A program made the translations under genes and the position numbers. The notes beneath the pieces were generated by a model. The model was not told the origin of the DNA. It saw only the letters and a program-made list of their open reading frames with translations, and searched no databases. A stretch of DNA of 64,000 nucleotides from a virus. Positions 1 through 64,000 of the stretch are shown here, piece after piece; within the stretch, counting starts at the first letter, position 1; every line of letters starts with the position of its first letter. The stretch covers positions 32,001-96,000 of the IMG/VR virus record IMGVR_UViG_3300010938_000009. One strand, given 5' to 3'.

Positions 1-27
1 CTTTATAACCACTTACAGCAATTACTT

Positions 28-1011
28 TCATTGTTCACCTTTCAATACTGTATTGCCCTTATAATATAAGTAAGGGGCCATATAGTACATTATAACAGGT
101 ATTCCTAGTTTGTCAACTAGTTTTTCTAATTCTTCCCAACCTTCTTTAGTAGCGAATACAAAATCTCCATGATACCTAATAACTTTAAATTTGTCGTTAG
201 ATAACTTATCTATAATTAAGTCTCCATTAGGTTTACCGTTATTAATACTATAAGGTTGTAGTTCATTTTTAGTTACTATTAGTTCTTTTTTTGTGTCAGC
301 ATTATGAGCTTCATCTATTATAACAGTTTTAGCAGGTATACCTTTAAGGTTAAGTCTAAATAGTGTGTAAACTAGTGTAGCTTTACGTAATAGGTTTTCA
401 AACTTAACTGCTAGTCCTTTACCTGGTTTTAAATAGAAATGTAGTAAATGCGGTTTATCCTTAAGTAATTCTCTAGTTCCGTTAAAGTATTCAAAGTAGA
501 CTTTTTTAGCAGCTGATTCATTAATACCTGTATGAGCGCCTCTAGTTACTATTAAGTTTTTACCGTAATTAGCTCTTAATAAAGTATCGGTATTCTTAAC
601 TCTTATATTAGAATATTTACTTTCTTCGTTAACTTCGTTAACTAAAGCGTAAAATACTGGTTTTTTAGTACCTACTAACACGTCATCAATACTAGCTATA
701 GTTTTAGCGTTATCTTCGTCAGAGTTTTCCCACTGACCTACTAATACAAAATACCTATAACCCCACATAACTGCTAAGTCTGCGAAATCTTTAATAGCAG
801 ATTTATTGTCGTCATTAACCCTAATAAAGTTAGCCCCGAAGTCGTATATTTGACTATGATCTCCAGATTTATTAGGAGCTGTAACTCCTCTAACAAATCC
901 TTCTCCGCCCCCTACTAATCTTTTTAGAATAGGAGCTGGCAACATTAGTAGAAAACTACCTACAATATAAGCAAAAAGTTTATGTAATATATACATATTA
1001 AATATCTCCAT
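28..1011 (-). CDS. Hypothetical protein with hydrophobic N-terminus; possibly a glycoside-hydrolase-like TIM barrel
   Basis: 327-aa ORF; hydrophobic N-terminal segment; 'LVNE' and 'IIDE' resemble clan GH-A acid/base and nucleophile contexts (weak). Confidence 0.3.
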   Translation of the reverse strand: MEIFNMYILHKLFAYIVGSFLLMLPAPILKRLVGGGEGFVRGVTAPNKSGDHSQIYDFGANFIRVNDDNKSAIKDFADLAVMWGYRYFVLVGQWENSDEDNAKTIASIDDVLVGTKKPVFYALVNEVNEESKYSNIRVKNTDTLLRANYGKNLIVTRGAHTGINESAAKKVYFEYFNGTRELLKDKPHLLHFYLKPGKGLAVKFENLLRKATLVYTLFRLNLKGIPAKTVIIDEAHNADTKKELIVTKNELQPYSINNGKPNGDLIIDKLSNDKFKVIRYHGDFVFATKEGWEELEKLVDKLGIPVIMYYMAPYLYYKGNTVLKGEQ

Positions 1012-1255
1012 TTTCTTTCATTTTTTCTAATTCATATTCTGATACTGTCCGACGGTAGAACTCTAACTTAGCGCACTCCATTACTCCTATTAAACTATTA
1101 GCTACATAGTAACTTTGGTCGCTTTGTTCCCAACAAATCTTTAACATACTACTTATTATGTAATTTAGTTCCCCTTCGGTTCCTGGGGTTTTTTCTTTGA
1201 ACTCGCTTAGTATTTTGTCGTATTTGTCTCTTAGGTTTCCTTTTATGTAAGGCAT
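998..1255 (-). CDS. Conserved phage hypothetical protein (MPYI...GELNY...KLEFYRR...YE...NGD type)
   Basis: Motif pattern familiar from small phage proteins; overlaps neighbouring genes. Confidence 0.6.
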   Translation of the reverse strand: MPYIKGNLRDKYDKILSEFKEKTPGTEGELNYIISSMLKICWEQSDQSYYVANSLIGVMECAKLEFYRRTVSEYELEKMKENGDI

Positions 1256-1526
1256 CGTTTGGCTCCTGTTTTGGTAACTCTGTACCGTATAATAAACTCC
1301 ATAATTCTAAATTACCTTTTGGTAAATCTTTTTTAGCAATACTATAAATACTATTTTGAGTATAAATAGTAGGCGGTTTTTCTGTAATCTTTTTTATAGC
1401 TGACGTATAAATAAACTGTCCCGTAAAAAACTTAGGATTACCTATAGCGTATCCTGAAGCTCTATAACCGTATTCAGTTTTAATAAAAGTTACGTTTTTT
1501 AGTTTAAATTTTTTTTCTTTTTTCAT
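1149..1526 (-). CDS. Hypothetical protein
   Basis: ORF track; ATGA overlap with the upstream pseudogene. Confidence 0.5.
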   Translation of the reverse strand: MKKEKKFKLKNVTFIKTEYGYRASGYAIGNPKFFTGQFIYTSAIKKITEKPPTIYTQNSIYSIAKKDLPKGNLELWSLLYGTELPKQEPNDALHKRKPKRQIRQNTKRVQRKNPRNRRGTKLHNK

Positions 1527-1878
1527 TTAGTTTTCTTAATATAAACTCTTTGTCCCATCCATTCTTTACAAGGTAAATCATCCACATAACTAATTGGTTT
1601 ACTTATTATTAAGTCTACGTATTCTTCTAACTGTAAAATTCTAACTACTTCTTTAGCTCAATCTCAACCGCCAGCGCTCCACACTACTATCTTTTTACCT
1701 TCAGATTTATACCTCTTTAATAGATTAATATGTTTTGATGAGGTATCAAGTTATAAATACATCTACTTTGTGGATCATTAAATTCTAAAGTATTACCTTC
1801 TTCCGATTTATCTCCTTATATAACTAGCGTATTATCACAATCACAATAAATTACTGGATCATCCTCTAATATAAACAT
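1523..1878 (-). pseudogene. Disrupted HAD-family phosphatase-like gene
   Basis: Manual translation: MFILEDDPVIYCDCDNTLVI*...IPHQ/KHINLLKRYKSEGKKIVVWSAGG*D*AKEVVRILQLEEYVDLIISKPISYVDDL. DxDxT, WS and DD motifs; stops at 1816-1818, 1664-1666 and 1658-1660; 1-nt deletion in the A-run at 1733-1736. Confidence 0.8.
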
Positions 1879-2087
1879 TAGTCTTTATCCTCTAAAGCGA
1901 AAGGGGCTTCGTGTATAGTACTATTCCAGTAAATAACACAACCTTCTTTTTTAATATCTTTTCTATCAGGTACTAAATAACTTTGGTAAGTATCAGGTAC
2001 TCCTAAGTATCTAGCACAAGTAGCCCTTACAGGGCAAACTTTAGTACCACATTTACTAATACCTTGACATAAACTATAATCTGGCAT
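1878..2087 (-). CDS. Small Cys-rich phage protein (CP.R..C.RY)
   Basis: ORF track; Cys pattern. Confidence 0.55.
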   Translation of the reverse strand: MPDYSLCQGISKCGTKVCPVRATCARYLGVPDTYQSYLVPDRKDIKKEGCVIYWNSTIHEAPFALEDKD

Positions 2088-2158
2088 AATTACTTCCTAA
2101 CTCCGTTACTAGTTCCATTTTCTGTATGCATTAAATCAAATAATTCAAATATAGTCAT

Positions 2159-2536
2159 CTACTTACCCTCATTAATATATTTATATAATGACTCAAGCTG
2201 TTCTTTACTAAATTTATACTTAGGCATCATATTAGTACTACGTCTAGGCTTATAACCTTCAGGGTACTTACCTTCGTTTACTTTCAAGTTAATTAAAGCT
2301 TGACTACTAGGTTTAAGTTCAGGACCTACAGCACCTACTTTACTTGTATCACTATTATGACAATGAGTGCAAGTTTTATTATAAATAAACTTACCTTTTT
2401 CTAAAGTAGGAATTTCATTAGGTTTGGGTATATCGTGCGTATGATCTTTGTGTTCATTAATATTATATCTAATCAAACTTAAAATTACTATTAAAGTTAC
2501 CACGAATAATACAAATCTAACTATTATAGCTATCAT
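2159..2536 (-). CDS. Membrane-anchored class I cytochrome c
   Basis: N-terminal TM helix, G..IY...CTHCH haem-binding motif, GPEL, distal MP, C-terminal helix 'QLESLYKYI'. Confidence 0.8.
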   Translation of the reverse strand: MIAIIVRFVLFVVTLIVILSLIRYNINEHKDHTHDIPKPNEIPTLEKGKFIYNKTCTHCHNSDTSKVGAVGPELKPSSQALINLKVNEGKYPEGYKPRRSTNMMPKYKFSKEQLESLYKYINEGK

Positions 2537-2943
2537 ATTTATGATTTAACCTCTTTTTATTAAGTTGTATTACTATTATTAAAGCTCCTATAAAAGCTAT
2601 GGCTGTAGGAGCAGTAGCTACAGGTAAACCTAGTTTAAATATAGCTAGAAGTAGTAACTCTTTAATAAAGTATTGTAAAGTGTAGTATATCATTAAAAAT
2701 TGAAAAAGCAACATTAAACTAAAGATATATTTATTATTCAACATATAGTCCCTCCGTTAATTCTGTAACTAACATGAAATTAGCTAGGGGATTTAAATGT
2801 TTCCATTGTAAACTTAAAGTGCTTCCATTAAGAATTACTTCGAATCTATACTCATTACAAACTTTTACTATGGCTTTTTCATATTTATTATTACTATTTA
2901 AATAAATTATTTTATCACCTGGTTTAAAATTTAAAGGTTTCAT
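2517..2943 (-). CDS. Two small hypothetical ORFs (2517-2744 membrane protein; 2734-2943 with C-terminal LY motif)
   Basis: ORF track; coupled overlaps. Confidence 0.55.
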
Positions 2944-2964
2944 AAATATAGCTCCTTAATATTA

Positions 2965-3039
2965 TGGTAGCGGTGGTAGGAATCGAACCTACTTTCTTCA
3001 GATTATGAGCCTGACGACTTACTACTTGTCCTCACCGCA
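2965..3039 (-). tRNA. tRNA-Met(CAT), initiator-like
   Basis: TGCGGTG/CACCGCT acceptor stem with U1-U72 mismatch, anticodon loop CT-CAT-AA, GGTTCGATTCC T-arm, encoded A-CCA end. Confidence 0.9.
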
Positions 3040-3045
3040 ATATAA

Positions 3046-3075
3046 AGTATACTATAAGAATAACTACGTTGTCAA
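3046..3075 (-). promoter_or_regulatory. Sigma70-type promoter for the tRNA
   Basis: TTGACA-18 nt-TATACT immediately upstream of the tRNA 5' end. Confidence 0.6.
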
Positions 3076-3079
3076 GTAT

Positions 3080-3120
3080 AAAAATAAAAAAAGACTAGCA
3101 ACTTTATAGTTACTAGTCTT
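3080..3120 (-). terminator. Intrinsic terminator after nrdJ
   Basis: AAGACTAGTAAC/GTTGCTAGTCTT hairpin followed by a T-run on the minus strand. Confidence 0.65.
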
Positions 3121-3150
3121 ATTATAAGTATAGTTAGTATTTCTAAGGGT

Positions 3151-4929
3151 TTAGGTTATTTCACATATTCCTGAAGTACAGTCTGTTTCTACAGCTTTAA
3201 TAACTTCATTATTATATTTAAGTTTAGCTTCTTCTAAAGTTAAAGCTTTTAGTGGAGGTTCGTGTACAACTCCGTTATCATCTACATAACCTCTTGTATT
3301 CTCTCTATAAAAAGTAATACCTTTAATATAAGGTAAATACTCTAACCATAGTTTAGACATATCTTCAATAGGGTAGTCTTCAGGTATATTAATAGTTTTT
3401 GATACTGCGTTATCTACGTGTTTTTGTATAATTCTTTGTACTTCTATATGGTCTTTTACACTTAAGTCTCTAGCGCCTTTAAAATGTTCTACAGATCTAT
3501 TTTGTTCTAAGAATTGTGCAAATAGAGGGTGGTAAACTAACTCCACTTTTCTAGAATCTCCATCCCAATAACGCCTTTCATAAGCAGGAGCAAACATAGG
3601 TTCGATACCACTAGAACAATTACCTGATAGAATGCTAACAGTCCCAGTGGGAGCTTGAGTAAGAATAGCACAATTTCTAATACCATGCTCAGCAATTAAA
3701 GACTTAATTTTAGAAGGCATTCGTTTAACAAATCCTGATTCAATATGTAAATCTGGTCTACAAGCAGGAAAGGCTCCTTTTTCTATAGCTAACATAATAC
3801 TAGCTTCGTAAGCTACTTTAGAAATGAATCTGTAAAGTTTATCTATAAATTTATTACCTTCTTCACTACCATATTTATAATCTAATAAAGCTAAAGTGTC
3901 AGCTAACCCTGTAGTTCCTAAACCTATTCTTCTAAGTTTGTGGGATTTCTCTTTCATTTCAGGTAAAGGATAAGAGTTAACTGTTAGTACGTTATCTAAA
4001 AAACGAACAGCACTACGAACAGTGTCTCCTAAAAGCGCATAATTAACTTCCCCTTCAGTTATAAATCTAGGTAGTACAATATGCCCTAAACAACAACAAT
4101 CAAAAGCACTAAGAGCTATTTCTCCGCAAGGATTTGTGGTAACTAGGTCTTCGATATAGTAAATATTAGACTCACTTAAAACTAATTCCCAATTTAAAAA
4201 TCCAGGTTCTGCGGAATTATAAGCATTAGTAACAATTTTATTCCATAAATCTCTAGCTTTTATAATTCTTTTATATTTACCTTTCCAAGATAATTCCCAA
4301 TCTAAATCTTTTTCTACTGCTTTAATAAATTCTTTTGTTCTTTTACTTCTCACACTAATATTAGCGTGAGTTAGTTGTCCTTTTTGTAGTTTAGCATCTA
4401 AAAATTCTTCTATGTCAGGATGATCTAAATCCAATGAAAACATTAAAGCTACTCTTCTTTGACCTCCAGCCTTTACAGGCTTGGCACAACCATCCATTAA
4501 TTTCATTAATTCAACAGGACCAGGAGCTTCACCTTTTTGTTGGTTTATTATTGCTCCTCTAGGTCTTATATCAGAAAACTCATCACCGCAGCCGCCGCCA
4601 GTCATAGAAGTTATTATCATATTTTTAGCGGAATTTCCCCAACCTTCTTTTGAATCTTTATTAGGATCTAAAACAAAACAATTTAATAACTGTGGATTAG
4701 TTCTACCTGAATTATACCAAATTCTTCCACCTGGTACAAATAAATTTTTTATTAATATATCTTTAAATTTTTCTTCGTATATCTTTTGTTTATCTGGAAT
4801 TTCAGCTATAGCCATTTGTCTAGAAACTCTAGAACAAGCTTCTGACCAAGTTTCTTCTGTTGTAAAAGCATATCTTTTTTTGAATATATCTAATGAAAGT
4901 CCTTGAGGCTCGTAAAGATTATCAGACAT
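3151..4929 (-). CDS. nrdJ: Class II (adenosylcobalamin-dependent) ribonucleotide reductase
   Basis: PGGRI..N, NCFV, TNPCGE, RRIGLG, APTGT, VDNAVSKTIN, C-terminal CTSGIC; no nrdB small subunit in the window. Confidence 0.88.
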   Translation of the reverse strand: MSDNLYEPQGLSLDIFKKRYAFTTEETWSEACSRVSRQMAIAEIPDKQKIYEEKFKDILIKNLFVPGGRIWYNSGRTNPQLLNCFVLDPNKDSKEGWGNSAKNMIITSMTGGGCGDEFSDIRPRGAIINQQKGEAPGPVELMKLMDGCAKPVKAGGQRRVALMFSLDLDHPDIEEFLDAKLQKGQLTHANISVRSKRTKEFIKAVEKDLDWELSWKGKYKRIIKARDLWNKIVTNAYNSAEPGFLNWELVLSESNIYYIEDLVTTNPCGEIALSAFDCCCLGHIVLPRFITEGEVNYALLGDTVRSAVRFLDNVLTVNSYPLPEMKEKSHKLRRIGLGTTGLADTLALLDYKYGSEEGNKFIDKLYRFISKVAYEASIMLAIEKGAFPACRPDLHIESGFVKRMPSKIKSLIAEHGIRNCAILTQAPTGTVSILSGNCSSGIEPMFAPAYERRYWDGDSRKVELVYHPLFAQFLEQNRSVEHFKGARDLSVKDHIEVQRIIQKHVDNAVSKTINIPEDYPIEDMSKLWLEYLPYIKGITFYRENTRGYVDDNGVVHEPPLKALTLEEAKLKYNNEVIKAVETDCTSGICEIT

Positions 4930-4949
4930 TATATCTCCTATCTAAGTTG

Positions 4950-5539
4950 TTATTTTGTTGGATATCTTGGTACTACTTGTAAGTATTGTTCTCCTACATC
5001 GTCCTGTTCTAGCATTATAATATAATTACTAGTATAAGCTACTAAATAACTTATAGTACCTATATTACAAGTATATTCTACATGTTCTATAGTCTCGTTA
5101 TACTTATCTAGTATCTGATCTAGTTCGTGTTTAAGAGTTGTATTAAGGTATACAGCGTCTTCTATCCAGTATTCATTATTCAATCTAATATTTAGTACTT
5201 CTTCAGTTAAGTTACCATATCTCATTTTGATTTAAACTCCGTGTATTGTTCTAGTAAGTCTTTATGTAGTTCTATAAGTAGATCTATAAACTTTAATCGT
5301 TCAGACTTAACTCCTTCATTATAGCCCATTGCATAAGAAGTATTAGTAGGAGATAGGTCGTTTATAGGTTTTACCTTAGTTTTAAGGTGTTCCATCATAT
5401 AACGTACTATAAACATAGCTTCGTCCATCCAAGCTTCTTGTCGCTCTTTTGATATGTGTTTCCACCTAAGCTTAGTACCAGTTTCCCTATAAGCATAATG
5501 TTCAAACATAGTTTTAGCTAGTTCTTCTATTGTAGTCAT
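4950..5539 (-). CDS. Two hypothetical proteins (4950-5225, 5222-5539)
   Basis: ORF track; coupled stop/start. Confidence 0.55.
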
Positions 5540-5871
5540 TAATTCTTATCCCAATAGTCTTGTATTTCTTTGTCGGTTTTATTAGTTTGGTCGCCACTAA
5601 TTTTTTTTCTTTGTTCAGCTAATTGTACCATAGCTTTAGTCAAATCGTCAATCTCTTTATTCAATAATTTTCTTTCTTTTAGCATTTCATTAATTTCAGC
5701 TTCTAACAGGTCAGCTTCTTTTTGAGTATTAGCTAGAGCTATTCTAGCTTTTAAAGCTTTAGCTTCCTTATTTTTAAGGTTAATGTAGTACAGTAATAAA
5801 CCTATAACTACTCCTAATACTATAGTAATATTAGCGTAAATATTTTTAAAAAAATCTTTAATTTTACTCAT
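5539..5871 (-). CDS. TM plus coiled-coil protein (spanin-like?)
   Basis: N-terminal TM, long heptad helix. Confidence 0.35.
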   Translation of the reverse strand: MSKIKDFFKNIYANITIVLGVVIGLLLYYINLKNKEAKALKARIALANTQKEADLLEAEINEMLKERKLLNKEIDDLTKAMVQLAEQRKKISGDQTNKTDKEIQDYWDKN

Positions 5872-6421
5872 TGTTTTTAGTCCTTTTAACAGTTACACCT
5901 TGTTCATTAACTCTAAGTTCCTCAAAATATACTTTACCAGCTTTAATAGCATTTTTAATAAGTTTTTGTCGTTTACTAGTTTTACTGTTACCTGATTTAA
6001 CTTCAATAAATACTACTTCAGCGTCATCAAAATTAAAATACAGATAATCAATAGGAGTACCTAAATGTCTTAGATTTTGACTATCATAAGGTAAACCTTG
6101 TAATATTGGAACTAGATTTTCTGTTATATTACCCAAACGTGTCTCAGATGATTTCTTCATTGATAAAATAGATCTACTTTTTTCTCTTTCTAAACCTAAA
6201 TCTTCTTGTGTTTTAAATAAATCTTCTTGTAATTCTCTATTACCTTTAAGTAATTGTTCGTTGTCTACTCTAAGTTGCATTAAATGGTCTTGTTCATCTA
6301 TATACTTACCTAATATTTCAGCTCTCTCTACTTTTATATTAGTCATTTCTTTTTTTAATGTATAGTTATTATAAATTAATAATAATATACCTAATAATAA
6401 AATTATTACTGCAGTTTCCAT
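5864..6421 (-). CDS. Membrane-anchored Holliday-junction-resolvase-like PD-(D/E)XK endonuclease
   Basis: LG.PIDYL.F, VVFIEVKSG, SKRQK motifs; N-terminal TM and coiled coil. Confidence 0.75.
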   Translation of the reverse strand: METAVIILLLGILLLIYNNYTLKKEMTNIKVERAEILGKYIDEQDHLMQLRVDNEQLLKGNRELQEDLFKTQEDLGLEREKSRSILSMKKSSETRLGNITENLVPILQGLPYDSQNLRHLGTPIDYLYFNFDDAEVVFIEVKSGNSKTSKRQKLIKNAIKAGKVYFEELRVNEQGVTVKRTKNNE

Positions 6422-6846
6422 TATCTACTCCAAAATTTAGAAGCTACGTAACCTGCTCCTATAGTTAATATAACTCCACCTATTACAAATATTAAGTCTC
6501 TTTTACCTCTACCGTCCTCAGACTCTATTAACTTTCTAGTAGAATCTTCAGCTCTAATACGCCATAGTTCAGCTTTATCTCGTTCTTTATTTGTAATACT
6601 TTCTTGTAGTCTAATACTCTCATTAAGTAGATTAACTTGTTTATTAAGTAGTTCTAACTGTTGAGTAAAGAACTTATTTTCTTCATTCATTATTCTAACT
6701 TTTAGTTCTTTTTCAGGAGAAAAGAGAAAGCCACTACATGGAGCGGCTTCCCCTTTATTTAGAAAGGTAACATCCTTGATACACTCTGCTAAACTAATAT
6801 TAACTATACTTATTAACATTATTAAACTAATTAACTTACTTAACAT
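6421..6846 (-). CDS. Signal peptide, coiled coil and C-terminal TM protein (spanin-like?)
   Basis: Signal peptide, KGEAAP..G, coiled coil, C-terminal TM. Confidence 0.35.
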   Translation of the reverse strand: MLSKLISLIMLISIVNISLAECIKDVTFLNKGEAAPCSGFLFSPEKELKVRIMNEENKFFTQQLELLNKQVNLLNESIRLQESITNKERDKAELWRIRAEDSTRKLIESEDGRGKRDLIFVIGGVILTIGAGYVASKFWSR

Positions 6847-7720
6847 AATTTAGGTATATTCCAGTATTTAGGTACTTATGTATAAACTCTTGTTTCTTAT
6901 AAATCATAGTGTGAATAACATCTTGTACCATTTTTCTATCTGCAGTACTAGTATAATCAAAGATTCTACTAAAGTCAACATCTAAAGGATAAGTAATTAA
7001 AGGGCAATCTGACCAAGTTACTCTAACTGATCCAAAAAGGGTTCTTACAGTTTCTATATTAGTTCCTGTAATCATTGAACTATCACATTTAGCTAGTACT
7101 ACTTTATCAGCAGCATTAGCATTTACAGCATCTTGACCGTCTACCCAATATTCGTTCACTATTAAGTTTTTATAATCATTTACTGATAATTTCATTCTAT
7201 CTGCACATTCTTTTTCAATATTTTCCATTCGTCTAGTCCAATATTCTACTCTACTATTTAATTCTCCAGGAATTTGACCACTTACGCTACCTCTAGCTCT
7301 GTGTGACATTAGAGTACCATGAGGTAATATTAATCTCTCGCCTAAACTTTGCGCCATAATAAAACCCATACTAGCTGCAAAGTTAGTAATAGTTTTAATT
7401 TCTTGAGGTAAAGCTTTTAAAGAAGTTATAAATTCTTGTCCAGATACTACATCTCCTCCTGGAGTATCAAGTACTAGATAAATAGTGTCTTGAAATTTAT
7501 TAGCACTACTTAATTTAAATATCTTTTTTTGTACTTCTGTAACTGATTCTCCAGTAACAGCTCCTCTAAATACTACAGTATTACTTTTAGTCAAAGTAAT
7601 TAAAGGTATTTCTTTACCTTCTACAGTTTTTTTACCTGGCTTATTTAAGCCTGGAAAGTCAAAAGCTAATAAACTAGTGATTACTAGTAATAAAGCTGTT
7701 AGTCTTATAAGTTTTTTCAT
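6836..7720 (-). CDS. ClpP/crotonase-like (S14/S49) protease with signal peptide
   Basis: LDTPGGDV, FAASMG (catalytic Ser), LMSH (His), A...ADKV. Confidence 0.75.
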   Translation of the reverse strand: MKKLIRLTALLLVITSLLAFDFPGLNKPGKKTVEGKEIPLITLTKSNTVVFRGAVTGESVTEVQKKIFKLSSANKFQDTIYLVLDTPGGDVVSGQEFITSLKALPQEIKTITNFAASMGFIMAQSLGERLILPHGTLMSHRARGSVSGQIPGELNSRVEYWTRRMENIEKECADRMKLSVNDYKNLIVNEYWVDGQDAVNANAADKVVLAKCDSSMITGTNIETVRTLFGSVRVTWSDCPLITYPLDVDFSRIFDYTSTADRKMVQDVIHTMIYKKQEFIHKYLNTGIYLNYVK

Positions 7721-7729
7721 ATACTCCTC

Positions 7730-7972
7730 TTATTTGTTCTCAGCAGCTTTACTGCTAGAATCATTACCAAAATCACCTTTACTTCCGAAGCTAAATCTTC
7801 TACCAAAGTATAAGGCTGTTGTTGTATATAGGAACTCTTGTAGAGGTCCTACGCCACTTACTATACCTACTAGTGATAGTCCTGCTGCTATTAAATAAGC
7901 TGCTATAGCTATATTTAACATAGTTAGACTTACTGAAGGTTCCCCTGTTTTAGGATCTATCATATATTTCAT
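7730..7972 (-). CDS. Two-TM small membrane protein (holin-like)
   Basis: Two hydrophobic helices, LYFGRRF, charged C-terminal tail. Confidence 0.4.
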   Translation of the reverse strand: MKYMIDPKTGEPSVSLTMLNIAIAAYLIAAGLSLVGIVSGVGPLQEFLYTTTALYFGRRFSFGSKGDFGNDSSSKAAENK

Positions 7973-8154
7973 ATTATCTCCTCGTTATTTAGATAAATTT
8001 GTTTACAAGATATAAGAAAGTCTTGTAATTTTAAATCTTGCTTCATAAAATTTACGTAACTACATACTAATGAGCAATATTTTCTAATTTTGTTCCAATT
8101 AGTAACTCTAAAAGAATTGTTACAATGTTCACAATTTTTATAATTATTAATCAC
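7969..8154 (-). CDS. Zn-finger miniprotein, probable internally deleted HNH endonuclease remnant
   Basis: CEHC...RKYCSLVC joined to a VN.MKQDL..QDFL..CKQI-type C-terminus. Confidence 0.4.
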   Translation of the reverse strand: MINNYKNCEHCNNSFRVTNWNKIRKYCSLVCSYVNFMKQDLKLQDFLISCKQIYLNNEEII

Positions 8155-8155
8155 T

Positions 8156-8800
8156 TTATAAAACTCCTATATGAGGGTTAAAAGTGCAATTAGAATAATC
8201 AATTTTTTTTATACCTAATCTTTTCAACCAACCTAAAGACACTGCTATAGCATCATATAGATCATTAGGTGTTTGTCTGTTGTTTTTTGTTATATTTGAT
8301 ATAATTTCATTAGGGACATTTAAAACTTGTAAAACTTTTTGTTTAGTAGGCTCTTTATAGTCCCTTTTACCTTGAGAAGTATCAGGTTTGATACCTAGTT
8401 CACTTCTCCATTGTTGGGGGTAAATTGAAGTAACTTTTACTCCATTTTCTGCCGCCCCTACTTTAATAGCGCCGACCATTTCACTAACTACCATACAGCC
8501 CATAGCTTTTTTAGGATTTACACTATAATGTTCGTAAACTATATGGTCAACTTGTTCTACTACTTCAAAATAAGTCATAATAGCGTTAAACATATAGGAA
8601 AACTTCTCTTGGTGGTCCCAATTAGGGTCTAACCATAAAGCTCCTGCAGACTTAATATTAGCTTTCTTATTAATAAAGTCTACAGCTACTTTACAATAAC
8701 CTGTACAACTAGAACTAATATCTAGAAATAACACGTTAGCAGCATCTACATTAACTTCGTTATCTGTTAGTAGTTTTTTAATTTCATCTAGATCTTCCAT
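8156..8800 (-). CDS. ruvC: RuvC-like Holliday junction resolvase
   Basis: LFLDISSSCTG, IVYE, P.QWR, D..DAIAV. Confidence 0.75.
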   Translation of the reverse strand: MEDLDEIKKLLTDNEVNVDAANVLFLDISSSCTGYCKVAVDFINKKANIKSAGALWLDPNWDHQEKFSYMFNAIMTYFEVVEQVDHIVYEHYSVNPKKAMGCMVVSEMVGAIKVGAAENGVKVTSIYPQQWRSELGIKPDTSQGKRDYKEPTKQKVLQVLNVPNEIISNITKNNRQTPNDLYDAIAVSLGWLKRLGIKKIDYSNCTFNPHIGVL

Positions 8801-9726
8801 ATTTACTTTTAAACTCCTGTATTAAGTCGTTAGCTAAATTTACATCTCCAGCTTTATAAGCTATTCTAATACGTTTATTTAACTCTCGTTTTATTTTATG
8901 TTGTTGTAATTCATTAAAATGACTAATTCTAGTATTTACCATTTTAGCTAACTCTATATCATTATTAATGTCTTTACCTTTTTTTACAGCCACTTTGTAT
9001 AATATATCGGATAGTTCTTGTTTATCTTCAGGAGCTAGAGCAGCTAAACTAAGTAGTTCTTTTAGTTCTGATAATACCCTTTCATATTCTTCTTTAGTAG
9101 CGGTTTTAGTTAAAGTGTTAATTTTAGTTTTAATTTGTTTTATACCTATATCATAATACATTTGATTAGTTTGTTTTATAATCTGTTTAGTAGTAAAGTT
9201 AGGTAAGTTTTTACGTCTTTGTCTTCTTTCTATAAAATTATCATACCATAATAGAATATTAAAATAAATATTACCTAAAAAGCTAGTATAAAATAATTTT
9301 TTAATACTTTTCACCTTTTAATACTCCTTTTACATTAGGGTTGTGTTTTTGAGCTTTAGTTCTATTAGAGCAAGTAGTACATTTTCTAAAATACCAAGGA
9401 TTACCTTGTTTAGTATATAATACTATTTCTAAATAACCTGTCCCACATTGTAAACATTTCCATTCATCTTTTAGTTTTTCTAAAATATCTTCTCTTTCTT
9501 CTAATTTATCTTCATAGTAATATTTATCTAATAGTTCTTTAACATTATTATAATCATCTAAGTCAATTCTTGCTAACTGTTTTCTTAAAGCTCCTATTTG
9601 TTTCTTTAACTTATCATTCTCTCTTTTTAATTTCTGTAGTAAGTCATGTTCTTTATCCGTATGAACTCTTCTTTTCATAATACCTCTTATAACTTTATTT
9701 ACCTGTATGACCAAAACCTCCAGCAC
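8784..9726 (-). CDS. Two hypothetical proteins (8784-9314; 9301-9726 coiled coil plus CxxC...CxxC Zn ribbon)
   Basis: ORF track. Confidence 0.55.
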
Positions 9727-10144
9727 CTCTACTACTAGTACTTAAATCAGTTACTTCTTCATATTCTACTTCAGGGTAAGGCATTATTATAAGTTGTCCT
9801 ATTCTATCTCCATATTGATATTCTAAGTGTTCTTTATTATCTTTGTAACTTAGTCTAAGTTTTATTTCACCTCTATAATCACTGTCAATTACTCCTATAG
9901 AATTAATTAAAGTATGACTAGTTTTGCTTATACTAGATCTAGGAAATACTAGTCCTACATATCCTTCAGGTATTTGTATAGCTAATCCTGTACCAAACTC
10001 TATGTATTCAAAGTCTAAGTTTTTATAACCATCTATACAGTATAAGTCATACCCTGCAGAACTTTCAGTACCTCTAGTTGGCGTAAAAGCGTTTTCTACT
10101 AGTTTTTTAAATTTAATTTTTAGTTTTGAGGAAGATTGCAGCAT
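9695..10144 (-). CDS. dut: Trimeric dUTPase
   Basis: SAGYDL, PRSS, GVIDSDYRGE, RIGQL, RGAGGFGHTG. Confidence 0.95.
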   Translation of the reverse strand: MLQSSSKLKIKFKKLVENAFTPTRGTESSAGYDLYCIDGYKNLDFEYIEFGTGLAIQIPEGYVGLVFPRSSISKTSHTLINSIGVIDSDYRGEIKLRLSYKDNKEHLEYQYGDRIGQLIIMPYPEVEYEEVTDLSTSSRGAGGFGHTGK

Positions 10145-10633
10145 TATCGTCTCTATTTGGTTGTACCATTTCTTTCATAACTAGAATAGCTTGTTCTAGT
10201 TGTTTATATTCACTACCTTTTTTAGTACCTAATTTTATATGTAGGTTAATACCTATTTTTATTAAGTATTCTCCAGTTACAGCAATTAAATTTCCTATAA
10301 CTATTGGAATATTAGCTATAAGGTTTTTCATTTTTTCCACCATCCCTTTATATCTTTTTTATCTTCTAATTCTTTACGTTCTTCTTTAAGTTTTTTAATT
10401 TCTTCATACATAAAAGCTACAGTTCTTTCGTACAACTTATTAGAGTCTTCTATACCAATAAACTCACTAGTAGCGGCTTTTATTTCATCGTTCTTATGTG
10501 CCATAGTATTTAAAAGTGCTACTTTAACTTGCATTTCACTCTCCGTCGCTATAATGTTCAATAATTTGTGCGCTACCCCATTTTTCTCTATTTTCGTTTT
10601 TATAATCGTCAATAGCTCCTGGCTCATTGGCAA
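10113..10633 (-). CDS. Two hypothetical proteins (10113-10343, 10328-10633)
   Basis: ORF track. Confidence 0.45.
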
Positions 10634-11465
10634 ATATTTTATCTGCCACTATAACAAATTCTCCGCTATTTTTAACGCTATTAATATGATTCTTTCTTAC
10701 TACAATTTTACTAATTATTCCAAAAGCTAACTGTTGTCCATCAACTATAGCTTTTAGTTCTTTTACTTTTTTTGTTTCTATTTGTAATGAGGATACGTAT
10801 TTTAGTTTTTTACCGCCTCTAGGTTTATTAGTTGCTTGGCCTCCAGGAAATTGAGCTGGTTCTACGTAAATTTGATTTAATACTACCATTCCAACATAAT
10901 GTGGAGCAGTATCATATCTAGTATCATTAATTTTATCAGACAAAATCATCAAATGTTCAGTTATTACTTTTGCATTTTGTTGATGTACGTTTTTTAGTTT
11001 AGTAGTTCCGTCTTTTTGATCCATTCTAGCTGCTCTACAATTAACGCTACCTAACGAATCAATAAATATTAATGTATCATAAGGTAGTTTTCCTCTATTT
11101 ACATCTGCTATAATTTTATCAGCAAACTCAAAAACATCTTCTATTGACTTACAAGAAAAATTCATAATAGCTTGTTTCTCGTCAAAACCCATTGCTGCGG
11201 CTCTTTCTTTTCTATATTTTTTTTCAATAATTATCATTACTGTAAATATTCCCTGTTGTTGAGCTTTTGCAGCAGCTTCTAGCATTAATGAGCTTTTTCC
11301 TGTATCAGAATCCCCGTAAATTTCAGTTATATCTCCTAACGCAAATCCTGGAAGTCCTAAACAACTTTGTAATTCTTCGTTAAGAATAACGTATTTTGGT
11401 TCTTTTTCTATTAATTCAGTTAATTGCAAACTATTTTTATAAGCTTCTAAATTAAATTTTGCCAT
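10536..11465 (-). CDS. recA: RecA/UvsX-like recombinase
   Basis: EIYGDSDTGKS Walker A, IFIDSLG Walker B, LNQ, PRGG.KLKY, KN. Confidence 0.85.
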   Translation of the reverse strand: MAKFNLEAYKNSLQLTELIEKEPKYVILNEELQSCLGLPGFALGDITEIYGDSDTGKSSLMLEAAAKAQQQGIFTVMIIIEKKYRKERAAAMGFDEKQAIMNFSCKSIEDVFEFADKIIADVNRGKLPYDTLIFIDSLGSVNCRAARMDQKDGTTKLKNVHQQNAKVITEHLMILSDKINDTRYDTAPHYVGMVVLNQIYVEPAQFPGGQATNKPRGGKKLKYVSSLQIETKKVKELKAIVDGQQLAFGIISKIVVRKNHINSVKNSGEFVIVADKIFANEPGAIDDYKNENREKWGSAQIIEHYSDGE

Positions 11466-12157
11466 TTCTATCCTTTATAAAACCTTCACAGATTTTAATA
11501 TAACCGTCTTCTAATTCGTCATTTATACTTGGCCCATAACATAAGTGGTGCCAACCAAAAGTCTTATCTACACGATCTTTAGAACTATAAGGTTCTATAT
11601 ATTTAATCCATTTTTTTACTAATTTAGTTAGTTCTTTATCTAGTTTAGAGTTTATTTGTACTTTACGAACGTCTATTTCTTTATTCGGCGGCAAATAGAA
11701 ATTATCTTTACTATATAAAGCCTTATTCATTGGATAAGCTTTATGTAATAACCACCAATATAACCTAGTATAAGGACAATTCTCTCTAGACTTTGCCTCA
11801 AACTTCTTAAGAGTTCCTATCTTGAATAACATTAATTACTCCTGCTAAAGTACGTTTAAGTCTAGGAGTAGCATTTTCTAAGTTCCTGATTAACTCATTA
11901 ATATCTACTGCATCAGTTCTACCTGTACTACGTCTAATCCTATTACTAGCTCTTAAAGCTCCGTAAACGGACTGTAATCTATAACCTAGTCTTCTATAGT
12001 ACTTATTATCAGATTCTACAAGGAACCTGACTAGTTGGTTCACAGTTACTGTTCTATGATTATTAGTTGAATCACCTATATAACCTTTAATACTATTATT
12101 ACCTACAGTACTTACTACTGTACTTACGTTATTTACAAATGTATTTACTACTGACAT
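11452..12157 (-). CDS. Two hypothetical proteins (11452-11832, 11807-12157)
   Basis: ORF track. Confidence 0.5.
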
Positions 12158-12166
12158 ACTTACTCC

Positions 12167-12751
12167 TTATAATTTATCTGCGTACATATCAAACAATGAC
12201 CTTCTAAGCCTATGTTGTGGTGTAATACCTATAGCAGCTAGAGTCTTTTCACCTTCTTTTAGCACGTCTTTAACGGTTATACCTAGTTCAGTTACTTTCT
12301 CTTTATTAACTTCTACTTCTATAAATCTACCTACTTCTTTCATATTCTTATCATAAACAGTATAATATACATAATTCAAATTATCAAGAAAATAAATGAA
12401 ACAAGACTTAAATATTCTAAAGTTTTCTTTCATACCTTCAAAGTCTAGAAAGTCCTTTATAGCCTTTTCAGTTATCTTTTTAGGGTCTAGTGGTAGATCA
12501 GCTTCTACTCGTTCCCATACAGATTCTTTTAGTCGTCTTTTTTTAGTTAGTTCTGGAGTTTCGTCGCTTTTTCTATACCTAGCAAAGAAATCTCTACGTT
12601 CATTTAGTGTGTAATACACATCCCATGAACTACGTTCTAAGCGTTTAATAGTACTTAGTTTAGCCATTAGAGCTTCAAAATCTTGAAGTTTAATGTCTGT
12701 GGCATCATATTTAAATTCTAACTCTAATGGTTCGTTATTAACATTTTCCAT
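12167..12751 (-). CDS. CYTH-domain (class IV adenylyl cyclase/triphosphate tunnel) protein
   Basis: N-terminal ELEFK (ExExK), D.YY, R.R, LTKK, R.E, FIEVE. Confidence 0.8.
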   Translation of the reverse strand: MENVNNEPLELEFKYDATDIKLQDFEALMAKLSTIKRLERSSWDVYYTLNERRDFFARYRKSDETPELTKKRRLKESVWERVEADLPLDPKKITEKAIKDFLDFEGMKENFRIFKSCFIYFLDNLNYVYYTVYDKNMKEVGRFIEVEVNKEKVTELGITVKDVLKEGEKTLAAIGITPQHRLRRSLFDMYADKL

Positions 12752-12781
12752 AATATTTTTAGTTTATACCTCATTATCATA

Positions 12782-12810
12782 AGTATAAACTGTTATTTTA
12801 TTATTGTCAA
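12782..12810 (-). promoter_or_regulatory. Sigma70 promoter
   Basis: TTGACA-17 nt-TATACT, intergenic. Confidence 0.75.
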
Positions 12811-12824
12811 GTATTATTTTCATT

Positions 12825-15800
12825 TTATTTACTTTCTGCCCAATTATCTGAAATTACGGGTTCAGCTTTTAAGGGTACGCTGATTTTAATAGTATTTTCC
12901 ATAGTTTCTTTCATAATTTTACTGGCTATTTCGGATTGGTCTTCCCTTACTATACAAGTAACTTCATCGTGAACCATAAGTAAAATATCTGCGTCGATAT
13001 TATTAGCTTTAAAAGCTTTTGTTAAAGCTATCATAGATCTATTTATTATAGTTGCAGCTAAGCCTTGAATTTTAAAATTTTTAGCATTATTTAGAAGATT
13101 TTTATACTCTCTTCTTACCTTTTCTAGACCTTTTTTAGCTGCCCATTTATAATCTAAAATCTCACTATCATTATACATTGCTGCAGTTAATCTAGCTTGT
13201 TTTAAATGTCTTACTCTACCAAATTCCGTTTTTACAAAACCATATTTTTTAGCTTCATAATTACATTGATTCATATATTTTTTTAAATTAGGGTAAGCTT
13301 CTAAATAATCATTAATAATTCTATGAGCTTCTTGCCAAGATACGTTCAGTATATCCTTCACTCTTGAAGCTTCAGCACCATAAACTACTGCTAAGCAAAA
13401 AGCCTTACTTTTTTGTCTAGCTTCTTTTTCATGTAAACCTAGATAATTAGGATCTTTTTTATTAGCGCTATAATCACTTAAATTAAAAACATCAATAGCA
13501 ATACGACTATATAGGTCTTCTCCATTTCTAAACACATTTCTGAGAGACTCATCGCCTGAAACATGAGCAAAACATATCGGTTCCAGACTATTATAATCGG
13601 CATTAAGTATTTTATAACCTTCTGGAGCTATAAAACCTTTTCTAATTTGATTAGAATATTTTAAAACTATTTCAGATATGCCAGAATCTTCGTCTTTTAT
13701 TCGAGGTAAATTTTGACAGTTACCTGTTATGAAGGTATCTGAACCTCTACGAGCTATAAACATAGAACTAGGAACAGAAACACACCAAACCTTTTCACTA
13801 GAGATCTCTGAATTTATTTCAGCATTTGCTGTTAAAGAGAAATTTCTTTTAGTTATTTGTAACTCATAATTATTATTATTAGCTATTGTTTTATAAATTC
13901 TTTTGTGTGCTCGCCAACCTTCCATAACACACAAGGCTTGTATTAAATCGACATTTAATTCTTCATTAGAACTATAGTTACATTTTCTAGTACTAAGATC
14001 ATCCCATTCAAATATCTCTTTTAATACTGTCTTTCTTTCTTCTGAACCTAAAGTTACCCAATTATTAGGAAATATTTTTTCATAACCAATAATATTAATG
14101 ATAGCGTCTTTACAACCACTAACTAAAATTTCATACATACCATTTTTAGATTTATCTTCTACTAAGAATTTAAAATTATTTAAAATCTCAAGTAACCTAT
14201 TATATTTTCTTTTTTTATAAAATCTAAATCTTATTTTAGAAGAATCTTTTCTTATTTCTGAATCCGCTTGACACGCTACTACAAACCTTAACCAATTTAA
14301 ATCATAACCTTGAGGAATTGTTAAAGTGTGTATTCCATGATAAATTCTAGCATCTTTTGGAAAATTTTTTGCAGGTTTTTCGCACATTTTATTGTTATTA
14401 TGTCTATCAAAGTAGATAATTCTATGATTATCTGTCAGTCTCATATTAAGGTGTTGATTTTTAATAGTAATAATAGTTTTATTATTATTTTCTGATAAAT
14501 AAATATTATCTGGTGTTTCAAAAATTATTTTATCACCATCAAAACTAGCTATTTCGGTATATTTATTTATTTCGTTATATTTTTTAAAACCTTTATTCGT
14601 AAGAATTTCTGTATCCAAACTCAAACAATTTGGATTCCTACTACTATATCTACCTGAAGTAGTACCAAATTGTAGCATACTCGCATAAATATAACCATCT
14701 ATTTGTCTTTCTAAAATACCTTCTACATAAGTTGATAATAGTTTATTAAGTTTCTTATAATCTAATAATTTCTTTATAGCACTTTTACGTTTAGCTACTA
14801 ATTCTAGGAAATCATCGTCAATTTTAGGTTTACCTGTTTCAGTTTTCTCTTGAGGATTTAACTTCCATACCTTACATATCAAGTATGCTAAGTGATCATT
14901 ACTAGACAAATTAAACACGTACTTTCTATTCTGATCAGCTAACAGCATATTTCGTTGTACAGCCTGTAATATAGAATCTGCTAGTTTATAAGGACTATTA
15001 CTTATTATACTATCGTAAAAGTCTGAGTGAATAGGAGTTAGTTCTTTTTGTTTCTCTATAGCTTTCTTAGCTAGAGTTACTTTACCTGTCTTAACACTTA
15101 CTGGTAAAGGTATATTAAGATGTTCTGCTAGTTTTACTGGAAATAAACCACTAGTTTTGATAGGATAGTCCTTATCTAGTAACTCTTGTTCAAAATTAGC
15201 TACTAGAGGTTTAATTTCTTGCATTATTTCAGTTTCCAGTTTAAGTATTTCTTGAGTAATTTCAGTTTTTAGGTTATTAAAGTGATCTAAGTCTATTTTA
15301 AAACCTTTACGTTTCATATTAATAGTAACGTGCTTATATAAAGGCATTACCTCATCCACGTAAAATAGGTTTACTAGGTCTTCTTCTATAAGTCTTGACT
15401 CATATATATTAAATAACATTATGGTTAAAATAACGTCATGACAACAATATTCTGATAGGATTTCTGTGTCGGCCAAATGTATGTCTTTTTGAGTCTTGAC
15501 GAATTTTCCGCCGTTAGCTAATACGTTTTCTTTTAGTTTATCTTGAGCTTTATCGGCCCAATCTCCTAGCTCTTTAGTAGCTATTTCTTTTAGAGCAAAG
15601 GGAGGTTCTTCTTCTAAAGTATGTTTTTGTAGGATAGTATCTGAATAAATATAGTCTGTTAAGTTTATACCTAAATTATTCTCTATAACTAGAATATCAT
15701 ATATAATGTTGTGACCAATAAGTCTAAATTTAGAACAGGTATCTTCAAGCCATTGACTTATAGTTATTTGTTGTTCTTTAGTCCAAGTTTCTGAACCATC

Positions 15801-16004
15801 TTTATTGCGCCACACAATATAGAAAGCCTTCTTTTCATTAAAGCATAAACCTATACCGTATAATAAGGCTATCTTCTCTATTTCAGAATTAGATTCTACA
15901 TCTAATACTATATTTTGAGAATTTACTTGATTAGTGTATCTTACTAATTTATTAAAGTCTTCTATATTTGAAATGGTGTAAGTACTAAATTCTGGTTTAA
16001 TCAT
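12825..16004 (-). CDS. polA: Family A DNA polymerase with 3'-5' exonuclease domain, intein-containing
   Basis: LDVE, GHN..YD, TTSGRYSS.NPN/QNLP, ADYNSLE, K.FCLAVVYG, QG.AA, VHDE. Confidence 0.93.
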   Translation of the reverse strand: MIKPEFSTYTISNIEDFNKLVRYTNQVNSQNIVLDVESNSEIEKIALLYGIGLCFNEKKAFYIVWRNKDGSETWTKEQQITISQWLEDTCSKFRLIGHNIIYDILVIENNLGINLTDYIYSDTILQKHTLEEEPPFALKEIATKELGDWADKAQDKLKENVLANGGKFVKTQKDIHLADTEILSEYCCHDVILTIMLFNIYESRLIEEDLVNLFYVDEVMPLYKHVTINMKRKGFKIDLDHFNNLKTEITQEILKLETEIMQEIKPLVANFEQELLDKDYPIKTSGLFPVKLAEHLNIPLPVSVKTGKVTLAKKAIEKQKELTPIHSDFYDSIISNSPYKLADSILQAVQRNMLLADQNRKYVFNLSSNDHLAYLICKVWKLNPQEKTETGKPKIDDDFLELVAKRKSAIKKLLDYKKLNKLLSTYVEGILERQIDGYIYASMLQFGTTSGRYSSRNPNCLSLDTEILTNKGFKKYNEINKYTEIASFDGDKIIFETPDNIYLSENNNKTIITIKNQHLNMRLTDNHRIIYFDRHNNNKMCEKPAKNFPKDARIYHGIHTLTIPQGYDLNWLRFVVACQADSEIRKDSSKIRFRFYKKRKYNRLLEILNNFKFLVEDKSKNGMYEILVSGCKDAIINIIGYEKIFPNNWVTLGSEERKTVLKEIFEWDDLSTRKCNYSSNEELNVDLIQALCVMEGWRAHKRIYKTIANNNNYELQITKRNFSLTANAEINSEISSEKVWCVSVPSSMFIARRGSDTFITGNCQNLPRIKDEDSGISEIVLKYSNQIRKGFIAPEGYKILNADYNSLEPICFAHVSGDESLRNVFRNGEDLYSRIAIDVFNLSDYSANKKDPNYLGLHEKEARQKSKAFCLAVVYGAEASRVKDILNVSWQEAHRIINDYLEAYPNLKKYMNQCNYEAKKYGFVKTEFGRVRHLKQARLTAAMYNDSEILDYKWAAKKGLEKVRREYKNLLNNAKNFKIQGLAATIINRSMIALTKAFKANNIDADILLMVHDEVTCIVREDQSEIASKIMKETMENTIKISVPLKAEPVISDNWAESK
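13719..14627 (-). mobile_element. Intein (303 aa) in PolA, degenerate-looking LAGLIDADG region
   Basis: NPN|CLSLDTEILT...TDNHR...VWCVSVP...FITGN|CQNLP; removal restores SSRNPNCQNLP. Confidence 0.9.
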
Positions 16005-16011
16005 ACTTATA

Positions 16012-17058
16012 TTATACTATACTTTTATTTAGTTTGTCAATAGCTTCTGCAAATATTTCTGTATCTAATCCTAATGAAATTCTAGCTCTAGTTTTATCTC
16101 CAAAATAAACTCCGTCTATAATATTAACTTTAGCTTTTTCAGTAGCTTTAATAAAATTTTTACCTTTCTTTAAAAAGGCGAACATACCATTAGGTTTAAT
16201 ATCATTAGGGTCTAATATCGACTTATCAATTTGTTTTAACTTATTAATATTGACTCCTAGTTTATTTTTACATTGATTATGAAAGTAGGTTTCAGCGTTA
16301 GGATTATTATAGAAGAATACTTCTATATCGTATAATATCTTTTGAGAGAAATCACTTGTACCCATTGTAGTAATTTCTAAGTATTCCGACATCTTAGTAG
16401 CTAGTTCCTCTGACTCACAAATTGCATAACCTATTCTTAAGCCTGATAATCCGAACTTTTTACTACAGGATACTAAATGTATATTACCTTTAACTTCTAG
16501 TTTATGATTAGGTAGATATTGTTGACAATAGTAAGCCCCATCAAATATGATAGGTTTATCTGAAGTATAACTTATATAATCTATATTACTATCAGGGTTA
16601 TTAGGAGCTGTAATTAAGCTAAAGTCTGCGGTAGCTTCTTTATGTACCATCTTACAACCTTCTTTATTAATAAGTACAGGAAATGATAGCCAATAAGGTT
16701 TAGGTACGTATATGTTAGCCTTCTTATCGTCTCTTAAAGCATATATAGCGGCTGATAAGCCTTGTTTAGCCCCGTTAGTAATAACTACAGGCTTCTGGTA
16801 TTTAAAGCTTAGAAATTGCTTTAATTCATCTGTACCTGCTGCTGGAGGGTATTTAGAGTTCCTAGGGTCAAATCTATAGTTTAGAGTTTCTCCAAATGTA
16901 GTTAAAGTCTTCTCTAAGGCTCTCTTAATTATATCAGGTTCGCCTATAGTTAAATTTATAGTACCTTCTGGTAAGGGATTTCTAGCTAATACTAGATCAT
17001 TTTTTAGATATTTTACCATTACTGTATGCCGAGTTGTTTTTGCCGGATTTAATTTCAT
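16012..17058 (-). CDS. PLP-dependent aminotransferase class I/II
   Basis: GEPD, NGAKQG, PNNP, DGAY, SCSKKFGLSGLRIG, RIS. Confidence 0.85.
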   Translation of the reverse strand: MKLNPAKTTRHTVMVKYLKNDLVLARNPLPEGTINLTIGEPDIIKRALEKTLTTFGETLNYRFDPRNSKYPPAAGTDELKQFLSFKYQKPVVITNGAKQGLSAAIYALRDDKKANIYVPKPYWLSFPVLINKEGCKMVHKEATADFSLITAPNNPDSNIDYISYTSDKPIIFDGAYYCQQYLPNHKLEVKGNIHLVSCSKKFGLSGLRIGYAICESEELATKMSEYLEITTMGTSDFSQKILYDIEVFFYNNPNAETYFHNQCKNKLGVNINKLKQIDKSILDPNDIKPNGMFAFLKKGKNFIKATEKAKVNIIDGVYFGDKTRARISLGLDTEIFAEAIDKLNKSIV

Positions 17059-17371
17059 CTAAACTCTTTTTAATCTTAGTACTAGAAGAATTAGATATTT
17101 TAGCTTCTAGCATAAATAACTCTAAATGTCTATGTAATCTTTTAATTTCTTCTTCTCCTAAAATAGTACAATCAAAATGGTTATTGTTTGGTTCTAATTT
17201 AAATAGGTATTTTATAGCATTTTTCAATCTATCAAAAAATCCTAAGTGTTGATTTAAATATGATTCAATAATTATTTCTTTGTATTCTTTGTCTGAAGAA
17301 ATTCTTAAAATATGCGACATATCGCAATCAATACATTCAAAGTATTCTGGTTTATTATTCTTTGGACTCAT
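16997..17371 (-). CDS. Hypothetical protein
   Basis: ORF track. Confidence 0.5.
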   Translation of the reverse strand: MSPKNNKPEYFECIDCDMSHILRISSDKEYKEIIIESYLNQHLGFFDRLKNAIKYLFKLEPNNNHFDCTILGEEEIKRLHRHLELFMLEAKISNSSSTKIKKSLDEIKSGKNNSAYSNGKISKK

Positions 17372-18164
17372 TTTTTACCTCTATTAATTTCTGTAGTTCT
17401 ACTGGAGTATCGTCTACTATTAAGTTTTCGTCTACCTCTTCTTGTTTATATTCATTTATAACTATATTTGCTAATTTATTTTGACCTATTCTAGCTAATA
17501 ACTTATTAGTTAGGTTGGTCATTGTTTTTTTATCTACGGGTTTACTTAAATGTGTATCTCTAACTTTTCTAAAGTTACCTCGTTTTTTAGGTTCTATAAT
17601 TTTATCTGCTAAACCTAAAGTTATACATTCTTTAGCTGTCAAATATAAATCTCTTTGACAAACTTCTTTCCAAAATTCTTTTGGCATATGGCTATTTTCT
17701 GAATAGATTTTGTATAATACTTCCATTAATCTCTTTGACTCATCTGCTTGAATATGCACATCTGTATAATTGCCTTCTATTCCTTCCCAACCATTATGAA
17801 CCATAACTGTTGAATGAGGGTACAAATACCTTTCATCGCAAGCCGCCATAACCCAAGTAGCTGCACTCATAATAGCTCCACCGCCAAAAAACTTAATTTG
17901 ACAGGTAGAAGCTAGTATAAAATCATGTAGGTATAACATAGCATAAGGATCTCCACCATAAGAATTCATGTGTATTTCTATAGGTTTCTTAGGGTGATCT
18001 GCTATCATCTTACCCATAGCTCTTATAACGTGACTTACAGAATCTATAGTAAAATCTGAATGAGAACTATGACTAGAGTCAATAGGTACTCCAAAATAGA
18101 TTTTTCTATTCTTCTCATCTACGCCATAAACTACAAAGCTTTCTAATTCTATTCTAGTTGACAT
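17355..18164 (-). CDS. clpP: ClpP-like protease
   Basis: MNSYGGD, IMSAA (Ser), VMVH (His), RDLYLTA.E....GLADKI. Confidence 0.85.
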   Translation of the reverse strand: MSTRIELESFVVYGVDEKNRKIYFGVPIDSSHSSHSDFTIDSVSHVIRAMGKMIADHPKKPIEIHMNSYGGDPYAMLYLHDFILASTCQIKFFGGGAIMSAATWVMAACDERYLYPHSTVMVHNGWEGIEGNYTDVHIQADESKRLMEVLYKIYSENSHMPKEFWKEVCQRDLYLTAKECITLGLADKIIEPKKRGNFRKVRDTHLSKPVDKKTMTNLTNKLLARIGQNKLANIVINEYKQEEVDENLIVDDTPVELQKLIEVKNESKE

Positions 18165-18176
18165 TAATTATCCTAA

Positions 18177-18734
18177 CTATTTTAGTAAAGAACTCATAGC
18201 ATAAAATACTTTAGCAGTAAGTTCTGTATCAAATTTAGCTCCATGTAAATCATCTTTATTAAAAGGTATTTTTAAAACTTCAGCTAGTCTACTCAAACTA
18301 ACTTTATCTGTTTTGATAATACCTACAGATTGTAGGAATAATCCTATTGTAGCTGTATCAAGTACTTTATAAGAGAATAAATTATTAAAACCATCAATAC
18401 TATTGATATCAAATCTAGTCTTTATAAAGTTTATATCAAAATTAACATTATGACCACATATAACAGTATCTCTAGGTAAATCTAGAGCATAATCTACAAA
18501 CTCACATAACATTTGTTGTTCTTGTTTATCTTTACCTGCTAGTAATAGAGTTTTAATTTTTTGTTTATTAACTACTAAAGCTCCTAAATTAACTTTAGTA
18601 TTAGGACTAAAACCTTTAGAATGAAACTCTGATTGTATAGCTCCATTACTATAAAACTTACCTGAAATTTCTATAATAGAATTTATACTAGGATCTAGTC
18701 CTACAGTTTCTATATCTAAGAATAATATGTTCAT
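18177..18734 (-). CDS. DEDDh 3'-5' exonuclease (DnaQ-like)
   Basis: LDIET.G, GHNVNFD, DT, HGAKFD. Confidence 0.88.
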   Translation of the reverse strand: MNILFLDIETVGLDPSINSIIEISGKFYSNGAIQSEFHSKGFSPNTKVNLGALVVNKQKIKTLLLAGKDKQEQQMLCEFVDYALDLPRDTVICGHNVNFDINFIKTRFDINSIDGFNNLFSYKVLDTATIGLFLQSVGIIKTDKVSLSRLAEVLKIPFNKDDLHGAKFDTELTAKVFYAMSSLLK

Positions 18735-19042
18735 TTTTTACTCCGTCTGTCCATACATTTTGAATAAGAATTTAAAGCTCTATCTTTAGCTAATTCTTTA
18801 CCAATTTTATAATTAAAATTATCATCTGGTGAACAAAGAGCCGTACCTGAAAACATCTCTCCATCTCGAAGTATTACACAAATAGTATGACCAGTTTTAC
18901 TACCATCTATATTTCTTGGATAAATGTAAAATTCTTTACTTCTGTCCACTATCTTCTCCTTTTTTGAGAAATTGCATAAGATATCTGTAAATTTTGAAAG
19001 TATTCCTCGCATCATATTTAGCATCGTGTTTTCTCCCTTCAA
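18731..19042 (-). CDS. Hypothetical phage protein (CS.DD.FN...GK.LA..RA)
   Basis: Recognisable small phage motif. Confidence 0.55.
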   Translation of the reverse strand: MKGENTMLNMMRGILSKFTDILCNFSKKEKIVDRSKEFYIYPRNIDGSKTGHTICVILRDGEMFSGTALCSPDDNFNYKIGKELAKDRALNSYSKCMDRRSKK

Positions 19043-19568
19043 AAGTTAATCCTAACCTATTCATAGATTTGGATAATCCTGACTGTAATTTTAATTCGTT
19101 TACTAAACAATAAGTTTGAAATAACTTTTTAGCATCAAAAAAACTTCTACCAAATACGTAATCTTTTTTGTCTATACCAAGTTGTTTTAATAAAGTTTCT
19201 GTATCCCCACAACCCCAAGTTATAGGATTATGAAAACAATTATGTCTTTTCTTAAAATCTAATAAAACTTTATGGGCATTTTCTAGCTCTATTCCATTAT
19301 CAACTTGATCTTGAGTTATACCCGTTAGGTTTATTATATATTCTGATAATTGTTCTTTAGGGTTTATATACATAGAGAGTTCTTCCTTGATCTCTCCTGT
19401 ATATAAATCTGCCGCAATGATTCCTACTTGAATAATGCGGTTTGATGGTTGATTCATCTCTAAATCTAAAGTCATTATATTTCTATATTTTATCACTTGT
19501 ATCTTTCTATTGAGATTCAAAAATCCTAAAGTCTGGATGTTTTTCTTCTTTTCTATCTTTATTTTCAA
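18936..19568 (-). CDS. DEDDh exonuclease (ERI-1/KapD-like); true start probably at MTLDLE
   Basis: LDLEMNQ, LTGITQ, TWG..D, FEGRKHDAKYDARNT. Confidence 0.85.
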   Translation of the reverse strand: MKIKIEKKKNIQTLGFLNLNRKIQVIKYRNIMTLDLEMNQPSNRIIQVGIIAADLYTGEIKEELSMYINPKEQLSEYIINLTGITQDQVDNGIELENAHKVLLDFKKRHNCFHNPITWGCGDTETLLKQLGIDKKDYVFGRSFFDAKKLFQTYCLVNELKLQSGLSKSMNRLGLTFEGRKHDAKYDARNTFKIYRYLMQFLKKGEDSGQK

Positions 19569-19857
19569 AAGCTACTAATTTTACTTTATCACCTTCTGTA
19601 GAAGCTTCAATTAAATTAATTAGTTTTTCTCTGTCAATACTAATAGATAAAAATCTATTACCATTCTTAGAAGACCTATCCCACACAGCTCCAATATTCT
19701 GCTTCAATCCGCCCGAACCTCCACCATTTCCGCCTCTATTATAATTTCTGCCTTCTGCTCCGCCACCTACAGTTCCTCTGCCAACTACTCCGCCTCCAGT
19801 TGAACTACCTTTATCAAAACCTGATCCAAAAGTGGATCTCTTAAAATTATCTGACAT
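19507..19857 (-). CDS. DUF736-like putative ssDNA-binding protein with Gly-rich N-terminus
   Basis: IGAVW..SSKNG.RFLSI...F.NK.....HPDFRI. Confidence 0.6.
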   Translation of the reverse strand: MSDNFKRSTFGSGFDKGSSTGGGVVGRGTVGGGAEGRNYNRGGNGGGSGGLKQNIGAVWDRSSKNGNRFLSISIDREKLINLIEASTEGDKVKLVAFENKDRKEEKHPDFRIFESQ

Positions 19858-19859
19858 AT

Positions 19860-20324
19860 TTACTCCTTTTGTAACATTTTTACAGATTTCTTAATATTAT
19901 TAAACAAAACTTTTGCTTTGTCAACTTGAATAAATCTTTCTCCAAACCTAACATATTTATTAGGTACTATATTTATAGGGCTATTAGCTAAATCATCACT
20001 AGTTACACACAGATAGCTAGTTTGATCACTATTAAACATAATATACAAAGTAGGTTTATCTAGTTCAGTATATTTTAGTTTTCTTTCTGGAAAATTTACC
20101 GATTGATACGGAAAATCTGGACCAGACCAAACCTTTTTAATTTCTACTTCTGCGTAAAATTGATGTTTTCCATTTTTAAACACTAATAAATCTACTTTTC
20201 TCTTTTTCTCATTTTCTACAACTTCATAACATTTGCCTAGTGTAGCTAATAAGTTAGCTACCATTTCTTTTGCTATTCTGTCATTTTCTGCATAAAGCTT
20301 TGGATCAAAGGGTTTTTTTATCAT
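19860..20324 (-). CDS. PD-(D/E)XK nuclease-like protein
   Basis: VDLL....YAEVEIK..W. Confidence 0.6.
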   Translation of the reverse strand: MIKKPFDPKLYAENDRIAKEMVANLLATLGKCYEVVENEKKRKVDLLVFKNGKHQFYAEVEIKKVWSGPDFPYQSVNFPERKLKYTELDKPTLYIMFNSDQTSYLCVTSDDLANSPINIVPNKYVRFGERFIQVDKAKVLFNNIKKSVKMLQKE

Positions 20325-20562
20325 TTTTCCTCTTCTCTATTTCTTGTCTAAGTAAACTACAAATTACTGCCTCTTTACTAATTTTAAGTGTTTCACTAAT
20401 ATTACTTACTAACTTAAAAGTTTTATCTGTAGAGTTTAAGTCTACTTTTTTTAGCTTACTTTTAGATAATAGTTTATTAAGTAAATGTTCTTCTATTATC
20501 ATGTTTTTAACTTGCTCTATACTAATATTTAGTTTTTTTGATAGTTTTTCTAGATCTTTCAT
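20305..20562 (-). CDS. Small basic, possibly DNA-binding protein
   Basis: ORF track; two repeated L.IS.E.V helices. Confidence 0.4.
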   Translation of the reverse strand: MKDLEKLSKKLNISIEQVKNMIIEEHLLNKLLSKSKLKKVDLNSTDKTFKLVSNISETLKISKEAVICSLLRQEIEKRKNDKKTL

Positions 20563-21815
20563 TTATCCATTCTCCATCTAATGAATACAGGATGTCTTAA
20601 CGAACCTGCTTCCGTTTGTTCCATATATTTGATTTCAGCCACTTTACCCACAAACTTAGAGGGTGATGCGGCCATTTCTTTTCTATGGTCAATAGTAAAC
20701 CCACTGCCACAACGAACGGTATGATTATTAAAATCAAACTCAATACCACCAGCCAAACCGACAAAATTACCTTCTGCTTCATAGAGCGACTTGACCGTAA
20801 CATCTATAGTCTCCATAGGCTTTAATTTTAACATTTCACCTGATCTTAAAGTTACTCTCTTCCAGTGATATAAACCGTCAATACTTCTTATTATACTACC
20901 TTCAAAACCACTTTGCAAGTGTTTTTTATAAATATCTACTAAATCTTTAGCATTATCTACTTTTGTAGTCTCAATGTCAACTACTTTTTTATAATCAGCT
21001 ACTTGATCATTTAAAGTCTCTCTAAGTAATTTTAATCTTTGTTCATATCTTAGTTTACAACTCTTATTATTCCAGTCCTTTAAAGGTATGCAGTCAAATA
21101 CTGTAAATTTAAGGTCTTTAGGTATTTCAGCGTCTTCTGTAGTCAATACAGATACTAATTTCTCAAAGCTTAATTCATGACTATATAGTTCTCCATCTAA
21201 TACTACGTCTTTCACGTTTTGTAAAGCCTTAAAATGGCTTATAAGCTGTTTATTGCCGAATATCTTGCCCGACCTACTCCAAAGGGTTATTTGGCCGCCT
21301 AAAGGCAAACATACGCACCTAAAACCGTCTAATTTAGGAGTAATATAAGTAGGATAAGATATATTTGTAACATTAGCTAATTTACTAGGAGCTAACATTA
21401 CGTCAAAAGTAGGTATTAAGTTAGGCCACACTTTATTAACTGTACTTACTCCTACTCCTATAGCAGCTTTAAATAGTACGTCTTTGAATACCTGTTCTAG
21501 TTCTTCATTATCTACTGAGGCTAATACTCCTACAGTACGTTCTATAGCTTCGTTACCTGTATATACTCTATTTTCTAAATCTGCTAGTAATTGAATAAAG
21601 TGTTTCCAACTACTCAAGTCATTTAAAGGTCTGGCTTTGTTGTATTCAGGTATTTTCTTAATATAGAATAACTTATAAGGGTTAAGGTTAGCTTCTAACA
21701 AAGTTTGTAAATGGTAGTTATCTACTTCAGTTAATAGTATAGCTTCTTTATCTTTTATAGAATTAGTAGTTTTAAGCTTCGCTAAAGTCGCTAATGCTCT
21801 GTTCAGAGGATTCAT
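20559..21815 (-). CDS. ATP-dependent DNA ligase
   Basis: KLDGFR, SRSGK, LDGELY, FD, EGSIIR, KLK, CGSGF, SLRHPVF..WR.DK. Confidence 0.93.
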   Translation of the reverse strand: MNPLNRALATLAKLKTTNSIKDKEAILLTEVDNYHLQTLLEANLNPYKLFYIKKIPEYNKARPLNDLSSWKHFIQLLADLENRVYTGNEAIERTVGVLASVDNEELEQVFKDVLFKAAIGVGVSTVNKVWPNLIPTFDVMLAPSKLANVTNISYPTYITPKLDGFRCVCLPLGGQITLWSRSGKIFGNKQLISHFKALQNVKDVVLDGELYSHELSFEKLVSVLTTEDAEIPKDLKFTVFDCIPLKDWNNKSCKLRYEQRLKLLRETLNDQVADYKKVVDIETTKVDNAKDLVDIYKKHLQSGFEGSIIRSIDGLYHWKRVTLRSGEMLKLKPMETIDVTVKSLYEAEGNFVGLAGGIEFDFNNHTVRCGSGFTIDHRKEMAASPSKFVGKVAEIKYMEQTEAGSLRHPVFIRWRMDK

Positions 21816-22002
21816 TTATATATTCCTTAATTTGGTTAAGTTTTTTAATTACTATTTTAGTTTTACCTTCTAAGTCAGTTACTTTTAGTTTAGCTCGTTT
21901 GGGTAAGTATTCAATAAACTCGCCTACAATTCCTGTAGTAAATTTTACTTTGTCGCCTACTTGTAATATCATTTCGTCTGGTTTAAATATTTTTGTTTTC
22001 AT
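21772..22002 (-). CDS. Small SH3/KOW-like hypothetical protein
   Basis: LQVGDKVKF start. Confidence 0.45.
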   Translation of the reverse strand: MKTKIFKPDEMILQVGDKVKFTTGIVGEFIEYLPKRAKLKVTDLEGKTKIVIKKLNQIKEYINESSEQSISDFSEA

Positions 22003-22109
22003 TTAGTTTATCCTTTCTCCTAGTCAGTATCTTAATTTATGGAATGGTCAAATTTTTTCTATTTTCTTTTTATGATATAATATTTTTCATTCTTTCTATG
22101 TTCCTTTTC

Positions 22110-22140
22110 TAATAAAACGGGCTAGTATTTCTACTAGCCC
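22110..22140 (-). terminator. Intrinsic terminator
   Basis: GGGCTAGTAG-AAA-TACTAGCCC followed by GTTTTATT. Confidence 0.6.
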
Positions 22141-22189
22141 TACGTATTGAACTAATCATCGGTGAGTGGAGAGACTCACTTAATTAAGT

Positions 22190-24205
22190 TCAAAATGAAG
22201 TATTTCCATTTCTTTTATTTTTTAAATATTCTCTTTCTTCAGGTTCTACTTGAGCTTGGTATTCTGCGTACTCATGTTCACTTAAATCTCTTACTGTACA
22301 CTTAGCTCCATCCCAATATAAAGGTCTTTCTACTTCTGAACCCATTCTATTTTTAGCTAAGAACATTCTTATAACGTAGTCTTTATTTTCTACGCCCATA
22401 AATGGCCGCCAAACAGTTATTACATTACTAGCAGTTTCTTCCCAATCTCCTGATTCTTTGGCTACTCTTTTTGACCTTAAAGGAGTAGAACCGTCCCCTG
22501 CTGCTCTAGCTATTTGAGCTATAAATATCCAATGAGCATCTGTTTGGTCTGCAGCTTGAGTTGATAACAAAGCGTTGTGTCTAGCTGTAGCATAAGAATC
22601 ACTATAAGGCCCTGAAATTCTACTAGCATAATCTACTACTACTAGTTTAATTTTATTACCTGTACGTTCTTGAACTTGAATTACTTTATCTCTCATTTGT
22701 TCTAAAGTCATTGTAGAACTAAAGTCAAAATAAGTTTTACTGTAAGTTTTTCTAATTATATCTCTAATTTCATTAATTTTTTTAGTATTTTTAGTGGCAT
22801 AAAAAGCCATAATTTCATCTTGAGTATATTGTGTTAGTTTTTGAGCTAACTTTAAATATACTAAATTACGATGCATATCTAAACTTGCAAAGTAAGTATG
22901 TTGTCCTAATTTGTTAGCATTTTCCATAATATTTAAAGCTATCGTAGTTTTACCTGATCCTGATGCCCCAACTAGTAAACTAGTAGTTCCTACTGTTAAT
23001 TTCATATAATCGTCAATTAAATTAATTCCAGTTCTTACTATATTACTTTCAAAGTTTTCTGCAAAGTTTGAGAACATATCAGAAACTTCGTCAATTTGAA
23101 CTACAGTTTTATCTTGTCCATGACCATGATGTAAAGTACATTTACAATCACTTTTAATAGCATCGCAATATCTCTTTAAAGGTTCGTAGTCTGCTGCTGT
23201 ACCTATTGCTCCTGGTATTAATTTAAAATCTTCTTTAAAAGCGCTATTTACAGCGTTCCAAAGCCTTTTTTTGTCGTGAACTTCAGCTTCAGGGTATAAC
23301 TGGTTATTTAACCTAGCTATTCCTTTTAATATATTATAAACTACTTCTTTATGTGCGCCTTGATTTCTGTAAAAAGTAGCTAACCTTAAAAATAAATTAT
23401 CCCTTTCTCCTCTACCTGGCACCATTATACCTTTAGATAAAGCGTAAATACATCTTGGAGTATTTTTAGGGCATTGTCTAAAATCTATAGTTTCTAAACC
23501 TCTAATTCCATCTATTACTTCTGCATCAGCTATTACAGCTACTTTATTTTCTACTTTAGAATACTTATCTAGTAGTTCTTTAGATGAATGAGGTTCTATA
23601 GTTATATTAATTATTCTAGAGTTCTGAGACATAATTTTAATTTGTCCCATACTTAAAGATTTTAATCTTGAAGGTCTAATATAGGTTTTATATAGCCCTG
23701 ATTTTTGATTTTTTGTAAAAGGTATTCTAAATATTCTATTAGTATTATAAATACTTGTATCAAAAGTTTTTATATTACCTGCAAAGTTATTACAGAATTG
23801 TTTTAATTGTTTAGGAGTTATTTCTAAGTCTGTAGTTAGCTCTATATGAAAACCTTTATTACCTGAAAAGTAAACTGCTACAGATTTATCAATATCTACA
23901 CCTTCTTGTTGTAGTTTTTCTAGTAAGTTACAAGCGTCGATTCTAGCTGTGTCAGGGTTTACTTCGCAATCTAAGTCAAAAGTAATCTTATTAGTAAAGA
24001 CTTCCCCTTTATAACCAGCTATACTACCATTATTATTATTAAAATGGTCTAAAGCTTCCTTACTGTAAGTAAATAAGGATGCGTACCAATCTTTTTTAGT
24101 ATCTAATTTTTGAATTAGATTACTTAATTGGTTAACTGCAACTATTTCTCCAGTATCATTTAAACCGTCTTTTAATTGAACGTATCTCTCCATTTGTAAC
24201 TCCAT
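22190..24205 (-). CDS. Primase-helicase (AEP primase fused to DnaB-like SF4 helicase)
   Basis: FDLD, FSGNKGFH, RIFRIP; GASGSGKTT, SLDM, VVVDY, AQ, KNRMG. Confidence 0.88.
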   Translation of the reverse strand: MELQMERYVQLKDGLNDTGEIVAVNQLSNLIQKLDTKKDWYASLFTYSKEALDHFNNNNGSIAGYKGEVFTNKITFDLDCEVNPDTARIDACNLLEKLQQEGVDIDKSVAVYFSGNKGFHIELTTDLEITPKQLKQFCNNFAGNIKTFDTSIYNTNRIFRIPFTKNQKSGLYKTYIRPSRLKSLSMGQIKIMSQNSRIINITIEPHSSKELLDKYSKVENKVAVIADAEVIDGIRGLETIDFRQCPKNTPRCIYALSKGIMVPGRGERDNLFLRLATFYRNQGAHKEVVYNILKGIARLNNQLYPEAEVHDKKRLWNAVNSAFKEDFKLIPGAIGTAADYEPLKRYCDAIKSDCKCTLHHGHGQDKTVVQIDEVSDMFSNFAENFESNIVRTGINLIDDYMKLTVGTTSLLVGASGSGKTTIALNIMENANKLGQHTYFASLDMHRNLVYLKLAQKLTQYTQDEIMAFYATKNTKKINEIRDIIRKTYSKTYFDFSSTMTLEQMRDKVIQVQERTGNKIKLVVVDYASRISGPYSDSYATARHNALLSTQAADQTDAHWIFIAQIARAAGDGSTPLRSKRVAKESGDWEETASNVITVWRPFMGVENKDYVIRMFLAKNRMGSEVERPLYWDGAKCTVRDLSEHEYAEYQAQVEPEEREYLKNKRNGNTSF

Positions 24206-24232
24206 TTTATTCTCCTGTAAAAGGAATATACT

Positions 24233-24463
24233 TTATTCTTCTTCTTCAGTTGTAAATACAAACCTTACGTCTGGTGCTTTAGGATGATTTTTTTTATCGT
24301 TTGAATACATTGCAAAATTTGTAATAGGCACAGCTTCACCATTAGGTAATAGAGCAAAAAGCTTTAAAGTTTTCTCTTCAGCTTTAGCACTAACATACTG
24401 TGTTCCATCTCTAGGGTTTTCTTTAAACCAACCTGCTCCAATTATGTTATATTTTTTAGCCAT
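24233..24463 (-). CDS. DUF736-like small protein (paralog of 19507-19857)
   Basis: IGAGW.KE...G.QYVS...N.KK.HPKAPDVR. Confidence 0.5.
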   Translation of the reverse strand: MAKKYNIIGAGWFKENPRDGTQYVSAKAEEKTLKLFALLPNGEAVPITNFAMYSNDKKNHPKAPDVRFVFTTEEEE

Positions 24464-24887
24464 TTTCTAACTCCTTGTTAACTTGTTCTACTTCTTTATT
24501 GAGTTCTTCTTCATTCATTTTAAGTCTTCTATCATGTTCTTGTTTTATATGATACTGCATTAATACAAATCTGTCACTAATTAATCTTTGTCCTATTGCA
24601 AAAGCTAATTTTTCTTCTTCTTCTTTTAAGAAAACGGGTATTCCAGACGTAGGTAAGTCCATTATGGCAGCCATAACTCTATCTTTACCTCTTTTACTTA
24701 AACCTTTAAATAATTGAGCTAACCTAACTTTATTAGTAATGAAAGAATTACTAGCTCGTTTAGCCATTTCTTCAAAACTAGGTAGTTCTATTTTTTGTCC
24801 TGTTCTATCTTCTTCTTGAGCTATACTAGTAACTTCTGTAAGTACAGGTTCTTGTTTAGATTCTTCTACTTTATTTTCTTTACTCAT
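24456..24887 (-). CDS. Hypothetical protein
   Basis: ORF track. Confidence 0.55.
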   Translation of the reverse strand: MSKENKVEESKQEPVLTEVTSIAQEEDRTGQKIELPSFEEMAKRASNSFITNKVRLAQLFKGLSKRGKDRVMAAIMDLPTSGIPVFLKEEEEKLAFAIGQRLISDRFVLMQYHIKQEHDRRLKMNEEELNKEVEQVNKELENG

Positions 24888-24897
24888 ATTTTATTCC

Positions 24898-25704
24898 TTA
24901 TTCAAAATCTGGATCGTCTAGCAATCCTGGTTTACCTAAACTTTGAAATGTAGTATTAGTACTCTTAGCTGCTGCTGCTGCCATTCTAGCTAATAACCCT
25001 GTAGCGTTACCATTAGCTTTAGGTTTAGGTTGTTCTACTTTATTAGGTTTAAGTCCTTCAGCTTGAATAACTGGAATATCTTTTAATATAGATTCTGTAC
25101 CTACATTTATAGACTCTTTAACTGGAGGTTCAAACTTAGTTAGCTTAGTTTTTATAGCGTTATCTTTAAGCCCCTTTGGCGCTGATTCAAAATCTGGAGT
25201 AAAAGCAGCTTTTTTAGCTCCTAACTTAGCCATAATATTACCTGTAGCTTTAGCAGATTCAGTTATTACAGCTCCGTCGTTTTCAATATCAGCTCCCTCA
25301 TCAGAAATCATAAAGTTCTTAACTAACGCAAACTTAACGCTGGCTGTTATAGCTTTAGATGCAGATTTATCGCCACTATCTATTCCACTTCCGACTGAAG
25401 TAATAGTAAGCTGTTCACCCGACTCAGAATCAATAAAAGTGTGTTCTGTTTGTACAGTTACTAAAAATTCTGTAACATTATTACCATTTTTATCCATTCT
25501 ATCTTTTTTCTCAGTTTCTACGTGTTTAGCGGAAGTTAACATAAACATTTTTTTATCTATCAATTCACGTTTTAAAGCTTCCATTACGTCTACTTCTCTC
25601 ATATAGTAGTAGTTTTGACCTTTATTATAACCTTTTTTCGGCACAGAAGCTAAATTTTCTAGTATTTTTACTAGTTTAGCTGTAATTTTTGCTCTATTCT
25701 CCAT
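24898..25704 (-). CDS. ERF-family ssDNA annealing protein
   Basis: V.K.GYN..QNY.Y, G.G.DSGDK...KA.T...KF. Confidence 0.82.
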   Translation of the reverse strand: MENRAKITAKLVKILENLASVPKKGYNKGQNYYYMREVDVMEALKRELIDKKMFMLTSAKHVETEKKDRMDKNGNNVTEFLVTVQTEHTFIDSESGEQLTITSVGSGIDSGDKSASKAITASVKFALVKNFMISDEGADIENDGAVITESAKATGNIMAKLGAKKAAFTPDFESAPKGLKDNAIKTKLTKFEPPVKESINVGTESILKDIPVIQAEGLKPNKVEQPKPKANGNATGLLARMAAAAAKSTNTTFQSLGKPGLLDDPDFE

Positions 25705-25705
25705 A

Positions 25706-25945
25706 TTAACTCTCCTTTCGTTTCTTTATATCTTGAATCTGTTTTATCACTTCATCAGGATTATTTACTATATTAGCAGCAAAACTATTAATAGTAAAGT
25801 GTAATCTAATAGTTTGTAACAAAAAATATATAACTGCTATAGACTCTAAAGGTATTTTAACCTCAAAAAACTTAAATATCAATATAGAAATTCCTAAAAC
25901 AAACCCATGAAATATTATATTGAATAAAGTACCAAAAAATGCCAT
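25706..25945 (-). CDS. Small membrane protein
   Basis: Two hydrophobic segments. Confidence 0.5.
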   Translation of the reverse strand: MAFFGTLFNIIFHGFVLGISILIFKFFEVKIPLESIAVIYFLLQTIRLHFTINSFAANIVNNPDEVIKQIQDIKKRKES

Positions 25946-25954
25946 TATAACCTC

Positions 25955-27073
25955 TTATTTCTTTATTAGCCCTGAAGGATCATTTTTATGACACAAATTT
26001 TTGTAAACACAAATACTCCCGTACCAATTATCACACCTAGACGTATTCTTATAAACTATCTTATTCTTCATAGCTAGTATAATATTACTAATATCCTGAA
26101 ATAGTGACTGTATCTGTTCAGGTGACTTCTCTTCTACTAATACCTGTACTATAGGCTTAGGTACTTTAGTTTCTATCCAGTCTCCATGACACCTATTTCC
26201 GGTACTATCTAGTGCATCACAGGTCTTATGCCTACCATTTCTATTACCATTACACTTATTGCAGTAAGCTACTATATCTTTAGGTATATTCTTACATAGT
26301 ACTATATAACCTACTAAGTTAGTATTATAATAACTACCTTTCATACCAGCATATAAGGTTAATTGGTCTGAATAGTCTATATTATTCTGATCATAAGGCA
26401 TACCAGCAGTCTTTAAGTCAAATATAATAGGTTTATCGTAACCGTCTATTTCTAGTACCATATCTATTACTCCTACTACTGAATCTCCAGTATTAGGGTC
26501 TGTTATATTTGTAAATTGCTGGGTAGCTATTACTTTCTTTATTTTAGGATAAAATTGCGTTTTAAACGCTTCTAATAGGATTCTACCCTTATGGTTCATT
26601 GATAACCATGAAAGTCTATTAAAATACTTAATTTGTTCGTTTGTAGGTCTTTTAAAGCTGTTTTTCTTAAGCTTTACAGTTTCTTTATATAAATTTACTA
26701 GTTTAGAAAAGTCTGCTGTTTCATTAGGTTGTAGTAAATTTAATTCTCTAGCCCAGCTTTCCATAGTTATAGAATCGTTAGTTTTGTCTAGTATTGCTTC
26801 ATCAAAGTCATTGTAGCCGAAAATAATATCGTCGGCATCGTATATTTGCTTGGGTTTATTATTACTTATAGCTGTATGCCATCTATCGTAGAATTTCTCT
26901 ATATAGTCATTATTACCTTTAAGTAAGTGTTCTACTGCTGTATCTATAGCTGAACCAAAGTATAAAGAAGCCCCTTCTGTAACTCCTTTAAGCTTTTTAA
27001 CATAACTATTAAACCAATACATTGGACACATTATATAAGTACTGTTTTGACTGTAACTTGTTTTTGTACTCAT
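25955..27073 (-). CDS. PD-(D/E)XK exonuclease, Cas4/AddB-like with Cys cluster
   Basis: SYSQ....MCP, FGSA, GVIDMV, FDLKT, QL.LY, C-terminal C.....C.Y..LC. Confidence 0.8.
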   Translation of the reverse strand: MSTKTSYSQNSTYIMCPMYWFNSYVKKLKGVTEGASLYFGSAIDTAVEHLLKGNNDYIEKFYDRWHTAISNNKPKQIYDADDIIFGYNDFDEAILDKTNDSITMESWARELNLLQPNETADFSKLVNLYKETVKLKKNSFKRPTNEQIKYFNRLSWLSMNHKGRILLEAFKTQFYPKIKKVIATQQFTNITDPNTGDSVVGVIDMVLEIDGYDKPIIFDLKTAGMPYDQNNIDYSDQLTLYAGMKGSYYNTNLVGYIVLCKNIPKDIVAYCNKCNGNRNGRHKTCDALDSTGNRCHGDWIETKVPKPIVQVLVEEKSPEQIQSLFQDISNIILAMKNKIVYKNTSRCDNWYGSICVYKNLCHKNDPSGLIKK

Positions 27074-27827
27074 AATCCCTTTTCTTTAAAGAAGCGTAAA
27101 TATAGAAACTTATAAGATAACTTAATAGCTTCTGTGTGCCCTTTTTTCATTAAATATTTTGATAGATTAGCTAACTTCATTGCATCGTTTATAGTTAAAC
27201 TATTATCTCCGTTAAGTAATCTAACTCTTAAGGCTTCAGCTTCTTCTAATAATTTTATATAGCTAGTTTTATCTAGCTTTTTGTGAATGTGTTCTTCTAA
27301 AGAAGCCACTTTATCATCTTTATCGTCTTTCATTATTAATTTCCTCTAATAAATCAGTTAAAGTAGCTATTGCAGATTTATGGAATACTACCTTATCTTT
27401 TAGAGACATTAATTCGTGAGCTGTTTTAATCTTTTCTTCTGTAGATATTGTACTGTTATTTTTTAGGTTGTCAAGTTTTTTCTGAATTTTAAGTAAAGAG
27501 CTATTACTACCGTTAATTTCTACCTTATGTTCAGATATTTTAGTATTTATAAGTTGTTGTAATTTATTAATCTCCATATAATTCCTTAGCTAACCTATTA
27601 CGTTTAAATACTATAACGTAAGTTGTACTAATAACTGTCATAGGTACTGAATAATGTAAAGGTGTACCATGAGTAGCAACACTATAGTTATTATCATAGT
27701 CTGTACTTACATTAGGTAGTATTTGTACTACTTCCCAACCTCTTTCTAAACTCTCACTTATACGGTAGTCTATACTAGAAGCTTTTATATCAGTTAGCGT
27801 ATAATATTCATACTCTAGTTCTTTCAT
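27070..27827 (-). CDS. Three hypothetical proteins (27070-27333, 27320-27577, 27567-27827)
   Basis: ORF track; coupled overlaps. Confidence 0.55.
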
Positions 27828-28381
27828 AAATATAAACTTTCTAACATTTCGTTATTAAAACCTAAATTGTATTCTTTATTCAATAAAAATAATAGTTTAT
27901 AATATAATTCTGTATATTTAGTTTCTTTTTTGAAGGCATTGGTGGAGCAGGAGGCGGCATGGGCGACATCAGCAGCAGTAAAGGCGGTATTGGCGATGGC
28001 GGCATAAGCGGCATAGGAGGTAGCATAGGCGGCATAGGCGGCGGCATAGGCGGAGTCCATGGTGGTTTCGGTGGTGGTGGCGGAGGTATAGGCAGTATAA
28101 GCGGCGGCATTGGCGGTATTGGCAGCGTTTTTTAAATCTTTTATTTTATCTTTAGTTGGATTTAAAATGTAATTTGCTAATAATTCCAAACAAATTTGCC
28201 TAGTTTTATAAACTTCAGGATATTTTTCTTTGTTGTAATATTGTTCTAAATTTAAAGCACATTGGTAAGCAAACTTTACTTTTAATAAATGCGGCAAACC
28301 TTTTATATTTAGAAGATTGGTAAGTTTAGTTTTATAGGTTAATTCTTTATTTTGAATAATTAAATTAATTTCAGTTTTCAT
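27824..28381 (-). CDS. Protein with Ala/Tyr-rich (AAYAA) repeat region
   Basis: FAYQCA...followed by a GC-rich GCC/TAT codon repeat. Confidence 0.65.
   Translation of the reverse strand: MKTEINLIIQNKELTYKTKLTNLLNIKGLPHLLKVKFAYQCALNLEQYYNKEKYPEVYKTRQICLELLANYILNPTKDKIKDLKNAANTANAAAYTAYTSATTTETTMDSAYAAAYAAYATSYAAYAAIANTAFTAADVAHAASCSTNAFKKETKYTELYYKLLFLLNKEYNLGFNNEMLESLYL
27932..28127. repeat. GC-rich degenerate GCC-GCC-TAT codon repeat
   Basis: Several GGCGGCAT copies on the + strand within an AT-rich genome. Confidence 0.8.
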
Positions 28382-28383
28382 TC

Positions 28384-28923
28384 TTATCCCTTGAATATAA
28401 AAGGTACATTATAGTTTACTTTACCTTTATTACGTTTCACAAATACTTGCCACTTTATATTATAATCTTGTACTAATTTACTTTTAACTTTATAAATAGC
28501 TTGTCGGCTAACTCCTAAGTCTTTACCTACTTGAGTTAAAGTTTTATTATCAAAGTATATTTTTTCTAATACATCAATTTGATGAAAAGTTAATCTATTT
28601 CTATTTTCTTCTAAAAACTTACGCATTATTGCGTATTCACTTAATTTATTCAAACTGCTATAAAAATAATATTTTACTGTAGCAGCATTACTTAAGTTCA
28701 TAACTTCTGATATATATTTAAAGCTTTTATTTTCGTACATATACATTTTTACTATTTTTTCTTTTTTATTTGTTAAGACGTCCCAAGGTATTGAAATATC
28801 TGGTTCTGGTTCTGTAAATAACTCTTCTTCTAATGACTTAGGATCAGGTATATTACTTAAGTCCTTTCTATATACTAATGTTGGTTCTTTCTTCATTCGT
28901 CTTTCATCATTACTCATTTTCAT
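28384..28923 (-). CDS. Tandem sigma70-region-4-like HTH protein
   Basis: LT.K.E.I..MY.YENKSF..IS..M.LS and LT..Q..V....YFDNKTL.QVG.DLGVSRQAI. Confidence 0.7.
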   Translation of the reverse strand: MKMSNDERRMKKEPTLVYRKDLSNIPDPKSLEEELFTEPEPDISIPWDVLTNKKEKIVKMYMYENKSFKYISEVMNLSNAATVKYYFYSSLNKLSEYAIMRKFLEENRNRLTFHQIDVLEKIYFDNKTLTQVGKDLGVSRQAIYKVKSKLVQDYNIKWQVFVKRNKGKVNYNVPFIFKG

Positions 28924-28969
28924 TTCTTCCTTAAAATCTATAAGCTTCTCATAAGCTCTAATGTATTTA

Positions 28970-28998
28970 AGTATAAAGCAGTTTTAATATTAAGTCAA
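28970..28998 (-). promoter_or_regulatory. Sigma70 promoter
   Basis: TTGACT-17 nt-TATACT, intergenic. Confidence 0.7.
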
Positions 28999-29001
28999 GC
29001 T

Positions 29002-29340
29002 TTATTTAAGATAAAGTAATTTATCCATTTCATTTATCTCAAATTCTATCCCATCTTGGTTTTTAAGTACTTTATCATTTGCGTCTATAATGAATAAACT
29101 GACATGAGCTATAGTATTAAACCCATATGGTTCACTACTTAAGGGACTTATTACATCTAATATATCTTCTTTTCTAATAAGAAAATAGTGTTCTATAGTT
29201 TCAGGCCAATGGTCATCTAGTTTACTCGTAGAAAAGTATTTTCTTTCTACTATCAACTCTTTACCATATTTACTTTGATAATATAACCAAGCCTTCTTAA
29301 GTCTTAGATAAGCTGTCTTATTTTCCTTGGTTAGTTTCAT
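29002..29340 (-). CDS. Hypothetical protein with C-terminal LY motif
   Basis: ORF track. Confidence 0.55.
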   Translation of the reverse strand: MKLTKENKTAYLRLKKAWLYYQSKYGKELIVERKYFSTSKLDDHWPETIEHYFLIRKEDILDVISPLSSEPYGFNTIAHVSLFIIDANDKVLKNQDGIEFEINEMDKLLYLK

Positions 29341-29383
29341 ATTAAAATTCCTATAAAGTGTAAAAGATTAAAAGTATAAAGGA

Positions 29384-29961
29384 TCAAATTTTTGTTCTCA
29401 CCAGGCGGAACCCCACACTACGGCTGTGGAGAATGGGGTAGTCCCTATTGCAAAAAGCAGAACGCAAGCCCTGAGGGTCGCTGCACCAACCGCCCCCATG
29501 GAAAACACGAAGGGAACCACTATAAATACTAGAGGTCCATTCCCAAACGTTTCCGTGCATATCGTATAATCCCCATTTATTAGGTTTTTTAAGCCTACAG
29601 CTTGAGTTTTATGATTCGAGTTCTCATAAAACCAAACATAGTTAAATAATTCTTCTACGTCGTTGCCGAAGCAATACTCCGTCGTAGAACCAGCTCTGCA
29701 ACAATACTCCCACTCTTCTTCTGAAGGTAAACGGTAAATGTAATCTTTTTGTTTTAGATTTAATTGCTGAATTAAATCTAAGCAAGCGTTATAACTAACT
29801 TGTTCTATTGGATTACTTGTGCCTTTAAAATAACTGGGATTGTTTTGCATAAAAAACTCCCAAAGCTTTTGCGTAAATTGAGTAGTTTGAATTTCAAAAG
29901 CTTTGTTAGGGATTTTAACAAAATCAAACTCATATAACTGTTTTAATAATTCTTCATTCAT
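29384..29961 (-). pseudogene. FGE-sulfatase/C-type-lectin-fold protein needing a -1 frameshift at A_AAA_AAC (29584-29590)
   Basis: Frame 0: NNPSYF, P.EQVS, YRLPSEEEWEY.CRAG, WF.ENS..T..VGLK. The -1 frame continues KPNKWGLYDMHGNVWEW...GGGW...RSA...VGFRLVRTKI*. Confidence 0.8.
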
Positions 29962-30391
29962 ATATTTTTAATGCTTTCTTTACCTTATTTAGATAATTAA
30001 AATTAATAATTAAACCTTTTTTATTATACCTTATACTACCTGCATTATAAGCTAGTATAGCTAAGTCTATGTCTTTATACCTAGTTAACTGGTACTTTAA
30101 ATATTTGGCGGCATAGTAAGCATTAGTATAAGGCTCTAATAATCCTAGTTTAGTGCCTTTATAGCCCATATCTTTAGCTGTAGGGTATTGTACCTGACAT
30201 AAACCCATACTATTATGTCCATTTCCATCGTTGTAGTTAATAGCTTTAGGATTATGACTACTTTCTACCCAACATATAGCTTTAAGTACTTTACTGTCAA
30301 CTCCTACTGTATTAGCAGCTTTAATTATAACGTCTGTTACAGCTAAAGCTTTAATAGATAGTAATGATAATAATATTATAGTTTTTGTCAT
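29954..30391 (-). CDS. Lytic transglycosylase (SLT domain) with signal peptide
   Basis: AICWVESS, GLCQV, AYNAG, YLNKV. Confidence 0.88.
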   Translation of the reverse strand: MTKTIILLSLLSIKALAVTDVIIKAANTVGVDSKVLKAICWVESSHNPKAINYNDGNGHNSMGLCQVQYPTAKDMGYKGTKLGLLEPYTNAYYAAKYLKYQLTRYKDIDLAILAYNAGSIRYNKKGLIINFNYLNKVKKALKIYE

Positions 30392-30484
30392 AGGAAGTCA
30401 ATCGTTAGTTTTACCTATAATACCTATAAGTAATGTTATTACTATTAAAGTTAACATAGTTTTCTCTCCCAATGGTTTTCTATT

Positions 30485-30892
30485 TTATCTATTATAAGAG
30501 TTTCTAATAGTTAGAATACTAGAAAATATTATTTTGTTGCGACATTTTTGAGTAGCTTTTTTTCTTATAATATTTATCATATTCTTTTTGTATTTTTTTC
30601 CAGGTTTATTACAATTTTTATAAGTTTGTAAGTTACAATATTTTAATTGAATTGACTTTTCTCCTAAAAATACATATAAACCTAATACGTTAGTAAAAGA
30701 TTTTAAACCATAAGTATTAAATTCATTTGTTAAACTTTTATCTTTTTTTTCTATCTCTATATCTCTCTGTACTTTATATCTAGGATTTTTAATAGCTATA
30801 TAAGTTACTAGAGTTTTAGCCACTTTTTCTTCAACAGTAACAGGAAGCTCATATAGCTCTTTAAATAAATCTAGGTTAATTTTAGAGAACAT
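30485..30892 (-). CDS. Hypothetical protein
   Basis: ORF track. Confidence 0.45.
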   Translation of the reverse strand: MFSKINLDLFKELYELPVTVEEKVAKTLVTYIAIKNPRYKVQRDIEIEKKDKSLTNEFNTYGLKSFTNVLGLYVFLGEKSIQLKYCNLQTYKNCNKPGKKYKKNMINIIRKKATQKCRNKIIFSSILTIRNSYNR

Positions 30893-30893
30893 T

Positions 30894-33290
30894 TTACTTC
30901 CTTTTCTGCACTTCTACTTTAGTTTTAGCTCCCCAATCATACTGCACTTTACAGTTAGGTAATAAAGCCCATAATACAGGGTATTTAGGTTTTTTTAGCT
31001 CATTACCTTCAAAGTTCATACCATCAGTAAAGTAAATTAAACCGTCTATTTCTAAGTCTTTACACTTATCAAATACAGGTTTAAATGCAGTACCACCTCT
31101 ACCTTTAAACTCAAACTTATGTTTAGGATCAAATTCTCCTATCCATTGAATTTTAGCATCACAAGCTATTAAAGTAATTTTAACGTCATCTCTATGTATT
31201 CTATCTACTTCCGCCATAAATTGATTTAAACACTCTGTATCAACTGAACCTGATTCGTCAATAGCTACTGCTAAGTGTAGTTTAGGATAAACTTTAGTTC
31301 CTGGAAAAATAATACCATAACGTCTATTTCTAGCTTTTCTTGAGGACTCAATAACTATTTCTGCTGTTTTAGCTACAAACCTTTGTAAGTCTTGTTTCCA
31401 GTTTTTAGGTTTATAATTAAGCCTATTAATAGCTTCAAGTATATCTCCAGGTAAATTACCTATACCGCCACTTTGTTCTACAGATTTATTAATTATAGAC
31501 TTTACCTTTTCAGTAACATATTCTTCATCGGGATTACCTTCAGCCCATAAACTATGATCATCAATTATTATAACTCCTTGTCCACCGCTTTGATTACCAT
31601 CTTTACTTTCTTCTTGCTTAAGAAATTCATAGTAATATTCCATATTTTGCCTATGTTCTATTCTAGGTATTTCTTTCTTTAAGTCTTCTACTAAACAAGG
31701 TCTACCTTCCATTGGTTTACCTGCATCTAGACTAGGATTAGGTATTTTATTACCATCTTTATCCATTATTTCAGTAGGATGACGCATTACATTACCTTCT
31801 TTATCAAACATTTGTAGTTTTTTAGGTAAATTAGGTAAATATTCATTAATAGCATAATCTGCGGCTCTGTTTAATCTATTAGCATCAAACATACTTTTAA
31901 TTTTATCAATTAAAGGTTTATCTTTTTCTAACATATTAGGTTCAAGGAAATTAAACCTGTGAAAGTGATTCATCATTACATGATAACAATTGTGTACAAG
32001 AGTTTTATTTGCAAAAAAATTATGATTATCAGCTACAGTAATATCATACAATTGTGATCTTACAAACTTTTTATTTTTTACAGAAATTATCTTTTTTGCT
32101 GAAAATTCTAAAAAGTTTGTATTAAGTTTTTTAGAATTTAATTTATTATAATATTTTTCAGAAATTTTATATTTCATGCTATTATGAATATAAGGTGCTA
32201 TTAAAGCAAATAATTTATTTGTAGCTTCTTTTTTTAATTTAATATTAAATAAATGTGGTTTTCCAGATCTTTGTTTAATTTCTGATCTTAAACCAAATTT
32301 ATTTTTTAAAGTTTTTACAATAAGTTTTTGTTCTTCCAAAGAAAAACCTTCCGTATGAAAAAAAGAAGAACCATAATTATTCCAACTTCCATCATCCATA
32401 AACCAAAAAGCTAAAGCTACAGTATCTAAATTTTTCATTAAAAACTTAATATTTTTTTTGTTTTTAATATAAACTAATTCTCTTAGTTTTTTTGTTTGCT
32501 CATTAGTGCCATGATTGATCCTTAAATTAGAGTATTCATTTTTATAATCGCTCCAACTATTTACAATTTTTCCACCTAATATAGAATGTTTATATTCTAT
32601 ATAATCTTTATGAATTTTGCTTCCAGTAGAAGAAAATTGACCTGTAGAATTAATACAAGAATCTCCCAATAAACAACCGATAATTACACTTAATTGATCT
32701 TTATTGAATAAAGGTCTTTCTTTGTTTCTTTGTCTATCTATATCTATTTTTCTAATACTATATAAATTTTTAGCTTTTTCCGCTTCAATATACTCTATTT
32801 TTGGATTAAATATATCTCTAGTTACAGCTATTTTATGATCATTCGTACAAACTACTGAAGAGTATAAATAAGGACTTTTAGCATATTTCAAACTTACCCA
32901 TCGTTTATTAGGATAATCTTTAATAGGTTTTTTAGAATAACCTATTACTGGTTTATATTCTAATTTTCCTTTTTTAGATAAAGATAGAACATTTACTTTA
33001 AGTTTATTTTCTACTATTTCTCCAATAGTAATATCTCCTTTATCTGTTTTTACTAATACGTTTTTAGCTACACATTCATGCTTTAAAACGTCTACTTGCT
33101 CTGTTAATGACATACTTTTCCAAAAGAAAGGGTTAACATACAGATTTACATTATCTGTAACATTAACTCCCAAAGTTGGTACATCAGTAGTATAAGTTCT
33201 AGTCATATTTAATATTAAATTAGCAAAAAAGGGTTCTTTTTTAATTAACTCTGTTATCGCTACTTCTATTAAATTTGCATGGTTACTCAT
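30894..33290 (-). CDS. Metallopeptidase-VWA (DUF2201-type) protein, intein-containing
   Basis: HE|CYH after splicing, N.AAD.AIN, DDH..W, VAIDESGS, GRGGT.F, YFTDG. Confidence 0.88.
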   Translation of the reverse strand: MSNHANLIEVAITELIKKEPFFANLILNMTRTYTTDVPTLGVNVTDNVNLYVNPFFWKSMSLTEQVDVLKHECVAKNVLVKTDKGDITIGEIVENKLKVNVLSLSKKGKLEYKPVIGYSKKPIKDYPNKRWVSLKYAKSPYLYSSVVCTNDHKIAVTRDIFNPKIEYIEAEKAKNLYSIRKIDIDRQRNKERPLFNKDQLSVIIGCLLGDSCINSTGQFSSTGSKIHKDYIEYKHSILGGKIVNSWSDYKNEYSNLRINHGTNEQTKKLRELVYIKNKKNIKFLMKNLDTVALAFWFMDDGSWNNYGSSFFHTEGFSLEEQKLIVKTLKNKFGLRSEIKQRSGKPHLFNIKLKKEATNKLFALIAPYIHNSMKYKISEKYYNKLNSKKLNTNFLEFSAKKIISVKNKKFVRSQLYDITVADNHNFFANKTLVHNCYHVMMNHFHRFNFLEPNMLEKDKPLIDKIKSMFDANRLNRAADYAINEYLPNLPKKLQMFDKEGNVMRHPTEIMDKDGNKIPNPSLDAGKPMEGRPCLVEDLKKEIPRIEHRQNMEYYYEFLKQEESKDGNQSGGQGVIIIDDHSLWAEGNPDEEYVTEKVKSIINKSVEQSGGIGNLPGDILEAINRLNYKPKNWKQDLQRFVAKTAEIVIESSRKARNRRYGIIFPGTKVYPKLHLAVAIDESGSVDTECLNQFMAEVDRIHRDDVKITLIACDAKIQWIGEFDPKHKFEFKGRGGTAFKPVFDKCKDLEIDGLIYFTDGMNFEGNELKKPKYPVLWALLPNCKVQYDWGAKTKVEVQKRK
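31989..33074 (-). mobile_element. Intein (362 aa) with LAGLIDADG endonuclease, inserted in the HExxH motif
   Basis: LKHE|CVAKN...CTNDHK...GCLLGDS...WFMDDG...LYDITV.DNHNFFA..TLVHN|CYH. Confidence 0.9.
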
Positions 33291-33293
33291 AAA

Positions 33294-34388
33294 TTAAGTC
33301 TTTCCTCTAGCCTTTTTAATAATTTCTATAATTTCTTTATCAGCTTGGAACATTTCTCTACAATTTTCTAAGATGTATAACTCATGAAGTATGTTAAAAC
33401 ATAACTCTCTTGGAATAGTTTTAACAAAACCGATAATATTTTCTTCTTCTTTTTTAGTTAATTTCTTGTTACTTTTTCTTGACTTAAGGTTATCCATTAA
33501 GTCATCACAAGTATATTTAAGTAAATCAATTCTACCACCTGTTTCAGAATTAGAATACTTTTCAAGTCTTTCTTTAAAGTCTGGAAAGTTTTTGATAATA
33601 TCATTAGCTGAAATAGGTTTATCTTTATTTTTAAGTGAAGACATAAAAGCCACTGTAGCTTCATGTCCTATTAGACCATAACATAGTTCTTGTAATAAAG
33701 GTAGTGGAGTTTTAGCGGCGATTAGTCTGTTAACGCTGTCCCAACTACGTCTACTAGGTTTAACTTCTTCTAATGTAAATTCTTCTAGTTTACTTTGAAG
33801 TAATTCAGGTTGATCTACAATAAAGTTAATTACTTCTTTAGAAAAGTTAGTGTTTTTAGCATACTCTATCCACTCTTGTACTGATGGGGATAGTTTAATA
33901 TGACAAAACCTATCCATTAAAGCTTTATCTGACACATCTGTTACTATATAATCTTCTGTATTTGGATTTTGGGCGGCGATAACATATACATTTTCAGGTA
34001 ATGTAATAGTATGCATTTTTCTATCCAACACTAGTTGAAATACCGCTTGCAATACGTCTCTTCTAGCTCTGTTAAATTCATCTAGAAAAATAATACCATA
34101 TTTCTTAGGGTTTTTATTAGCCCAATCAATTAGCTCTGTTAGCCATTTTGGAGTCATAAAAACTGTAGTTGTTTTATTGCCTGACTTATCTGTACCAAAA
34201 TCAGGTAGACCTAATAAATCTCCTACATCTTGTGTACCTAGTCTTAGGTCAACAAATTTATGTCCACCTTCCTCTGCAAACTGCTTTACAGCTTGTGATT
34301 TACCTATTCCATGATGTCCAATTACCAATGGCGCAATATTTGACTGAAACAAATAAGGTAATGCCTCTTTGAATGTACTAATAAACAT
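33294..34388 (-). CDS. MoxR/AAA_5-type ATPase
   Basis: GHHGIGKS, DLRL, D..GLP, FLDEFNRA, AAQNP, ALMDRF, SRRSW. Confidence 0.9.
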   Translation of the reverse strand: MFISTFKEALPYLFQSNIAPLVIGHHGIGKSQAVKQFAEEGGHKFVDLRLGTQDVGDLLGLPDFGTDKSGNKTTTVFMTPKWLTELIDWANKNPKKYGIIFLDEFNRARRDVLQAVFQLVLDRKMHTITLPENVYVIAAQNPNTEDYIVTDVSDKALMDRFCHIKLSPSVQEWIEYAKNTNFSKEVINFIVDQPELLQSKLEEFTLEEVKPSRRSWDSVNRLIAAKTPLPLLQELCYGLIGHEATVAFMSSLKNKDKPISANDIIKNFPDFKERLEKYSNSETGGRIDLLKYTCDDLMDNLKSRKSNKKLTKKEEENIIGFVKTIPRELCFNILHELYILENCREMFQADKEIIEIIKKARGKT

Positions 34389-34456
34389 AATTTTCTCTCC
34401 TTTATTTAGTCTTATTTAAAAATTTAAATCTAAGTTAAGTAGTCTAGTTCGATTAT

Positions 34457-35809
34457 CTATTTTCCTATTAATTTAATTAAAGTTTTACTTAATTTTTTAA
34501 TTGTTGATTTTTTAAAAACTATTTTATTTTCAAAATTAAAGTGATTTAAACCTACATATTCTTGGTCATTAAAAATATAATGTTCTACCGATAGTTTATC
34601 ATTGATTTTATATTTTTTCAAAACTTTTATTTGTTCTTGCTCCATTTTAGCCTTTCTTAAAAAATTATTATTTGTTCATAATTTATAGGTAATACTATAA
34701 AACCTTCTATAATCTGATTATTATAGATTATTCCATAAGTTTCATTTATATAATATTTTCTACATTTAGTTTTACCTATAACAAATAAAGGTTTAATTTC
34801 TGCAATAGGAGGTATTTCTGAATCTTTTAAAAACCTTCTTTTACTTAGATCTGTGTTATTAATATATTCTTCAAATTTAACTTTTTTCTTTTTTATGAAA
34901 AATTCTTTTATCGTTTTTAGCATTTTTAATCTCTTCATTTTTATTCCTTGATTTAAAATAATCTTCTTTTTCTTTACGTTTCATTTCCTGATAATACTTC
35001 ATAACTTTTTCATCAGCTTTACCTCTTTTAAGAGTTTCTTCCACCTCTTTTATAGCCAGTGCCGCCATTTGTTTGCTAGGATATAATCCACAAATAGTAC
35101 CTTTATTATCTACTAAAACGTACCATTTTCCTGTAGCTTTTAAATTATACTCCGGATATTCTGTACTCCACTCACCTCTTTCTTGAATAACTAATTCTAA
35201 TTTACTCATATAACTCCTTTTATAAGTATAGATTTTTTACTAAATCTTTATTATCTACTCTAACGCATAACTGTTCTATTTTAGTTTCATAATATCTTGC
35301 TAACTCTTTTGTTTTTACTTTAACTAGATCATAAAGATAACCTTCTTGTTTACCTCTAATTGGTAATGTTACATCTATTACTTGTAAGTAACAATTTTTA
35401 TCTGATCTATAAAACATATCTCCAACTTTATATTTAGGTTTTCTTTTTTTAATATTCATATTTCTAATCCTTCCTGTTCTAAAGTTAACATTAGATTATC
35501 TAATTGATCTTTTAATTTTATATATTCATCATGTTCAGCTTCAATCATTTGATATTCTATTTCTTCAAGTATATTAAATAATTCTATTTCTTTCATATAT
35601 ACCTTTCAATGTATTAACTGACTTTTAATATATTGTTCATATATCATTTTTAATTGTTCATCATCCATATTTAATAAGTCTTCTAAAGCTTTATTTTGTG
35701 CGTATTCTAATAAATCTTCTTTATCCCAAAATTCCATATTTTCTATCAATGTTTCAATCATATCATTTTTTTGTTTGTCTGTTAGTTTCATTGTTTGCCT
35801 TTGGTGCAA
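34457..35809 (-). CDS. Cluster of small hypothetical ORFs (34457-34645, 34657-34938, 34877-35209, 35220-35459, 35606-35809)
   Basis: ORF track; co-oriented, several with Shine-Dalgarno sites. Confidence 0.5.
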
Positions 35810-36479
35810 GTTTTATATTAAATATTGTTTTAGCTAATTTTCCTGTATATATAGCCGTAGCCTGACTAGTACCTTCCCAACATACATTATAAAAACAAGA
35901 TTTACCTATTTCATAGGTATGAACAATTATACCGTAATTACTTTTTTCATGTAAGGTATTATTATTTTTTAAATTACCTACTACAATAAGATTTTTAATA
36001 TTAGTGTAACAAGCAGGATATACGTCACAAGTTTTTGTTGTAAGGTTTTTACTATCATTTCCAGCACTTACTACAACTTTTATACCTAAATCACTAGCTT
36101 TTGATATAACAAAATATTCTTTAGTTATAAATTTCTTTCCAGATAATGATATATTAAGTAAATCTACTTTATTTATAATAGCTTTATCTACTGCTTTGTA
36201 AACTGTGCTAACGTCTTTTATATTATATTTATATATAACCAAACAATAATCTATTGTACCAAGATTTTCTACAATTGTCAAAGCTATATTTGTGCCATGT
36301 CCGTTAAAATCTCTACCAATCCCTTTTTTATTAGTTTCAAAGTCATAATGCCCTTTAGAGCAAAGTTTTATATTGCCTAATTTAGTTAAATCTAATCCAG
36401 TGTCAATTATCCCAATTTTTACTTGGGCGGCATAAACCAAATTTATGTTCAATATAAGTAATATTAATAATTTTAACAT
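35763..36479 (-). CDS. Subtilisin-like S8 serine protease with signal peptide
   Basis: IIDTG, GHGT, SAGND, YPA, SNYG, GTSQAT catalytic triad motifs. Confidence 0.85.
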   Translation of the reverse strand: MLKLLILLILNINLVYAAQVKIGIIDTGLDLTKLGNIKLCSKGHYDFETNKKGIGRDFNGHGTNIALTIVENLGTIDYCLVIYKYNIKDVSTVYKAVDKAIINKVDLLNISLSGKKFITKEYFVISKASDLGIKVVVSAGNDSKNLTTKTCDVYPACYTNIKNLIVVGNLKNNNTLHEKSNYGIIVHTYEIGKSCFYNVCWEGTSQATAIYTGKLAKTIFNIKLAPKANNETNRQTKK

Positions 36480-37773
36480 TATTTATCCTTTCTAACGTCT
36501 TTATCATCTTTATATAATAAAGTAGCTGTTTCTAAGTCAACTTTAGAACAAAACCTATTAACAAAACTAGCTGTTAAGTGTAAACATTCGTCATTTTCTT
36601 CTTTTCTAACAAATACTACGTCATTTAAGGTATTTATAACAAAATATATCTCTTTAGTTCCTACGTCTATTATATAGTCGTTCTTTTTAAATTTACACGC
36701 CATAAATTAATTCCAACTCTTCGTTTTTATAAGAATCTATAACTTTTTGAATTTCATTATTTAAAGTATCTTTTTCTTTTATTAAACTGTTTAATTCTTC
36801 TTGGTAAGAGTTAACTTTAGTTTTTAATTCATTTGTTTGATTATTATAAGCAACTATTTTAGCTTTAAAAAGATCACAAGCTTGTTGATGACTCGCAATC
36901 GCATCATCAATAGCTTTGAAATGATTTGTTCTAATACCTTCTTTTTTAAGGTTTTTTAATAATATTATATTACTGCTTTTATTATAATATTTCTCAGGGT
37001 TAAAATAAGTAATTTTAACTAATTTTTCAGGATTAAATATAATTTCAACAGTAGGACTAACAGAAATATAAAATTTAGATAGTTTTTCAACTTTAACTTT
37101 ATCATTTGTTCTACTTTTTATAGAATTTAATTCCAAATTAGCAGTTTCTAAACTATTATAAACTTTAACTTTATAAAGATTAGATTTCTGTGGAGTCATA
37201 AACATTACTTTAGTACCATAACCTTTGTATAATAAAGTTTTGCCTTGACTCTTTTTAGTTATAACATAATAGTTATTAAAATCATAATAGTTCACTTCAA
37301 ATTTAAAACTCATTGTATAGTCCTTTCTTCATACAGATAATCTAATTTTTCTGGATGTATTTCTAATTCTTTTTTAGCTTTAAACTTTTCTCGGTCAATA
37401 TCTTGATAAAACTTATAAGTTTCAATGTAGCCTGTATTTTTATCTCTAATGTATAATACAAACTTTTTAGTCATGTTTAATCACATGAGTTACTACACCA
37501 CCATTGTGTAATATAATCCTTTCCTATTTTCTTATAACTACTATATCCATAAAATCCGTATCCTGATGGATGTCTGTTACATTGTAATTGGATTAGCCTA
37601 GCTTTTTCTACATCAATAGGCATATCAGATACCACAGTAAAAATCCATTCTCCGTAACCTTTTGTTGGTTTAAATGTCATATCTAAATGTGATATACCGT
37701 AAAGATTCACAATATTTGGATCTAATTTTTCTAATTGGTTTACCATAACCTTCCTTTTAAAGGAGTTTATCAC
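36479..37773 (-). CDS. Hypothetical ORFs (36479-36703, 36693-37313, 37310-37474 found manually, 37477-37773)
   Basis: ORF track plus manual translation MTKKFVLYIRDK...KLDYLYEERTIQ. Confidence 0.5.
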
Positions 37774-37792
37774 AACTAAAAACTATTGTCAA
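37764..37792 (-). promoter_or_regulatory. Sigma70 promoter with extended -10
   Basis: TTGACA-17 nt-TAAACT with TG at -15/-14, downstream of a very AT-rich tract. Confidence 0.65.
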
Positions 37793-37938
37793 CCACAAAC
37801 TTTCTTTTTATTTTTAATTTTTCTTTTATTATTCAATAAACTAATTATCATATAAGTATTATTATAATATAAGTATATTATAGTATACTAATTAATATAA
37901 TTATTTATTATAATTATATTAATTTATTATAATACTAT

Positions 37939-38340
37939 CTAGTTACTACCTAAGTCTTTGTTAATTGATAGTTTAATATAATCTTTATCTAAATCAGTTA
38001 GGTTATATAACTTTTGTACTATTTCTAGTGTTATATCTGTTAACATATCTACGTCTATAACATTAATGTAATAACTAGAATTAACTAATTCTATTATAGC
38101 TTTTTTGTATTTCTCTATATCATTAACAGTCATAACCTTAGTTATAATGATATCCTCTTTTTTTATCTTTAAAACATCTAATAACTTATTAAGATATACT
38201 TCACTAACTTGATTAGGACTATTCAACATTCTACTTAAACTACTTTGGGCGACTCCCATTAGTTGAGCTACTTTTGACACATTACTGTGTTTATCAATTA
38301 GCCGTCTTAGTTCTTTTTTAAACTCTTTAACATTATCCAT
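37939..38340 (-). CDS. XRE/Cro-type HTH regulator
   Basis: VSKVAQLMGVAQSSLSRMLN. Confidence 0.75.
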   Translation of the reverse strand: MDNVKEFKKELRRLIDKHSNVSKVAQLMGVAQSSLSRMLNSPNQVSEVYLNKLLDVLKIKKEDIIITKVMTVNDIEKYKKAIIELVNSSYYINVIDVDMLTDITLEIVQKLYNLTDLDKDYIKLSINKDLGSN

Positions 38341-38352
38341 ATTATTTCCTTT

Positions 38353-39266
38353 CTATATTCCCCAGAAACTATCATCATCATTATCATAGATACTAATAAA
38401 GGCATTATCCTCAACGTCTAAGTCTGTTAAGGTATCGTTATCCAACTCTTTATCGTCAATCATAATACCTTCTAATTCATCTAATGCCTTGCTTAAATGA
38501 TAATACAAATGATCATACTTAGTAGTATTATCAGATTCACTTTTAGTCTTAATAATACTAGAAATTTCATATAGTTTACTTCTAATTTCTCTATTATTCA
38601 TATTATTCTCCTTTTAAAGCTTTCAAATTCATAGTTAAACACCAAATATTAAAAGCGGCTAATATTACACTTGCTAAACTAAGATTTGTATTTCCTAAAC
38701 TAAACATAACCATGGCAGTAAAGCTACAAAAGCCTATTGCTATACAATTACATACTATTAAAAACTTTAACATAAAAATGTCCTTTCTATTTATCACATT
38801 TATTTTCACAGCCTGAACAATTAGAACAAGATTTACTAGCTAGTTCTAGCTCTATATCATCCAATGCCCGTCTTAATTGTTCAAAAGGCGACTCTTCTAT
38901 AGTACCGTCATGATAATTATCAAGAGCCTTTTGAAATCCCATATTAGCCACATATTCTAATGTTTGTTCATTTTCATCTACTTCTTTAGTTTCCTTTTTT
39001 GTTTTTTTCTTAACCATATATTATCCTCTCTATTTTAGAACTCTGAAACCTTTTCTATAGGTTATACTATTATTATTTTTATTTAACCACTCATTTAAGT
39101 AATTAGTTATTTTATTAGTTAAGTCTATCATTTCAGGAGTTAATGCTTTGTTTTGTAAAGTTTTTAACATTTCTAAACTATCTATAACCTTTTTATGATA
39201 TAATGATTTATTTTTTATGTTTTGATGCAATTCTAGTAATTCAATTAATAATTCTGATCTATTCAT
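38353..39266 (-). CDS. Four small hypothetical ORFs
   Basis: ORF track; AGGA Shine-Dalgarno sites. Confidence 0.5.
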
Positions 39267-39280
39267 ATAATTTCCTTTCC

Positions 39281-39784
39281 TTATAATTCTGTTACACTAT
39301 TAAGATATACAGTAACATAACTACCTGAAATTAGTTGCTGTATTTCTAACTCTACTACTAACTTATTAGAACTATTAAAACTAAATTTAAACTTATGCCT
39401 ATAAGTACCTGTATTTACTAATTGTACTCCATTACTAGCTTGACCACTAATATTACCTACGAATACACTAGCATTACTCCCTGTTAATACAGCTAATGGA
39501 GTAATTACAACATTATCAAGTATATCTAAATCAACTAATGCGCCAATAGTTATAGTAGCTAAACTATTATTACTATTAGGATAAACTAATGAATTACTAA
39601 TAGTAGCTATTTGATTATTGTAGTCGTTATATAATTCAACTATACCTCCATTAGGCATATAGTATCTACCTTCAAAGTCTTCACTAGATAATACTTCAAT
39701 AGTCCTTTCAGTATCTTTTCCTTTGGTTTCGACTATATTGTCTTTACAACCTATTAATATGAATAATACTAATAATTTAAACAT
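39281..39784 (-). CDS. Putative lipoprotein
   Basis: MFKLLVLFILIG-C lipobox-like signal. Confidence 0.55.
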   Translation of the reverse strand: MFKLLVLFILIGCKDNIVETKGKDTERTIEVLSSEDFEGRYYMPNGGIVELYNDYNNQIATISNSLVYPNSNNSLATITIGALVDLDILDNVVITPLAVLTGSNASVFVGNISGQASNGVQLVNTGTYRHKFKFSFNSSNKLVVELEIQQLISGSYVTVYLNSVTEL

Positions 39785-40011
39785 AATTACTTCCTTTCTT
39801 TATCATTAATTAAAAATATACCTAATGCTTGATAAAATAGTATTCCACTCATTACACTAATTAATACAACTATAACAAATATGCTAATAATTTTATCCCA
39901 TTCCCATTCTAACATTGGCTACTCCTTTCTTTTATTTCATTTTTAATTGTGTTTTAGTTTCACAACTATATGTAATATTTTCAATTTTTATTAATTTTTT
40001 TAAATAATTAT

Positions 40012-40656
40012 TCATTCTACTTCATTCCAAGTAGTATTATCATAATTCTTTGTTCCATGGTAAACTAATCCTACTTTATGATTATCAGTCAAAGCTAGGT
40101 TATCGTCTTTACTAGCGTCAATATAACCTTGCTCTATTAGTTGCTCTAAACTCTCAAATACTCTGCTATGGCGCTCATTTTCTGCCTTAATTAAATTGTC
40201 TTGTTTACCGCCATAACTGTATATGTAGTTAAAATTTACGGGCATAAGTCCCCTATTTTCAAAGTCTTTAAAAACCTTAACCATTTTAGTATAAGCATAA
40301 AATTGAGTACTAGGATTAAGTCTCATTATTTCTAACCATTTACTTAAATATACAGGACTATAGAAATCACCACTATCATGTATTCTAACCCTTAAAACTT
40401 TACGTCTTTTAATCTCACTATCAATTACTTGTACAAATGAGTCACTTAGAGTCAATTGTAACCTTTCCTCAAATGCCCTAGCTACATTACTAAATCTATA
40501 TGTACCCATTGTAGCATAACAACCTTTCACGCATTTATCAGCCATAGGACAGGTAACTAGTCCAGTATTAGACTTATATGCTGGAATACCAAAGTTATAA
40601 GTTTTAATACCACTCATAGACTTAATCTTACTATTTTGAGTTAAGTAATTTTTCAT
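40012..40656 (-). CDS. Gp88-like protein
   Basis: NSK, TCP.A..C.K.CYA, RIHDSGDFYS, FYAYTK. Confidence 0.8.
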   Translation of the reverse strand: MKNYLTQNSKIKSMSGIKTYNFGIPAYKSNTGLVTCPMADKCVKGCYATMGTYRFSNVARAFEERLQLTLSDSFVQVIDSEIKRRKVLRVRIHDSGDFYSPVYLSKWLEIMRLNPSTQFYAYTKMVKVFKDFENRGLMPVNFNYIYSYGGKQDNLIKAENERHSRVFESLEQLIEQGYIDASKDDNLALTDNHKVGLVYHGTKNYDNTTWNEVE

Positions 40657-40714
40657 TTTAAACTCCTTTACAATCTAATTATGACTATAACCTAATTTAT
40701 CACAATAGGTATTA

Positions 40715-43410
40715 TTACCTATCCTGCAATAAATCCCAATAATATTCTGCTTGACAGGCTTGATTTTCATACCATTTTTCATATAATTCTTGCTGATAAT
40801 TCTCATAGATATATTCTAAATCTTCATCACTTATATCTTTATTTGTATCTACATAATAGGCGCAACCGATTTGTATATCGTTCTCATATTTACCGTAAAT
40901 ACTTTCAATTTCTATTTCTTGTCCTAATTTATTTTTAACTAGCATAAAACCTACCTTTCATTATTTAACTTTACTTATTTTGCCGTCGCCTAATTCTATT
41001 ACTTCTAATTCCTTAGTTTGATCACATTCTATAGTAATACTTCCTACTCCCTCAACTTTAACTATTCCAGTAACTTCATCATAACCCAAGTATTTAAATA
41101 CTGTATTTTTAGTTACAATAACTTTATCGCCTACTTTAAACTTAGTCATTGTGATAACCCTAATTTCTTTTTAGTTCTATTTAATTGAGCTAATTCTAAA
41201 TTAGGATAACATTCTATATTAACTACAATATAGCCTAATCTTTTAAGTTTGTTTACTATAATGTTTAGTTCACAGTTTAAATATATGTTATATTCTTCTA
41301 GTCCTTTGTCATCTATTATAGTTACTAAGTTAAACATAATTAAGTCCTTTCATGTTATACTATAACCTATCTATAACCTTATTATAGCTTAATTTTTGAT
41401 TATTGCAATAGTTATTTTAACCTATATAACTCTATTAGTTCATTAGCTCTAATCCTAGTTTTATCTATATCTAGGTTATTAGCTAATAGTTCTAGTTCAA
41501 TAGACTTGCTAATTTGAGGTAAATCAGTCATTTTAAATTGTTTGTAATTACCTACCTCTTTAAATAGGTCATTTACTAGTTTATCTATTTTCTTTTTAGA
41601 AATTTTAACCATAAAATTACCTTTCTAGGTTATTTAAACCCATTAATAATTTCGATTACTTAGGCTAAGAGCTTGTAATTACTTGGGCGGCACAGTAATT
41701 TCAATAGCTTAACCCTCAATTTTCCCTGTTTTTAAACATTTACTTAACCAAGCTATGAAAATATTAGCGTCAACTTTACCACCTACATTATAAGTATTGA
41801 CTCCACTAGCTCTAAACTCGGCTACACTAGGATAATTACTATCATATAGATTAGTACATTTCCAGTCATATACTGTAAAGGTGTTGCCTAAAGAGTCACT
41901 AAAAACCCATTCTCCACTAACTTTGTAGTCATCTCCATCAATTGGCTGGCCAAACAATTCAGCCATTTTATTGAAATCTAAATCAATATGTCCTCTCAAG
42001 TTAGTTCCATTTACATCAGCGTTATTATTTAACTTAAACATAAAACAATCCTTTCCAAAAAGCTAATATTAAATTTGCCTTTCCTAATGTAACTGTCAAT
42101 TATAATCTACGTCAATAATGACTTATGTCAAAACGCTACCTATTTTAACAAAATTAATAACTTAAACTTGGGCGGCATAAATTAAGTCTTTACCATATAC
42201 TTACTTTACAAATACTGTAATAACCTTATTAGTATCATTTAATTGCATACAAACTCCTATTTAGTTTAATAGTACCTATTGTATGTATTAAACCTATTCA
42301 AATAAGTACCTATTCTATACTATTCAAGTAACTGTTTATGATTACTAGAATTACTAGCAGTAATTGTAATAAGTGTAATGATTACTTGTAGTTGTAGTGG
42401 TATTTGTAGTAATAACAAGTACTTAGCTCATCCACATTTTTCATGCCTACCCTCCATTACCACTAATAATACCTGTAATTACAACAACTTACACCAATTA
42501 CACTACAATTACTTGCGATATAACTTAGTATAACCCTTATAACTATTATTAGTTGTACTATAACGTGTACTAGTTATACTTATAGATAGGCTATAGCTAG
42601 TTATACTATAACCTACCCTAGGAGTACAATTATTTGTTAGTCCTTTTACACCAACGCAAGTAAACTCCTAAAGTCTCTGTTTTAAATAATTGACCTGTAA
42701 ATTGCTGACAAGCTACAATAAACCTAGCTGTATCAATTACTCCATTAATTTTTATGTAATTAGAATTTGATACTTTATCTTCTTTCACTAGTTTGTAGAA
42801 ATCTAATACCTGATCTTTAATAGTTCTATTACTCACTTTACTCATATACGTTCTCCTTAGTTATTAGTGGCGCATTTTTACGCCACTAGGTTTAATTTAA
42901 GTTTAGTTTAAGTCTAAAGTTATACCTTCCATATACTCTAATTCATTACTATTTGAGTGATTAATTACATATACTACGTTCTTACGCTTAATAACCCTAT
43001 AGCCGAAAGGTTGTAAGGCTAAGTTAAAACACTTCCTAGTATGGGATGAAGACTCCCACCCATTAGCTAAGAGCGTGATTTTCTTAGTACTGTAGTCTAC
43101 CGTTACTATATTAGTATAATACAGTCTATGTACAACCTTGTCTTTGTATGGCGTGATACTGTAACCTTTTGGCATAAATACCTCCTTATTTTTTAAGTTT
43201 AACCTTACTATCTAACTTGTCAACTAGTCCAGTAACTTGATTTAATTGTGATTCTATTAGTTTAGTTTGTTCTAATACTTGTAGAGTCTTTAAATCACTT
43301 ATAAGTCTTATTAAATCACTTATAGCCTTATTAGTAATATTAGTTTTGCCTAGTCTTGCATCTACCACTAGTTGCGCTATTATTTGAGCTATTTTAAATT
43401 CTATAGTCAT
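40715..43410 (-). CDS. Early-region small hypothetical ORFs (40715, 40961, 41146, 41412, 41709, 42630, 42903, 43186)
   Basis: ORF track; strong AGGAG/AGGT Shine-Dalgarno sites. Confidence 0.55.
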
Positions 43411-43436
43411 ATATACCTCTATTCCTTGGCTTATAA

Positions 43437-43535
43437 TTACTTAGTTCTATATAATACTGTATAACCTAAATCTAATAACTTCTCTACTGACTTCATATTC
43501 ACTTTACCTACTAGTATAATTACTTTACTTGTCAT
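43437..43535 (-). CDS. 32-aa microprotein (not in ORF track)
   Basis: AAGGTGAG SD, MTSKVIILVGKVNMKSVEKLLDLGYTVLYRTK. Confidence 0.45.
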   Translation of the reverse strand: MTSKVIILVGKVNMKSVEKLLDLGYTVLYRTK

Positions 43536-43818
43536 ACTCACCTTCCTTCTAATATAACTATAACCTACTAGTGTTATAGAGTCAACTATAATCGTAATAG
43601 TCAATAGTTACACAGTACCTAGTATAAGTACTTGTAATTACAGTACTTCCTTAATATAACTTAATTCTAGCTCATTTATAATATAACCTAGTCTATAACA
43701 TAGGCTAGTTATATAATCAGTATGAATATAACTTGACTCAATGTTACTCATTCTAATTAAATCAATTATTGTATAACACTTAATATAGTCTATCATATAA
43801 TCCCCTTGTTAGTAGTAA

Positions 43819-43932
43819 CTATCTTATAATGATCTTATAACCAGCATTATAGAAGCTATCATAAGCTTGACTAGTAATGCTACTTACTATTACTACCTTA
43901 GTTACTTTGTTTATTTTAATTATGTTTGTCAT
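43819..43932 (-). CDS. 37-aa microprotein, probably leaderless from the sigma54 promoter
   Basis: ATG lies at the expected +1 region of the -24/-12 promoter; resembles 43437-43535 (...GY.I..R). Confidence 0.4.
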   Translation of the reverse strand: MTNIIKINKVTKVVIVSSITSQAYDSFYNAGYKIIIR

Positions 43933-43943
43933 ACTTAGACTAT

Positions 43944-43960
43944 AGCAAGTGATGTACCAA
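43944..43960 (-). promoter_or_regulatory. Sigma54 (-24/-12) promoter
   Basis: TTGGTAC-ATCAC-TTGCT with GG-N10-GC spacing. Confidence 0.6.
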
Positions 43961-44026
43961 GTATAAGTATTTGTAATTACTGGAGTGGTAGTAGTAGTAA
44001 TTGTATAACTTGTAGTCGTTATAGTA

Positions 44027-44039
44027 TAACCTATTGATA
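44027..44039 (-). promoter_or_regulatory. IHF consensus site
   Basis: TATCAATAGGTTA matches WATCAANNNNTTR. Confidence 0.5.
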
Positions 44040-44221
44040 CTATTCAATGTTATATTATAGTCAGTGTATAGAAGTTCTATAGTAATAATAACATAGGTTA
44101 TAAGTGACACTTGTAGTTATAGTATTACAAGAAGGGGTATACGGTGTAAAAAATGACACACCCCACACCCAGGGGTACTCAAGGTCTCTTTTTTAAATTT
44201 TAAAAAAATTAAAAACGGGGC

Positions 44222-44250
44222 TTGACGATAGTCAAGAAATAGATTACACT
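44222..44250 (+). promoter_or_regulatory. Sigma70 promoter with UP element and overlapping palindrome
   Basis: TTGACG-17 nt-TACACT; CTTGAC-GATA-GTCAAG palindrome; A-tract AAATTTTAAAAAAATTAAAAA upstream. Confidence 0.65.
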
Positions 44251-44257
44251 CTTCAAC

Positions 44258-44371
44258 ATGACTCAATATAATCCTGGTGATATCCTAGAACTAACACTAC
44301 AACAACATACAGGACTACCTACTCTAGTACCAGAAGCTAATAAAGTACTAATAAAACAGCTATACTTCTAA
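44258..44371 (+). CDS. 37-aa leaderless microprotein with LY C-terminus (not in ORF track)
   Basis: MTQYNPGDILEL...VLIKQLYF*; ATG at the predicted TSS. Confidence 0.5.
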   Translation: MTQYNPGDILELTLQQHTGLPTLVPEANKVLIKQLYF

Positions 44372-44640
44372 TAGCTTATTAGAGCCTCTACAATCAATTA
44401 TAATACCCTTTCTACTACTAACTCTAGTCCTACTACTTACAATCGATCTAATAGCCTTCTAGGCTCTTTAAACTTACATTATAAGTACGGGGGATTAGCC
44501 GCCCCTTCTAAACTGCTAATAACTAGCATTTTCGGAAGTTAAATTGCTGTAAGTTATTGTAATTACGTAAGGGGTAGCCCTAATAACTAGCGTTTTTAGC
44601 TAGTTACTGGTTAAAATTTTAAAAAAATTAAAAAAATAGC

Positions 44641-44669
44641 TTTACAAGTCCTATAAAGTAAGCTACAAT
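44641..44669 (+). promoter_or_regulatory. Sigma70 promoter with the same A-tract UP element
   Basis: TTTACA-17 nt-TACAAT preceded by AAATTTTAAAAAAATTAAAAA. Confidence 0.6.
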
Positions 44670-44792
44670 AAGCCCTATAGCTAATATTAAAACAATTATA
44701 GGGAGTTTGAAGTAGGGCCTTGCTACCGGACTTAGCTAATGCCTTAAAAAACGGATTAATAGTACCTTATAATTAAATAACTAAGGAGATTT

Positions 44793-47700
44793 ATGAAAAA
44801 TAAGAAAGAGCCTATATTTGATAATTTTAAAATAGAACTTGGGCCTGAAATTGATAGAAGTAGTTGGAATATTACATTAAATAGCGATTCAGATTTAGGT
44901 GTATTACCTTTTAAAGAAAGAATACAACAACAAATCAAACATCATAAAGATAGCCTAGAAAAAGCTGAAGAATGCTTAAAACAACTAGAAGCTGCTAAAT
45001 ATAAGGAAGGGGACGTACTTTTACATAAAACTAAAGGTAAGGTATTTGTAATTGAGGTTTATATAGATGAATATATTAAACCTGGAATTTTATATAAAGT
45101 TAGCTGTCCAGGGTTTGACAGGTTTCTAACTTACCAAGAAGAAGAATTATTACCTTTAAATGAACTTACACAAGGGTTATATGACTCTAATTAGAACTGT
45201 TAAGGACTTAAGGGGCCTCGGCACCGAAGTCCTTAAAAAGGAATTAGAGGCTTATATAGGAATTGAACTTTATAGTAAAACTGAAAGAAAAAGCTTTATT
45301 ATTGACCAAATTATTTTTAATTTAGATTTAGCTCCAAATCAATCCTATTCTGATTACAGAGCTATTGGAACTATATTTGTTTCTCCTGTCTACTTAGATA
45401 GGTTTTATATAGAAAGAGTTACTACAGTTTCAGCTAATGTACTACATTTAGAGACTTTTGATACGTTTATAGAACAAAACCTTAAACCCATGCTAGATAA
45501 CTTAGTACTTGACTTTAAAACTGAGTATGTTAAACTAGATACTGAAATGGCTAAAATACTATACAAAAAGGACTAATAATGGCTATTAATAAATACAAAT
45601 ACTTAGAAGAAGCTGTAGAACAACTTAAACCTATTATAGCTCCTTATGTAGGTAAAACAATGTTTTGTAGAAAATATAGAGTATTATTACAAATAGTAGA
45701 ACCTAAATTAACGATATATTATAATAACCCTTATATACTTTATGCAGTTGATAATATTGATAATCTTGAAAATATTTTTGCAATAAGTAAGTTTTACAAA
45801 GATTTTGAAGGCTATTATAAGCCTAACATAGATTTTAAGTATATTCAACATACTGTTATAACTAATATATTAAATATAGACTTTAACGACCCATTAGCTA
45901 AAGCCTTATATTCAAGGATTTAATAATGAAAAATGAAGTATTCCAAATTATTCAGACTTGTATTCAACCTTATAGTAAACAACTAGTTTATAGTTTATAC
46001 CACCGTAAGTTTGTTTCTTGCACTTTTACTACTGGTTATAACATACGTCCGCCAGCTACCGAAGAATCAGATTACAGCTATTTACTAACTATTACAGCTA
46101 GTTGTACTGATAATAACGCTATTTTAATACCTATACATCTAGATCTTATACTTAATAGTTTAACTCCTTTAGCAGAGGTACAAGCTAAGGTACAAACTGC
46201 CCTAGACCAACAATTTGCTATTATACCTGCAACAGAACTTAGTGAGACTCTATATGGCTTCGATAACGAATAATTACGTAATTTTATATAATAAAAGGAC
46301 TAAGGAGTTTTTTGAGCAAGATTGTGATAGTCCTATTATTAAAGCTATTAAAAATATTGATAATTTAAGAGATTTTCTACACGGTTTAACTTTAGCTGAA
46401 TTTAATAACTATAATATAGATAGCGTAACAGGGGATGCTTTTTATCAAATTTGGCACGATAAAGGAATTACAAGTATAAGTGTAGAAGACGTTAGAAATA
46501 ATAACTGGGTAGTTTTACCTAACACAGAATTAACTAAGAGTTTATATGGCCTCTAACCTAAAATTTAAGGTCGGCGACATCATTTGTAATAAAAAATATC
46601 CAGGACTACTACTAGAAATAATAAATATTAACTGTTACCTAGACGGTTGTTATTATACAGTAAGGTTATTAAAAGAACTTTTTGAAGTACCTTTTAGACA
46701 AGAACAAGCAGAAACAGAGTATGAATTAGTTGCTAATGAAGAAGCTATAACCCTAAAGTTATTATATGATAAGTAATTATAAAGTAGGTAGTTACTTATT
46801 AGATAATAAGAAGGAACTATTTGTTATAACTAGTATTAATATTATAAACGATACTATTAGTACTGTAGGTATTACTAGGATTAAAGTGCCTACTTATAAT
46901 ACTACAGTTGTTAGTATAGAGGGTAGTATTGTAAGTTTAACTAGTAGAAACTATTTTCAAGTAGTACCAGAACAGGATGTAGAGTTAACGGAATTATTGT
47001 ATAAATGAGGTCTTAATGGACTTTTCATGTTTACCACCATTAAGCCCAGGATGGGATCACCTCTGTTTTGAGCAGAAGGTTTACATTATACATATTTCAG
47101 CCCATAATAGGAGTTTATGAATAGAGTATCAAAATATATTAATACTACAAATAAAACGATTATAGAGCTAAATAACTATGTTTTACAAAGCTTTAGAGAA
47201 AAAGTTCAAGCTTTAAGTTTGAATTCTGACCCTTACCTTTTAAAAAACTACTTATCTCAACAAATTAAGGTTTTTAAACCTCAATCTAATTGTAAGGAAT
47301 ATTATTCTATTGAACAATTATTGAATGATTTCAAAGAGTTAACTCCAGAAGAGGAAGCTATAGCAACTTTATTATATGAATAAACCTCAATATTATACCT
47401 ATGAAGGTACTTTATTTAAATTAATACATTTTAACAGTTTAAATTCTTGTTGCCTTATGTTAGGCTTAAATAAAAATAGCCTTAAAACCTACCCTATAGA
47501 GTATATAGAAACTTATTTTGAGCCTTTAACTAATTACGATGAAAGTATGATAGACTTACTTTATGGTAAAAAGGACGCTGCGGAAGCCGTGCATGATCTA
47601 TGTCATCAAATTCTAACAAAACACTTAAAAATCTAGAAGGAAAGTGGTTCAAACCTATTTTTGGACAGTTAATATATAAGGGCGAAAATACTAAAATTTA

Positions 47701-49184
47701 CATTTCTGACCCTTTTCTTATCAAACGCCTTATAAGAACTAATCCTTACCGAGGTGACGAGTTCTTAGTAAAAACGCTAAATCCCAATTACCCCGAAGTT
47801 ATAATAGTATTAGATATGATGCTATTAGAACCTTATGAACCTACCGAATTAGAAAAACTACTCTATTCTTAATCTTATGCTAACTTTCCTTAAAATATTT
47901 TATAATACAGGTCTAGGTATATTTTACGCTGTAAATAAACTTATTTCTATTAAAAATTACTTTAAATTTCAAATACTTAGGTTATTTTATTATATATTAA
48001 TAAAAACTAAGGGTAAAGCTTTTCCTGAATTTAAAACTGGAGAATATTGTTTTTATTTAGATAGAGATAAAAAAGAACTTATTCCTGTTGAAATATTAGA
48101 TTTACGTTGGGAATATAATGAAAACTATGAAATCTACGTTAAAGGTAATTATAAAAATCTTATAGGTTACTATATAAAAGATTTAAAAATAACTAATAAT
48201 AGTCAATTATGGGGTAAATTAGCCTACCCTTACGACTTATTAAAAATAAACGACGAAGAACTAATAGATATACTAAAAACTCTGTATAAAAGGGATTAAT
48301 GTTTAAAAAAGGCGATTTCATTCACCCTATAGAAGAACAGGTAGAAGCTTTAATAACTACGGGCAAAAGTCAGTATATTCTACTTTTCGGGCCTAAAAAT
48401 ATATTTATAGTTCACAGTTTTAATAAATGGCACTTGATATTTCAGTATTTAGATGATAAAACGACTTATATTGAAGGTTTATATACTAAGTTCAAACTAG
48501 TAGAAGACCCAACTCAATTAGAACTACTACAGGCGTTATATGGACAAGATTACTAAAAGATACGGAGAATACCAAGGCACTATTTACGAAATCGTAGGTT
48601 ACGGTTATTGTAGATTTTGTACTCCTGGTAATGAAAGTCTTTACGAAGGAAATGTTCTGTGTTTTCAACTAAAACCTCTTATTAGAACTAACCCTAAATC
48701 TATTACTACAACTACTACTTATCATGTAAGTGGTGATGCTGTTAGTCATACTGCTACTTATTATCCTAATAGTTCTTTCTACGTAGAAGAGACTTCAGTT
48801 ACTGAAATAGAAGACCCTTCTACTATAGAGGCTCTTAACGTATTATATAACCTATAATAACTCTAATAACAAGTATAACCTTTTATGCATATACAACTAA
48901 TGTATGAAATGATGGAAGCTGTGTACGATACCTACAAAGATGTAGAAAATACTAGCTTACTAAAGTTTCCTATAAATACTACTAATACTATAAAAGATTT
49001 TAATATAGACGATCATGCTATATGTTGTTATAGTATAGGTAATTACGTTATAGTAGGTTATAATGTAAATAAGTTAGTAGTTCGTAATATAGAGAAAGGT
49101 TATCTTGTTTGCATTTCTCCACGTTTTTTAAAAGTGGTTGAGGACAAAACAGAGCTTTTTAAAGCTATTTACGGTAAAAAGTAA
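44793..49184 (+). CDS. Tandem array of 14 small hypothetical ORFs sharing a C-terminal helix-(L/I)Y motif
   Basis: ORFs 44793, 45160, 45579, 45926, 46215, 46546, 46766, 47117, 47376, 47600, 47877, 48299, 48540, 48885; several contain FK.GD/YK.G. SH3-like strands. Confidence 0.7.
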
Positions 49185-49830
49185 CTATTTTTAAAAATAT
49201 TTGGGTTTACTTTGTATATACTTTTGAGGGTATAGTGAGAAGTCTTTTTTGATTATGCGTGGATATTAATTAATGTTAGTTTCTTTAAACAATTAATTAT
49301 ACCGTTAAATTAAAAAACAAGTGATTTTAGTTAGTTATATTAAACAAATCACTTAATAAACTAATTTAACTAAAGCTCTACAAAAGAGCTTTAGTAGTAC
49401 AGTTACTAACTAGTTACTAATATTATAAAGTTACTAGTTAATAAAACAGTCATAATAATATGACTCAAAAAAATTACTTATAAGTACAATTACTTAATAG
49501 TAAATACTACAGTAATATAACATAAAGATTGAATTTAAGTTATAATTGTAATAATAAGTAAAAGCTTAGTTTTTGATTTTACATAAGTAGAGAATACAGC
49601 CTCTCACCCTTATATAGAGGGCTTTGAATTTCCGAACTGATAAGATTAATTATTAAGTTCCTATTACCTGAATTTTTTAATATGAACGGATATTAAAGGT
49701 TTTGACGGTAATACGGCCTCCGTTACTAGAGAATTCCCCGATTCTCTTTATAAGGTTAAGTTTTTCCTAATAAAAAACTATATATATATCGGGGGCTTTA
49801 TTAGCCCCCTTATTATACCGAGGAGTAAAT

Positions 49831-50073
49831 ATGGTAAATAAGAAGGTAAAATATACCTGTAAAAATTGCAATTGGCAAACTTCTATAAGAGTTGAATGGG
49901 CTGATTTACGCCCAAAAAGATGTATGAACCGTAAATGCAATATTAGTTTTCTAAAAAACCCAGACTCCTTATTAATTGAGTTACCAGAAGAAATAAAGAT
50001 AGCTCCTGAAAAGAAGACTAAAAAGTCTAAAAAACAAGAAGAGCTACAAAAAGAAGGTGAACCTAATGAGTAG
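49831..50073 (+). CDS. Zn-ribbon protein
   Basis: CKNC...PKRC...C; GAGGAG SD. Confidence 0.6.
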   Translation: MVNKKVKYTCKNCNWQTSIRVEWADLRPKRCMNRKCNISFLKNPDSLLIELPEEIKIAPEKKTKKSKKQEELQKEGEPNE

Positions 50074-50180
50074 TGGAGTTATTAATAAAGAAGAAGCTGC
50101 TAAGTTAGTGAATAATAAAATAACTAATAAATTAGTTGAAACAATTAAAACTATAGTAAATTTAGGGAATAGAAAGAAGA

Positions 50181-50777
50181 ATGCAAGACGACGAAAAAAA
50201 GCCAGAAGATAAGACTGATAGACAAATTTCTATGAAAGAGAAGGCTAAAAGAGGCGGCCAAGTTTCTGTTATTAAAATGGAAGCTAAAAGAGCTTTAAAA
50301 GAATACAGCAACCCTGATTCTAAATGGGACCTTATACAAGAGTTATACCAAGAAATACAAGCTCTTTATATTAGTGTAAATCCAGACCAACCTATGCCGA
50401 CTGTCCCAAAATTGAGACAACATTTAATAGATGAAATAAAATTAAGATATGAAGATGAACCAGAATTAAGAGATTTATTACTACAATGCCTTCCTAGCAC
50501 TGACCGATATATTAGAGCTTGGTATAAAAAAGAAGGTTGGATGGATGCAGTTTGGGATAAAGTTAGAGTTAAAGGTTTATTTACAGAAAGTAAAAGATCT
50601 CAAGTTATAGAAGCTTTAAGAAAAAGAGCTATAGAAAAAGATACTGCAGCAGCTAAAATATGGTTACAACTTTCTGGAGATTTAGTAGAAAATAACCCTA
50701 TAGCAGCTTCAGATAAAGCTCAAGATTTTTATAGAGAAATTAATAAAATTTTACATAGTAAAAAAGGTAACGAATAA
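50181..50777 (+). CDS. Putative terminase small subunit
   Basis: Immediately upstream of TerL; helical, 'AL...A.EKDT.AAKIWLQL.G'. Confidence 0.55.
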   Translation: MQDDEKKPEDKTDRQISMKEKAKRGGQVSVIKMEAKRALKEYSNPDSKWDLIQELYQEIQALYISVNPDQPMPTVPKLRQHLIDEIKLRYEDEPELRDLLLQCLPSTDRYIRAWYKKEGWMDAVWDKVRVKGLFTESKRSQVIEALRKRAIEKDTAAAKIWLQLSGDLVENNPIAASDKAQDFYREINKILHSKKGNE

Positions 50778-50780
50778 TTA

Positions 50781-52382
50781 ATGCAAGTTCAATATAATAC
50801 AGAAGGTAAACCTTTAAGAATAAATGAACTCGACATAGAAGGTTTAGCTAAATGGTTATATGAAAATAAAGTTAGAACGACTCAAGGTAAATTATATCAA
50901 CCATTACATAAGGGACATTTAGAAGTTTTAAAAGATCCAGCTAGATTCAAAGTTTTAGCTTGCGGTAGAAGATGGGGGAAAACTTTATTAACTTCTTTAA
51001 TGGCTTTAGCTGTTCTGTTTCAAATGAACAGAAGAGTTTGGATTATTGGCCCAGATTATTCTTTGTGTGAAAAGGTTTTTAGAGAACTTTATAGCATTTT
51101 AGTATTACAATTGAAGATTATAGTTCCTGGAAAAAAAGGACGTGCTCGGAACCAAAAAGGGGATTATTACTTAGAAACTCCTTGGGGAAGCATATTAGAA
51201 GCTAAATCAATGGAGAATCCTGACAGTTTAGCAGGAGAAGCGAACGACCTAATTATTATAGATGAAGCAGCTCTTACAACTAATTTAGAAAATATATGGG
51301 TGCAAATGCTAAATCCGACGTTAATGGATAAAGAAGGTTCAGCAATTTTTATTTCTACACCACGAGGTAAAAATAATTTTTATAAACTATTTTTATTTGG
51401 TGAAAAAGGTAAACGACAAAGAGAGGGTAAACTTAAAATAACCATAGATCCAGAAACAGGCATTAATAACGATATGACTGAATGGAGTAGTTTTCAGAGA
51501 ACTAGTTACGATAACCCTTTGTTAGCAGCTACGCCAGAAAAATCTAAAAGTGAAATTGATGCTGCTTATAGACGCTCTATAATGTCTGGTAAAATAGTCA
51601 TGTTTAAACAAGAATACTTAGCAGATTTTGAATCAGTTTCTGACAGTTGTTTTCCAGGTTTTAACGTAGAAGCTACTGAAAAAATACAATATCCTAATGT
51701 AATAGATTATAATTGGCACCCTGATGAAGGCCCAATTTACTCAGCTTGCGATCATAACTTTGCTAAACCAGCAAGTACTATATTCGCTCAAGTAAATCAA
51801 TTTGGAGACGTAGTAATATTTGATGAATATTTTACACCACATACAACCTCCTACATGCAAGCCCAACAAATAGTAGACAAAGAAAGAGAACTTACAAGAA
51901 GAGCTATAAAAATTTGGGACGACGAAGCACAATTATTAAAAAATAGAAGACATATAAAATTTGAAGAAATAATAGCAGATATTTCAGGAGATCAAGTACA
52001 ACTACATGGTAGAGCAGCTTGGGATGATTTTGAAGCAGTTTTAGGTAGAAGACCAAAAGGTTTAGCTCAAAATAGAGAAACAGGTTGTAATATGATAAGA
52101 CTTTGGTTACAATTTCCAAAGTTTGATCAAAAAGGACAGCCAGTATTCGACAAAAACAACGAACAAGAAACTTACCCTAAATTATTTGTTTCTAGTAATT
52201 GTACTAATTTAATTTACGCTTTAAGTACTGCTAAGTTCAAAAAAGGAAACGGCGGCAACTTAAAAGAAGATTATGAAGAAACTCCAGAAGGTTACGAAGG
52301 TTTAATTGATGCTTTACGTTATTTAATAGTATACTTATTTCACAATAAGGGTAATTACGTAGAAGTTTACAAAGGATTTTAA
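50781..52382 (+). CDS. terL: Terminase large subunit
   Basis: CGRRWGKT Walker A, IIIDEAA Walker B, ISTPRG.N.FY, F.QEYLADF, C-terminal DALRY. Confidence 0.93.
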   Translation: MQVQYNTEGKPLRINELDIEGLAKWLYENKVRTTQGKLYQPLHKGHLEVLKDPARFKVLACGRRWGKTLLTSLMALAVLFQMNRRVWIIGPDYSLCEKVFRELYSILVLQLKIIVPGKKGRARNQKGDYYLETPWGSILEAKSMENPDSLAGEANDLIIIDEAALTTNLENIWVQMLNPTLMDKEGSAIFISTPRGKNNFYKLFLFGEKGKRQREGKLKITIDPETGINNDMTEWSSFQRTSYDNPLLAATPEKSKSEIDAAYRRSIMSGKIVMFKQEYLADFESVSDSCFPGFNVEATEKIQYPNVIDYNWHPDEGPIYSACDHNFAKPASTIFAQVNQFGDVVIFDEYFTPHTTSYMQAQQIVDKERELTRRAIKIWDDEAQLLKNRRHIKFEEIIADISGDQVQLHGRAAWDDFEAVLGRRPKGLAQNRETGCNMIRLWLQFPKFDQKGQPVFDKNNEQETYPKLFVSSNCTNLIYALSTAKFKKGNGGNLKEDYEETPEGYEGLIDALRYLIVYLFHNKGNYVEVYKGF

Positions 52383-52383
52383 C

Positions 52384-53466
52384 ATGAGTATAGTAAAAAA
52401 AGAAAGTAAGAAACTAAGACAAGCTACAGCTACTGGCGACGCTATATCTACTAGTTTATTAGACGCAGTGAATACTTCAGAGATTATAACATTATCTACT
52501 GTAGCTAGTAAGATAACTTTTCAGAGTTCAGGTACACTAGCATTTGATTATACTGTATCAGCTAACGGTATTAACTTTGTTGCTGGAGCATCTGTAGCTG
52601 CAAATACACTAGCATCGTATAACACACATAACGTAATAGCAGTAACTATTACAAGAACTGCAGGAGCTGGACGAGTATCAATATTAGCAGTATCGTAAAT
52701 GAAACAAGTTATTATAAGAAAAAATAGAAGATTTATTATAAACGAGGAACAACTAAAGCCTCAAGCTAACAAACCTGACATTTGTAATGCTCTTTATGCG
52801 GCTATTTATAGAGAATTTTTAGGAGCGAGTGAAAACCCTAAATACAAAGATTTAACGCCCATAGATAGATTAAACAAATTAAATGAGTTTGCCTTAGATT
52901 GGCTTAAAAAAAGAGGGTTAGAATAATGTCAAATCACAAATTAGAGATTAAATACAAAACTTCTAATAAAAAGCAAGGACAAAATGCTGACGGAAAGCAT
53001 AAAGCTTCCGATGGTAAAAAACGAGCACCTAGACAAGAAGATAATGGTATCGGATCAGCTTATGCAATTGCTGTAGGAGAAGCTTTAAATTTAGAAAAAG
53101 GTAGCAAACAAGGTTTTCTTGGAAAAGAAAAGAAAACTATTGACCCAAAACAGTTCGCAGGTAGTACATTAAAAAAGGAGAACAAATAAAATGGCAAAAG
53201 TAAAAGCAGAACACCAATTAAAACATAAAGGCATGAAAGCTCCAAAGCCTGATAGCGCACAATTAGGAGATGTTAAAGCAGCTCCAAAACATAAACCAAA
53301 AATGAATTACAAAGAACCAGCATTTAAACTTCAATCTGACGCTCAATCAATGGCTCCAGATCATAAGAAAAAATCTATGCCGCACGATTGTGCTCCAGAA
53401 GGAGTTTCTAGTGTTAATGGTGGAAATTCCTATCCAATGGAAAAGGATCATTCTTTAAAAAAATAA
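52384..53466 (+). CDS. Four small late proteins (52384-52698 virion-like; 52699-52926; 52926-53189 and 53191-53466 Lys-rich)
   Basis: ORF track; tight coupling. Confidence 0.55.
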
Positions 53467-53534
53467 CCTCATAATAAGATACACGATGGACAGTAGAGCT
53501 GTTCGACCTGTTCCTTGAGAGGAAAGGAGGAAAA

Positions 53535-56500
53535 TTGAGTTTTAACCTAGGCGTGTCTAATCATCCAACGAGTAGATTAGGCGGATTAAGTTCTGTAGGG
53601 ATTTATCTTTACGAAGATATTTACTATAGACAGTGGATCAGTGAGATCGCCTTGGCCTTTTATGAAGGTGAATATATCGGCCTTCGCTTTAAGTAATTAA
53701 AGAGTTATGATGCGACAAGACGAATTAAGATAAGTTCGTCGGTAACGAAAGTTACAAAAATAATATAAATAACCACAAAATGTTATCTGGTTAGACTTAG
53801 AGTAAGACAGTTTCGTAATCCTGAGAAAATTTAAAAACTGTTTACTGAGTCTCTAAAATGGGGTGAATTGCTGGAAACTCCTAAAACTCACATAGCTACA
53901 AAGTAAATCGAAAGATTAAGCTTGACATGCTAGAGAATATGTGAGATACTCCTTAAAAGGTGTAATGGATAATCAGCAGCTAAGCGTAGTAGGGTTTAAG
54001 TTACTGCGAAAGTTCAACGACTAGAAGGTGAGTCCCAACAATAAGTCCTTCCTGAGAGTGCCCGATCCTGACCGAGTAAAGTCGAAGGATAAGATATAGT
54101 CTACTCCTATTTGAAAAAAGAGGTATATGATTAACGTAAAAAAATTAAAAAGTTCCGAATTAGATTCCGCCATATATGGTATGATTCTAGGTGATGGATG
54201 TATACAAATGGCTAGTTCTGGAAAAGGAAATAGCAATTTAAAAATAGGACATTCAATAAAACAAGAAGAGTATTTAAAATGGAAACAAGAGATTGTAAAT
54301 CAAATTGGAACGGTAAAAACTAGATTTTGGTATTATCAAAAACAAAACGCTTGTTATATAGAAACCAACACTAGAAACTACTTTACTAAATTAGAAAAAA
54401 TATTTTATATTAACAGAAAAAAAACTATTAATAAAAAAATATTGAATAAATTAACAGATTTATCTTTAGCTATATGGTTTTTAGATAATGGTTATATGAG
54501 TTATAATAAATCTGGTTCTGTTTACGGAGAACTCTGTACAGATCAATTTAGTTTAGAAAAAGTACAATTAATAAAAGATTGGTTTAAAATTAAATTTAAT
54601 ATGGAAGTTGGTATTAGAACTTTACGATATTTAAGCGGCAAACAAAAAGATACTATAGCTTATAGAATAAAGTTTAACAAAGAAAACTGTATTAAATTAA
54701 CAGAAATAATTAAACCTTATGTTAATCAAGTGAGTTGTATGCACTATAAATTATACGAGAATAAAATTGCTTCTCAGGCAGTAGAGAAATCTTCTGTGCA
54801 AAAATCTGTTATTGAAGCAACAGATACTACCACTTAATCTTACTAAAGAGATTATAGATGAAACCTCTATACTATATAGAGAAGATCCTATATATCAAGT
54901 AGTAGATGATAAGGGTAAGATATTAAAAAAAGATCAAGAATTATGGGAGCAAATCCAAAAGGATTCTCGCTACTTGACCTTTATGGACAAACTTGATAGA
55001 TGGGTACGACTACTAGGTACCGTACTAGTTAAAGTTTCTTTTGTAGATCCGCAGACTGGACTACTAGTAGATAAAAATAAAGAAGGTACTGTACAACTGG
55101 ATATGCTACATGGCGGCGTATACGATATAAGACATGGAGCTTCTCCCTACTATATTACAGAATTACTTATAGGTTTTGGCACTAAATTTGGAGGATTCAG
55201 AGAAAGATCTGGAACTCAAATTATAGGCGGATCACTTACAGGTAAATTACCTGATCCTAGTAGTATGGGGCAAGCCGACATAAAAACACGACAACGAATT
55301 GATTCTCCAGGACAATTAGGTTCAGTTAATAGAATTTATTGGAGTGCTCACTCACATTACGTTGAGGACGAAGATAGTAAGTATTACGAAACTAAAAATC
55401 CTTATGGAATAATTCCTGCTGTGCCGTTTTTTAATCAAGACCCAGCTCACTATTACTTTTTACCAATTAATGAACCTCTTATTTACGCTAATCATGCGAC
55501 TAATATGAGGATTACAGATTTGAATCATATTGCTAAGTTTCAATCGTTTGGAGTACCTGTAGTAAGTGGTATCGAAAGACCTACTTCACTAAGACAAGGT
55601 AGACCTGTAGACGATTTTAACGTATTAAAAGGTGGTACAGCTCAATCTAGATTTGGTGGAATTAGTGGTTTTGGAGCTAACGGACAATTTAGAACCTTTG
55701 ACCAAGGTTTAGGAGTAACAAGAGATGGAAACGCTGATGCTAATGCATTAGGTTTTTCTATTGGACCTGATACTGCTATAGCTGTTGGAGAAAAAGGGGA
55801 TTTTAGATTTGAACACCCTTCTGCAGATATTACAGGCTTAATTAAGGTTATACATAGTATAACTGATATGGTTAGAATTAACCACGGATTAAGACCTAAA
55901 TATGAAAATACATTACCTTCATCAGGTTTTGCATTATTAATGGAGAAGATTGGTGTTATAGAAAATAATATTAGAAGAGGTAAACTCTTTAAAGAAAGAG
56001 AAGAACAACTTTTCAATGTTATTAAGAATTTGTGGAATGTACATCATAATAAATCAGGAAGTAAAAGGTTTTCTGAAAAAGCTAAGTTAATTATAACTTA
56101 CGTTAATCCTAAATTTCCAGTTGACCCTAAAACTGAAAAAGAAGATATTATGATGGAAAGTAAAATAGTAGAAACTGGAGACAGAGCTGCTATTAAAAGA
56201 ATGTATCCACACATAAAAGAACCAGAAATAGATAAATTAATTATACAAGCAAGAAAAGATAAAGAAGAAAGATCCTTATTTGAAGCTGAACTTCAAGCCA
56301 AGGTTACTGAGATTATAGGACCTAAAGAAGATCCTAAAAATCCTGGAGCTAAACATAAATATTTAAGAAAATCTAAAGAAGCAGAAAGCGACAAAGAAAC
56401 TTATATTTATGAAGACGAAGACGGAAAAGAAAAAGAAGTCAAAAGATTAGATAAGAGTAAGGAAAAACTAGGTAAGCCTAAGATCGATAATAAAGCAAAA

Positions 56501-56563
56501 CACGCTGAAGAAAGTTCTAAGCAACCTGGTAAAAATGGTGATCCAAGAAGAAAAGAGGAGTAA
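53535..56563 (+). CDS. Portal protein, predicted spliced: join(53535-53669, 53713-53725, 53783-53798, 53801-53825, 54815-56563), 645 aa
   Basis: AGGAGG SD plus TTG at 53535; joined frame reads ...LAFYEG-RQDEF-IWLDL-VRQFRNPE-KQQILPLNLTKEIIDETS..., NPYGIIP, SGFAL; lies between TerL and scaffold. Confidence 0.8.
53670..53712 (+). ncRNA. Core-less group I-type mini-intron 1 (43 nt)
   Basis: P1 GAAGGU/GCCUUC ending in U.G; P10 CGA/UCG; CUUUAA-GUAA-UUAAAG hairpin; ends in G. Confidence 0.7.
53726..53782 (+). ncRNA. Core-less group I-type mini-intron 2 (57 nt)
   Basis: P1 GACGAAU/GUUCGUC ending in U.G; P10 UUAUCU/AGAUAA; GUAAC-GAAA-GUUAC hairpin; ends in G. Confidence 0.75.
53826..54814 (+). mobile_element. 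Group I intron (IA-like core) carrying a LAGLIDADG ORF
   Basis: P AAUUGCUGGAAA 53866-77, Q AAUCAGCAGC 53971-80, R GUUCAACGACUA 54012-23, S AAGAUAUAGUC 54091-101; P7 GACUA/UAGUC; exact ends inferred. Confidence 0.88.
54127..54837 (+). CDS. Intron-encoded LAGLIDADG homing endonuclease or maturase
   Basis: IYGMILGDG, HS.KQ.EYL.WK, LAIWFLDNG, CTD.FS, M.YK. Confidence 0.88.
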   Translation: MINVKKLKSSELDSAIYGMILGDGCIQMASSGKGNSNLKIGHSIKQEEYLKWKQEIVNQIGTVKTRFWYYQKQNACYIETNTRNYFTKLEKIFYINRKKTINKKILNKLTDLSLAIWFLDNGYMSYNKSGSVYGELCTDQFSLEKVQLIKDWFKIKFNMEVGIRTLRYLSGKQKDTIAYRIKFNKENCIKLTEIIKPYVNQVSCMHYKLYENKIASQAVEKSSVQKSVIEATDTTT

Positions 56564-56565
56564 AT

Positions 56566-56913
56566 ATGGTAAAACCAGAATCTCAAAAAATATATGAATT
56601 AACCTTATTCAGAAGAGATGGTGGTCATATTAACGTAACTCAAAGTAACAACTTTGAGGAAGTAAGTTCTTTATGGACAGAATTAACAGAAAGGTGGGCT
56701 ATTGCAATAAAAGAGCAAAAGCCGTTTATTCTAAATAAACCTGTAGTCACAAGTTTTGACCCAGGTTTAATTTATGAAATAACGGTTAGACCCCTTGTAG
56801 AGACAAGCAGGGCTAATCTTAACAATCCCTATTATCAAGATATGTTAGATAAAGGTTTAGGTAACACTTTACAAAAAACTAACGGTCTTATAGATGGTGG
56901 ATATAAGTACTAG
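56566..56913 (+). CDS. Hypothetical protein
   Basis: ORF track; GAGGAG SD. Confidence 0.6.
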   Translation: MVKPESQKIYELTLFRRDGGHINVTQSNNFEEVSSLWTELTERWAIAIKEQKPFILNKPVVTSFDPGLIYEITVRPLVETSRANLNNPYYQDMLDKGLGNTLQKTNGLIDGGYKY

Positions 56914-56956
56914 ATTAAACCCTTTATAACTAGTAGAGCTAGTTGGAGGAAATTTT

Positions 56957-57883
56957 ATGGGATTAAGAAATTCCAATAGTAATGATTTGATAGGTAAACT
57001 TGGAGCTATGAAAGCTTCAAACAGTAACGGAGTTTCAACAGAAGCTTCTGTTAATACAGACGCAAGCCAGACTGATAAAGCTGGTAATAAGTCAACTTCT
57101 GCTGCCACAGGAGAGACAAATAGTGTTGAGACTAAAGGAACAGTTTCTAGTGAGAAAGAGTCTTCAGAAAATAGTTCCGTAGTTAAAGATCCTGATAGCT
57201 GGTCGAAAGAAAGTGCTCTTCTTGAAGTTAAAAAACTTCGAGAAGAAAACAAAGCTACTAGGCTCAAATACGAGGAATCTTTAGAACAACTCAAAGCTGA
57301 TATGGAAGCCCGTATCAAAGCTAGAGAAGAAAAAGAGCGTGAATTAGTTGAGTATAAAAAGCAATTAGAGGAAATCAAAACTAAAGAAGAGGACAAGAAG
57401 CGAGATTTAACTGAAAAGTTATCGCATCGGGAAGCTCTTTTAGCTGAGATGAAAATCAAACAAGAAGCTTTAGAGAAAGCTTTTCAAAGCCAATTGCAAG
57501 AGAAAGAAATGATTCTTAAAAAGTACGAAGCTGAAATTTCTGCTCAAACTGAAGTATATAAACAAAGACTAGATTCAGAATTAAACGGGATACCCGAAAA
57601 ATACAAAGAAATAGCTAGTCTTATTGTTAAAGGCGCTGGAGATCCAAGAGATGCTCTAGTAGCTCTAAGCGAAGCAAAAATCAAAGGCGTTTTTGAGGAC
57701 AAAACAGTGGTTGTAAATCACTCTGTTCCAGGAGCTAATGATGGCGCTAGAGTTACACAAGATAAATTAAATGCTGTCGAAAGAGAACGAAGAGAAAAAA
57801 TGAACTCAAGTAGTCTTATCGGAGAAGCATTGAAAAGCATTAGAAGTGGTAATCCAAACTCAGCCTTTAGATCAAACAAATAA
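56957..57883 (+). CDS. Capsid scaffolding protein
   Basis: Low-complexity N-terminus, KKLREENKA.R coiled coil, directly upstream of the capsid gene. Confidence 0.75.
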   Translation: MGLRNSNSNDLIGKLGAMKASNSNGVSTEASVNTDASQTDKAGNKSTSAATGETNSVETKGTVSSEKESSENSSVVKDPDSWSKESALLEVKKLREENKATRLKYEESLEQLKADMEARIKAREEKERELVEYKKQLEEIKTKEEDKKRDLTEKLSHREALLAEMKIKQEALEKAFQSQLQEKEMILKKYEAEISAQTEVYKQRLDSELNGIPEKYKEIASLIVKGAGDPRDALVALSEAKIKGVFEDKTVVVNHSVPGANDGARVTQDKLNAVERERREKMNSSSLIGEALKSIRSGNPNSAFRSNK

Positions 57884-57899
57884 AAGGAGTTAACATACA

Positions 57900-59222
57900 A
57901 TGGCTCAAGTAATTTCATTATCCGATGCAGCGAAACTTTCTAACAACATGCTTGTTGAAGGTATTATCGCAGACATCATTTCAATAGATGATTGGTTCAA
58001 ATACCTTCCTTTCGTAGTTTTCGAGGGGTTGGCTTACACGTTCACTAGAGAGGCTACTCTTGCTGCGGCAGATTTCGCTTCCCCAGGAACTAACTTAAAT
58101 CAATCAAAATACCAAGCTGGAGCTTCTTTCCAGAATGTAAACGTAAATTTATCTGCTATCATTGCAGATATTATCATCGACGGTCAAATTGAAGATCAAT
58201 TCAGCGAGACTAACGATCAATTACAAGTTCAAATTAGCTCAAAAGCTAAACAACTTGCACGTATTTACATGAATGCTATCATCAATGCTAAAAGATCTGC
58301 TTCTCTTACTCAGAGTAACAATGGTCCTATAGGTATTGCTGACAGATTTCACGGAATGGCTTCTATTTTAGATGCTGAATCAGGAAATGTTGATGATGTA
58401 AATCATCCATTTTACAATGCTGGTAATCCTACTCAAACAGAAGTACTAGTTGAAGACGACCCTTCTTCTCCTCGAAACGGGAAGAATGGTAGAGTTTTTA
58501 CTCTAGAAGATCTGGATGCTCTAATCGATAGAGTAACTGTAGGTCGTCCTGATTTTATCATGATGCATTCACGAGATATCCGAACACTAAGAGTTTTGAT
58601 GAGAAACACTGGTGGCGGTACAGATGCATACATGCTACAACAACAAGGTCTTGGTAACATGAAGCCTATGCTTTATTATCAAGATATTCCAGTTTTCAGA
58701 AATGATTTCATTTCTAAATCTGATCCAGTAAACAGTACTGTACATACTATCTCTTCTGTTACAGATGCTAATACTATCGTACTAAGTTCTGCTACTGCTG
58801 CTGATGCAGAACACCTTCTTCTTAGAGGGTCTGATGGCGTTAATTATAGATATGCTATTGCTTCAGGTGCCGGAACTGCTACTATTGACGTAGCTTCTGT
58901 TTCTGGTTCTTTCTTTGATCCGGAGCAAAATAAACAAGTAGCTCGACAAGCTCTTAACACTGCAGGATTATTTCTTGCTGGCGCTCAAGCTATCTCTGCT
59001 GAAAGAATTGATGGATCTTCCATCTATTGTGGATGTTGGGGAGAGTTTAAAGGGGTTGTAGGTTTTACTTCTGCTAACAACGCAGGATTGAAACTTGAGT
59101 ACGTAGGTCCTCGTGAGAACGAAAACGCTTACCAATATCGTATGAAATGGTATTGTGGATTTGACTTATACAATCGTTTAGCTTTAGCGAGAATTAAAGA
59201 AGCATTACCACTTGGTGCGTAA
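57900..59222 (+). CDS. Major capsid protein (HK97-like)
   Basis: LSDAAKL...L..GII, LPF...EG.AY...RE.TL, F.G, LEDLD.LID.V...PD, YRMKWYCG; AAGGAG SD; downstream terminator. Confidence 0.85.
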   Translation: MAQVISLSDAAKLSNNMLVEGIIADIISIDDWFKYLPFVVFEGLAYTFTREATLAAADFASPGTNLNQSKYQAGASFQNVNVNLSAIIADIIIDGQIEDQFSETNDQLQVQISSKAKQLARIYMNAIINAKRSASLTQSNNGPIGIADRFHGMASILDAESGNVDDVNHPFYNAGNPTQTEVLVEDDPSSPRNGKNGRVFTLEDLDALIDRVTVGRPDFIMMHSRDIRTLRVLMRNTGGGTDAYMLQQQGLGNMKPMLYYQDIPVFRNDFISKSDPVNSTVHTISSVTDANTIVLSSATAADAEHLLLRGSDGVNYRYAIASGAGTATIDVASVSGSFFDPEQNKQVARQALNTAGLFLAGAQAISAERIDGSSIYCGCWGEFKGVVGFTSANNAGLKLEYVGPRENENAYQYRMKWYCGFDLYNRLALARIKEALPLGA

Positions 59223-59232
59223 TAAATAAATA

Positions 59233-59260
59233 AAAAGGAGGCATTAATTTGCCTCCTTTT
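59233..59260 (+). terminator. Intrinsic terminator after the capsid gene
   Basis: AAAAGGAGGCA-TTAATT-TGCCTCCTTTT. Confidence 0.8.
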
Positions 59261-59293
59261 AACCCTTCAATAGAGCTAGAGTAGAGGAGTATT

Positions 59294-59878
59294 ATGTCAG
59301 TTTGGACAACTAAATCTTTTGATAGAAATCGAGAGTATATAGTATTAAGACATACTTTAAGAGGCGTTAATTATATTATTAACGGTATAAAGTTTAGAGA
59401 TGGTTTTGCAGTAGTAGCTAAAAATAGTAAAGATTATTATAATTTAAAAAAGATACCAGTATTAAAAGGAGCACAAGAATTTCCATTAATTCATCTAAGG
59501 AAACTACCTTTTATCACTAGAACTTTAGATATTAAAACTATTTATGGTAGAGATGTTTATAGATACTATTTACAAGAACTAGATAAAGAACTTAAAGTAG
59601 AGAAAGTAGAACGTATTAAACAAGAAATTGTAGAACATATACAAGAAAATAAGTTATGTTCTAGAAAAATAATTAAAGACGGAGAAGAGTATCTTTGTAG
59701 TTTGGAAGCTGAAGAAGTTAGTCCTAGCGGTTATTGTAAACGACATATACTATTAGACCCTAAATTACCAGAACTAGGTATACAAGTACCTTTAGTTATT
59801 CCTAAACACGAAAGAAAAAAGTTTGCCGACAAAGTATTAAATAAATTAAAAGACCTAAAAAACGAAACGCAGGAATAA
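59294..59878 (+). CDS. Hypothetical late protein
   Basis: ORF track; C..C..YC.RH motif. Confidence 0.55.
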   Translation: MSVWTTKSFDRNREYIVLRHTLRGVNYIINGIKFRDGFAVVAKNSKDYYNLKKIPVLKGAQEFPLIHLRKLPFITRTLDIKTIYGRDVYRYYLQELDKELKVEKVERIKQEIVEHIQENKLCSRKIIKDGEEYLCSLEAEEVSPSGYCKRHILLDPKLPELGIQVPLVIPKHERKKFADKVLNKLKDLKNETQE

Positions 59879-59883
59879 ATTGA

Positions 59884-61229
59884 ATGGGTACTAAGTCTAA
59901 TAGATCATCAGGAACTCAGTTTAATCCTAAAGGTATGACTCAAGGTAACACTTTAGTTGACCCTTTTACAGGGTTACCTATACACGTTATAACTGATAAT
60001 GCTGGTATTAGACGTTTAGCTGTAGATGCTAATATTACTGCTCAAAATATTACAGTAGATGTTAATTTAGATTCTGATAACGATCAAGTAGCTGTAGAAG
60101 ACCCAGATACAGGCGCACATATTAAAGTAGAACTTGATGGTTCTATTAATACTAATGTAAATATTAATGCTGCTAGTGGGGATAATATTGCCATAAAAGA
60201 CACTGATGGCGATGAATTAGATATAAACCCTGACGGTAGTTTAAATGTAAAGCTCTTAAGAGCTAATACAGAAGCTATTACCGTTTTAAACTTACCGACT
60301 GCTGCTACCGAGGTAGCTTTTACATTTCCTAATAAAACTAAATTTTACAGAATTAGAGTTAGAAATGACGCTGACGAAGTTAGGTTAGGTTTAAATACAG
60401 GAGACATAGCAAGCGGAACGTATTGGACAATAAATCGAGGAACATACATAACTTCTGAAAAAGAAATAGATTTTGTAGACAACTACACAATTTATTTTGA
60501 AAGTAAGAATAAGAATAATGTTGATTTAGAAATTCAATATTGGTACGTAAACTAATATTGAATAAAACGGAGGAAAACTAAATGAAAATGAAATTAGTTT
60601 TTGATGTTACGGACGCTAATACAATCGCAGATAGTGATAGCGTTGGAGCATATTTACGATCAAGTGACGGCACTCTAATTGACCATGCTAGTATTAATAG
60701 CGTTGATAGATTAGCAGTAGACGCAACTCTAAAAGACGGAGCTGGTACAGCTCTAACTAGCACTTTAATAGGTGGAGCGCAAGCTCTTGATGTTAATATC
60801 GTTGAAGGTATTAATGTAGAAGTAGATCTTAGCCATCTAGACGATTCAGTAAGATTAGGGGATGGTACAAATTTCTTTACCTCTACTACAATTGGAGCTG
60901 ATATCGGTTTAGACGTTAATATTATTAACAGCCTAACTGTTAATGATGCAGCTCTAGCTAACACAGCTATTGCTAATGCAGCTAACACCTTAGATGTAGC
61001 TAATACTGCAGAAAATGTTGTAGCTTCTCCCTTAGCTAATAGAAAGTACCTATTTATTTATAATAATGGTAATAAAACTGCTTATATCGGAGCTTCAGGA
61101 GTAAGCGCTGCTAACGGATTTCCTATGCCCCCTGGTTCTATGATAGAACTTAGAGCTGGTGACGCTTTGGATATTGAGTGGGTATCTAATAACACTAGTC
61201 AAAATATTAGAACTTTAGAATTAAGTTAA
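59884..61229 (+). CDS. Two virion structural/decoration-like proteins (59884-60555, 60582-61229)
   Basis: Shared RLAVDA motif, beta-rich composition, late operon. Confidence 0.55.
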
Positions 61230-61236
61230 TTAAATT

Positions 61237-61265
61237 AGGGGAGCTTTATGCTCCCCTTTTTATTT
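61237..61265 (+). terminator. Intrinsic terminator
   Basis: AGGGGAGC-TTTAT-GCTCCCCT-TTTTATTT. Confidence 0.75.
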
Positions 61266-61275
61266 CCGAGGAAGT

Positions 61276-62695
61276 ATGAAACCTAATAGTTTTACCGATA
61301 AAGACAAAGAAAAGATAATTTCTTTTTTAAATATGATAGCAGAAAAAGGTGAGTTTAAATTTAAAGTAGAAGATAGTATAAAATTCTACGGATTACTTTC
61401 TTATTTTCAAACTGAATTATTAAAAAAAGTAGACTCTCATATATTAGAAGTAAAAAATTATATAGAACCTAAACTTGAAGTTAAACCTATAACTAAGAAG
61501 AAATAAACTATGGCTTTTCTACCTTTAGATGGACCTTCTTTACAATCTGCTGTAAATGTTACAGATTCTGTAGTATTTAGAGTTAAAGTTGGTAGTTCAG
61601 AATTTGAAGAAAGAGACGTAGTTTCTATTCACCCTATAAATGGTAAAATATGGGTATTTTTCGGAGATAATATAACAGTACCTAGTGCTGCTGATGTTAA
61701 AAATAAAGGATTTCCTCAACCTAAAAATTCATTCAGAACTTATGAAGCTTCAGGTAGTCAAGAAATATATATAGTAGCTGATACAGGTACAGTTAATGTA
61801 AGATTTGCGGAGAGAGGCTAATGAGTAGAAGAGATCTTCATAATCCTGTAGCAGAAGAAATTCCTTACGATGATCAAAATATCCCTACAAATTTAGGAGA
61901 TAATACTCAAAAAGCTATTGATAATTTATATAATAAAGTAGCTACTTCTGCCAGTCCAGGATTTACTTGGGGAAGATCAGGGACCGCCCCACCTAATACT
62001 TGGTTATTAAACGATTCAGTACCATCTAATACTTCAGGTAGAACGGTATTTTTAAATAATGCTGAAATACAAAATGTATTCGTAGCTAATCAAGATGCAA
62101 CTTCAGGTATAATTTTAGGTGTTTATTCTCATGAAGGGAATGAAGTTAATTTAACTTTATTAGGAACGGTTACTACAATAGCTACTAGGAGTAATACTTT
62201 TACTGTAGCTTTTCCAATAGCTGTAAATAAACAAATAGGTATAAAAATTATGCCAGGTTCAGCTTCTTCTAAAAATATAGTAGTAGGTATTTTAATTAGA
62301 GGAAGTAACTAATGCCTAAAATATTAAAAAATATAACAATTTCTGATATATCTATAAAAGATACAGGAATAACTATAGCAGCAGGGAGTCAATATATAAT
62401 TCAACCTCAAGATTTTTGGTTATGGTCTTCTTCTGAAGACGTTGTAACAGAAATTATAGCTGGTAATATTATAGTTAATGACGGCGAAGATGATTTTACT
62501 AATAAAAGAGCTGCAATAGCATTAATTCAAGAAAATAAAGTAGTACTCAACGAACATTATACGTTAGTTCAGGATGATGACGTATTGATAGGTAATGGGC
62601 AAATATTATTTTTAAATGATGAATTTGATACAACTGATAATGTTCCCGACTACTTAGACGAACAAATCGAAGATGACAATCCGACGGAGAGCTAA
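61276..62695 (+). CDS. Four late hypothetical/structural proteins (61276, 61510, 61821, 62312)
   Basis: ORF track; coupled TAATG overlaps. Confidence 0.55.
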
Positions 62696-62697
62696 AT

Positions 62698-64000
62698 ATG
62701 GCTAAACATATATTTAAAGGTTCAGGTGCTCCAACATTTGCACCAAGACAAGTAGGACATCATTACGTTGATTTAGTTAGTGGTGATCAATATTTATCAA
62801 AAGGTACTGCTACACCAACAGACTGGGTACTATTGACTCCTAGCATCGACGATAAAGTTAAGATTAGCGCAGCAGATACTACTTCAGGTTACTTAAATAG
62901 TGAACTTACTGTAGATAATGGAATAAATTCTACTAATCCTTTAGAAAAAAGTATTGTTAATCCTGGAGCAGATGAAAAATTAAATATTAGACTAGATCAA
63001 ACTAAATTAGCTATATTAGCTTCACAAGTTACAGATTTTAACGAAGCTGCTCAAGACGCTGTTGGTGGAATTTTAACTGATTCATCCTCTGTTGATTTCA
63101 CTTATAATGATAGTACAAATACTATAACTGCTTCTGTTCTTTATGGAACCCCTACAACTTTAATTCCCGATGGTGGAAACATTGCAGGAACAGCTAATAC
63201 TGCAGCAAGAAGTGATCACACGCACGATGTGCCAACCGCAGTAGCTTCTACAAATAACGTAGATCAAGCTAACGCTGAAGGTAGTTCTGCTAGTTTTGCT
63301 AGAGCGGATCATATTCATAATATTCCTACAGCCACTCCTACAGATATAGGCTCAGATAACTATGCAGGCTCGGCTACCACTACTGTTAAATCAGATCACG
63401 TACACAAAGGCGTACATTCCTTAGCTAAAACAACAGGAGATACTACTCAGCTTTTCGGAGACATAACCTTAGAAGAAGGTAGTGGAATAACTATTACTAG
63501 AAATAGTAATAAACTTACTTTCTCTACTCAAGCCTCAAGTGCAAAATCACAAGTAGCTTATGAAGATTTTCTATTTGATGCCTACGCAGGTGGTGGTAGT
63601 AATGATAATCCATATTCATTTCAAACTACTTCTAACGCAGGATCTTCTGATATAGAAACTACCGCTACTGGTAATGATTACATGGGAATGCACGTATTAA
63701 GTACTCTGGCTTCTGCTAGTTCTAGACCACTCTTAGAATCCTTCGGAGGATTTAATAAACTTATATTAGGCGGCTTAGATTTCAGTTATGAAATTCGAGT
63801 AAGAATGCCCACATTATCTGATGGAACCAATACTTATACTGTCAGATTTGGTTTGATGGATGGTATTGCTGCAGGTCAACCAGCTAATGGAGTTATTTTC
63901 TCTTATACTAACGGAACTAACTCTGGAAGATGGAGAGGAAGCACCATAGCTTCATCTACCGCTACTAATGTAGATAGTACTATAACTGTAACAGCTAATA
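62698..64000 (+). CDS. Tail fibre-like protein (runs off the window end)
   Basis: Open from ATG 62698: MAKHIFKGSGAP..., VTDFNEAAQDAVG, three (AR/VK).DH.H repeats. Confidence 0.65.
   Translation, partial: MAKHIFKGSGAPTFAPRQVGHHYVDLVSGDQYLSKGTATPTDWVLLTPSIDDKVKISAADTTSGYLNSELTVDNGINSTNPLEKSIVNPGADEKLNIRLDQTKLAILASQVTDFNEAAQDAVGGILTDSSSVDFTYNDSTNTITASVLYGTPTTLIPDGGNIAGTANTAARSDHTHDVPTAVASTNNVDQANAEGSSASFARADHIHNIPTATPTDIGSDNYAGSATTTVKSDHVHKGVHSLAKTTGDTTQLFGDITLEEGSGITITRNSNKLTFSTQASSAKSQVAYEDFLFDAYAGGGSNDNPYSFQTTSNAGSSDIETTATGNDYMGMHVLSTLASASSRPLLESFGGFNKLILGGLDFSYEIRVRMPTLSDGTNTYTVRFGLMDGIAAGQPANGVIFSYTNGTNSGRWRGSTIASSTATNVDSTITVTAN

What the first reader, a model, noticed from the sequence alone, without database searches (positions are those of the whole stretch)
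44258..49184. Array of 15 unrelated small proteins sharing a C-terminal helix-LY tag
Seen C-terminal segments: LIKQLYF, ELTQGLYDSN, EMAKILYKKD, PLAKALYSRI, ELSETLYGFDNE, ELTKSLYGL, ITLKLLYDK, ELTELLYK, AIATLLYE, SMIDLLYGKK (internal), ELEKLLYS, DILKTLYKRD, ELLQALYGQDY, EALNVLYNL, ELFKAIYGKK. The bodies are dissimilar and the codons vary, so selection appears to be on the peptide. In about a third of cases the Tyr codon overlaps the next gene's ATG, but most do not. Inference: a modular docking, degron, export or packaging signal that routes many early effectors to one partner, such as a host or phage hub, the MoxR/VWA chaperone or the phage ClpPs.
Basis: partly seen in the sequence, partly recalled or inferred. 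Interest (0 to 1): 0.8.

Follow-up and report, generated by a model that had tools for sequence, protein, structure and literature searches.

The report
Shared LY tail on phage proteins
Fourteen neighbouring small genes of an uncultured 104-kb phage, and well over a hundred small genes in its relatives, end in the same short helix (…E-L-x-K-x-L-Y-G), which selection keeps at the protein level and which probably serves as a common contact surface, although its partner is unknown.

Summary
All 15 quoted tails are present. In the array, 13 of 14 ORFs carry [LI]Y in their last 8 residues, against 8 of 85 other small ORFs of the genome.

The tail, P-x-[TN]-[ED]-[LMA]-x-[KE]-[VIA]-L-[YF]-G followed by 0-6 residues, marks a whole clade of about 100-kb uncultured phages. 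I found 137 distinct tail-bearing proteins in 23 of 25 sequences examined.

Selection acts on the peptide:
- Leu codon use matches background.
- Enrichment survives removal of every tail whose Tyr codon holds the next gene's ATG: 33 of 447 against 11 of 8981.

Tails also differ by genome without any excess codon identity, which points to a shared reader.

- The Tyr codon holds the next gene's ATG in about half the cases, not a third, and codons there are tuned towards a Shine-Dalgarno site.
- The bodies are not all unrelated. About half share a KOW/SH3-like signature 45-98 residues upstream of the Tyr.

Earlier notes of this scan describe analogous shared tails with other sequences in other phages.

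The parts
44192..44226 (+). A/T-rich 35-nt element ending in a -35-like hexamer, copy 1, just upstream of the 44258 ORF
   Evidence: Direct repeat family D5, 83% identical to 44611-44645. TTGACG-17-TACACT listed at 44222-44250. The promoter scan as a whole is not above shuffles (49 found against 42.7 +/- 6.7), so a promoter role is inferred.
44258..44371 (+). 37-aa ORF ending ...LIKQLYF; marginal member
   Evidence: Tail matrix score only 5.8. Contains a P-G-D-I-L signature.
44611..44645 (+). A/T-rich element, copy 2, with TTTACA-17-TACAAT (44641-44669) ahead of the array
44793..45194 (+). Array gene 1 (133 aa), tail NELTQGLYDSN; the Tyr codon holds the ATG of gene 2 (14-nt overlap); GD signature 60 aa upstream of the Tyr
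   Evidence: score 10.6. Homologues in L001 and L003.
45181..45576 (+). Array gene 2 (131 aa from the embedded ATG), tail TEMAKILYKKD; no embedded ATG
   Evidence: score 19.6, the best in the genome. The ESM Atlas model is of low confidence, with alpha/beta neighbours.
45579..45923 (+). Array gene 3 (114 aa), tail DPLAKALYSRI
   Evidence: 13.9.
45926..46273 (+). Array gene 4 (115 aa), tail TELSETLYGFDNE; embedded ATG of gene 5 (20-nt overlap)
   Evidence: 18.2.
46254..46556 (+). Array gene 5 (100 aa), tail TELTKSLYGL; embedded ATG of gene 6 (11-nt overlap)
   Evidence: 16.9.
46546..46776 (+). Array gene 6 (76 aa), F-K-V-G-D start, tail AITLKLLYDK; embedded ATG of gene 7 (11-nt overlap)
   Evidence: 6.5.
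46766..47008 (+). Array gene 7 (80 aa), Y-K-V-G-S start, tail VELTELLYK
   Evidence: 13.7.
47117..47383 (+). Array gene 8 (88 aa), tail EEAIATLLYE; embedded ATG of gene 9 (8-nt overlap)
   Evidence: 7.2.
47376..47636 (+). Array gene 9 (86 aa), motif ESMIDLLYGKK 23 residues before the stop
   Evidence: (internal score 8.4).
47600..47872 (+). Array gene 10 (90 aa), tail TELEKLLYS
   Evidence: 14.8.
47877..48299 (+). Array gene 11 (140 aa), F-K-T-G-E signature 85 aa upstream of the Tyr, tail ELIDILKTLYKRD
   Evidence: 11.2.
48299..48556 (+). Array gene 12 (85 aa), F-K-K-G-D start, tail LELLQALYGQDY; embedded ATG of gene 13 (17-nt overlap)
   Evidence: 9.3.
48540..48857 (+). Array gene 13 (105 aa), tail TIEALNVLYNL; N-terminus homologous to a 76-aa family found in 7 relatives
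   Evidence: 11.0.
48885..49184 (+). Array gene 14 (99 aa), tail TELFKAIYGKK; member of a family with 61 representatives in which the tail L and Y/F are the most conserved columns after Met1
   Evidence: ESM Atlas structural neighbours are SH3/KOW-like.
2734..2943 (-). Tail-bearing small ORF outside the array (69 aa, F-K-P-G-D start, tail TELTEGLYVE)
   Evidence: (14.3).
27567..28381 (-). Two adjacent tail-bearing ORFs (86 aa, ...RLAKELYGD; 185 aa, ...NEMLESLYL)
   Evidence: (11.0 and 11.5).
29002..29340 (-). Tail-bearing ORF (112 aa, ...NEMDKLLYLK)
   Evidence: 10.5.
35220..35459 (-). Tail-bearing ORF (79 aa, Y-K-V-G-D start, ...DLVKNLYL); homologue in the second near-complete genome G001 also carries the tail
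   Evidence: (7.3).
1149..1526 (-). 125-aa ORF with the motif (...LELWSLLYG) at residues 70-82, followed by a 45-residue basic extension
   Evidence: (10.1).

Best explanation
The LY tail is a two-turn amphipathic helix. It has an N-cap Thr/Asn/Asp, an acidic first turn, Lys/Glu in the middle, an invariant Leu-Tyr(Phe) and a Gly cap. It ends a large, very fast-evolving set of small non-structural proteins in a clade of about 100-kb uncultured phages. These proteins are probably early, because they sit on either side of a divergent promoter-like region. Shown: the tail is kept by selection on the amino acids, not on the DNA, and it changes in concert within each phage genome. Inferred: it is the common contact surface through which these proteins meet one shared partner (phage- or host-encoded) or each other, while the variable body does the specific job. 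In about half of them that body is a KOW/SH3-like small barrel. Also shown: the codons of the tail (Lys/Glu, then Val/Ala/Ser, Leu, Tyr, Gly) are used in about half of the genes as the Shine-Dalgarno site and ATG of the next gene. Each gene therefore carries the translation start of whatever follows it.
For: Clade-wide:
- 137 distinct tail-bearing proteins occur in 23 of 25 sequences examined: G000 plus 24 loci with terminase 63-77% identical and GC 29-42%. The two without a tail have no sequence upstream of the terminase.
- Held-out enrichment at score >= 10: 60 of 474 C-terminal blocks against 13 of 8983 internal blocks.

Selection at the peptide level:
- Leu(-1) codons are used as in background (chi-square p = 0.62).
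- 22 of 137 tails have Phe, whose codons cannot form an ATG.
- Gly follows the Tyr in 25 of 71 tails without an embedded ATG.
- Enrichment persists without embedded-ATG tails (33 of 447 against 11 of 8981).
- In the one family with depth (61 representatives at 50% clustering), the tail Leu is L in 60 of 61 and the next column is Y or F in 61 of 61. These are the most conserved columns after Met1.

Concerted change within a phage:
- Identity at positions -8..-2 between BLAST-unrelated proteins is 23.3% within a phage and 15.3% between phages (536 and 8697 pairs; 0 of 2000 shuffles reach this).
- Control windows at -29..-23 and -36..-30 show no such effect (286 and 327 of 1000 shuffles reach them).
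- The effect holds for members of the 5 families present in 3 or more phages (20.6% against 14.5%, 0 of 2000).
- It holds for tails without an embedded ATG (25.1% against 16.3%, 0 of 2000).
- There is no excess codon identity: 743 observed against 757 expected at 1741 same-residue positions.

Helix: the helical hydrophobic moment is 0.367 for tails against 0.303 for internal 9-mers (p = 1.8e-7). The capping pattern is read from the logo.

Dual coding:
- 66 of 137 tails hold an ATG in the Tyr codon plus one base, and 62 of those 66 open an ORF of at least 35 aa.
- The Lys/Glu codon ends in G in 29 cases against 15 ending in A in those tails, and in 19 against 27 in the others (p = 0.02).
Against: - No partner was found, and no binding or structure was tested (structure prediction closed).
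- Within-phage likeness could partly reflect old paralogy that BLAST misses. The orthologue test covers only 5 families.
- About half of the proteins share a G-D signature at a set distance, 45-98 aa upstream of the Tyr (64 of 135 against 66 of 442 other small ORFs). For these the helix may simply be part of one fold.
- The link from body to helix is short, with Pro commonly at -9 and Thr at -7. Typical docking tags hang on flexible linkers of variable length.
- Tyr/Phe use differs between phages only weakly (285 of 5000 shuffles reach the observed heterogeneity).
- Later checks recorded in this scan priced 'one partner reads the tail' for analogous tails in other phages at 5-33% (AI notes, not evidence).
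- My ORF calls are crude.
- The scoring matrix fixes positions -1 and 0 by construction.
Confidence: 0.42

Rival explanations
1. Framework only. The proteins are one hyper-diverged paralogous superfamily of small KOW/SH3-like barrels. Only the first strand (F-K-x-G-D) and the closing C-terminal helix remain recognisable. The tail is structural, capping the barrel, and has no common partner.
For: - The G-D signature occurs in 64 of 135 tail-bearing small proteins against 66 of 442 others. In 55 of the 64 it lies 44-98 aa upstream of the Tyr.
- Weak profile links between tail-trimmed families all fall on that first-strand motif. The best of 325 pairs are 88.6%, 62% and 48%.
- Pfam KOW matches 2 of 137 members (best E 6e-7), CarD_TRCF_RID 2 of 137, and several SH3 or KOW models one member each.
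- NCBIfam gives weak NusG, UpxY and L24 hits.
- The PDB profile search's best hits are an SH3 domain and L24 proteins, E 0.014-1.
- ESM Atlas neighbours of the 48885 ORF are SH3/KOW-like.
- Within-locus paralogues exist in L007 and L008.
- In three ORFs of this genome the motif is followed by 10, 23 or 45 more residues, as expected for the end of a domain.
- All 61 representatives of the 48885 family keep the tail; none lacks it.
Against: - 104 BLAST clusters come from 137 proteins.
- Half of the tail-bearing proteins lack the signature. Among them is a 185-aa, apparently helical, low-complexity protein (27824-28381) and the 131-aa protein with the best tail in the genome.
- A purely structural helix in different proteins gives no reason for genome-specific tail differences shared by unrelated and orthologous proteins alike.
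- No array ORF of the window reaches any Pfam KOW or SH3 model.
Confidence: 0.3
2. Timed-destruction signal. The tail is a degron that hands early proteins to a protease, either the phage's own ClpP-like enzymes or subtilase, or a host AAA+ protease, once they are no longer wanted.
For: - The genome encodes two ClpP-like proteins (17355-18164 and 6836-7720), an S8 subtilase (35763-36479), a MoxR-type AAA (33294-34388) and a VWA-like/metallopeptidase protein (30894-33290).
- A second near-complete genome of the clade (G001) also has two ClpP-like genes and the VWA-like gene.
- The tails sit on small non-structural proteins, not on structural ones.
- From memory, not tested: some known protease degrons are hydrophobic or aromatic C-terminal stretches.
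Against: - The distance from the Tyr to the carboxyl end varies (0 to 6 residues in the 137; counts 1, 43, 38, 22, 12, 12, 9), and reaches 45 in one ORF. End-anchored degrons of the ssrA kind sit at a fixed position.
- No ClpX- or ClpA-type unfoldase was looked for or found.
- Co-occurrence with the proteases could not be tested, because the other relatives held are half-genomes: 0 of 4 fragments show ClpP and 1 of 4 the VWA-like gene.
Confidence: 0.1
3. By-product of gene overlap. The motif is only the in-frame reading of the next gene's Shine-Dalgarno site, spacer and ATG, with no role for the peptide.
For: - 66 of 137 tails hold the ATG, and 62 of 66 open an ORF of at least 35 aa.
- Lys/Glu codons ending in G are preferred in those tails (29 against 15, versus 19 against 27 in the others, p = 0.02).
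- An SD-like 4-mer lies 5-14 nt upstream in 29 of 66 embedded-ATG tails against 17 of 71 of the others.
- In L007 and L008 the reading GAG-GCT-ATA-TAT-GAG is a textbook SD plus ATG.
Against: - 71 of 137 tails have no embedded ATG yet keep the motif. They remain 65-fold enriched at C-termini and keep Gly after the Tyr in 25 of 71.
- Phe variants and TAC codons cannot give an ATG (22 and 28 of 137).
- Leu codons are used as in background.
- The conserved Thr-Glu-Leu lies upstream of any SD.
- There is no excess codon identity.
Confidence: 0.04
4. Recombination junction. The conserved gene end is a micro-homology at which small-gene cassettes are swapped between phages or converted within a genome.
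For: Turnover of array genes is very high: only 5 of the 14 array ORFs have any BLAST hit at E <= 0.01 in eleven related loci. Genes come and go at gene boundaries while flanking orthologues stay in order.
Against: - Codon identity at same-residue tail positions within a phage is 743 observed against 757 expected from codon usage. At Leu(-1) it is 107 against 128.7. The DNA is therefore not homogenised.
- The tails share too few identical bases for homologous exchange.
Confidence: 0.04

Closest known systems
Shared terminal docking peptides of phage proteins (from memory, not read here: hydrophobic/acidic C-termini of T4 gp43, gp33 and gp55 that bind the gp45 clamp; acidic C-terminal tails of T7 gp2.5 and gp4 that dock on the polymerase)
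   Same: Several otherwise different proteins of one phage end in one short peptide that is read by one partner. The tail lies at or near the C-terminus and ends hydrophobic-aromatic-Gly.
   Different: Here dozens of small proteins of unknown function carry it, not a few replication or transcription proteins. The spacing of the hydrophobic residues differs. No clamp gene was found in the genome with Pfam PF00712 or PF09116. The partner is unknown.
[quoted passage not shown]
   Same: These are phage early proteins with 'very dissimilar sequences' that share a small five-stranded barrel, are dispensable in the laboratory and evolve quickly. Section 2.2 also cites an LSm-fold protein of putative cyanophage origin that has a C-terminal helix.
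   Different: The parts I read mention no common C-terminal peptide. There are three T4 proteins, against 8-15 per genome here. The barrel here rests on weak evidence only: a sequence signature, weak Pfam and PDB hits, and one Atlas model.
   Same: Leu-Tyr-X at the very end occurs in 43 of 137 tails. The phage encodes ClpP-like proteases.
   Different: In 94 of 137 tails the Tyr is not penultimate. HbYX docks on proteasome alpha rings, not on ClpP. Tested here as a positional rule and not met.
Cargo-loading or capsid-targeting peptides (encapsulin cargo peptides; the T4 capsid targeting sequence of internal proteins); from memory
   Same: One short terminal peptide routes many different proteins to one place.
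   Different: Those cargos are made late, together with the shell. These genes lie beside promoter-like elements of host type and in the non-structural half of the genome. Packaging could not be tested.
Translational coupling of overlapping genes (PMC6728339 and PMC12548453; search listing and abstracts only)
   Same: Co-directed genes overlap, and the upstream coding sequence carries the downstream start signals.
   Different: According to the PMC6728339 abstract the usual overlaps are ATGA or TGATG. Here they are 8-20 nt, always in the same relative frame, and are tied to a conserved peptide.

Membership tests
KOW / SH3-like small barrel (Pfam PF00467 and relatives) | Match to the family model above its curated cut-off | tested here: not met
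   Window array: no KOW or SH3 hit for any of the 14 ORFs at E <= 1, and no PF00467 match anywhere in G000 at E <= 10. Relatives: KOW in 2 of 137 members (best E 6.1e-7), plus single weak SH3_1, SH3_2, SH3_12 and KOW_SPT5 hits.
KOW / SH3-like small barrel (Pfam PF00467 and relatives) | Five-stranded barrel fold | tested here: inconclusive
   The ESM Atlas's own model of the 48885 ORF (pLDDT 0.67) has SPT5-KOW, MS-channel and other SH3-like neighbours at TM 0.46-0.54.
End-anchored C-terminal tags (ssrA-type degrons, PDZ ligands, HbYX) | Fixed position relative to the free carboxyl end | tested here: not met
   Counts of tails with 0, 1, 2, 3, 4, 5 and 6 residues after the Tyr/Phe: 1, 43, 38, 22, 12, 12 and 9 of 137. 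Extensions of 10, 23 and 45 residues occur in three ORFs of this genome.
Clamp-binding C-terminal peptides | A sliding clamp encoded by the phage | tested here: not met
   PF00712 and PF09116 give no match in G000 at E <= 1. A host clamp as target cannot be excluded.
MazF/PemK-CcdB toxins (from memory: SH3-like barrel followed by a C-terminal helix) | Match to PF02452 or PF01845 | tested here: not met
   PF02452 gives no match in G000 at E <= 10. CcdB gives a single hit at E = 0.083, 13.6 bits against a cut-off of 28.6, on the 45926 ORF. Neither family is among the 25 families listed for the 137 members, out of 73 matched.
DUF3104 (PF11302), nearest named ESM Atlas cluster by features | Match to the family model | tested here: not met
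   No match in G000 at E <= 10. The Atlas score was 0.82-0.87, below the tool's own 0.9 line for more than a lead.
Packaging or ejection cargo signals | Presence of the proteins in the virion, or late co-expression with the capsid | not testable with these tools
   No sequencing run was listed for the array, and no proteomics exists for an uncultured phage.

The most novel reading that the evidence does not exclude
The tail is an address label read by one phage-encoded hub that co-evolves with it. The hub would be, for instance, the MoxR-AAA/VWA-metallopeptidase pair or the ClpP-like proteases. Through it a phage could collect, activate or dispose of its whole changing set of small early effectors as one group. 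The label's coding sequence would double as a portable ribosome-binding site and start codon, which would let new genes be slotted in behind any labelled gene.
Probability: 0.17. Interest if true: 0.85.

Novelty: new variant of a known kind. Interest (0 to 1): 0.6.

Why it matters
Small early phage genes are the least understood part of phage genomes, and many anti-defence and host-takeover factors lie among them. A peptide shared by 8-15 such proteins per genome would give a handle on all of them at once if one partner reads it. Such a peptide is conserved when everything else about the proteins changes, and it shifts together within each genome. One bait peptide could then fish out the partner, and one motif search would list the effector set of any phage of the clade. 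The finding is also a clear natural case of dual coding, in which a conserved peptide and the next gene's translation start occupy the same bases. Earlier notes of this scan report comparable shared tails, with other sequences, in several unrelated phage groups, so the arrangement may be general.

Tried and rejected
Family searches:
- Pfam, PHROGs and NCBIfam on the array ORFs and on all 137 tail-bearing proteins gave no informative family. The only signals were 3 weak PHROG hits and weak KOW/SH3-class hits.

Relatives in phage collections:
- A nucleotide search of the array against GenBank phages found no match.
- The terminase finds only 24-27% identical T5/SSU5-type relatives among cultured phages.
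- A single-protein scan of IMG/VR found nothing. An alignment query was needed.
- A word-indexed homologue search with the 48885 ORF alone found only itself. The profile search worked.
- Three long hits of that profile search (P0179, P0181, P0183) were repetitive proteins with unrelated Pfam domains. I dropped them from alignment A4.

More distant relatives:
- L010 (terminase 48% identical) and L114 (43%) share no small-protein bodies with the LY clade at E <= 0.01. A 'same body, different tail' test was therefore not possible.

Candidate hubs:
- Co-occurrence of candidate hubs with the tail is inconclusive. The four further IMG/VR records are 43-54% complete: ClpP in 0 of 4, VWA-like gene in 1 of 4.
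- Metagenome loci L085, L086, L109 and L114 were not held for whole-record search.

Other negatives:
- Rfam and tRNA scans of 42-50.5 kb found nothing.
- The sigma-70 consensus scan is not above shuffles, 49 against 42.7 +/- 6.7.
- Sequencing runs: none was listed and no RNA holder was listed.
- The segment at -17..-10 shows no beta-type hydrophobic periodicity. I dropped the claim that a strand visibly precedes the helix. Only hydrophobic enrichment at -10, -11 and -13 remains.

Literature:
- No paper describing this tail was found with the searches. The single 'LYG motif' hit concerns human motifs.
- The cited cyanophage Sm-like structure paper is not held.
- Supplementary files were not consulted.

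Rows left out of counts:
- Identical proteins were counted once.
- Loci L084 and L100 (the same contigs as L005 and L009) and short loci without upstream sequence were not analysed.
- L004/L006, L104/L109, L095/L096 and (from then on) L091/L092 were merged as one phage for the tests of genome-specific tail differences.
- One tail-bearing ORF of G000 outside the window is not in A2.

Full report
SETTING

The window is bases 32001-96000 of a 104,283-bp virus record with direct terminal repeats and 31% GC. Its large terminase is only 24-27% identical to terminases of cultured T5/SSU5-type phages. The array has no nucleotide match in GenBank phages. Metagenomes hold a large group of relatives: 119 non-self terminases at 67-77% identity are listed, several on contigs of 100-120 kb.

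Genes left of about 44.1 kb run on the minus strand. They encode replication and accessory functions, including two ClpP-like proteins, a MoxR-type AAA, a VWA-like/metallopeptidase protein carrying an intein, a subtilase and a GP88-family protein. Genes right of 44.2 kb run on the plus strand: the array first, then the terminase, portal and structural genes.

Two copies of a 35-nt A/T-rich element ending in a -35-like hexamer lie at 44192-44226 and 44611-44645. The general promoter scan is not above shuffles. Calling the array 'early' is therefore an inference from position.

THE OBSERVATION

All 15 quoted tails are present.
- By a simple criterion ([LI]Y in the last 8 residues), the array scores 13 of 14, other small ORFs of the genome 8 of 85 and larger ORFs 4 of 58 (P = 5.8e-13).
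- A position matrix trained only on 79 tails from nine related loci was run over 30,007 positions of this genome's proteins. Fifteen of its 20 best hits lie within five residues of a C-terminus.
- In unused reading frames only 2 of 897 ends reach a score of 10, against 14 of 157 called ORFs.
- The same tail ends small minus-strand ORFs elsewhere in the window: 2734, 27567, 27824, 29002 and 35220. Another first-stage note on this genome had pointed to such cases.

THE CLADE

I used an alignment of 20 terminases to fetch relatives: nine close ones from IMG/VR and about fifteen more with usable flanks from metagenomes.

In these loci, small ORFs on both arms of a divergent intergenic region upstream of the terminase end in the same way. 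GC content ranges from 29 to 42%.
- Across G000 and 24 loci (825 ORFs), 137 distinct proteins score at least 8.
- They come from 23 of the 25 sequences examined. The two without a tail have no sequence upstream of the terminase.
- Median length is 85 aa, range 40-185.
- In sequences not used for training, 60 of 474 C-terminal blocks reach 10, against 13 of 8983 internal blocks.
- A second near-complete genome, G001 (97.5 kb), has 15 ORFs scoring 7 or more among its 148. They lie in its non-structural half and in its array, apart from one small conserved ORF (69652-69930) just after the terminase.

The logo reads as follows:
- Pro is frequent at -9.
- Thr/Asn/Ser/Asp at -7.
- Glu/Asp, sometimes Pro, at -6.
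- Leu/Ala/Met at -5.
- Lys/Glu at -3.
- Val/Ile/Ala/Leu at -2.
- Leu at -1 in 127 of 137.
- Tyr in 115 and Phe in 22 at position 0.
- Gly at +1 in 71 of 136.
- Then 0-6 further residues.

This is the pattern of a short helix with an N-cap and a Gly C-cap (established helix-capping rules; an inference). The helical hydrophobic moment is modestly but clearly above that of internal 9-mers (0.367 against 0.303, p = 1.8e-7).

PEPTIDE OR DNA?

The reading K/E - A/V/S - L - Y - G/E corresponds to AAG/GAG - GNN - TTA - TAT - GNN. That is a Shine-Dalgarno core, an A/T spacer and an ATG in the other frame.
- In 66 of 137 tails the Tyr codon plus one base is ATG.
- In 62 of those 66 the ATG opens an ORF of at least 35 aa.
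- In the window this holds for six junctions, with overlaps of 8-20 nt, always 3n+2.
- Codons are tuned for this use. The Lys/Glu codon ends in G in 29 of those tails and in A in 15, against 19 and 27 in the other tails (p = 0.02).

It does not explain the motif:
- 71 tails have no embedded ATG, and they remain 65-fold enriched at C-termini (33 of 447 against 11 of 8981).
- Phe (22) and TAC (28) variants cannot form an ATG.
- Gly still follows the Tyr in 25 of the 71 tails without an embedded ATG.
- The six Leu codons are used at -1 as they are elsewhere in these genes (p = 0.62).
- In the family of the last array gene, the tail Leu (60 of 61) and the aromatic residue (61 of 61) are the best conserved columns after the initiator Met. 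That family has 61 representatives from a search of 1.84 billion proteins.

Selection is on the peptide. The DNA-level use is secondary.

ARE THE BODIES UNRELATED?

By BLAST, mostly yes.
- There are no hits between array members.
- With tails removed, the 137 proteins fall into 104 clusters, 90 of them singletons.
- Only 5 of the 14 array ORFs have any hit (E <= 0.01) in eleven related loci. Turnover is very high.

There is nevertheless a second shared landmark, h-x-x-G-[DEST]-x-h (typically F-K-V-G-D).
- It occurs in 64 of 135 tail-bearing small proteins against 66 of 442 other small ORFs (p = 7e-14).
- In 55 of the 64 it lies 44-98 residues upstream of the Tyr. Five of the 14 array ORFs have it.
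- Profile-profile comparison of tail-trimmed families gives only weak links. The best of 325 pairs are 88.6%, 62% and 48%, and all fall on that motif.
- Weak but recurrent family hits are all of one class: KOW, uL24, CarD/TRCF-RID, SPT5-KOW, SH3, NusG and UpxY.
- A profile of 55 such domains finds an SH3 domain and L24 proteins first in the PDB, E 0.014-1.
- The Atlas model of the 48885 ORF has SH3/KOW-like neighbours.

About half of the proteins are therefore probably small KOW/SH3-like barrels closed by the LY helix.

The other half gives no such sign. It includes the protein with the best tail in the genome (45181-45576; low-confidence alpha/beta model) and a 185-aa low-complexity protein.

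Membership in any named family is not met for the window's own ORFs.

GENOME-SPECIFIC TAIL DIFFERENCES

Tails differ between phages in a genome-wide way. Examples:
- L009 has Trp at -5 or -4 in all four of its tails.
- L007 and L008 have Ala at -2.
- L003 and L086 often have Phe.
- L095 has Ile at -5 and Leu at -2.
- This genome has Thr/Asn-Glu-Leu.

Quantitatively, for pairs of proteins whose bodies are not BLAST-related:
- Identity at the seven variable positions -8..-2 is 23.3% within a phage and 15.3% between phages. None of 2000 label shuffles reaches this.
- The excess fades with distance: +1.8 points at -15..-9 and +1.2 at -22..-16. It is absent at -29..-23 and -36..-30, so amino-acid composition does not explain it.
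- It holds for members of the five families present in three or more phages (20.6% against 14.5%, 0 of 2000). For those genes a recent within-genome duplication is not the explanation.
- It holds among tails without an embedded ATG (25.1% against 16.3%).
- Codon identity at same-residue positions is as expected from codon usage: 743 against 757 at 1741 positions, and 107 against 128.7 at Leu(-1). Gene conversion or recombination at the junction is therefore not the cause.

Concerted change at the amino-acid level across unrelated proteins is what a shared reader, or mutual tail-tail contact, predicts. A purely intramolecular structural role does not predict it.

Tyr-versus-Phe heterogeneity alone is weak: 285 of 5000 shuffles reach it.

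WHAT KIND OF READER?

The Tyr is penultimate in only 43 of 137 tails, and three ORFs of this genome carry 10-45 residues after the motif.

No phage clamp was found.

The phage does encode candidate hubs: two ClpP-like proteins, a subtilase and a MoxR-AAA with a VWA-like partner. G001 also has the ClpP-like and VWA-like genes. The other records held are half-genomes, so co-occurrence could not be tested.

No structure prediction was possible.

VERDICT

Supported:
- Selection is at the peptide level.
- The motif is independent of the ATG overlap.
- The tails evolve in concert within each genome, which is a new argument for a common reader.

Corrected:
- The bodies are partly one barrel class.
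- The ATG overlap is present in about half the cases and is functionally exploited.

My odds:
- 0.42 that the tail is a common contact surface for a shared partner or for the proteins themselves.
- 0.10 that it is specifically a degron.
- Under 0.05 each for an overlap by-product and a recombination junction.

PRIOR WORK

I found no description of this tail in print with the searches.

The nearest published ideas:
- Small early T4 proteins with dissimilar sequences but a common LSm/SH3-like barrel (PMC12152347, abstract and section 2.2 read; PMC7827196, passages read).
- From memory, the shared C-terminal docking tails of T4 and T7 replication proteins.

Earlier notes of this scan record analogous shared tails with different sequences in other phages. 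This is one more instance of a recurring, still unexplained pattern. It adds genome-specific co-variation of the tails and a double use of the same bases.

Noticed in passing
L010:2384-6820 and 8218-8346: In a more distant relative (terminase 48% identical), about ten small ORFs of 42-108 aa end exactly at the stop in a different shared hydrophobic tail, V-L-W-[IL] or V-L-F-F. They lie between larger genes with HExxH-like motifs. Several are odd, aromatic-rich sequences, so their reality as proteins is uncertain.
   Followed up: partly
L114:2157-2745: Three tandem 67-68-aa paralogues end ...L-K-x-L-K-C-S-K. This is ordinary recent duplication. There is no LY tail in this phage, whose terminase is 43% identical.
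   Followed up: no
window 30894-33290 (-): The VWA-like (DUF2201) / putative metallopeptidase gene carries an intein with a LAGLIDADG endonuclease (Pfam hits). It lies next to a MoxR-type AAA gene at 33294-34388.
   Followed up: no
window 40012-40656 (-): A GP88-family protein (PF17338, E 1.7e-40). ORFs ending in the same ...YHG-x-K-x-Y-x-N-T-x-W-x-K-V string lie beside the tail-bearing arrays in most relatives.
   Followed up: no
window 47009-47116: This spacer between array genes 7 and 8 is noticeably GC-richer than its surroundings. It holds a 34-aa ORF without the tail and may be a remnant or a small RNA. Rfam found nothing there.
   Followed up: partly
window 44372-44792: A 420-nt non-coding stretch lies between the 37-aa ORF and the array. 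It has G+C-rich hairpin-like segments and the second copy of the A/T-rich promoter-like element. There was no Rfam or tRNA hit.
   Followed up: partly
window 46287-46315 versus 44768-44796: A 29-nt copy (83% identical) of the TATAAT...TAAGGAG ribosome-site region that precedes array gene 1 lies inside array gene 5, out of frame for any start. It may be a relic of an older gene start.
   Followed up: no
window 50181-50777 and its counterparts in all relatives: The roughly 190-aa protein just upstream of the terminase ends in a conserved ...R-E-I-N-x-I-L-H-x-K-K string in every relative, including the distant L010, L011 and L114. It has no Pfam family.
   Followed up: no
window 17355-18164 (-): The ClpP-like protein has an internal stretch (...RLMEVLYKIY...) that scores 13.1 with the tail matrix. 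I take it to be a helix of the ClpP fold that resembles the motif by chance; this was not examined.
   Followed up: no
G001:69652-69930, L109:12148-12426, L011:3066-3368: A conserved small protein of about 92 aa downstream of the terminase ends ...M-L-Y-K/P-G-K-K-K in close and distant relatives. It looks like a separate conserved gene, not an array member.
   Followed up: no

What the first reader, a model, noticed from the sequence alone, without database searches (positions are those of the whole stretch)
53535..54830. Portal gene split into five exons by four interruptions served by a single group I ribozyme core
Seen: an SD plus TTG at 53535 opens a frame ending FYEG(U53669). Portal-like coding continues only as short pieces at 53713-53725 (RQDE), 53783-53798 (FIWLD), 53801-53825 (LVRQFRNPE) and 54815 onward (KQQILPLN...). 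Joined, these give one uninterrupted 645-aa frame. Only one set of P/Q/R/S core elements exists (53866-54101). Each interruption ends in G, and the first three are flanked by a P1 helix ending in U.G at the exon's last U. Established: group I splicing needs P1 with U.G, a terminal omega-G and P10, and engineered group I ribozymes can perform trans excision-splicing. Inference: one ribozyme processes several core-less satellite introns to build an essential mRNA, a natural multi-site excision system I do not recognise as described.
Basis: partly seen in the sequence, partly recalled or inferred. Interest (0 to 1): 0.97.

Follow-up and report, generated by a model that had tools for sequence, protein, structure and literature searches.

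The report
Portal gene with core-less mini-introns
A phage's essential portal gene is broken by one complete self-splicing (group I) intron and three tiny intron remnants (43, 57 and 2 bases) that keep splice-site guides but have no catalytic part, so they most likely borrow the one ribozyme next door, which has not been shown for any natural intron.

Summary
Over 100 uninterrupted homologues read ...FYEG-RQDEF[IV]WLDLVRQFRNPE-KQQILP. The window encodes those 19 residues in three pieces, separated by 43 nt, 57 nt and 2 nt, and then by a 989-nt group I intron with a LAGLIDADG endonuclease. It is the only Rfam-detectable group I core in the 104-kb genome.

Each junction has a 10-13-bp guide complementary to the joined exons, and each insert ends in G. 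The 43-nt insert is a core-deleted copy of a full intron that relatives carry at the same site. The AG dinucleotide is bracketed by the big intron's own guide. A relative has a 6-nt insert at the equivalent place with the same geometry.

The big intron's own junction is guided by a second guide plus a GNRA hairpin at its 3' end, and the pair at its 5' splice site is G-C, not U.G. Mini-inserts occur only in portals that also carry this intron (3 of 6 against 0 of 53).

A contig from an RNA-seq-labelled run has all three small inserts precisely absent. It may be spliced RNA or a DNA allele. Splicing itself is not shown.

This scan noted similar core-less mini-introns in capsid genes of at least seven other phages. 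I found no paper describing this.

The parts
53535..53669 (+). Portal exon 1 (TTG start after AAGGAGG; 45 codons ending FYEG, last base U53669)
   Evidence: It is 84-96% identical to the N-termini of the relatives aligned.
53670..53712 (+). Mini-intron A, 43 nt. P1: exon GAAGGU 53664-69 with GCCUUC 53680-85 (U53669.G53680). P10: UCG 53677-79 with CGA 53713-15. P2: CUUUAA-GUAA-UUAAAG, 53687-53702. Terminal G53712. No core.
   Evidence: Its 5' half aligns with the 5' ends of the full-length site-1 introns of L004, L006, L012 and L081. The pairing fits each phage's own exon: GAAGGU with GCCUUC here, GAGGGU with GCCCUC in L004 and L012.
53713..53725 (+). Portal exon 2 (13 nt: RQDE plus the first base of the Phe codon)
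   Evidence: The same 13 letters lie between the two sides of the joint in the X2 contig (table 5c).
53726..53782 (+). Mini-intron B, 57 nt. P1: GACGAAU 53719-25 with GUUCGUC 53734-40 (U53725.G53734). P10: AGAUAA 53728-33 with UUAUCU 53783-88. P2: GUAAC-GAAA-GUUAC, 53742-55. Terminal G53782. No core.
   Evidence: fold z = -3.2; P1 and P2 predicted. (13-bp guide; 0 of 2000 shuffles reach it). X1 DNA contig covers 53728-53879.
53783..53798 (+). Portal exon 3 (16 nt: the last two bases of the Phe codon, then IWLD, then the first two bases of the Leu codon)
53799..53800 (+). Micro-intron C, the dinucleotide AG. It follows U53798 (U.G with G53847) and ends in G53800. It is bulged between P1 and P10 of the big intron's 5' guide.
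   Evidence: Left unremoved, the frame reads LDLE followed by a stop. It is present in the X1 DNA contig and left out in the X2 contig (table 4).
53801..53825 (+). Portal exon 4 (25 nt: the last base of the Leu codon, then VRQFRNPE)
53826..54814 (+). Complete group I intron D, 989 nt, ending in G54814. The last exon base is G53825, paired G-C with the 3' guide (non-canonical).
   Evidence: Relatives L011, L019, L021, L030 and L087 carry homologous introns within 5 nt of this site.
53835..53852 (+). 5' guide next to the core. GAGUCU 53847-52 pairs with exon AGACUU 53793-98 (P1). UUUACU 53841-46 pairs with AGUAAG 53801-06 (P10). AAACUG 53835-40 extends the helix to CAGUUU 53808-13.
   Evidence: The homologous guides of L021 and L030 pair with the same Val-Arg-Gln codons, with compensating changes. 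In L087 the guide brackets a 6-nt insert.
53858..54123 (+). Ribozyme core (P3 to P9). It is the only group I core found in the 104-kb genome.
   Evidence: 74% mean column identity over six relatives. Only 2 private changes at positions where the other five agree.
54127..54837 (+). LAGLIDADG homing endonuclease ORF (236 aa). It lies after P9, overlaps the 3' guide module and ends 23 nt into exon 5.
   Evidence: PF03161, E = 8e-34; phrog_11023
54767..54814 (+). 3'-terminal module of intron D. Guide 2, UUGCUU|CUCAGG (54767-78), is the exact complement of the joined CCUGAG^AAGCAA. It is followed by the hairpin CAGUAGA-GAAA-UCUUCUG (54779-96) and a tail ending in G54814.
   Evidence: The same module (guide, GNRA hairpin, 26-48 nt to the 3' splice site) is in all six relatives. 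The guides fit each phage's own junction: L021 CCAGAG with CUCUGG; L019 CCAGA with UCUGG; L030 AAUCCU with GGGAUU (U.G).
54815..56563 (+). Portal exon 5 (582 codons plus the stop)

Best explanation
The single portal gene of this uncultivated 104-kb phage carries one complete group I intron and three non-autonomous group I derivatives.

The parts:
- Intron D (53826-54814) has a ribozyme core and a LAGLIDADG homing endonuclease.
- Mini-introns A (43 nt) and B (57 nt) are introns that lost P3-P9. They kept a substrate cassette: a P1 hairpin with U.G at the splice site, a P10 guide for the next exon, a GNRA-capped P2 and a terminal G.
- Micro-intron C (AG) has nothing of its own. It lies at the P1/P10 boundary of the guide that directly precedes D's core.

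Proposed mechanism (inferred, not shown):
- On the pre-mRNA, D's core docks each P1-P2 cassette in turn and carries out the usual two transesterifications.
- C is removed as in engineered trans-excision-splicing.
- D's own junction is presented by a cassette of the same build, guide 2 plus a GAAA hairpin at the 3' end of the intron.
- So the core already works on a P1-P2 module that is not joined to it in the usual order.
- Removing all four gives the 645-aa portal mRNA.

Proposed history (inferred):
- Neighbouring introns could lose their cores because D's core complemented them.
- The small inserts may travel with D by co-conversion of flanking exon sequence during homing.
For: Shown here:
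1. The joined frame equals the consensus of more than 100 intact homologues.
2. Every junction has a guide spanning the joined exons, and each is rarely matched in shuffles. RNAfold recovers P1 and P2 of A and B.
3. A is homologous to the full introns that L004, L006, L012 and L081 carry at the same site. Its guide fits its own exon.
4. Independent cases in diverged phages:
   - L021 (36 nt) and L087 (34 nt) have a homologous mini-intron at QWI|T. It has a 13-bp guide, U.G and a terminal G.
   - The 3' halves of these two differ, but each pairs with its own 3' exon.
   - Their portals are only 66% identical.
   - L087 also has a 6-nt insert, AAAAUG. It follows a U that pairs U.G with that intron's core-adjacent guide. 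This parallels AG here.
5. Mini-inserts occur only where the site-2 intron is present. My conservative count is 3 of 6 against 0 of 53 distinct loci, which gives p of about 6e-4 (my own arithmetic). The script's own count gave 7.7e-5.
6. There is one core in the genome, and it is not degenerate.
7. The three strain differences seen (53564, 53567, 53816) all fall on third codon positions and are synonymous. A DNA contig of another strain keeps part of B and the AG.
8. A 257-nt contig from a library labelled RNA-Seq cDNA has A, B and C precisely absent, with exon 2 intact between them, and runs on into D.

From the literature:
- Engineered group I ribozymes excise as little as one G, using P1, P10 and a terminal G (PMC2532722).
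- They remove introns in trans (PMC4094466).
- They work with a guide supplied in trans (PMC2709566).
Against: - There is no unambiguous RNA evidence. The tool itself marks run X2 as 'RNA? (probably DNA)', so the joined contig may be a DNA allele without the inserts.
- Guides in A and B could simply be inherited from once-functional ancestors and say nothing about present function.
- AG is also a tandem duplication within UUAGAG, a common kind of mutation.
- D's own 5' splice site has G-C, not the U.G that group I chemistry strongly prefers. In L011, L019 and L087 the pair is A-U. So even D's splicing is non-canonical and untested.
- Co-occurrence with D could come from co-conversion alone.
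- The loci compared are not phylogenetically independent.
- No docking site for the GNRA loops was established.
Confidence: 0.6

Rival explanations
1. Defective allele. A, B and C are dead relics or mutations that are not removed. The portal gene of this genotype is broken, and the genome persists only briefly or with the help of co-infecting insert-free relatives.
For: - No RNA evidence is available.
- A joined, insert-free form exists, possibly as DNA (X2).
- AG looks like a simple duplication.
- CheckV rates the record at 56% completeness.
Against: - Insert-bearing forms were assembled as the consensus in separate samples: the window and X1, L021/L078, and L087.
- All other coding sequence looked at is intact, including 582 open codons of exon 5.
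- Differences between strains are synonymous.
- The mini-introns of L021 and L087 sit in portals only 66% identical. Their 3' halves have co-varied with their own exons.
- Two tiny inserts, in the window and in L087, each sit exactly after the U of a U.G pair and end in G.
- No insert is found in 53 loci that lack the site-2 intron.
Confidence: 0.15
2. The mini-introns are removed at the RNA level but not by D's core. They would self-splice with help from flanking exon structure, as claimed for the 67-nt fungal PaSSU intron, or be served by a protein or another RNA.
For: - PMC3160393 reports 56-81-nt degenerate group I introns with P1, P7, P10 and a pairing to the 3' exon. It cites in vitro splicing of the 67-nt PaSSU intron when long flanks are present.
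- The L021 and L087 mini-introns also pair with their 3' exon.
Against: - No P7 or G-binding element is evident in A or B. After P1 and P2 only 10 and 27 nt remain.
- C (2 nt) cannot carry anything and is bracketed by D's guide.
- Mini-inserts are never seen without the site-2 intron.
Confidence: 0.15
3. The inserts stay in the mRNA and are overcome during translation, by bypassing as in T4 gene 60, by frameshifting, or by an altered genetic code.
For: - The insert sizes (34-57 nt) resemble known bypass gaps.
- The three inserts sum to 102 nt, a multiple of three.
Against: - There are no matched take-off and landing codons. GGU is followed 43 nt later by AUG before CGA, and there is no GAA/GAG landing codon before exon 3.
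- The in-frame stops are TAA (53694, 53766). From my own knowledge, TAA reassignment is not known in phages.
- The exon pieces lie in different frames.
- Translation offers no reason for P1/P10 guides with U.G and a terminal G.
Confidence: 0.03
4. Assembly or sequencing artefact.
For: The record is a metagenome-assembled genome. Graph bubbles between intron-plus and intron-minus alleles can give chimeric contigs.
Against: - The X1 contig from another run and strain carries part of B and the AG.
- Analogous inserts occur in independent assemblies (L021/L078, L087).
- The inserts have an ordered group I anatomy, which an artefact would not produce.
Confidence: 0.02

Closest known systems
Phage group I introns with a remote 3' splice site and a homing endonuclease (T4 sunY/nrdD, td, nrdB; Rfam RF00028)
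   Same: - The core (P3-P9) scores above Rfam's gathering threshold.
- An endonuclease ORF lies between the core and a 3' splice site about 700 nt away.
- The intron ends in G and has P10.
- It sits in a conserved stretch of an essential phage gene.
   Different: - The guide that pairs with D's own splice junction lies at the 3' end of the intron with a GNRA hairpin, not next to the 5' splice site.
- The pair at the 5' splice site is G-C here and A-U in three relatives.
- The core-adjacent guide pairs with exon sequence 12-33 nt upstream of the junction.
- Comparison with sunY rests on my memory of Michel et al. 1992, which I could not fetch.
Small degenerate group I introns of fungal nuclear SSU rDNA (Phialophora PaSSU 63-75 nt; Arthonia; Porpidia; PMC3160393)
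   Same: - Very short introns (56-81 nt) that keep P1 and P10 but lack most of the core.
[quoted passage not shown]
- They are thought to derive from larger introns by deletion.
   Different: - The fungal ones lie in rRNA genes and retain a putative P7.
- One of them (PaSSU) is reported to self-splice with long flanks, and it ends in U.
- They are not tied to a neighbouring complete intron.
- Here the inserts are 2-57 nt, lie in a phage protein-coding gene, end in G, show no P7, and occur only beside a complete intron.
Engineered trans-excision-splicing ribozymes and 'spliceozymes' (PMC2532722, PMC4094466), and an Azoarcus ribozyme given its guide in trans (PMC2709566)
   Same: - A group I core removes an internal segment from a substrate held by P1 (the 5' exon ending in U) and P10 (the 3' exon).
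- The segment ends in G and can be as short as one nucleotide.
- A guide can be supplied from outside the core.
   Different: - Those are laboratory constructs.
- Here the arrangement is natural.
- The ribozyme lies downstream on the same transcript.
- Two of the substrates bring their own guide as a hairpin.
Core-less mini-introns noted by this scan in phage capsid genes (earlier notes e1-5906120, e1-6042029, e1-5964965 and others)
   Same: Inserts of 38-77 nt with P1, P10 and a terminal G but no core, always just upstream of a complete group I intron in an essential structural gene.
   Different: - Those are AI notes on other genomes, and I did not check them.
- This case is in a portal gene.
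- It has three such elements before one core.
- It includes a 2-nt element served by the core's own guide.
- It shows the 3'-terminal guide module of the complete intron.
Group III and degenerate group II introns of Euglena plastids (from my own knowledge, not checked here)
   Same: Shrunken introns that have lost catalytic domains and are presumed to depend on factors supplied in trans.
   Different: They belong to a different intron class with different chemistry, and they are in organelles.

Membership tests
Group I intron (Rfam RF00028): intron D | Conserved catalytic core (P3-P9 with the P/Q/R/S elements) | tested here: met
   - 57.7 bits against a gathering score of 50; E = 1e-13.
- Conserved across six relatives.
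- Only 2 private changes.
Group I intron (Rfam RF00028): intron D | U.G wobble at the 5' splice site in P1 | tested here: not met
   - The junction fixed by the protein alignment is GAG|...G|AAG.
- G53825 pairs with C54773 of guide 2.
- L030 has U.G. L011, L019 and L087 have A-U.
Group I intron (Rfam RF00028): intron D | Terminal G and P10 pairing with the 3' exon | tested here: met
   G54814. UUGCUU 54767-72 pairs with AAGCAA 54815-20.
Group I intron (Rfam RF00028): intron D | Self-splicing with guanosine | not testable with these tools
   No usable RNA data. It needs in vitro transcription.
Group I intron: mini-introns A and B, micro-intron C | P1 with U.G, P10 and a terminal G | tested here: met
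   A 7+3 bp, B 7+6 bp, C 6+6 bp. All have U.G at the last exon base and all end in G.
Group I intron: mini-introns A and B, micro-intron C | Own catalytic core (P3-P9, G-binding site) | tested here: not met
   - No Rfam hit other than D.
- After P1 and P2 only 10 nt (A) and 27 nt (B) remain.
- C is 2 nt.
LAGLIDADG homing endonuclease | Match to the LAGLIDADG domain profile | tested here: met
   PF03161, E = 8e-34, residues 15-188. phrog_11023.
Phage portal protein | Portal fold or profile, and position in the head module | tested here: inconclusive
   - PF05133 is matched by only 4 of 28 homologues (best E = 1e-6).
- phrog_104 E = 0.014.
- The AlphaFold model is poor (pLDDT 48), yet the listed Foldseek hits through rank 49 are all phage or phage-satellite portal or portal-complex entries (best E = 6e-5).
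- The gene lies between the large terminase and the major head protein.
- Taken together: very probably the portal.
Fungal small degenerate group I introns (PMC3160393) | P1, P7, P10 and a mid-intron pairing to the 3' exon; in nuclear SSU rDNA | tested here: not met
   - P1 and P10 are present.
- A pairing to the 3' exon is present in the L021 and L087 mini-introns.
- No P7 was found.
- The host gene and organism differ.
Trans-excision-splicing (PMC2532722) | 5' exon ending in U held by P1, 3' exon held by P10, excised segment ending in G | tested here: met
   C: AGACUU|AG|AGUAAG against UUUACU|GAGUCU. L087: AUCUCGU|AAAAUG|ACGUCAA against UUGACU|GCGAGAU. This is a resemblance in geometry only. 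The reaction itself was not tested.
Programmed translational bypassing (T4 gene 60 type) | Matched take-off and landing codons flanking the gap | tested here: not met
   Read directly. There are no matching codons at any of the three inserts.

The most novel reading that the evidence does not exclude
This is a natural multi-substrate group I 'spliceozyme'. One ribozyme core, itself inside an intron, accepts several separate P1-P2 guide cassettes: two core-less mini-introns and its own 3'-terminal cassette. With its own guide it also excises micro-introns of 2-6 nt, in the manner of trans-excision-splicing.

Neighbouring introns have decayed into non-autonomous satellites that depend on the core and hitch-hike with its homing endonuclease. 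That would be a group I counterpart of the proposed route from group II introns to a shared splicing machine.
Probability: 0.45. Interest if true: 0.92.

Novelty: new variant of a known kind. Interest (0 to 1): 0.85.

Why it matters
Group I introns are the textbook case of an RNA that splices itself. No natural group I intron is known to rely on another intron's ribozyme. Excision of a few nucleotides by P1/P10 guidance has only been engineered.

If these inserts are spliced by the neighbouring core, three things follow:
- Phages hold non-autonomous introns, that is, parasites of a parasite.
- A natural ribozyme works on several substrates.
- Gene finders will miscall essential phage genes as broken.

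It would also give a small, testable system of about 1.4 kb of RNA, one core and four junctions. That system could show how a self-splicing intron turns into a shared splicing machine, and how far the U.G rule at the 5' splice site can be relaxed.

Tried and rejected
Contigs of truncated homologues and of the 90%-identical endonuclease P0122 could not be fetched.
- tblastn of both portal parts against the annotated phage collection found nothing. The large terminase is at most 27% identical to any cultured phage, so the taxon and host are unknown. This is not a crAss-like assignment.
- Sequencing runs: no RNA holder is listed. Only three runs hold small shares of the stretch. Parts of the stretch without cover in X1-X3 are not evidence of anything.
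- Exact patterns for the joined form and for mini-intron B were not found in viral contigs. The window's own record is left out of that collection.
- A search with the endonuclease in viral contigs only recovered L011, L019 and L020 again. The genome-contig scan gave 4 loci: three uninterrupted and one cut off by the contig end.
- Exact look-up of the 53-aa N-terminal ORF: not in the protein collection.
- A guide for the extra nucleotide in L030/L023 was sought across the whole intron. The best was 8 bp, which is not convincing.
- A profile search of solved structures by sequence gave nothing. The AlphaFold model was of low confidence.
- Considered and rejected: an altered genetic code, translational bypassing or frameshifting, an assembly artefact, and a second portal copy elsewhere in the genome (one search finds only this one).
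- I looked for a pairing between the invariant loop GUGAGUCCCAACAAUAA of the core and the tails before the 3' splice sites. Matches of 4-6 bp are possible but not consistent across relatives, so I dropped it.
- Literature searches found no description of natural core-less group I introns in phages.
Full report
**What is in the sequence**

The window is part of a 104,283-bp virus record with direct terminal repeats, and it holds a single portal gene. A Shine-Dalgarno sequence and TTG at 53535 open a frame that reads ...ALAFYEG and then runs into junk and a TAA. A 583-codon frame from 54812 reads KQQILPLN... from 54815 onward.

The region in between contains:
- a group I intron core: Rfam RF00028, 53805-54123, 57.7 bits against a gathering score of 50. 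The whole-window scan at gathering threshold had missed it;
- a LAGLIDADG endonuclease ORF at 54127-54837 (PF03161, E = 8e-34).

**Is the gene a portal?**
- It lies between the large terminase and the major head protein.
- 4 of 28 homologues match Pfam SPP1_portal.
- The AlphaFold model is weak (pLDDT 48), but the listed Foldseek hits through rank 49 are all portal or portal-complex entries.
- The large terminase is at most 27% identical to any cultured phage.

More than 100 homologues of 600-650 aa read ...FYEG-RQDEF[IV]WLDLVRQFRNPE-KQQILP... without interruption. The window encodes these 19 residues in three pieces: 53713-25, 53783-98 and 53801-25. They are separated by 43 nt (A, 53670-53712), 57 nt (B, 53726-53782) and 2 nt (C, AG at 53799-53800). 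The 989-nt intron D (53826-54814) follows. A spliced protein-to-DNA alignment finds exactly these blocks. The joined product is 645 aa.

**Anatomy of each interruption** (read, checked)

- Mini-intron A:
  - P1: GAAGGU with GCCUUC, with U53669.G53680.
  - P10: CGA with UCG.
  - A hairpin CUUUAA-GUAA-UUAAAG, and terminal G53712.
- Mini-intron B:
  - P1: GACGAAU with GUUCGUC, with U53725.G53734.
  - P10: UUAUCU with AGAUAA.
  - A hairpin GUAAC-GAAA-GUUAC, and terminal G53782.
- Micro-intron C:
  - It has no guide of its own.
  - The segment just 5' of D's core, UUUACU|GAGUCU (53841-52), pairs with AGACUU (P1, U53798.G53847) and AGUAAG (P10).
  - That leaves AG bulged, with G53800 as its last base.
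- Intron D:
  - An earlier first-reader note (e1-6051060) pointed to UUGCUUCUCAGG at 54767-78.
  - I confirmed that it is the exact complement of the joined CCUGAG^AAGCAA.
  - It is followed by the hairpin CAGUAGA-GAAA-UCUUCUG and a tail ending in G54814.
  - The pair at the 5' splice site is G53825-C54773, not U.G.

Each guide is rarely matched in 2000 dinucleotide shuffles: 5, 0, 7 and 4 of 2000 for A, B, C and D.

**Relatives**

I collected 95 related portal loci from virus, metagenome and genome collections. Of these, 59 are distinct and cover the region.

Most are uninterrupted. The interrupted ones fall into two groups:
- Full-length introns at FYEG|RQDE, the site of A: L004, L006, L012, L081 and L082 (872-917 nt).
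- Full-length introns within 5 nt of D's site: L011, L019, L021, L030 and L087.

The 5' half of A aligns with the 5' ends of the site-1 introns. Its guide fits its own exon (GAAGGU with GCCUUC), while L004 and L012 have GAGGGU with GCCCUC. A is therefore a site-1 intron that has lost everything from P3 onward. Its P2 loop has changed from ACUUCG to the GNRA loop GUAA.

All six site-2 introns carry the 3'-terminal module: a guide, a GNRA-capped hairpin, and 26-48 nt to the 3' splice site. The guides fit each phage's own junction:
- L021: CCAGAG with CUCUGG.
- L019: CCAGA with UCUGG.
- L030: AAUCCU with GGGAUU, a canonical U.G.

The hairpin stems also co-vary. In four of the six, the core-adjacent guide pairs with the Val-Arg-Gln codons. 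L021 (GUUCGUCAAU with AUUGACGAAC) and L030 (GUACGUCAG with UUGACGUAC) show compensating changes between them.

**Independent small inserts**

- L021 (identical to L078) has a 36-nt insert and L087 a 34-nt insert at QWI|T.
- Placed one base to the left, both follow a U in U.G and end in G. Both have the guide UCUGUA|GUCCACU, with 7 bp of P1 and 6 bp of P10.
- Their 3' halves differ, but each pairs with its own 3' exon: GGCGAUUU with AAAUCGCU, and UGCAAU with AUUGCA.
- These two portals are only 66% identical.
- L087 also has a 6-nt insert, AAAAUG. It contains an in-frame UGA and lies after a U that pairs U.G with that intron's core-adjacent guide (AUCUCGU with GCGAGAU), with P10 beyond it. This closely parallels AG in the window.
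- With these joins, the window, L021 and L087 all give the consensus peptide.

Small inserts are found only in loci that also have the site-2 intron. My conservative count is 3 of 6 against 0 of 53, for which I compute p of about 6e-4. The script's own count gave 7.7e-5.

The whole genome has no second group I core. The window's core has the fewest private changes of the six.

**Reads**

No run holds much of the stretch.
- A DNA contig of another strain (X1) covers 53728-53879. It includes part of B and the AG.
- A 257-nt contig from a library labelled 'METAGENOMIC RNA-Seq cDNA' (X2, depth 8.9) runs 53492-53669, then the 13 letters of exon 2, then 53783-53848 with 53799-53800 left out.
- So in X2 all three small inserts are precisely absent, while the first 23 nt of D are present.
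- The three strain differences seen are at third codon positions and are synonymous.

The tool marks X2 as 'RNA? (probably DNA)'. The contig is therefore either a splicing intermediate, with A, B and C removed and D still in place, or an insert-free DNA allele. Either way it confirms the junctions to the base.

**Interpretation**

The most economical reading is that A, B and C are non-autonomous group I elements, removed from the pre-mRNA by the only ribozyme available, D's core.

D already presents its own junction through a P1-P2 cassette that is not joined to the core in the usual order. A and B offer cassettes of the same build, and C sits in the core's own guide.

Engineered ribozymes show that each step is chemically feasible:
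- excision of a single G by P1, P10 and a terminal G (PMC2532722);
- removal of introns in trans (PMC4094466);
- a guide supplied in trans (PMC2709566).

What is inferred and not shown:
- that splicing happens at all;
- that D's core does it;
- that the GNRA loops dock on it;
- that a G-C splice site works.

Rivals and my odds:
- a defective allele, about 0.15;
- removal without D's core, as claimed for the 67-nt fungal PaSSU intron (PMC3160393), about 0.15;
- translational tricks, about 0.03;
- an artefact, about 0.02.

**Novelty**

I found no paper describing natural core-less group I introns in phages. The closest published things are the fungal degenerate introns and the engineered ribozymes.

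This scan's earlier notes report similar mini-introns upstream of complete introns in capsid genes of at least seven other phages. I did not check those notes. They suggest a recurring phenomenon.

This case adds:
- a portal gene as host;
- three dependent elements before one core;
- a 2-nt element served by the core's own guide, with a 6-nt parallel in L087;
- the 3'-terminal guide module;
- a joined contig from an RNA-seq-labelled run.

Noticed in passing
L030:3988-4010 and L023:395-420: Two contigs from sister samples carry one extra base in portal exon 5, AUUCU[G]ACCC, after their site-2 intron. It can be read as U|G|A, a possible 1-nt micro-intron, or as a frameshift. No convincing guide was found (best 8 bp).
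   Followed up: partly
window 54020-54050; alignment A3 columns 203-219: A 17-nt loop, GUGAGUCCCAACAAUAA, in a hairpin between P7 and the 3' strand of P3 is invariant in all six site-2 introns, while its stem co-varies. This suggests a tertiary contact, possibly the docking site for the cassettes or for the remote 3' end.
   Followed up: partly
window 53876-53884 and 53962-53967: CCUAAA and UAAUGG in the P5 region resemble the 11-nt GAAA-tetraloop receptor (CCUAAG/UAUGG). CC(U)UAAA is conserved in the relatives. This is a candidate receptor for the GAAA loops of the P2 hairpins. It is my own reading and is untested.
   Followed up: no
window 53805-54123: The group I intron scores above Rfam's gathering score when 1.6 kb is searched. 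It was not reported in the 64-kb scan at gathering threshold, so the speed filters dropped it. Whole-window scans can miss introns.
   Followed up: yes
window 54767-54837: The endonuclease ORF reads through guide 2, the GAAA hairpin and the 3' splice site, and stops 23 nt into exon 5. In L021 the ORF stops before the guide. A 90%-identical homologue (P0122) is 18 aa shorter.
   Followed up: no
L031:1401-2600: This relative's portal frame stops matching after residue 84-85, and about 950 nt intervene. This may be a further intron site in the same gene.
   Followed up: no
L098-L101: Contigs of 33-119 kb that carry this portal are binned into MAGs labelled Pseudobdellovibrionaceae, Saccharibacteria and Ignavibacteriaceae. 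This is probably mis-binned phage DNA and gives no reliable host.
   Followed up: no
window 2968-3039 (-): A tRNA gene (Rfam 57 bits), apparently with anticodon CAU.
   Followed up: no

What the first reader, a model, noticed from the sequence alone, without database searches (positions are those of the whole stretch)
53664..53715. 43-nt core-less mini-intron 1 with P1, P10, GNRA hairpin and terminal G
Seen: exon GAAGGU (53664-69) pairs with GCCUUC (53680-85), with U.G at the junction. UCG (53677-79) can pair with the next exon's CGA (P10). A GUAA-capped hairpin follows, and the segment ends AUG at 53712. Unspliced, the frame hits TAA. Inference: a degenerate group I intron reduced to its substrate elements, with the GNRA hairpin possibly acting like P2/L2 or P9 to dock on the downstream core.
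Basis: partly seen in the sequence, partly recalled or inferred. Interest (0 to 1): 0.85.

Follow-up and report, generated by a model that had tools for sequence, protein, structure and literature searches.

The report
Ribozyme-less mini-intron in phage portal gene
A 43-base insert that breaks this phage's portal gene is a stripped-down self-splicing (group I) intron that kept only its splice-site helices, and it most likely borrows the ribozyme of the complete intron 113 bases downstream, an arrangement I found described in no paper.

Summary
Bases 53670-53712 interrupt the portal reading frame exactly between ...AFYEG (GGT) and RQDE (CGA), residues that are contiguous in about 40 uninterrupted homologues. 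The insert has a 6-bp P1 with U.G at the junction, a 3-bp P10, a GUAA hairpin and a terminal G. It has no catalytic core.

New evidence:
- Three related phages carry a complete group I intron at the identical site, with the same P1.
- A phage whose portal is only 59% identical (L163) carries a 35-nt mini-intron there. It has compensatory P1/P10 changes and also has a full intron downstream.
- Mini-introns occur only where a downstream full intron exists (2 of 6 loci against 0 of 45).
- The genome has one group I core.
- A near-identical contig in a wastewater library labelled RNA-Seq lacks exactly this insert, the 57-nt second insert and a 2-nt AG. An independent DNA run keeps the parts of them that it covers. 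Whether that contig is RNA or DNA is unresolved.

Excision by the neighbouring core is inferred, not shown.

This scan has noted similar core-less mini-introns before, in the capsid genes of other phages (at least 18 genomes). Small degenerate fungal rDNA introns are the nearest published kind.

The parts
53535..53669 (+). Portal exon 1. A TTG start follows an AGGAGG Shine-Dalgarno sequence. It encodes 45 aa ending ...ALAFYEG. Its last 6 nt, GAAGGU (53664-69), are the 5' strand of P1.
   Evidence: the translation matches the N-termini of intact homologues (P0002, P0036 and others).
53670..53712 (+). Mini-intron 1 (43 nt). L1 loop 53670-79, whose last 3 nt UCG (53677-79) are the P10 guide. P1 guide GCCUUC 53680-85. 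GUAA-capped 6-bp hairpin 53687-53702. Tail AGUUAUGAUG ending in the terminal G at 53712. It contains no P3-P9 core.
   Evidence: Rfam finds no match inside it. It is absent from the joined contig of run X2.
53713..53725 (+). Exon 2 (13 nt, CGACAAGACGAAU; RQDE plus the first base of F). CGA forms P10 of mini-intron 1. GACGAAU forms P1 of mini-intron 2.
53726..53782 (+). Mini-intron 2 (57 nt). P10 guide GAUAA. P1 guide GUUCGUC (U.G at the junction). GUAAC-GAAA-GUUAC hairpin. 27-nt tail ending in G at 53782.
   Evidence: (minimum-energy fold, z = -3.1). Its 3' part is present in DNA run X1, and it is absent from the X2 joined contig.
53783..53798 (+). Exon 3 (16 nt; completes F, then IWLD and the first 2 bases of L). 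It ends AGACUU, which pairs with the core's own guide GAGUCU at 53847-52 (U.G at 53798).
53799..53800 (+). Two extra bases, AG, that break the frame between WLDL and VRQFRNPE. They lie between the P1-like and P10-like pairings of the core's canonical guide.
   Evidence: They are left out in the X2 contig and present in DNA run X1.
53801..53825 (+). Exon 4 (25 nt; last base of L, then VRQFRNPE).
53826..54814 (+). Complete group I intron (989 nt). The Rfam Intron_gpI match at 53805-54123 also takes in 21 nt of exon 4. LAGLIDADG_2 endonuclease ORF 54127-54837. A second guide, UUGCUUCUCAGG (54767-78), is complementary to the ligated exon 4/5 junction. It is followed by a GAAA hairpin and the terminal G at 54814. 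This is the only group I core in the 104-kb genome and the proposed catalyst for mini-intron 1.
54815..56563 (+). Portal exon 5 (KQQILPLNLTKE... to the stop codon).

Best explanation
Bases 53670-53712 are a group I intron that has lost its whole catalytic core (P3-P9) by internal deletion. It kept only what a ribozyme needs to recognise a substrate: the P1 hairpin with the U.G wobble at the 5' splice site, the adjacent P10 guide for the next exon, a P2-like GNRA hairpin, and the terminal G. It cannot splice itself. The most likely mechanism is that the complete group I intron 113 nt downstream in the same pre-mRNA supplies the catalytic centre. P1 of the mini-intron docks into that core. An external guanosine cuts after U53669. 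G53712 then enters the G-binding site. P10 aligns exon 2. The exons are joined (GGU|CGA) and a 44-nt G-capped RNA is released. The same core would also serve the 57-nt mini-intron, the 2-nt AG and its own excision, restoring one 645-codon portal frame.

Shown: the interruption and its exact borders; its descent from a full intron at the same site; conservation and compensatory change of P1 and P10; a single core in the genome; the existence of a precisely joined near-identical sequence.

Inferred: that excision happens in RNA, and that the downstream core, acting in cis or as free intron RNA, is the catalyst.
For: 1. Intact homologues read AFYEG-RQDEF(V/I)WLDLVRQFRNPEKQQILP. The window encodes the same string in five pieces. 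All 13 residues that are invariant in alignment A1 and fall in exons 2-4 are kept.
2. Full group I introns sit at the identical GGT|CGN site in L004, L006/L007 and L012, with homologous P1.
3. L163, whose portal is 59% identical, has a 35-nt mini-intron at the same site. P1 is GAGGGU/GCCCUC, against GAAGGU/GCCUUC in the window. P10 is GCG:CGC, against UCG:CGA. L163 also has a full intron of the window's family 51 nt downstream.
4. Rfam's group I model scores best on L163 (81.5 bits) when it takes the mini-intron's hairpin as the P1 of the downstream core.
5. In a census of 51 distinct portal loci, mini-introns occur in 2 of 6 loci with a downstream full intron and in 0 of 45 without one. My hypergeometric estimate is p about 0.012.
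6. The whole genome holds only one RF00028 core.
7. Run X2, whose library is labelled RNA-Seq cDNA, holds a 257-nt contig equal to 53492-53669 + exon 2 + 53783-53848 without the AG. Both mini-introns and the AG are removed at exactly the predicted borders, and 23 nt of the big intron are still attached. DNA run X1, from another study, shares two of that contig's SNPs but keeps the AG and the covered 3' part (53728-53782) of mini-intron 2. X1 does not cover mini-intron 1.
8. All three SNPs among these strains are synonymous third-position changes in exons 1 and 4. This points to selection on the interrupted frame.
9. The composite motif is far beyond chance.
10. Engineered group I ribozymes do remove introns from a separate pre-mRNA (PMC4094466).
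Against: There is no unambiguous RNA evidence. The tool itself rates run X2 as 'probably DNA', and its longest contig is 60 kb. The joined contig could therefore be DNA of an insert-free sister strain.

Neither an RNA nor a DNA reading easily explains why X2 covers none of the rest of the stretch in near-identical form.

Only two mini-introns at this site were found, so covariation rests on 5 sequences. One compensatory pair in P1 was matched by 97 of 500 shuffles.

The fold energy of the element is not exceptional (z = -0.8).

The L163 mini-intron lacks a GNRA hairpin, so the docking role of the hairpin is doubtful.

I found no convincing tether helix between mini-intron 1 and the core.

The core's own P1 helix would compete for the active site.
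Confidence: 0.6

Rival explanations
1. It is a dead remnant. The insert is an unspliced scar of a decayed intron. The portal gene of this genome is broken, or is rescued by a co-infecting helper. The joined contig in X2 is simply DNA of an intact sister strain.
For: The tool flags X2 as probably DNA. No RNA holder was listed. Internal deletions in introns are expected accidents.
Against: The portal is essential, and the record is a 104-kb genome with direct terminal repeats. The same kind of remnant sits at the same site in a phage whose portal is only 59% identical. Two sibling interruptions, mini-intron 2 (its covered 3' part) and the AG, recur in an independent DNA run with distinct SNPs. 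All SNPs in the exons are synonymous. All invariant residues of the micro-exons are intact. P1 and P10 show compensatory changes. No Shine-Dalgarno sequence precedes the TTG at 54812 that could start a truncated portal.
Confidence: 0.15
2. The insert is excised at the RNA level but not by the downstream core. It might be a minimal self-splicing element, as claimed for the 63-75-nt fungal rDNA introns. Or a host or phage protein or RNA activity might cut and join at these borders.
For: Harris and Rogers report in-vitro splicing of a 67-nt Phialophora intron with only P1, P7 and P10 (PMC3160393). The joined form in X2 says nothing about the catalyst.
Against: Mini-introns are seen only with a downstream full intron. 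No P7-like G-binding helix is evident in the 43 nt. The L163 version is only 35 nt. Rfam's model pairs the mini-intron P1 with the downstream core.
Confidence: 0.12
3. Ribosomes hop over the 43 nt by translational bypass, as in T4 gene 60, so no RNA processing is needed.
For: The gap length is similar (50 nt in gene 60, from my own knowledge). The take-off codon would be a Gly codon. There is a hairpin near the take-off site.
Against: No landing codon matches: the bases before CGA are AUG, not GGN. No stop codon directly follows GGU. The P1/P10/terminal-G logic and the descent from a real group I intron are unexplained by hopping. Three bypasses in 130 nt, including one of 2 nt, would be needed. 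A physically joined nucleic acid exists.
Confidence: 0.03
4. It is an assembly or sequencing artefact.
For: This is a metagenome-derived record.
Against: The sibling interruptions (the covered part of mini-intron 2, and the AG) are present in an independent DNA run. An analogous insert is present in an unrelated IMG/VR contig. The structure is highly non-random.
Confidence: 0.02

Closest known systems
Self-splicing group I introns of phages (Rfam RF00028): the full introns at the same portal site in L004/L006/L012, and, from my own knowledge, T4 td/nrdB/sunY and the three introns in Twort orf142.
   Same: P1 with U.G at the 5' splice site, a P10 guide and a terminal G. The location is an essential, conserved phage gene. 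There are several introns in one gene. It is directly homologous to the 5' end of the L004-type intron.
   Different: It has no P3-P9 core and no endonuclease ORF, and is only 43 nt long. It cannot be autonomous. Each Twort intron has its own core.
Small degenerate group I introns of fungal nuclear SSU rDNA (Phialophora PaSSU 63-75 nt, Arthonia, Porpidia; PMC3160393).
   Same: They are tiny (56-81 nt) descendants of group I introns that keep P1 and P10 and lack most of the core.
   Different: The fungal introns sit in rRNA, retain a putative P7 and are claimed to splice on their own. This one is in a phage protein gene and has no P7. It is always found with a complete intron just downstream that could supply the core.
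Engineered 'spliceozyme' (a Tetrahymena ribozyme that removes introns from a separate pre-mRNA; PMC4094466). From my own knowledge, also the core-plus-P1-hairpin trans reactions of Szostak and Doudna.
   Same: A group I core excises a segment that is not part of itself and joins the flanks.
   Different: It is man-made. The guides lie in the ribozyme, whereas here each mini-intron carries its own guide hairpin. Here the core is on the same transcript.
Degenerate organellar group II and group III introns that depend on trans-acting helpers (from my own knowledge).
   Same: They follow the same evolutionary logic: an intron loses its catalytic parts once another source of the function is available.
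   Different: The ribozyme class, chemistry and hosts all differ.
T4 gene 60 translational bypass (from my own knowledge).
   Same: A short non-coding gap lies inside an essential phage gene.
   Different: No matching take-off and landing codons occur here. Group I splice-site logic is present instead.

Membership tests
Group I intron (self-splicing, RF00028) | P1 helix formed by the 5' exon end and an internal guide, with U.G at the splice site | tested here: met
   GAAGGU/GCCUUC with U53669.G53680. It is paired in 100% of cells in 5 homologous sequences, with an invariant U.G.
Group I intron (self-splicing, RF00028) | Terminal guanosine at the 3' splice site, and a P10 pairing of the guide with the 3' exon | tested here: met
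   G53712. UCG 53677-79 pairs with CGA 53713-15. L163 has GCG:CGC, a compensatory change.
Group I intron (self-splicing, RF00028) | Conserved catalytic core (P3-P9, with the G-binding site in P7) | tested here: not met
   No Rfam match lies inside 53670-53712. The only core match is at 53805-54123. After P1, only 27 nt remain, and these form one hairpin plus a tail.
Group I intron (self-splicing, RF00028) | Descent from, or homology to, bona fide group I introns | tested here: met
   Alignment A2 compares it with the 5' ends of the full introns at the same site. L004 gives a partial RF00028 match of 34.6 bits and has a 235-aa ORF.
Group I intron (self-splicing, RF00028) | Excision and exon ligation in RNA | tested here: inconclusive
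   A precisely joined contig is present in run X2, which is labelled RNA-Seq, but the tool rates the run as probably DNA.
Non-autonomous (core-borrowing) group I mini-intron, as noted elsewhere in this scan | A complete group I intron lies close downstream in the same gene | tested here: met
   The core starts 113 nt downstream in the window and 51 nt downstream in L163. The association is 2 of 6 loci against 0 of 45. The genome has a single core.
Non-autonomous (core-borrowing) group I mini-intron, as noted elsewhere in this scan | Excision depends on the neighbouring core | not testable with these tools
   This needs splicing assays with core mutants.
Translational bypass element (T4 gene 60 type) | Matching take-off and landing codons, and a stop codon directly after take-off | tested here: not met
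   GGU is followed by GAA. The bases before the resumption point are AUG.

The most novel reading that the evidence does not exclude
One group I ribozyme core acts as a natural 'spliceozyme' for a whole gene. It removes two core-less mini-introns (43 and 57 nt) that carry their own guide hairpins. It removes a 2-nt AG using its own canonical guide. It finally removes itself, using a second guide module placed at its 3' end. Phage introns could therefore decay into non-autonomous satellites that parasitise a neighbour's ribozyme.
Probability: 0.5. Interest if true: 0.9.

Novelty: new variant of a known kind. Interest (0 to 1): 0.8.

Why it matters
If the mini-intron is excised by the neighbouring core, it shows three things.
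- Group I introns can evolve into non-autonomous elements that keep only substrate helices. This parallels non-autonomous transposons and degenerate group II introns.
- A natural group I ribozyme can work on several substrates on one transcript. So far this has been achieved only by engineering.
- Gene callers will systematically break essential phage genes at such 35-60-nt inserts.

This locus is a compact test case. It has the ancestor intron in relatives, a second independent example, a single candidate catalyst, and a possible spliced intermediate in public data.

Tried and rejected
- RNA evidence: no RNA holder was listed. The only informative run, X2, is of uncertain nature.
I could therefore not fetch the DNA behind the N-truncated portals (P0028, P0041, P0045 and others) or behind the short exon-1 ORFs P0122 and P0125-P0127.
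- tblastn of the portal against the phage collection gave no match.
- Two degenerate pattern scans of IMG/VR for more site-1 mini-introns returned only chance matches plus the window and L163.
- The metagenome and GTDB scans added no closer relatives and no further mini-introns.
- The exact joined form is not in IMG/VR.
- A search for a tether helix between mini-intron 1 and the core or the 3' module gave only AU- or GU-rich 7-9-bp matches with no support.
- Fold energy as evidence was rejected, because z = -0.8.
- Readings I considered and rejected:
  - Translational bypass: no matching codons.
  - Assembly artefact.
  - A single large intron running from 53670 to 54814. This would delete 17-26 invariant residues whose codons are intact.
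- Seven literature searches found no natural core-less group I intron served by a neighbour.

Full report
**What is there.** The window around 50.7-57 kb is a phage structural module. A large terminase lies at 50781-52382, followed by a portal gene in pieces. The record is a 104,283-bp IMG/VR virus genome with direct terminal repeats.

A strong Shine-Dalgarno sequence and a TTG at 53535 open a frame that reads ...YYRQWISEIALAFYEG and then runs into TAA at 53694-96. The main portal frame resumes only at 54815 (KQQILPLNLTKE...).

A search of 5.8 billion proteins found 304 homologues. The intact ones (620-650 aa) read ...ALAFYEG-RQDEF(V/I)WLDLVRQFRNPEKQQILP.NLTKE without interruption.

In the window the same string is encoded in five pieces: 53535-53669, 53713-53725, 53783-53798, 53801-53825 and 54815 onward. 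Translated together, the last four give RQDEFIWLDLVRQFRNPEKQQILPLNLTK. The finding, 53670-53712, is the first of four interruptions: 43 nt, 57 nt, 2 nt, and a 989-nt group I intron. That intron has an Rfam Intron_gpI match at 53805-54123 (57.7 bits) and a LAGLIDADG_2 ORF at 54127-54837.

**Check of the observation.**
- P1 is GAAGGU/GCCUUC, with U.G at the junction.
- The P10 guide UCG lies directly 5' of the P1 guide and is complementary to CGA of the next exon.
- There is a CUUUAA-GUAA-UUAAAG hairpin and a terminal G at 53712.

The minimum-energy fold is exactly P1 plus the hairpin. The energy alone is unremarkable (z = -0.8). The composite P1(U.G) + adjacent P10 + terminal G arose in 5e-06 of shuffles. 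A scan of the whole genome for the composite plus a GNRA hairpin returned only this insert and the 57-nt one.

**Where it comes from.** I collected 51 distinct portal loci from IMG/VR, JGI metagenomes and GTDB contigs.
- 42 loci are uninterrupted in this region.
- Three (L004, L006/L007, L012) carry a complete group I intron of about 870-920 nt exactly between GGT and CGN. These begin TAAC..TCGGCCCTC. They have P1 GAGGGU/GCCCUC (GCUCUC in L006), the usual core motifs (AATTGCTGG, AATCAGCAGCCAAG, GTTCAGAGACTA, GATATAGTCC) and an internal ORF. L004 gives a partial RF00028 match of 34.6 bits.
- Four loci (L011, L019, L021, L029) carry only a full intron of the window's big-intron family, near the NPE codons.

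Alignment A2 shows that the window's 43 nt and these 5' ends are homologous. The mini-intron is therefore an internal-deletion derivative of an intron that is still complete in relatives.

**A second, independent example.** L163 (IMGVR_UViG_3300016675_000456) has a portal only 59% identical to the window's. It carries a 35-nt insert at the same site, GAGGGT|TAACATAGCGGCCCTCTTTAAACTTCGTCATTAAG|CGCCAAGAC.
- Its first ~31 nt are almost identical to the L004 intron.
- P1 is GAGGGU/GCCCUC. Relative to the window (GAAGGU/GCCUUC) this is a compensatory A-U to G-C change.
- P10 is GCG:CGC, against UCG:CGA in the window, which is also compensatory.
- L163 too has a full intron of the window's family, starting 51 nt downstream.
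- Rfam's group I model scores 81.5 bits on L163 by taking the mini-intron hairpin as the P1 of that downstream core.
- The L163 insert has no GNRA hairpin.

In the census, mini-introns occur in 2 of 6 loci with a downstream full intron and in 0 of 45 without one. My estimate is p about 0.012.

**The likely catalyst.** The genome holds only one RF00028 core. That intron family is itself unusual.

In six members, a 11-16-nt guide complementary to the ligated exons lies 42-65 nt from the 3' end of the intron. Examples are the window's UUGCUU-CUCAGG against CCUGAG|AAGCAA, and L163's GUUGUUUUUU-GGGGUU against AACCCU|GAAAAACAAC. The guide is followed at once by a hairpin, a short tail and the terminal G. 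The hairpin is GNRA-capped in all six and has an AAAA loop in a seventh, truncated locus (L155). The guide co-varies with the exon sequence.

L151, a canonical ORF-less relative in exon 1, has P1-P2(GAAA) at the normal 5' position.

The two mini-introns of the window have the same layout: guide, GNRA hairpin, tail, G. This fits a modular picture. In it, a P1-P2 'substrate module' plus a terminal G is presented to a separate P3-P9 core. It is plausible but untested, and the L163 case shows that the hairpin is dispensable.

The micro-exons divide neatly between neighbouring helices. In exon 2, CGA forms P10 of mini-intron 1 and GACGAAU forms P1 of mini-intron 2. There are no conflicts.

**Evidence on expression.** No run was listed as a clear RNA holder. 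Laying three runs gave one notable record.

Run X2 is a wastewater library labelled METAGENOMIC RNA-Seq cDNA, which the tool rates as 'probably DNA'. It holds a 257-nt contig at depth 8.9. The contig equals 53492-53669, then the 13 letters of exon 2, then 53783-53848 with the AG at 53799-800 left out. It lacks both mini-introns and the AG at exactly the predicted borders. It continues 23 nt into the big intron. It differs from the window by three SNPs.

Run X1 is rhizosphere DNA from another study. It shares two of those SNPs. It retains the AG and the 3' part (53728-53782) of mini-intron 2. It does not cover mini-intron 1.

All three SNPs are synonymous third-position changes in exons 1 and 4.

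The contig is what a splicing intermediate would look like if the small interruptions are removed while the core is still attached. It could equally be DNA of an insert-free sister strain. Neither reading easily explains why X2 covers nothing else of the stretch in near-identical form. The exact joined form is not in IMG/VR. I rate RNA at somewhat better than even, and I do not treat it as proof.

**Alternatives.**
- A dead scar in a broken gene is hard to reconcile with several facts: a complete genome, an analogous insert in a distant relative, recurrence of two sibling interruptions in an independent DNA sample, synonymous-only variation, intact invariant residues and compensatory changes.
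- Autonomous minimal splicing, as claimed for the 63-75-nt fungal rDNA introns (PMC3160393), cannot be excluded. It does not explain the strict association with a downstream core, and no P7 is visible.
- Translational bypass lacks matching codons.
- An artefact is excluded by the independent data.

**Comparison with the known.**
- The element fails the defining test of a self-splicing group I intron, because it has no core. It meets the splice-site tests and is homologous to real introns.
- The nearest published kinds are the small degenerate fungal rDNA introns and the engineered spliceozyme (PMC4094466).
- Seven literature searches found no natural group I mini-intron served by a neighbouring intron's core.
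- Within this scan, similar core-less mini-introns upstream of full introns have been noted in capsid genes of other phages, with 23 notes in at least 18 genomes. I did not test those.
- This portal case adds three things: the intact ancestor at the same site, a second derived copy with compensatory changes, and a precisely joined sequence in public data.

**Verdict.** The reading as a core-deleted group I intron is well supported. Excision by the downstream core is the best explanation (about 0.6), but it awaits RNA and mutational tests.

Noticed in passing
window 54767-54814; also L149, L157, L158, L163, L175 and L155 (last ~65 nt of each intron): In the big-intron family, the guide complementary to the ligated exons lies near the 3' end of the intron, after the endonuclease ORF. 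It is followed by a hairpin, a short tail and the terminal G. The hairpin is GNRA-capped except in L155 (AAAA loop). The guide co-varies with the exon sequence in six members. This amounts to a P1-P2 module moved to the 3' end, a permuted group I layout. In the window, L157 and L158, the base before the 5' splice site is G or A rather than U.
   Followed up: partly
window 53793-53852: Two extra bases, AG (53799-800), break the frame between WLDL and VRQFRNPE. They sit between a P1-like pairing (AGACUU/GAGUCU, with U.G) and a P10-like pairing (AGUAAGACAGUUU/AAACUGUUUACU) of the core's canonical guide. Relatives have the same exon-guide helix but no AG. The AG is present in DNA run X1 and absent from the X2 joined contig.
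   Followed up: partly
window 53726-53782: A second core-less mini-intron (57 nt) has a 7-bp P1 (GACGAAU/GUUCGUC, with U.G), a 5-bp P10 (GAUAA:UUAUC), a GAAA hairpin and a terminal G. No relative with a full intron at this site was found among the 51 loci.
   Followed up: partly
L151:2572-2869: An ORF-less group I intron of 298 nt (RF00028, 106 bits) of the same core family interrupts portal exon 1 after ...SIGI. It has a canonical P1 (GGAAUU/GAAUUCC) and P2 (GAAA loop) at its 5' end.
   Followed up: partly
proteins P0122 and P0125-P0127: These are short exon-1 ORFs from other contigs. P0122 ends AFYEG-KMSALFLRK, which is consistent with a site-1 insert carrying UCGGCCCUC. P0125 has a 12-aa (36-nt) in-frame insert after YYRQWI and stops just after FRNP. 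It may be another mini-intron plus a downstream full intron. P0126 and P0127 break after RQWI, which suggests a further intron site.
   Followed up: no
L180 (match length 2702 against about 1860): Another portal homologue carries an insertion of about 840 nt further downstream in the gene, outside the region studied here.
   Followed up: no
window 54127-54837: The LAGLIDADG ORF of the big intron ends at a TAA (54835-37) that lies 21-23 nt inside the downstream exon. The ORF also overlaps the 3' guide module. It is therefore complete only in unspliced RNA.
   Followed up: no

What the first reader, a model, noticed from the sequence alone, without database searches (positions are those of the whole stretch)
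53719..53788. 57-nt core-less mini-intron 2 only 13 nt downstream of the first
Seen: a 7-bp P1 GACGAAU/GUUCGUC ends in U53725.G53734, and a contiguous 6-bp P10 (AGAUAA 53728-33 with exon UUAUCU 53783-88) follows. A GUAAC-GAAA-GUUAC hairpin is present and the segment ends AUG at 53782. The guide is complementary to 13 nt of the ligated junction, and excision makes a Phe codon (U+UU) that keeps the frame. The architecture repeats that of mini-intron 1 with unrelated sequence, which argues against chance.
Basis: seen in the sequence. Interest (0 to 1): 0.85.

Follow-up and report, generated by a model that had tools for sequence, protein, structure and literature searches.

The report
Core-less mini-intron in portal gene

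Summary
The segment 53726-53782 (57 nt) splits the invariant Phe codon of a highly conserved portal motif (RQDEF[VI]WLDL). It has a 7-bp P1 ending in U53725.G53734, a contiguous 6-bp P10, a GAAA-capped hairpin and a terminal G. It has no catalytic core.

It is one of four interruptions in this gene: 43 nt, 57 nt, 2 nt (AG), and a 989-nt group I intron with a LAGLIDADG ORF. That intron holds the only group I core in the complete genome.

Related phages carry mini-introns built the same way at other sites of the same gene. These show compensatory guide changes and occur only where the same core-bearing intron is present.

The strongest evidence is a 257-nt contig from a wastewater 'RNA-Seq cDNA' library. 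It lacks exactly the 43-nt, 57-nt and 2-nt inserts but runs on into the large intron. Another run, with two of the same SNPs, keeps the 57-nt insert and the AG.

Best reading (about 0.6): a non-autonomous group I mini-intron, made of a P1-P2 module plus terminal G, spliced by the neighbouring ribozyme. That this contig derives from RNA, and that the core does the catalysis, are both inferred.

This scan has already noted the same kind of element in capsid genes of at least 20 other phage genomes. I found no published description.

The parts
53535..53669 (+). Portal exon 1 (TTG start ... AFYEG), ending in U53669
   Evidence: ORF list. N-terminus aligns with uninterrupted homologues. Spliced ORF is 645 aa.
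53670..53712 (+). Mini-intron 1 (43 nt). P1 is GAAGGU 53664-69 / GCCUUC 53680-85 with a U.G pair. P10 is UCG 53677-79 / CGA 53713-15. It has a GUAA-capped hairpin and a terminal G.
   Evidence: Homologous to the 35-nt mini in L044 and to the ends of full introns at this site (L007, L020, L031), with a compensatory P1 change. Absent from the X2 contig.
53713..53725 (+). Micro-exon 2, CGACAAGACGAAU (RQDE plus the first base of the Phe codon). Its last 7 nt form the P1 5' strand of mini-intron 2.
   Evidence: The 13 letters found between the two sides of the joint in the X2 contig are exactly this piece.
53726..53782 (+). Mini-intron 2, the finding (57 nt). P10 guide 53728-33; P1 guide 53734-40; GAAA hairpin 53742-55; A/U-rich tail 53756-81; terminal G53782.
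   Evidence: No group I core match inside it. Skipped in the X2 contig and retained in the X1 contig.
53783..53798 (+). Micro-exon 3 (UU AUC UGG UUA GAC UU). 53783-88 is the P10 strand of mini-intron 2. 53793-98 is the P1 strand of the large intron's own guide.
53799..53800 (+). 2-nt 'AG' insert that would otherwise shift the frame (LDLE-stop). It lies bulged between P1 (AGACUU / GAGUCU, U53798.G53847) and P10 (AGUAA / UUACU) of the large intron's 5' guide.
   Evidence: '2 left out at 53799' in the X2 contig, kept in X1. L196 has a 6-nt analogue.
53801..53825 (+). Micro-exon 4 (A GUA AGA CAG UUU CGU AAU CCU GAG = (L)VRQFRNPE)
53826..54814 (+). Large group I intron (989 nt). 5' guide 53835-52; P3-P9 core about 53859-54123; LAGLIDADG ORF 54127-54837; 3'-displaced guide UUGCUUCUCAGG 54767-78; GAAA hairpin 54779-96; terminal G54814.
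   Evidence: RF00028 scores 57.7 bits against a cut-off of 50. It is the only such core in the 104,283-bp genome. PF03161 matches at 8e-34. 36 of 67 core pairs show compensatory changes across 8 loci. The 3' guide covaries with the exon.
54815..56563 (+). Portal exon 5 (KQQILPLNLTKE ... to the stop codon)

Best explanation
Segment 53726-53782 is a non-autonomous group I mini-intron. It keeps only the substrate half of a group I intron. That half comprises an internal guide pairing with the last 7 nt of the upstream exon (P1, with a U.G pair at the cleavage site) and the first 6 nt of the downstream exon (P10). It also includes a GNRA-capped P2-like hairpin, a short tail and a terminal G. The P3-P9 catalytic core is missing. 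I propose the following pathway. The folded core of the 989-nt intron about 80 nt downstream on the same pre-mRNA docks this P1-P2 module. Guanosine then attacks after U53725. G53782 next enters the G site, and the exon's 3'-OH attacks after G53782. This joins GACGAAU to UUAUCUGG and restores the Phe codon. The same core would remove the 43-nt mini-intron and the 2-nt AG before excising itself. Shown here: the pairings, their non-randomness, restoration of the frame, analogues with covariation, and the existence of molecules with exactly these junctions. Inferred: that those molecules are RNA, that the chemistry is guanosine-dependent, and that the neighbouring core is the catalyst. A further speculation is that such remnants persist because they disrupt target sites of homing endonucleases that attack this hot spot.
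For: 1. Anatomy. The guide spans 13 bp across the junction, with U.G at -1 and a terminal G. The hairpins appear in the minimum-energy fold.
2. Coding. Joining the five exons gives a 645-aa ORF with no stops, 69% identical to P0002 over its full length. The junction falls in an invariant motif.
3. Family context. In related canonical introns the order is P1, a GNRA-capped P2, then P3 (L030). 49 of 122 family members have such a hairpin about 11 nt before the conserved P3/P4 motif. The mini therefore equals P1-P2 plus a 3' tail.
4. Analogues. L044 has a 35-nt mini at the YEG|RQDEF site, made of the two ends of the full introns found there. P1 is GAGGGU/GCCCUC in L044 and in two of those full introns, L020 and L031 (GCUCUC in L007), and GAAGGU/GCCUUC in the window, a compensatory change. 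L038 and L196 have 36- and 34-nt minis at WI|TE, each with U.G, a contiguous P10 and a terminal G. L196 has a 6-nt insert AAAAUG, carrying an in-frame UGA, inside the large intron's own P1/P10.
5. Dependence on a core. Minis occur in 4 of 8 distinct loci that carry the site-4 core intron and in 0 of about 60 others. My own Fisher test gives about 1e-4, without correction for shared ancestry.
6. Only one core. The genome is complete, with terminal repeats, and has a single group I core. That core is structurally conserved.
7. The junction exists. X2 contig record 3 consists of 53492-53669, then CGACAAGACGAAU, then 53783-53848 minus the AG. It comes from a library recorded as RNA-Seq cDNA. The X1 contig 53728-53879 shares SNP 53816C with it, and another X1 contig shares 53564C. 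The X1 contig keeps the mini and the AG.
8. Feasibility. Engineered group I 'spliceozymes' remove introns from other RNAs (PMC4094466).
Against: The tool labels X2 'RNA? (probably DNA)', and total-nucleic-acid wastewater libraries can carry phage DNA. The joined form could therefore be DNA of a sister strain that lacks the three inserts. No second example of a mini at this exact site was found, so P1 and P10 of mini-intron 2 have no covariation of their own. No experiment or read-level evidence links excision to the core. At the large intron's own 5' splice site the -1 base is G paired with C, not U.G, so this intron family does not follow every textbook rule and its mechanism is not fully understood. 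The shuffle p-value for mini-intron 2 alone is modest, about 1e-3.
Confidence: 0.6

Rival explanations
1. DNA polymorphism only. The joined contig is DNA of a sister strain that never had, or has precisely lost, the three small inserts. On this view the inserts in this genome are unspliced relics and the portal gene here is broken.
For: The tool's own caution on X2, 'RNA? (probably DNA)'. Relatives without the AG or the minis but with the large intron do exist (L039, L028, L058).
Against: The genome is complete, with terminal repeats. All five exon pieces are intact and conserved. The guides are intact and covary at homologous minis. X1 shares two SNPs with the X2 contig yet keeps mini-intron 2 and the AG. 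The X2 contig is identical to the window in micro-exons 2 and 3, where other phages differ at synonymous sites. Three precise deletions in so close a relative are unlikely.
Confidence: 0.12
2. Autonomous minimal ribozyme. The 57-nt segment splices itself without any core, as has been claimed for the 56-81-nt degenerate group I introns of fungal SSU rDNA.
For: PMC3160393 reports that the PaSSU intron splices in vitro by the group I pathway with only P1, P7 and P10, plus an intron-to-3'-exon helix. Mini-intron 2 also has a possible tail-to-3'-exon helix (53770-75 / 53788-93).
Against: No P7 or G-binding element is evident. The 2-nt and 6-nt inserts cannot be autonomous, yet they obey the same rules. 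Minis are found only beside a core-bearing intron.
Confidence: 0.05
3. Protein-dependent removal. A host or phage nuclease and RNA ligase, or the LAGLIDADG protein acting as a maturase-like factor, cuts and rejoins the RNA, with the guide helices serving only to align the exons.
For: At the large intron the guide pairs G-C, A.C or A-U at position -1 in several loci. This is unusual for purely ribozyme-driven cleavage.
Against: Every mini and micro insert has a register with U.G at -1 and a terminal G, the signature of group I chemistry. No such protein pathway is known for bacterial mRNA.
Confidence: 0.1
4. Recoding at translation. The ribosome bypasses the 57 nt, as in T4 gene 60, so the RNA is never spliced.
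For: A stop codon lies two codons into the insert, and a hairpin follows the exon end.
Against: The insert splits a codon (U|UU). There are no matching take-off and landing codons. The joined form exists as nucleic acid.
Confidence: 0.02

Closest known systems
Self-splicing group I introns of phages (Rfam RF00028; T4 td/nrdB/sunY and Twort orf142, the latter from my own knowledge)
   Same: P1 with a U.G pair at the 5' splice site, a P10 contiguous with P1 on one internal guide, a GNRA-capped P2-like hairpin, and a terminal G. It sits in a conserved stretch of an essential phage gene. The large intron beside it belongs to this family (57.7 bits).
   Different: There is no P3-P9 core and no G-binding site in the 57 nt. 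It cannot be autonomous and would need a core located elsewhere on the transcript.
[quoted passage not shown]
   Same: Similar size. P1 and P10 are kept and most of the core is lost. There is a possible helix between the intron and the 3' exon.
   Different: Those introns lie in eukaryotic rRNA genes, are said to keep a P7, and are claimed to self-splice. This one is in a phage mRNA, shows no P7, and always accompanies a full core in the same gene.
Engineered trans-acting group I ribozymes: spliceozymes (PMC4094466, PMC4509937) and an Azoarcus ribozyme with an external guide (PMC2709566)
   Same: One core removes an intron that it is not part of. The substrate helices are supplied separately from the core.
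   Different: Those are laboratory constructs with the guide on the ribozyme. Here the guide sits in the mini-intron, and the core lies on the same natural transcript.
Core-less mini-introns noted by this scan in capsid genes of other uncultured phages (for example e1-5906120, e1-5964801)
   Same: Inserts of 38-51 nt with P1, P10 and a terminal G, lying just upstream of a full group I intron.
   Different: This case is in a different gene (portal). It has four interruptions served by one core, including a 2-nt insert, and a large intron whose junction guide sits at its 3' end. It is also the first case with a library contig that shows the exact junctions.

Membership tests
Group I intron (autonomous, RF00028) | P1 helix with a U.G wobble at the 5' splice site | tested here: met
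   GACGAAU / GUUCGUC with U53725.G53734.
Group I intron (autonomous, RF00028) | P10 between the internal guide and the 3' exon, and a terminal (omega) G | tested here: met
   AGAUAA 53728-33 pairs with UUAUCU 53783-88. G53782 is the last base.
Group I intron (autonomous, RF00028) | Catalytic core P3-P9 with a G-binding site in P7 | tested here: not met
   No RF00028 match overlaps 53726-82, even at E<=1. The 57 nt hold only P1, one hairpin and an A/U tail.
Group I intron (autonomous, RF00028) | Guanosine-initiated two-step transesterification | not testable with these tools
   Needs an in vitro splicing assay, or detection of a non-templated 5' G on the excised RNA.
Degenerate small group I introns of fungal SSU rDNA | 56-81 nt with P1, P7 and P10, plus an intron-to-3'-exon helix; self-splicing | tested here: inconclusive
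   Size, P1 and P10 fit, and a possible tail-to-exon helix exists (53770-75 / 53788-93). No P7 was identified. Host gene and lineage differ (PMC3160393).
Translational bypass element (T4 gene 60 type; features from my own knowledge) | Matching take-off and landing codons flanking the gap, with the gap in phase with codons | tested here: not met
   The insert splits the Phe codon and has no matching codon pair. A joined nucleic acid exists.
Archaeal-type bulge-helix-bulge intron (features from my own knowledge) | Two 3-nt bulges separated by a 4-bp helix at the splice sites | tested here: not met
   The 5' splice site lies at the end of a continuous 7-8-bp stem, and the 3' site lies in a loop.
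Non-autonomous mini-intron served by a neighbouring core (proposed class) | A complete, conserved group I core on the same transcript; the mini is absent where no core is present | tested here: met
   The genome has one core, 80 nt downstream. Minis occur in 4 of 8 core-bearing loci and 0 of about 60 others.
Non-autonomous mini-intron served by a neighbouring core (proposed class) | The exact junction is present in RNA while the DNA keeps the insert | tested here: inconclusive
   The junction is present in a contig of a library recorded as RNA-Seq cDNA. The insert is kept in another run that shares two SNPs. The molecule type of both runs is a guess.

The most novel reading that the evidence does not exclude
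One group I ribozyme core acts like a small spliceosome for its own pre-mRNA. It would successively dock four separate P1/P10 modules: two core-less mini-introns, a 2-nt 'intron' bulged in its own guide helix, and finally a guide displaced to its own 3' end. The minis would come out first and the core itself last. This would be a natural case of substrate and catalyst halves of group I introns being separated, and of introns as short as 2 nt.
Probability: 0.5. Interest if true: 0.92.

Novelty: new variant of a known kind. Interest (0 to 1): 0.85.

Why it matters
Group I introns are the textbook example of an RNA that splices itself, and each intron is thought to carry its own catalyst. A natural intron that has shed its ribozyme and relies on a neighbour's would show that group I introns can split into substrate and enzyme parts. 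That step is the one proposed, from group II introns, for the origin of the spliceosome. It would also set a new lower size limit for introns, and it would mean that phage gene callers miss essential genes broken by 2-60-nt inserts. The element is directly testable: a transcript of about 1.4 kb, GTP and Mg2+.

Tried and rejected
- The look-up of sequencing runs listed no RNA holder; only three small-share runs were available.
- Parts of the stretch without cover in X1-X3, including exon 5, were not used as evidence.
- An exon-flank pattern for inserts at site 2 gave two chance hits in IMG/VR.
- Exact joined and unjoined 22-27-mers had no IMG/VR match.
- tblastn of the portal against GenBank phages found no match, so there is no cultured relative.
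- blastn-short of the minis against 190 fetched loci gave only A/T-rich noise, so no full-length parent of mini-intron 2 was identified.
- The metagenome scan with the endonuclease alignment returned only 4 loci.
- A promoter and terminator scan near the contig's 5' end found nothing.
- A short-ORF search for other interrupted N-termini found new sites but none at site 2.
- Literature searches found no description of core-less group I mini-introns in phages.
- Translational bypass and bulge-helix-bulge splicing were considered and rejected; see the membership tests.

Full report
Context. The window covers 64 kb of a 104,283-bp virus record with direct terminal repeats. A T4-type large terminase lies at 50781-52382. 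Further along, a TTG-initiated frame at 53535 and a 583-aa frame at 54812-56563 are the two ends of one portal-like gene. More than 300 homologues exist in metagenomes, mostly 610-650 aa and on contigs of up to about 117 kb. None is in GenBank phages. Uninterrupted homologues read ...ALAFYEG RQDEF[VI]WLDL VRQFRNPEK QQILP.NLTKE..., and this stretch is nearly invariant.

What is in the window. The invariant stretch is present but split into pieces:
- exon 1, ending AFYEG at U53669
- a 43-nt insert (53670-53712)
- a 13-nt exon, CGACAAGACGAAU (53713-25)
- the 57-nt insert of the finding (53726-82)
- a 16-nt exon (53783-98)
- two extra bases, AG (53799-800)
- a 25-nt exon (53801-25)
- a 989-nt group I intron (53826-54814)
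- exon 5, from 54815

Joining the five exons gives a 645-aa frame with no stops. It is 69% identical to P0002 over its whole length, and up to 74 of the first 80 residues are identical to homologues. The large intron matches RF00028 at 57.7 bits (cut-off 50) and carries a LAGLIDADG ORF (PF03161, 8e-34). It is the only group I core in the genome.

The observation. The guide 53728-40 is complementary to 13 consecutive bases of the ligated junction. Its single wobble pair, U53725.G53734, sits exactly at the junction. The insert ends in G. The P1 hairpin and the GAAA hairpin form the minimum-energy fold (z = -3.9). They persist when the whole 53655-53860 region is folded. Shuffling the insert produced an equal or longer junction-spanning guide in 194 of 200,000 trials. 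The corresponding counts for the three other minis were 1618, 1880 and 39 of 200,000.

Relatives. I fetched 72 IMG/VR loci with the portal alignment and 4 metagenome loci with an alignment of the intron endonucleases. Fifty-five loci have the normal spacing across this region. Full-size introns occupy YEG|RQDEF in L007/L008, L020 and L031, and another site in L030. Introns of the window's own family occupy the NPEK site in L028, L038 (same contig as L195), L039/L040, L044, L058/L198, L196 and the window.

Four of these eight distinct loci also carry minis:
- The window has two.
- L044 has a 35-nt mini at YEG|RQDEF that is visibly the two ends of the full introns of that site fused together.
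- L038 and L196 have 36- and 34-nt minis at WI|TE. They share one guide (P1 AGUGGAU/GUCCACU with U.G; P10 UACAG/CUGUA), have divergent tails, and both end in G.

The P1 of the site-1 mini is GAGGGU/GCCCUC in L044 and in the full introns of L020 and L031 (GCUCUC in L007). In the window it is GAAGGU/GCCUUC, a compensatory change. No locus without the core-bearing intron has a mini: 0 of about 60. My own Fisher test gives about 1e-4, without correction for shared ancestry. A search for short ORFs found further interrupted N-termini (P0122, P0125, P0126, P0127, P0129, P0121). P0125 combines an in-frame 36-nt site-0 insert with a break at the NPEK site. None of these is at site 2. This 70-codon stretch is therefore a hot spot with at least eight insertion sites.

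Why the mini looks like half an intron. In canonical members of this intron family the order is 5' splice site, guide, GNRA-capped P2, an A-rich joiner, then P3. L030 shows this order. Of 122 introns sharing the P3/P4 motif GUGAAUUGCUGGAAA, 49 have such a hairpin a median of 11 nt upstream. Mini-intron 2 is guide + GAAA hairpin + A-rich tail + G. Mini-intron 1 is guide + GUAA hairpin + tail + G. Both are P1-P2 domains with the core removed.

The large intron is itself unusual. The guide in the normal position (53835-52, just before P3) pairs with exon codons DLVRQF, 15-30 nt upstream of the intron's 5' end, and it covaries with them in L038, L044, L058 and L196. In the window this helix has U53798.G53847 followed by the bulged AG and then a P10. 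In L196 the same helix bulges AAAAUG, which otherwise puts a UGA in frame.

A second guide sits after the endonuclease ORF, 26-39 nt from the 3' splice site, and is followed by a GNRA hairpin (GAAA in all but L028, which has GUAA). It is complementary to the real exon 4/exon 5 junction: 12 nt in the window, 11 in L038, and 16 in L044 and L058. It covaries with the exon: CCUGAG/CUCAGG in the window against CCAGAG/CUCUGG in L038. So this core already works with a P1/P10 module that is not adjacent to it. That makes it plausible that it can also serve the minis.

The core itself is conserved. Thirty-six of 67 predicted pairs show compensatory changes across 8 loci, and the P7 strands are invariant.

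Junction evidence. No run listed as RNA holds the stretch. I laid the three small-share runs on 53450-54950.

Run X2 is from wastewater, with a library recorded as 'METAGENOMIC RNA-Seq cDNA'. It contains a 257-nt contig (depth 8.9) that reads 53492-53669, then the 13 letters CGACAAGACGAAU, then 53783-53848 with the two bases at 53799 left out. It therefore lacks exactly mini-intron 1, mini-intron 2 and the AG, yet continues 23 nt into the large intron. It differs from the window at three positions (53564 T>C, 53567 A>G, 53816 T>C).

Run X1 is from another study (rhizosphere) and is presumably DNA. It has contigs 53459-53656 and 53728-53879 that share 53564C and 53816C. These contigs keep mini-intron 2 (from its third base) and the AG.

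The simplest reading is that X2 sampled a partly spliced transcript of a genotype whose DNA carries the inserts, with the minis removed before the core-bearing intron. The alternative is DNA of a sister strain without the inserts. That would require three precise deletions in a strain that shares two SNPs with an insert-bearing strain. It would also need exon pieces identical to the window's at positions where other phages differ synonymously. The tool itself marks X2 'RNA? (probably DNA)' and X1 'DNA?', so the molecule types are not established. I put about 0.8 on RNA.

Mechanism. Most likely, the mini-intron's guide forms P1 with exon 2, the GAAA hairpin helps dock this module onto the folded core 80 nt downstream, and guanosine attacks after U53725. 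G53782 then replaces it in the G site, P10 aligns exon 3, and the exons are ligated. The pairings and the junction are observed. The docking, the guanosine dependence and the identity of the catalyst are inferred. Engineered spliceozymes show that the chemistry is possible (PMC4094466).

Unexplained. At the large intron's 5' splice site the -1 base pairs G-C in the window and L038, A.C in L039, and A-U in L028 and L196. Only L044, L058 and L034 have U.G there.

Comparison and novelty. The element works like a group I intron but fails the membership test for an autonomous one, because it has no core. The closest published things are the 56-81-nt degenerate introns of fungal SSU rDNA, which are claimed to self-splice (PMC3160393), and laboratory trans-acting ribozymes. 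Notes from this scan report the same kind of mini-intron in capsid genes of at least 20 other phage genomes, none with junction evidence. I found no paper describing them.

It is a new variant of a known kind. Interest 0.85.

Noticed in passing
window 53799-53800, with 53793-53813 and 53835-53852: A 2-nt AG that shifts the portal frame sits as a bulge exactly between a U.G-terminated P1 and a P10 formed by the large intron's own 5' guide. It is left out in the X2 contig and kept in X1.
   Followed up: partly
window 54767-54796: A 12-nt guide inside the endonuclease ORF is the exact complement of the exon 4/exon 5 junction and is followed by a GAAA hairpin. It covaries with the exon in L038, L044 and L058. 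In the window the -1 base pairs G-C instead of U.G.
   Followed up: partly
L196:2166-2190: A 6-nt insert, AAAAUG (CUCGU|AAAAUG|ACGUCAA), puts a UGA in frame in the portal gene. It lies inside the intron guide helix UUGAC-U-GCGAGAU, with U.G at -1.
   Followed up: partly
L058:3492-3506, L051:408-422, L034:980-994: One extra base lies between the codons for QQIL and P.NLTKE (AUUCU|G|ACCC) in two divergent lineages. A conserved GGGUAGGA next to a GAAA hairpin could pair across the junction, but with U-A rather than U.G.
   Followed up: partly
L038:2374-2409, L196:2080-2113, L044:3487-3521: Mini-introns of 36, 34 and 35 nt at two other sites of the portal gene. All have a U.G P1, a contiguous P10 and a terminal G.
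   Followed up: yes
window 53770-53775 with 53788-53793: A 6-bp helix, UAACCA/UGGUUA, forms between the tail of mini-intron 2 and exon 3. It encloses the terminal G and the P10 strand in a loop. It recalls the intron-to-3'-exon helix reported for the small fungal introns, but may be chance.
   Followed up: no
window 54127-54837: The stop codon of the LAGLIDADG ORF (54835-37) lies 20 nt inside exon 5, so the ORF is complete only in unspliced RNA.
   Followed up: no
window 2968-3039 (-): A tRNA gene (RF00005, 57 bits) in the phage genome.
   Followed up: no
window 54812-56563: The portal exon has no Pfam or PHROG hit and no tblastn match in GenBank phages. A few homologues carry a precomputed PF05133. 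This is an uncultured clade seen in environmental samples.
   Followed up: partly
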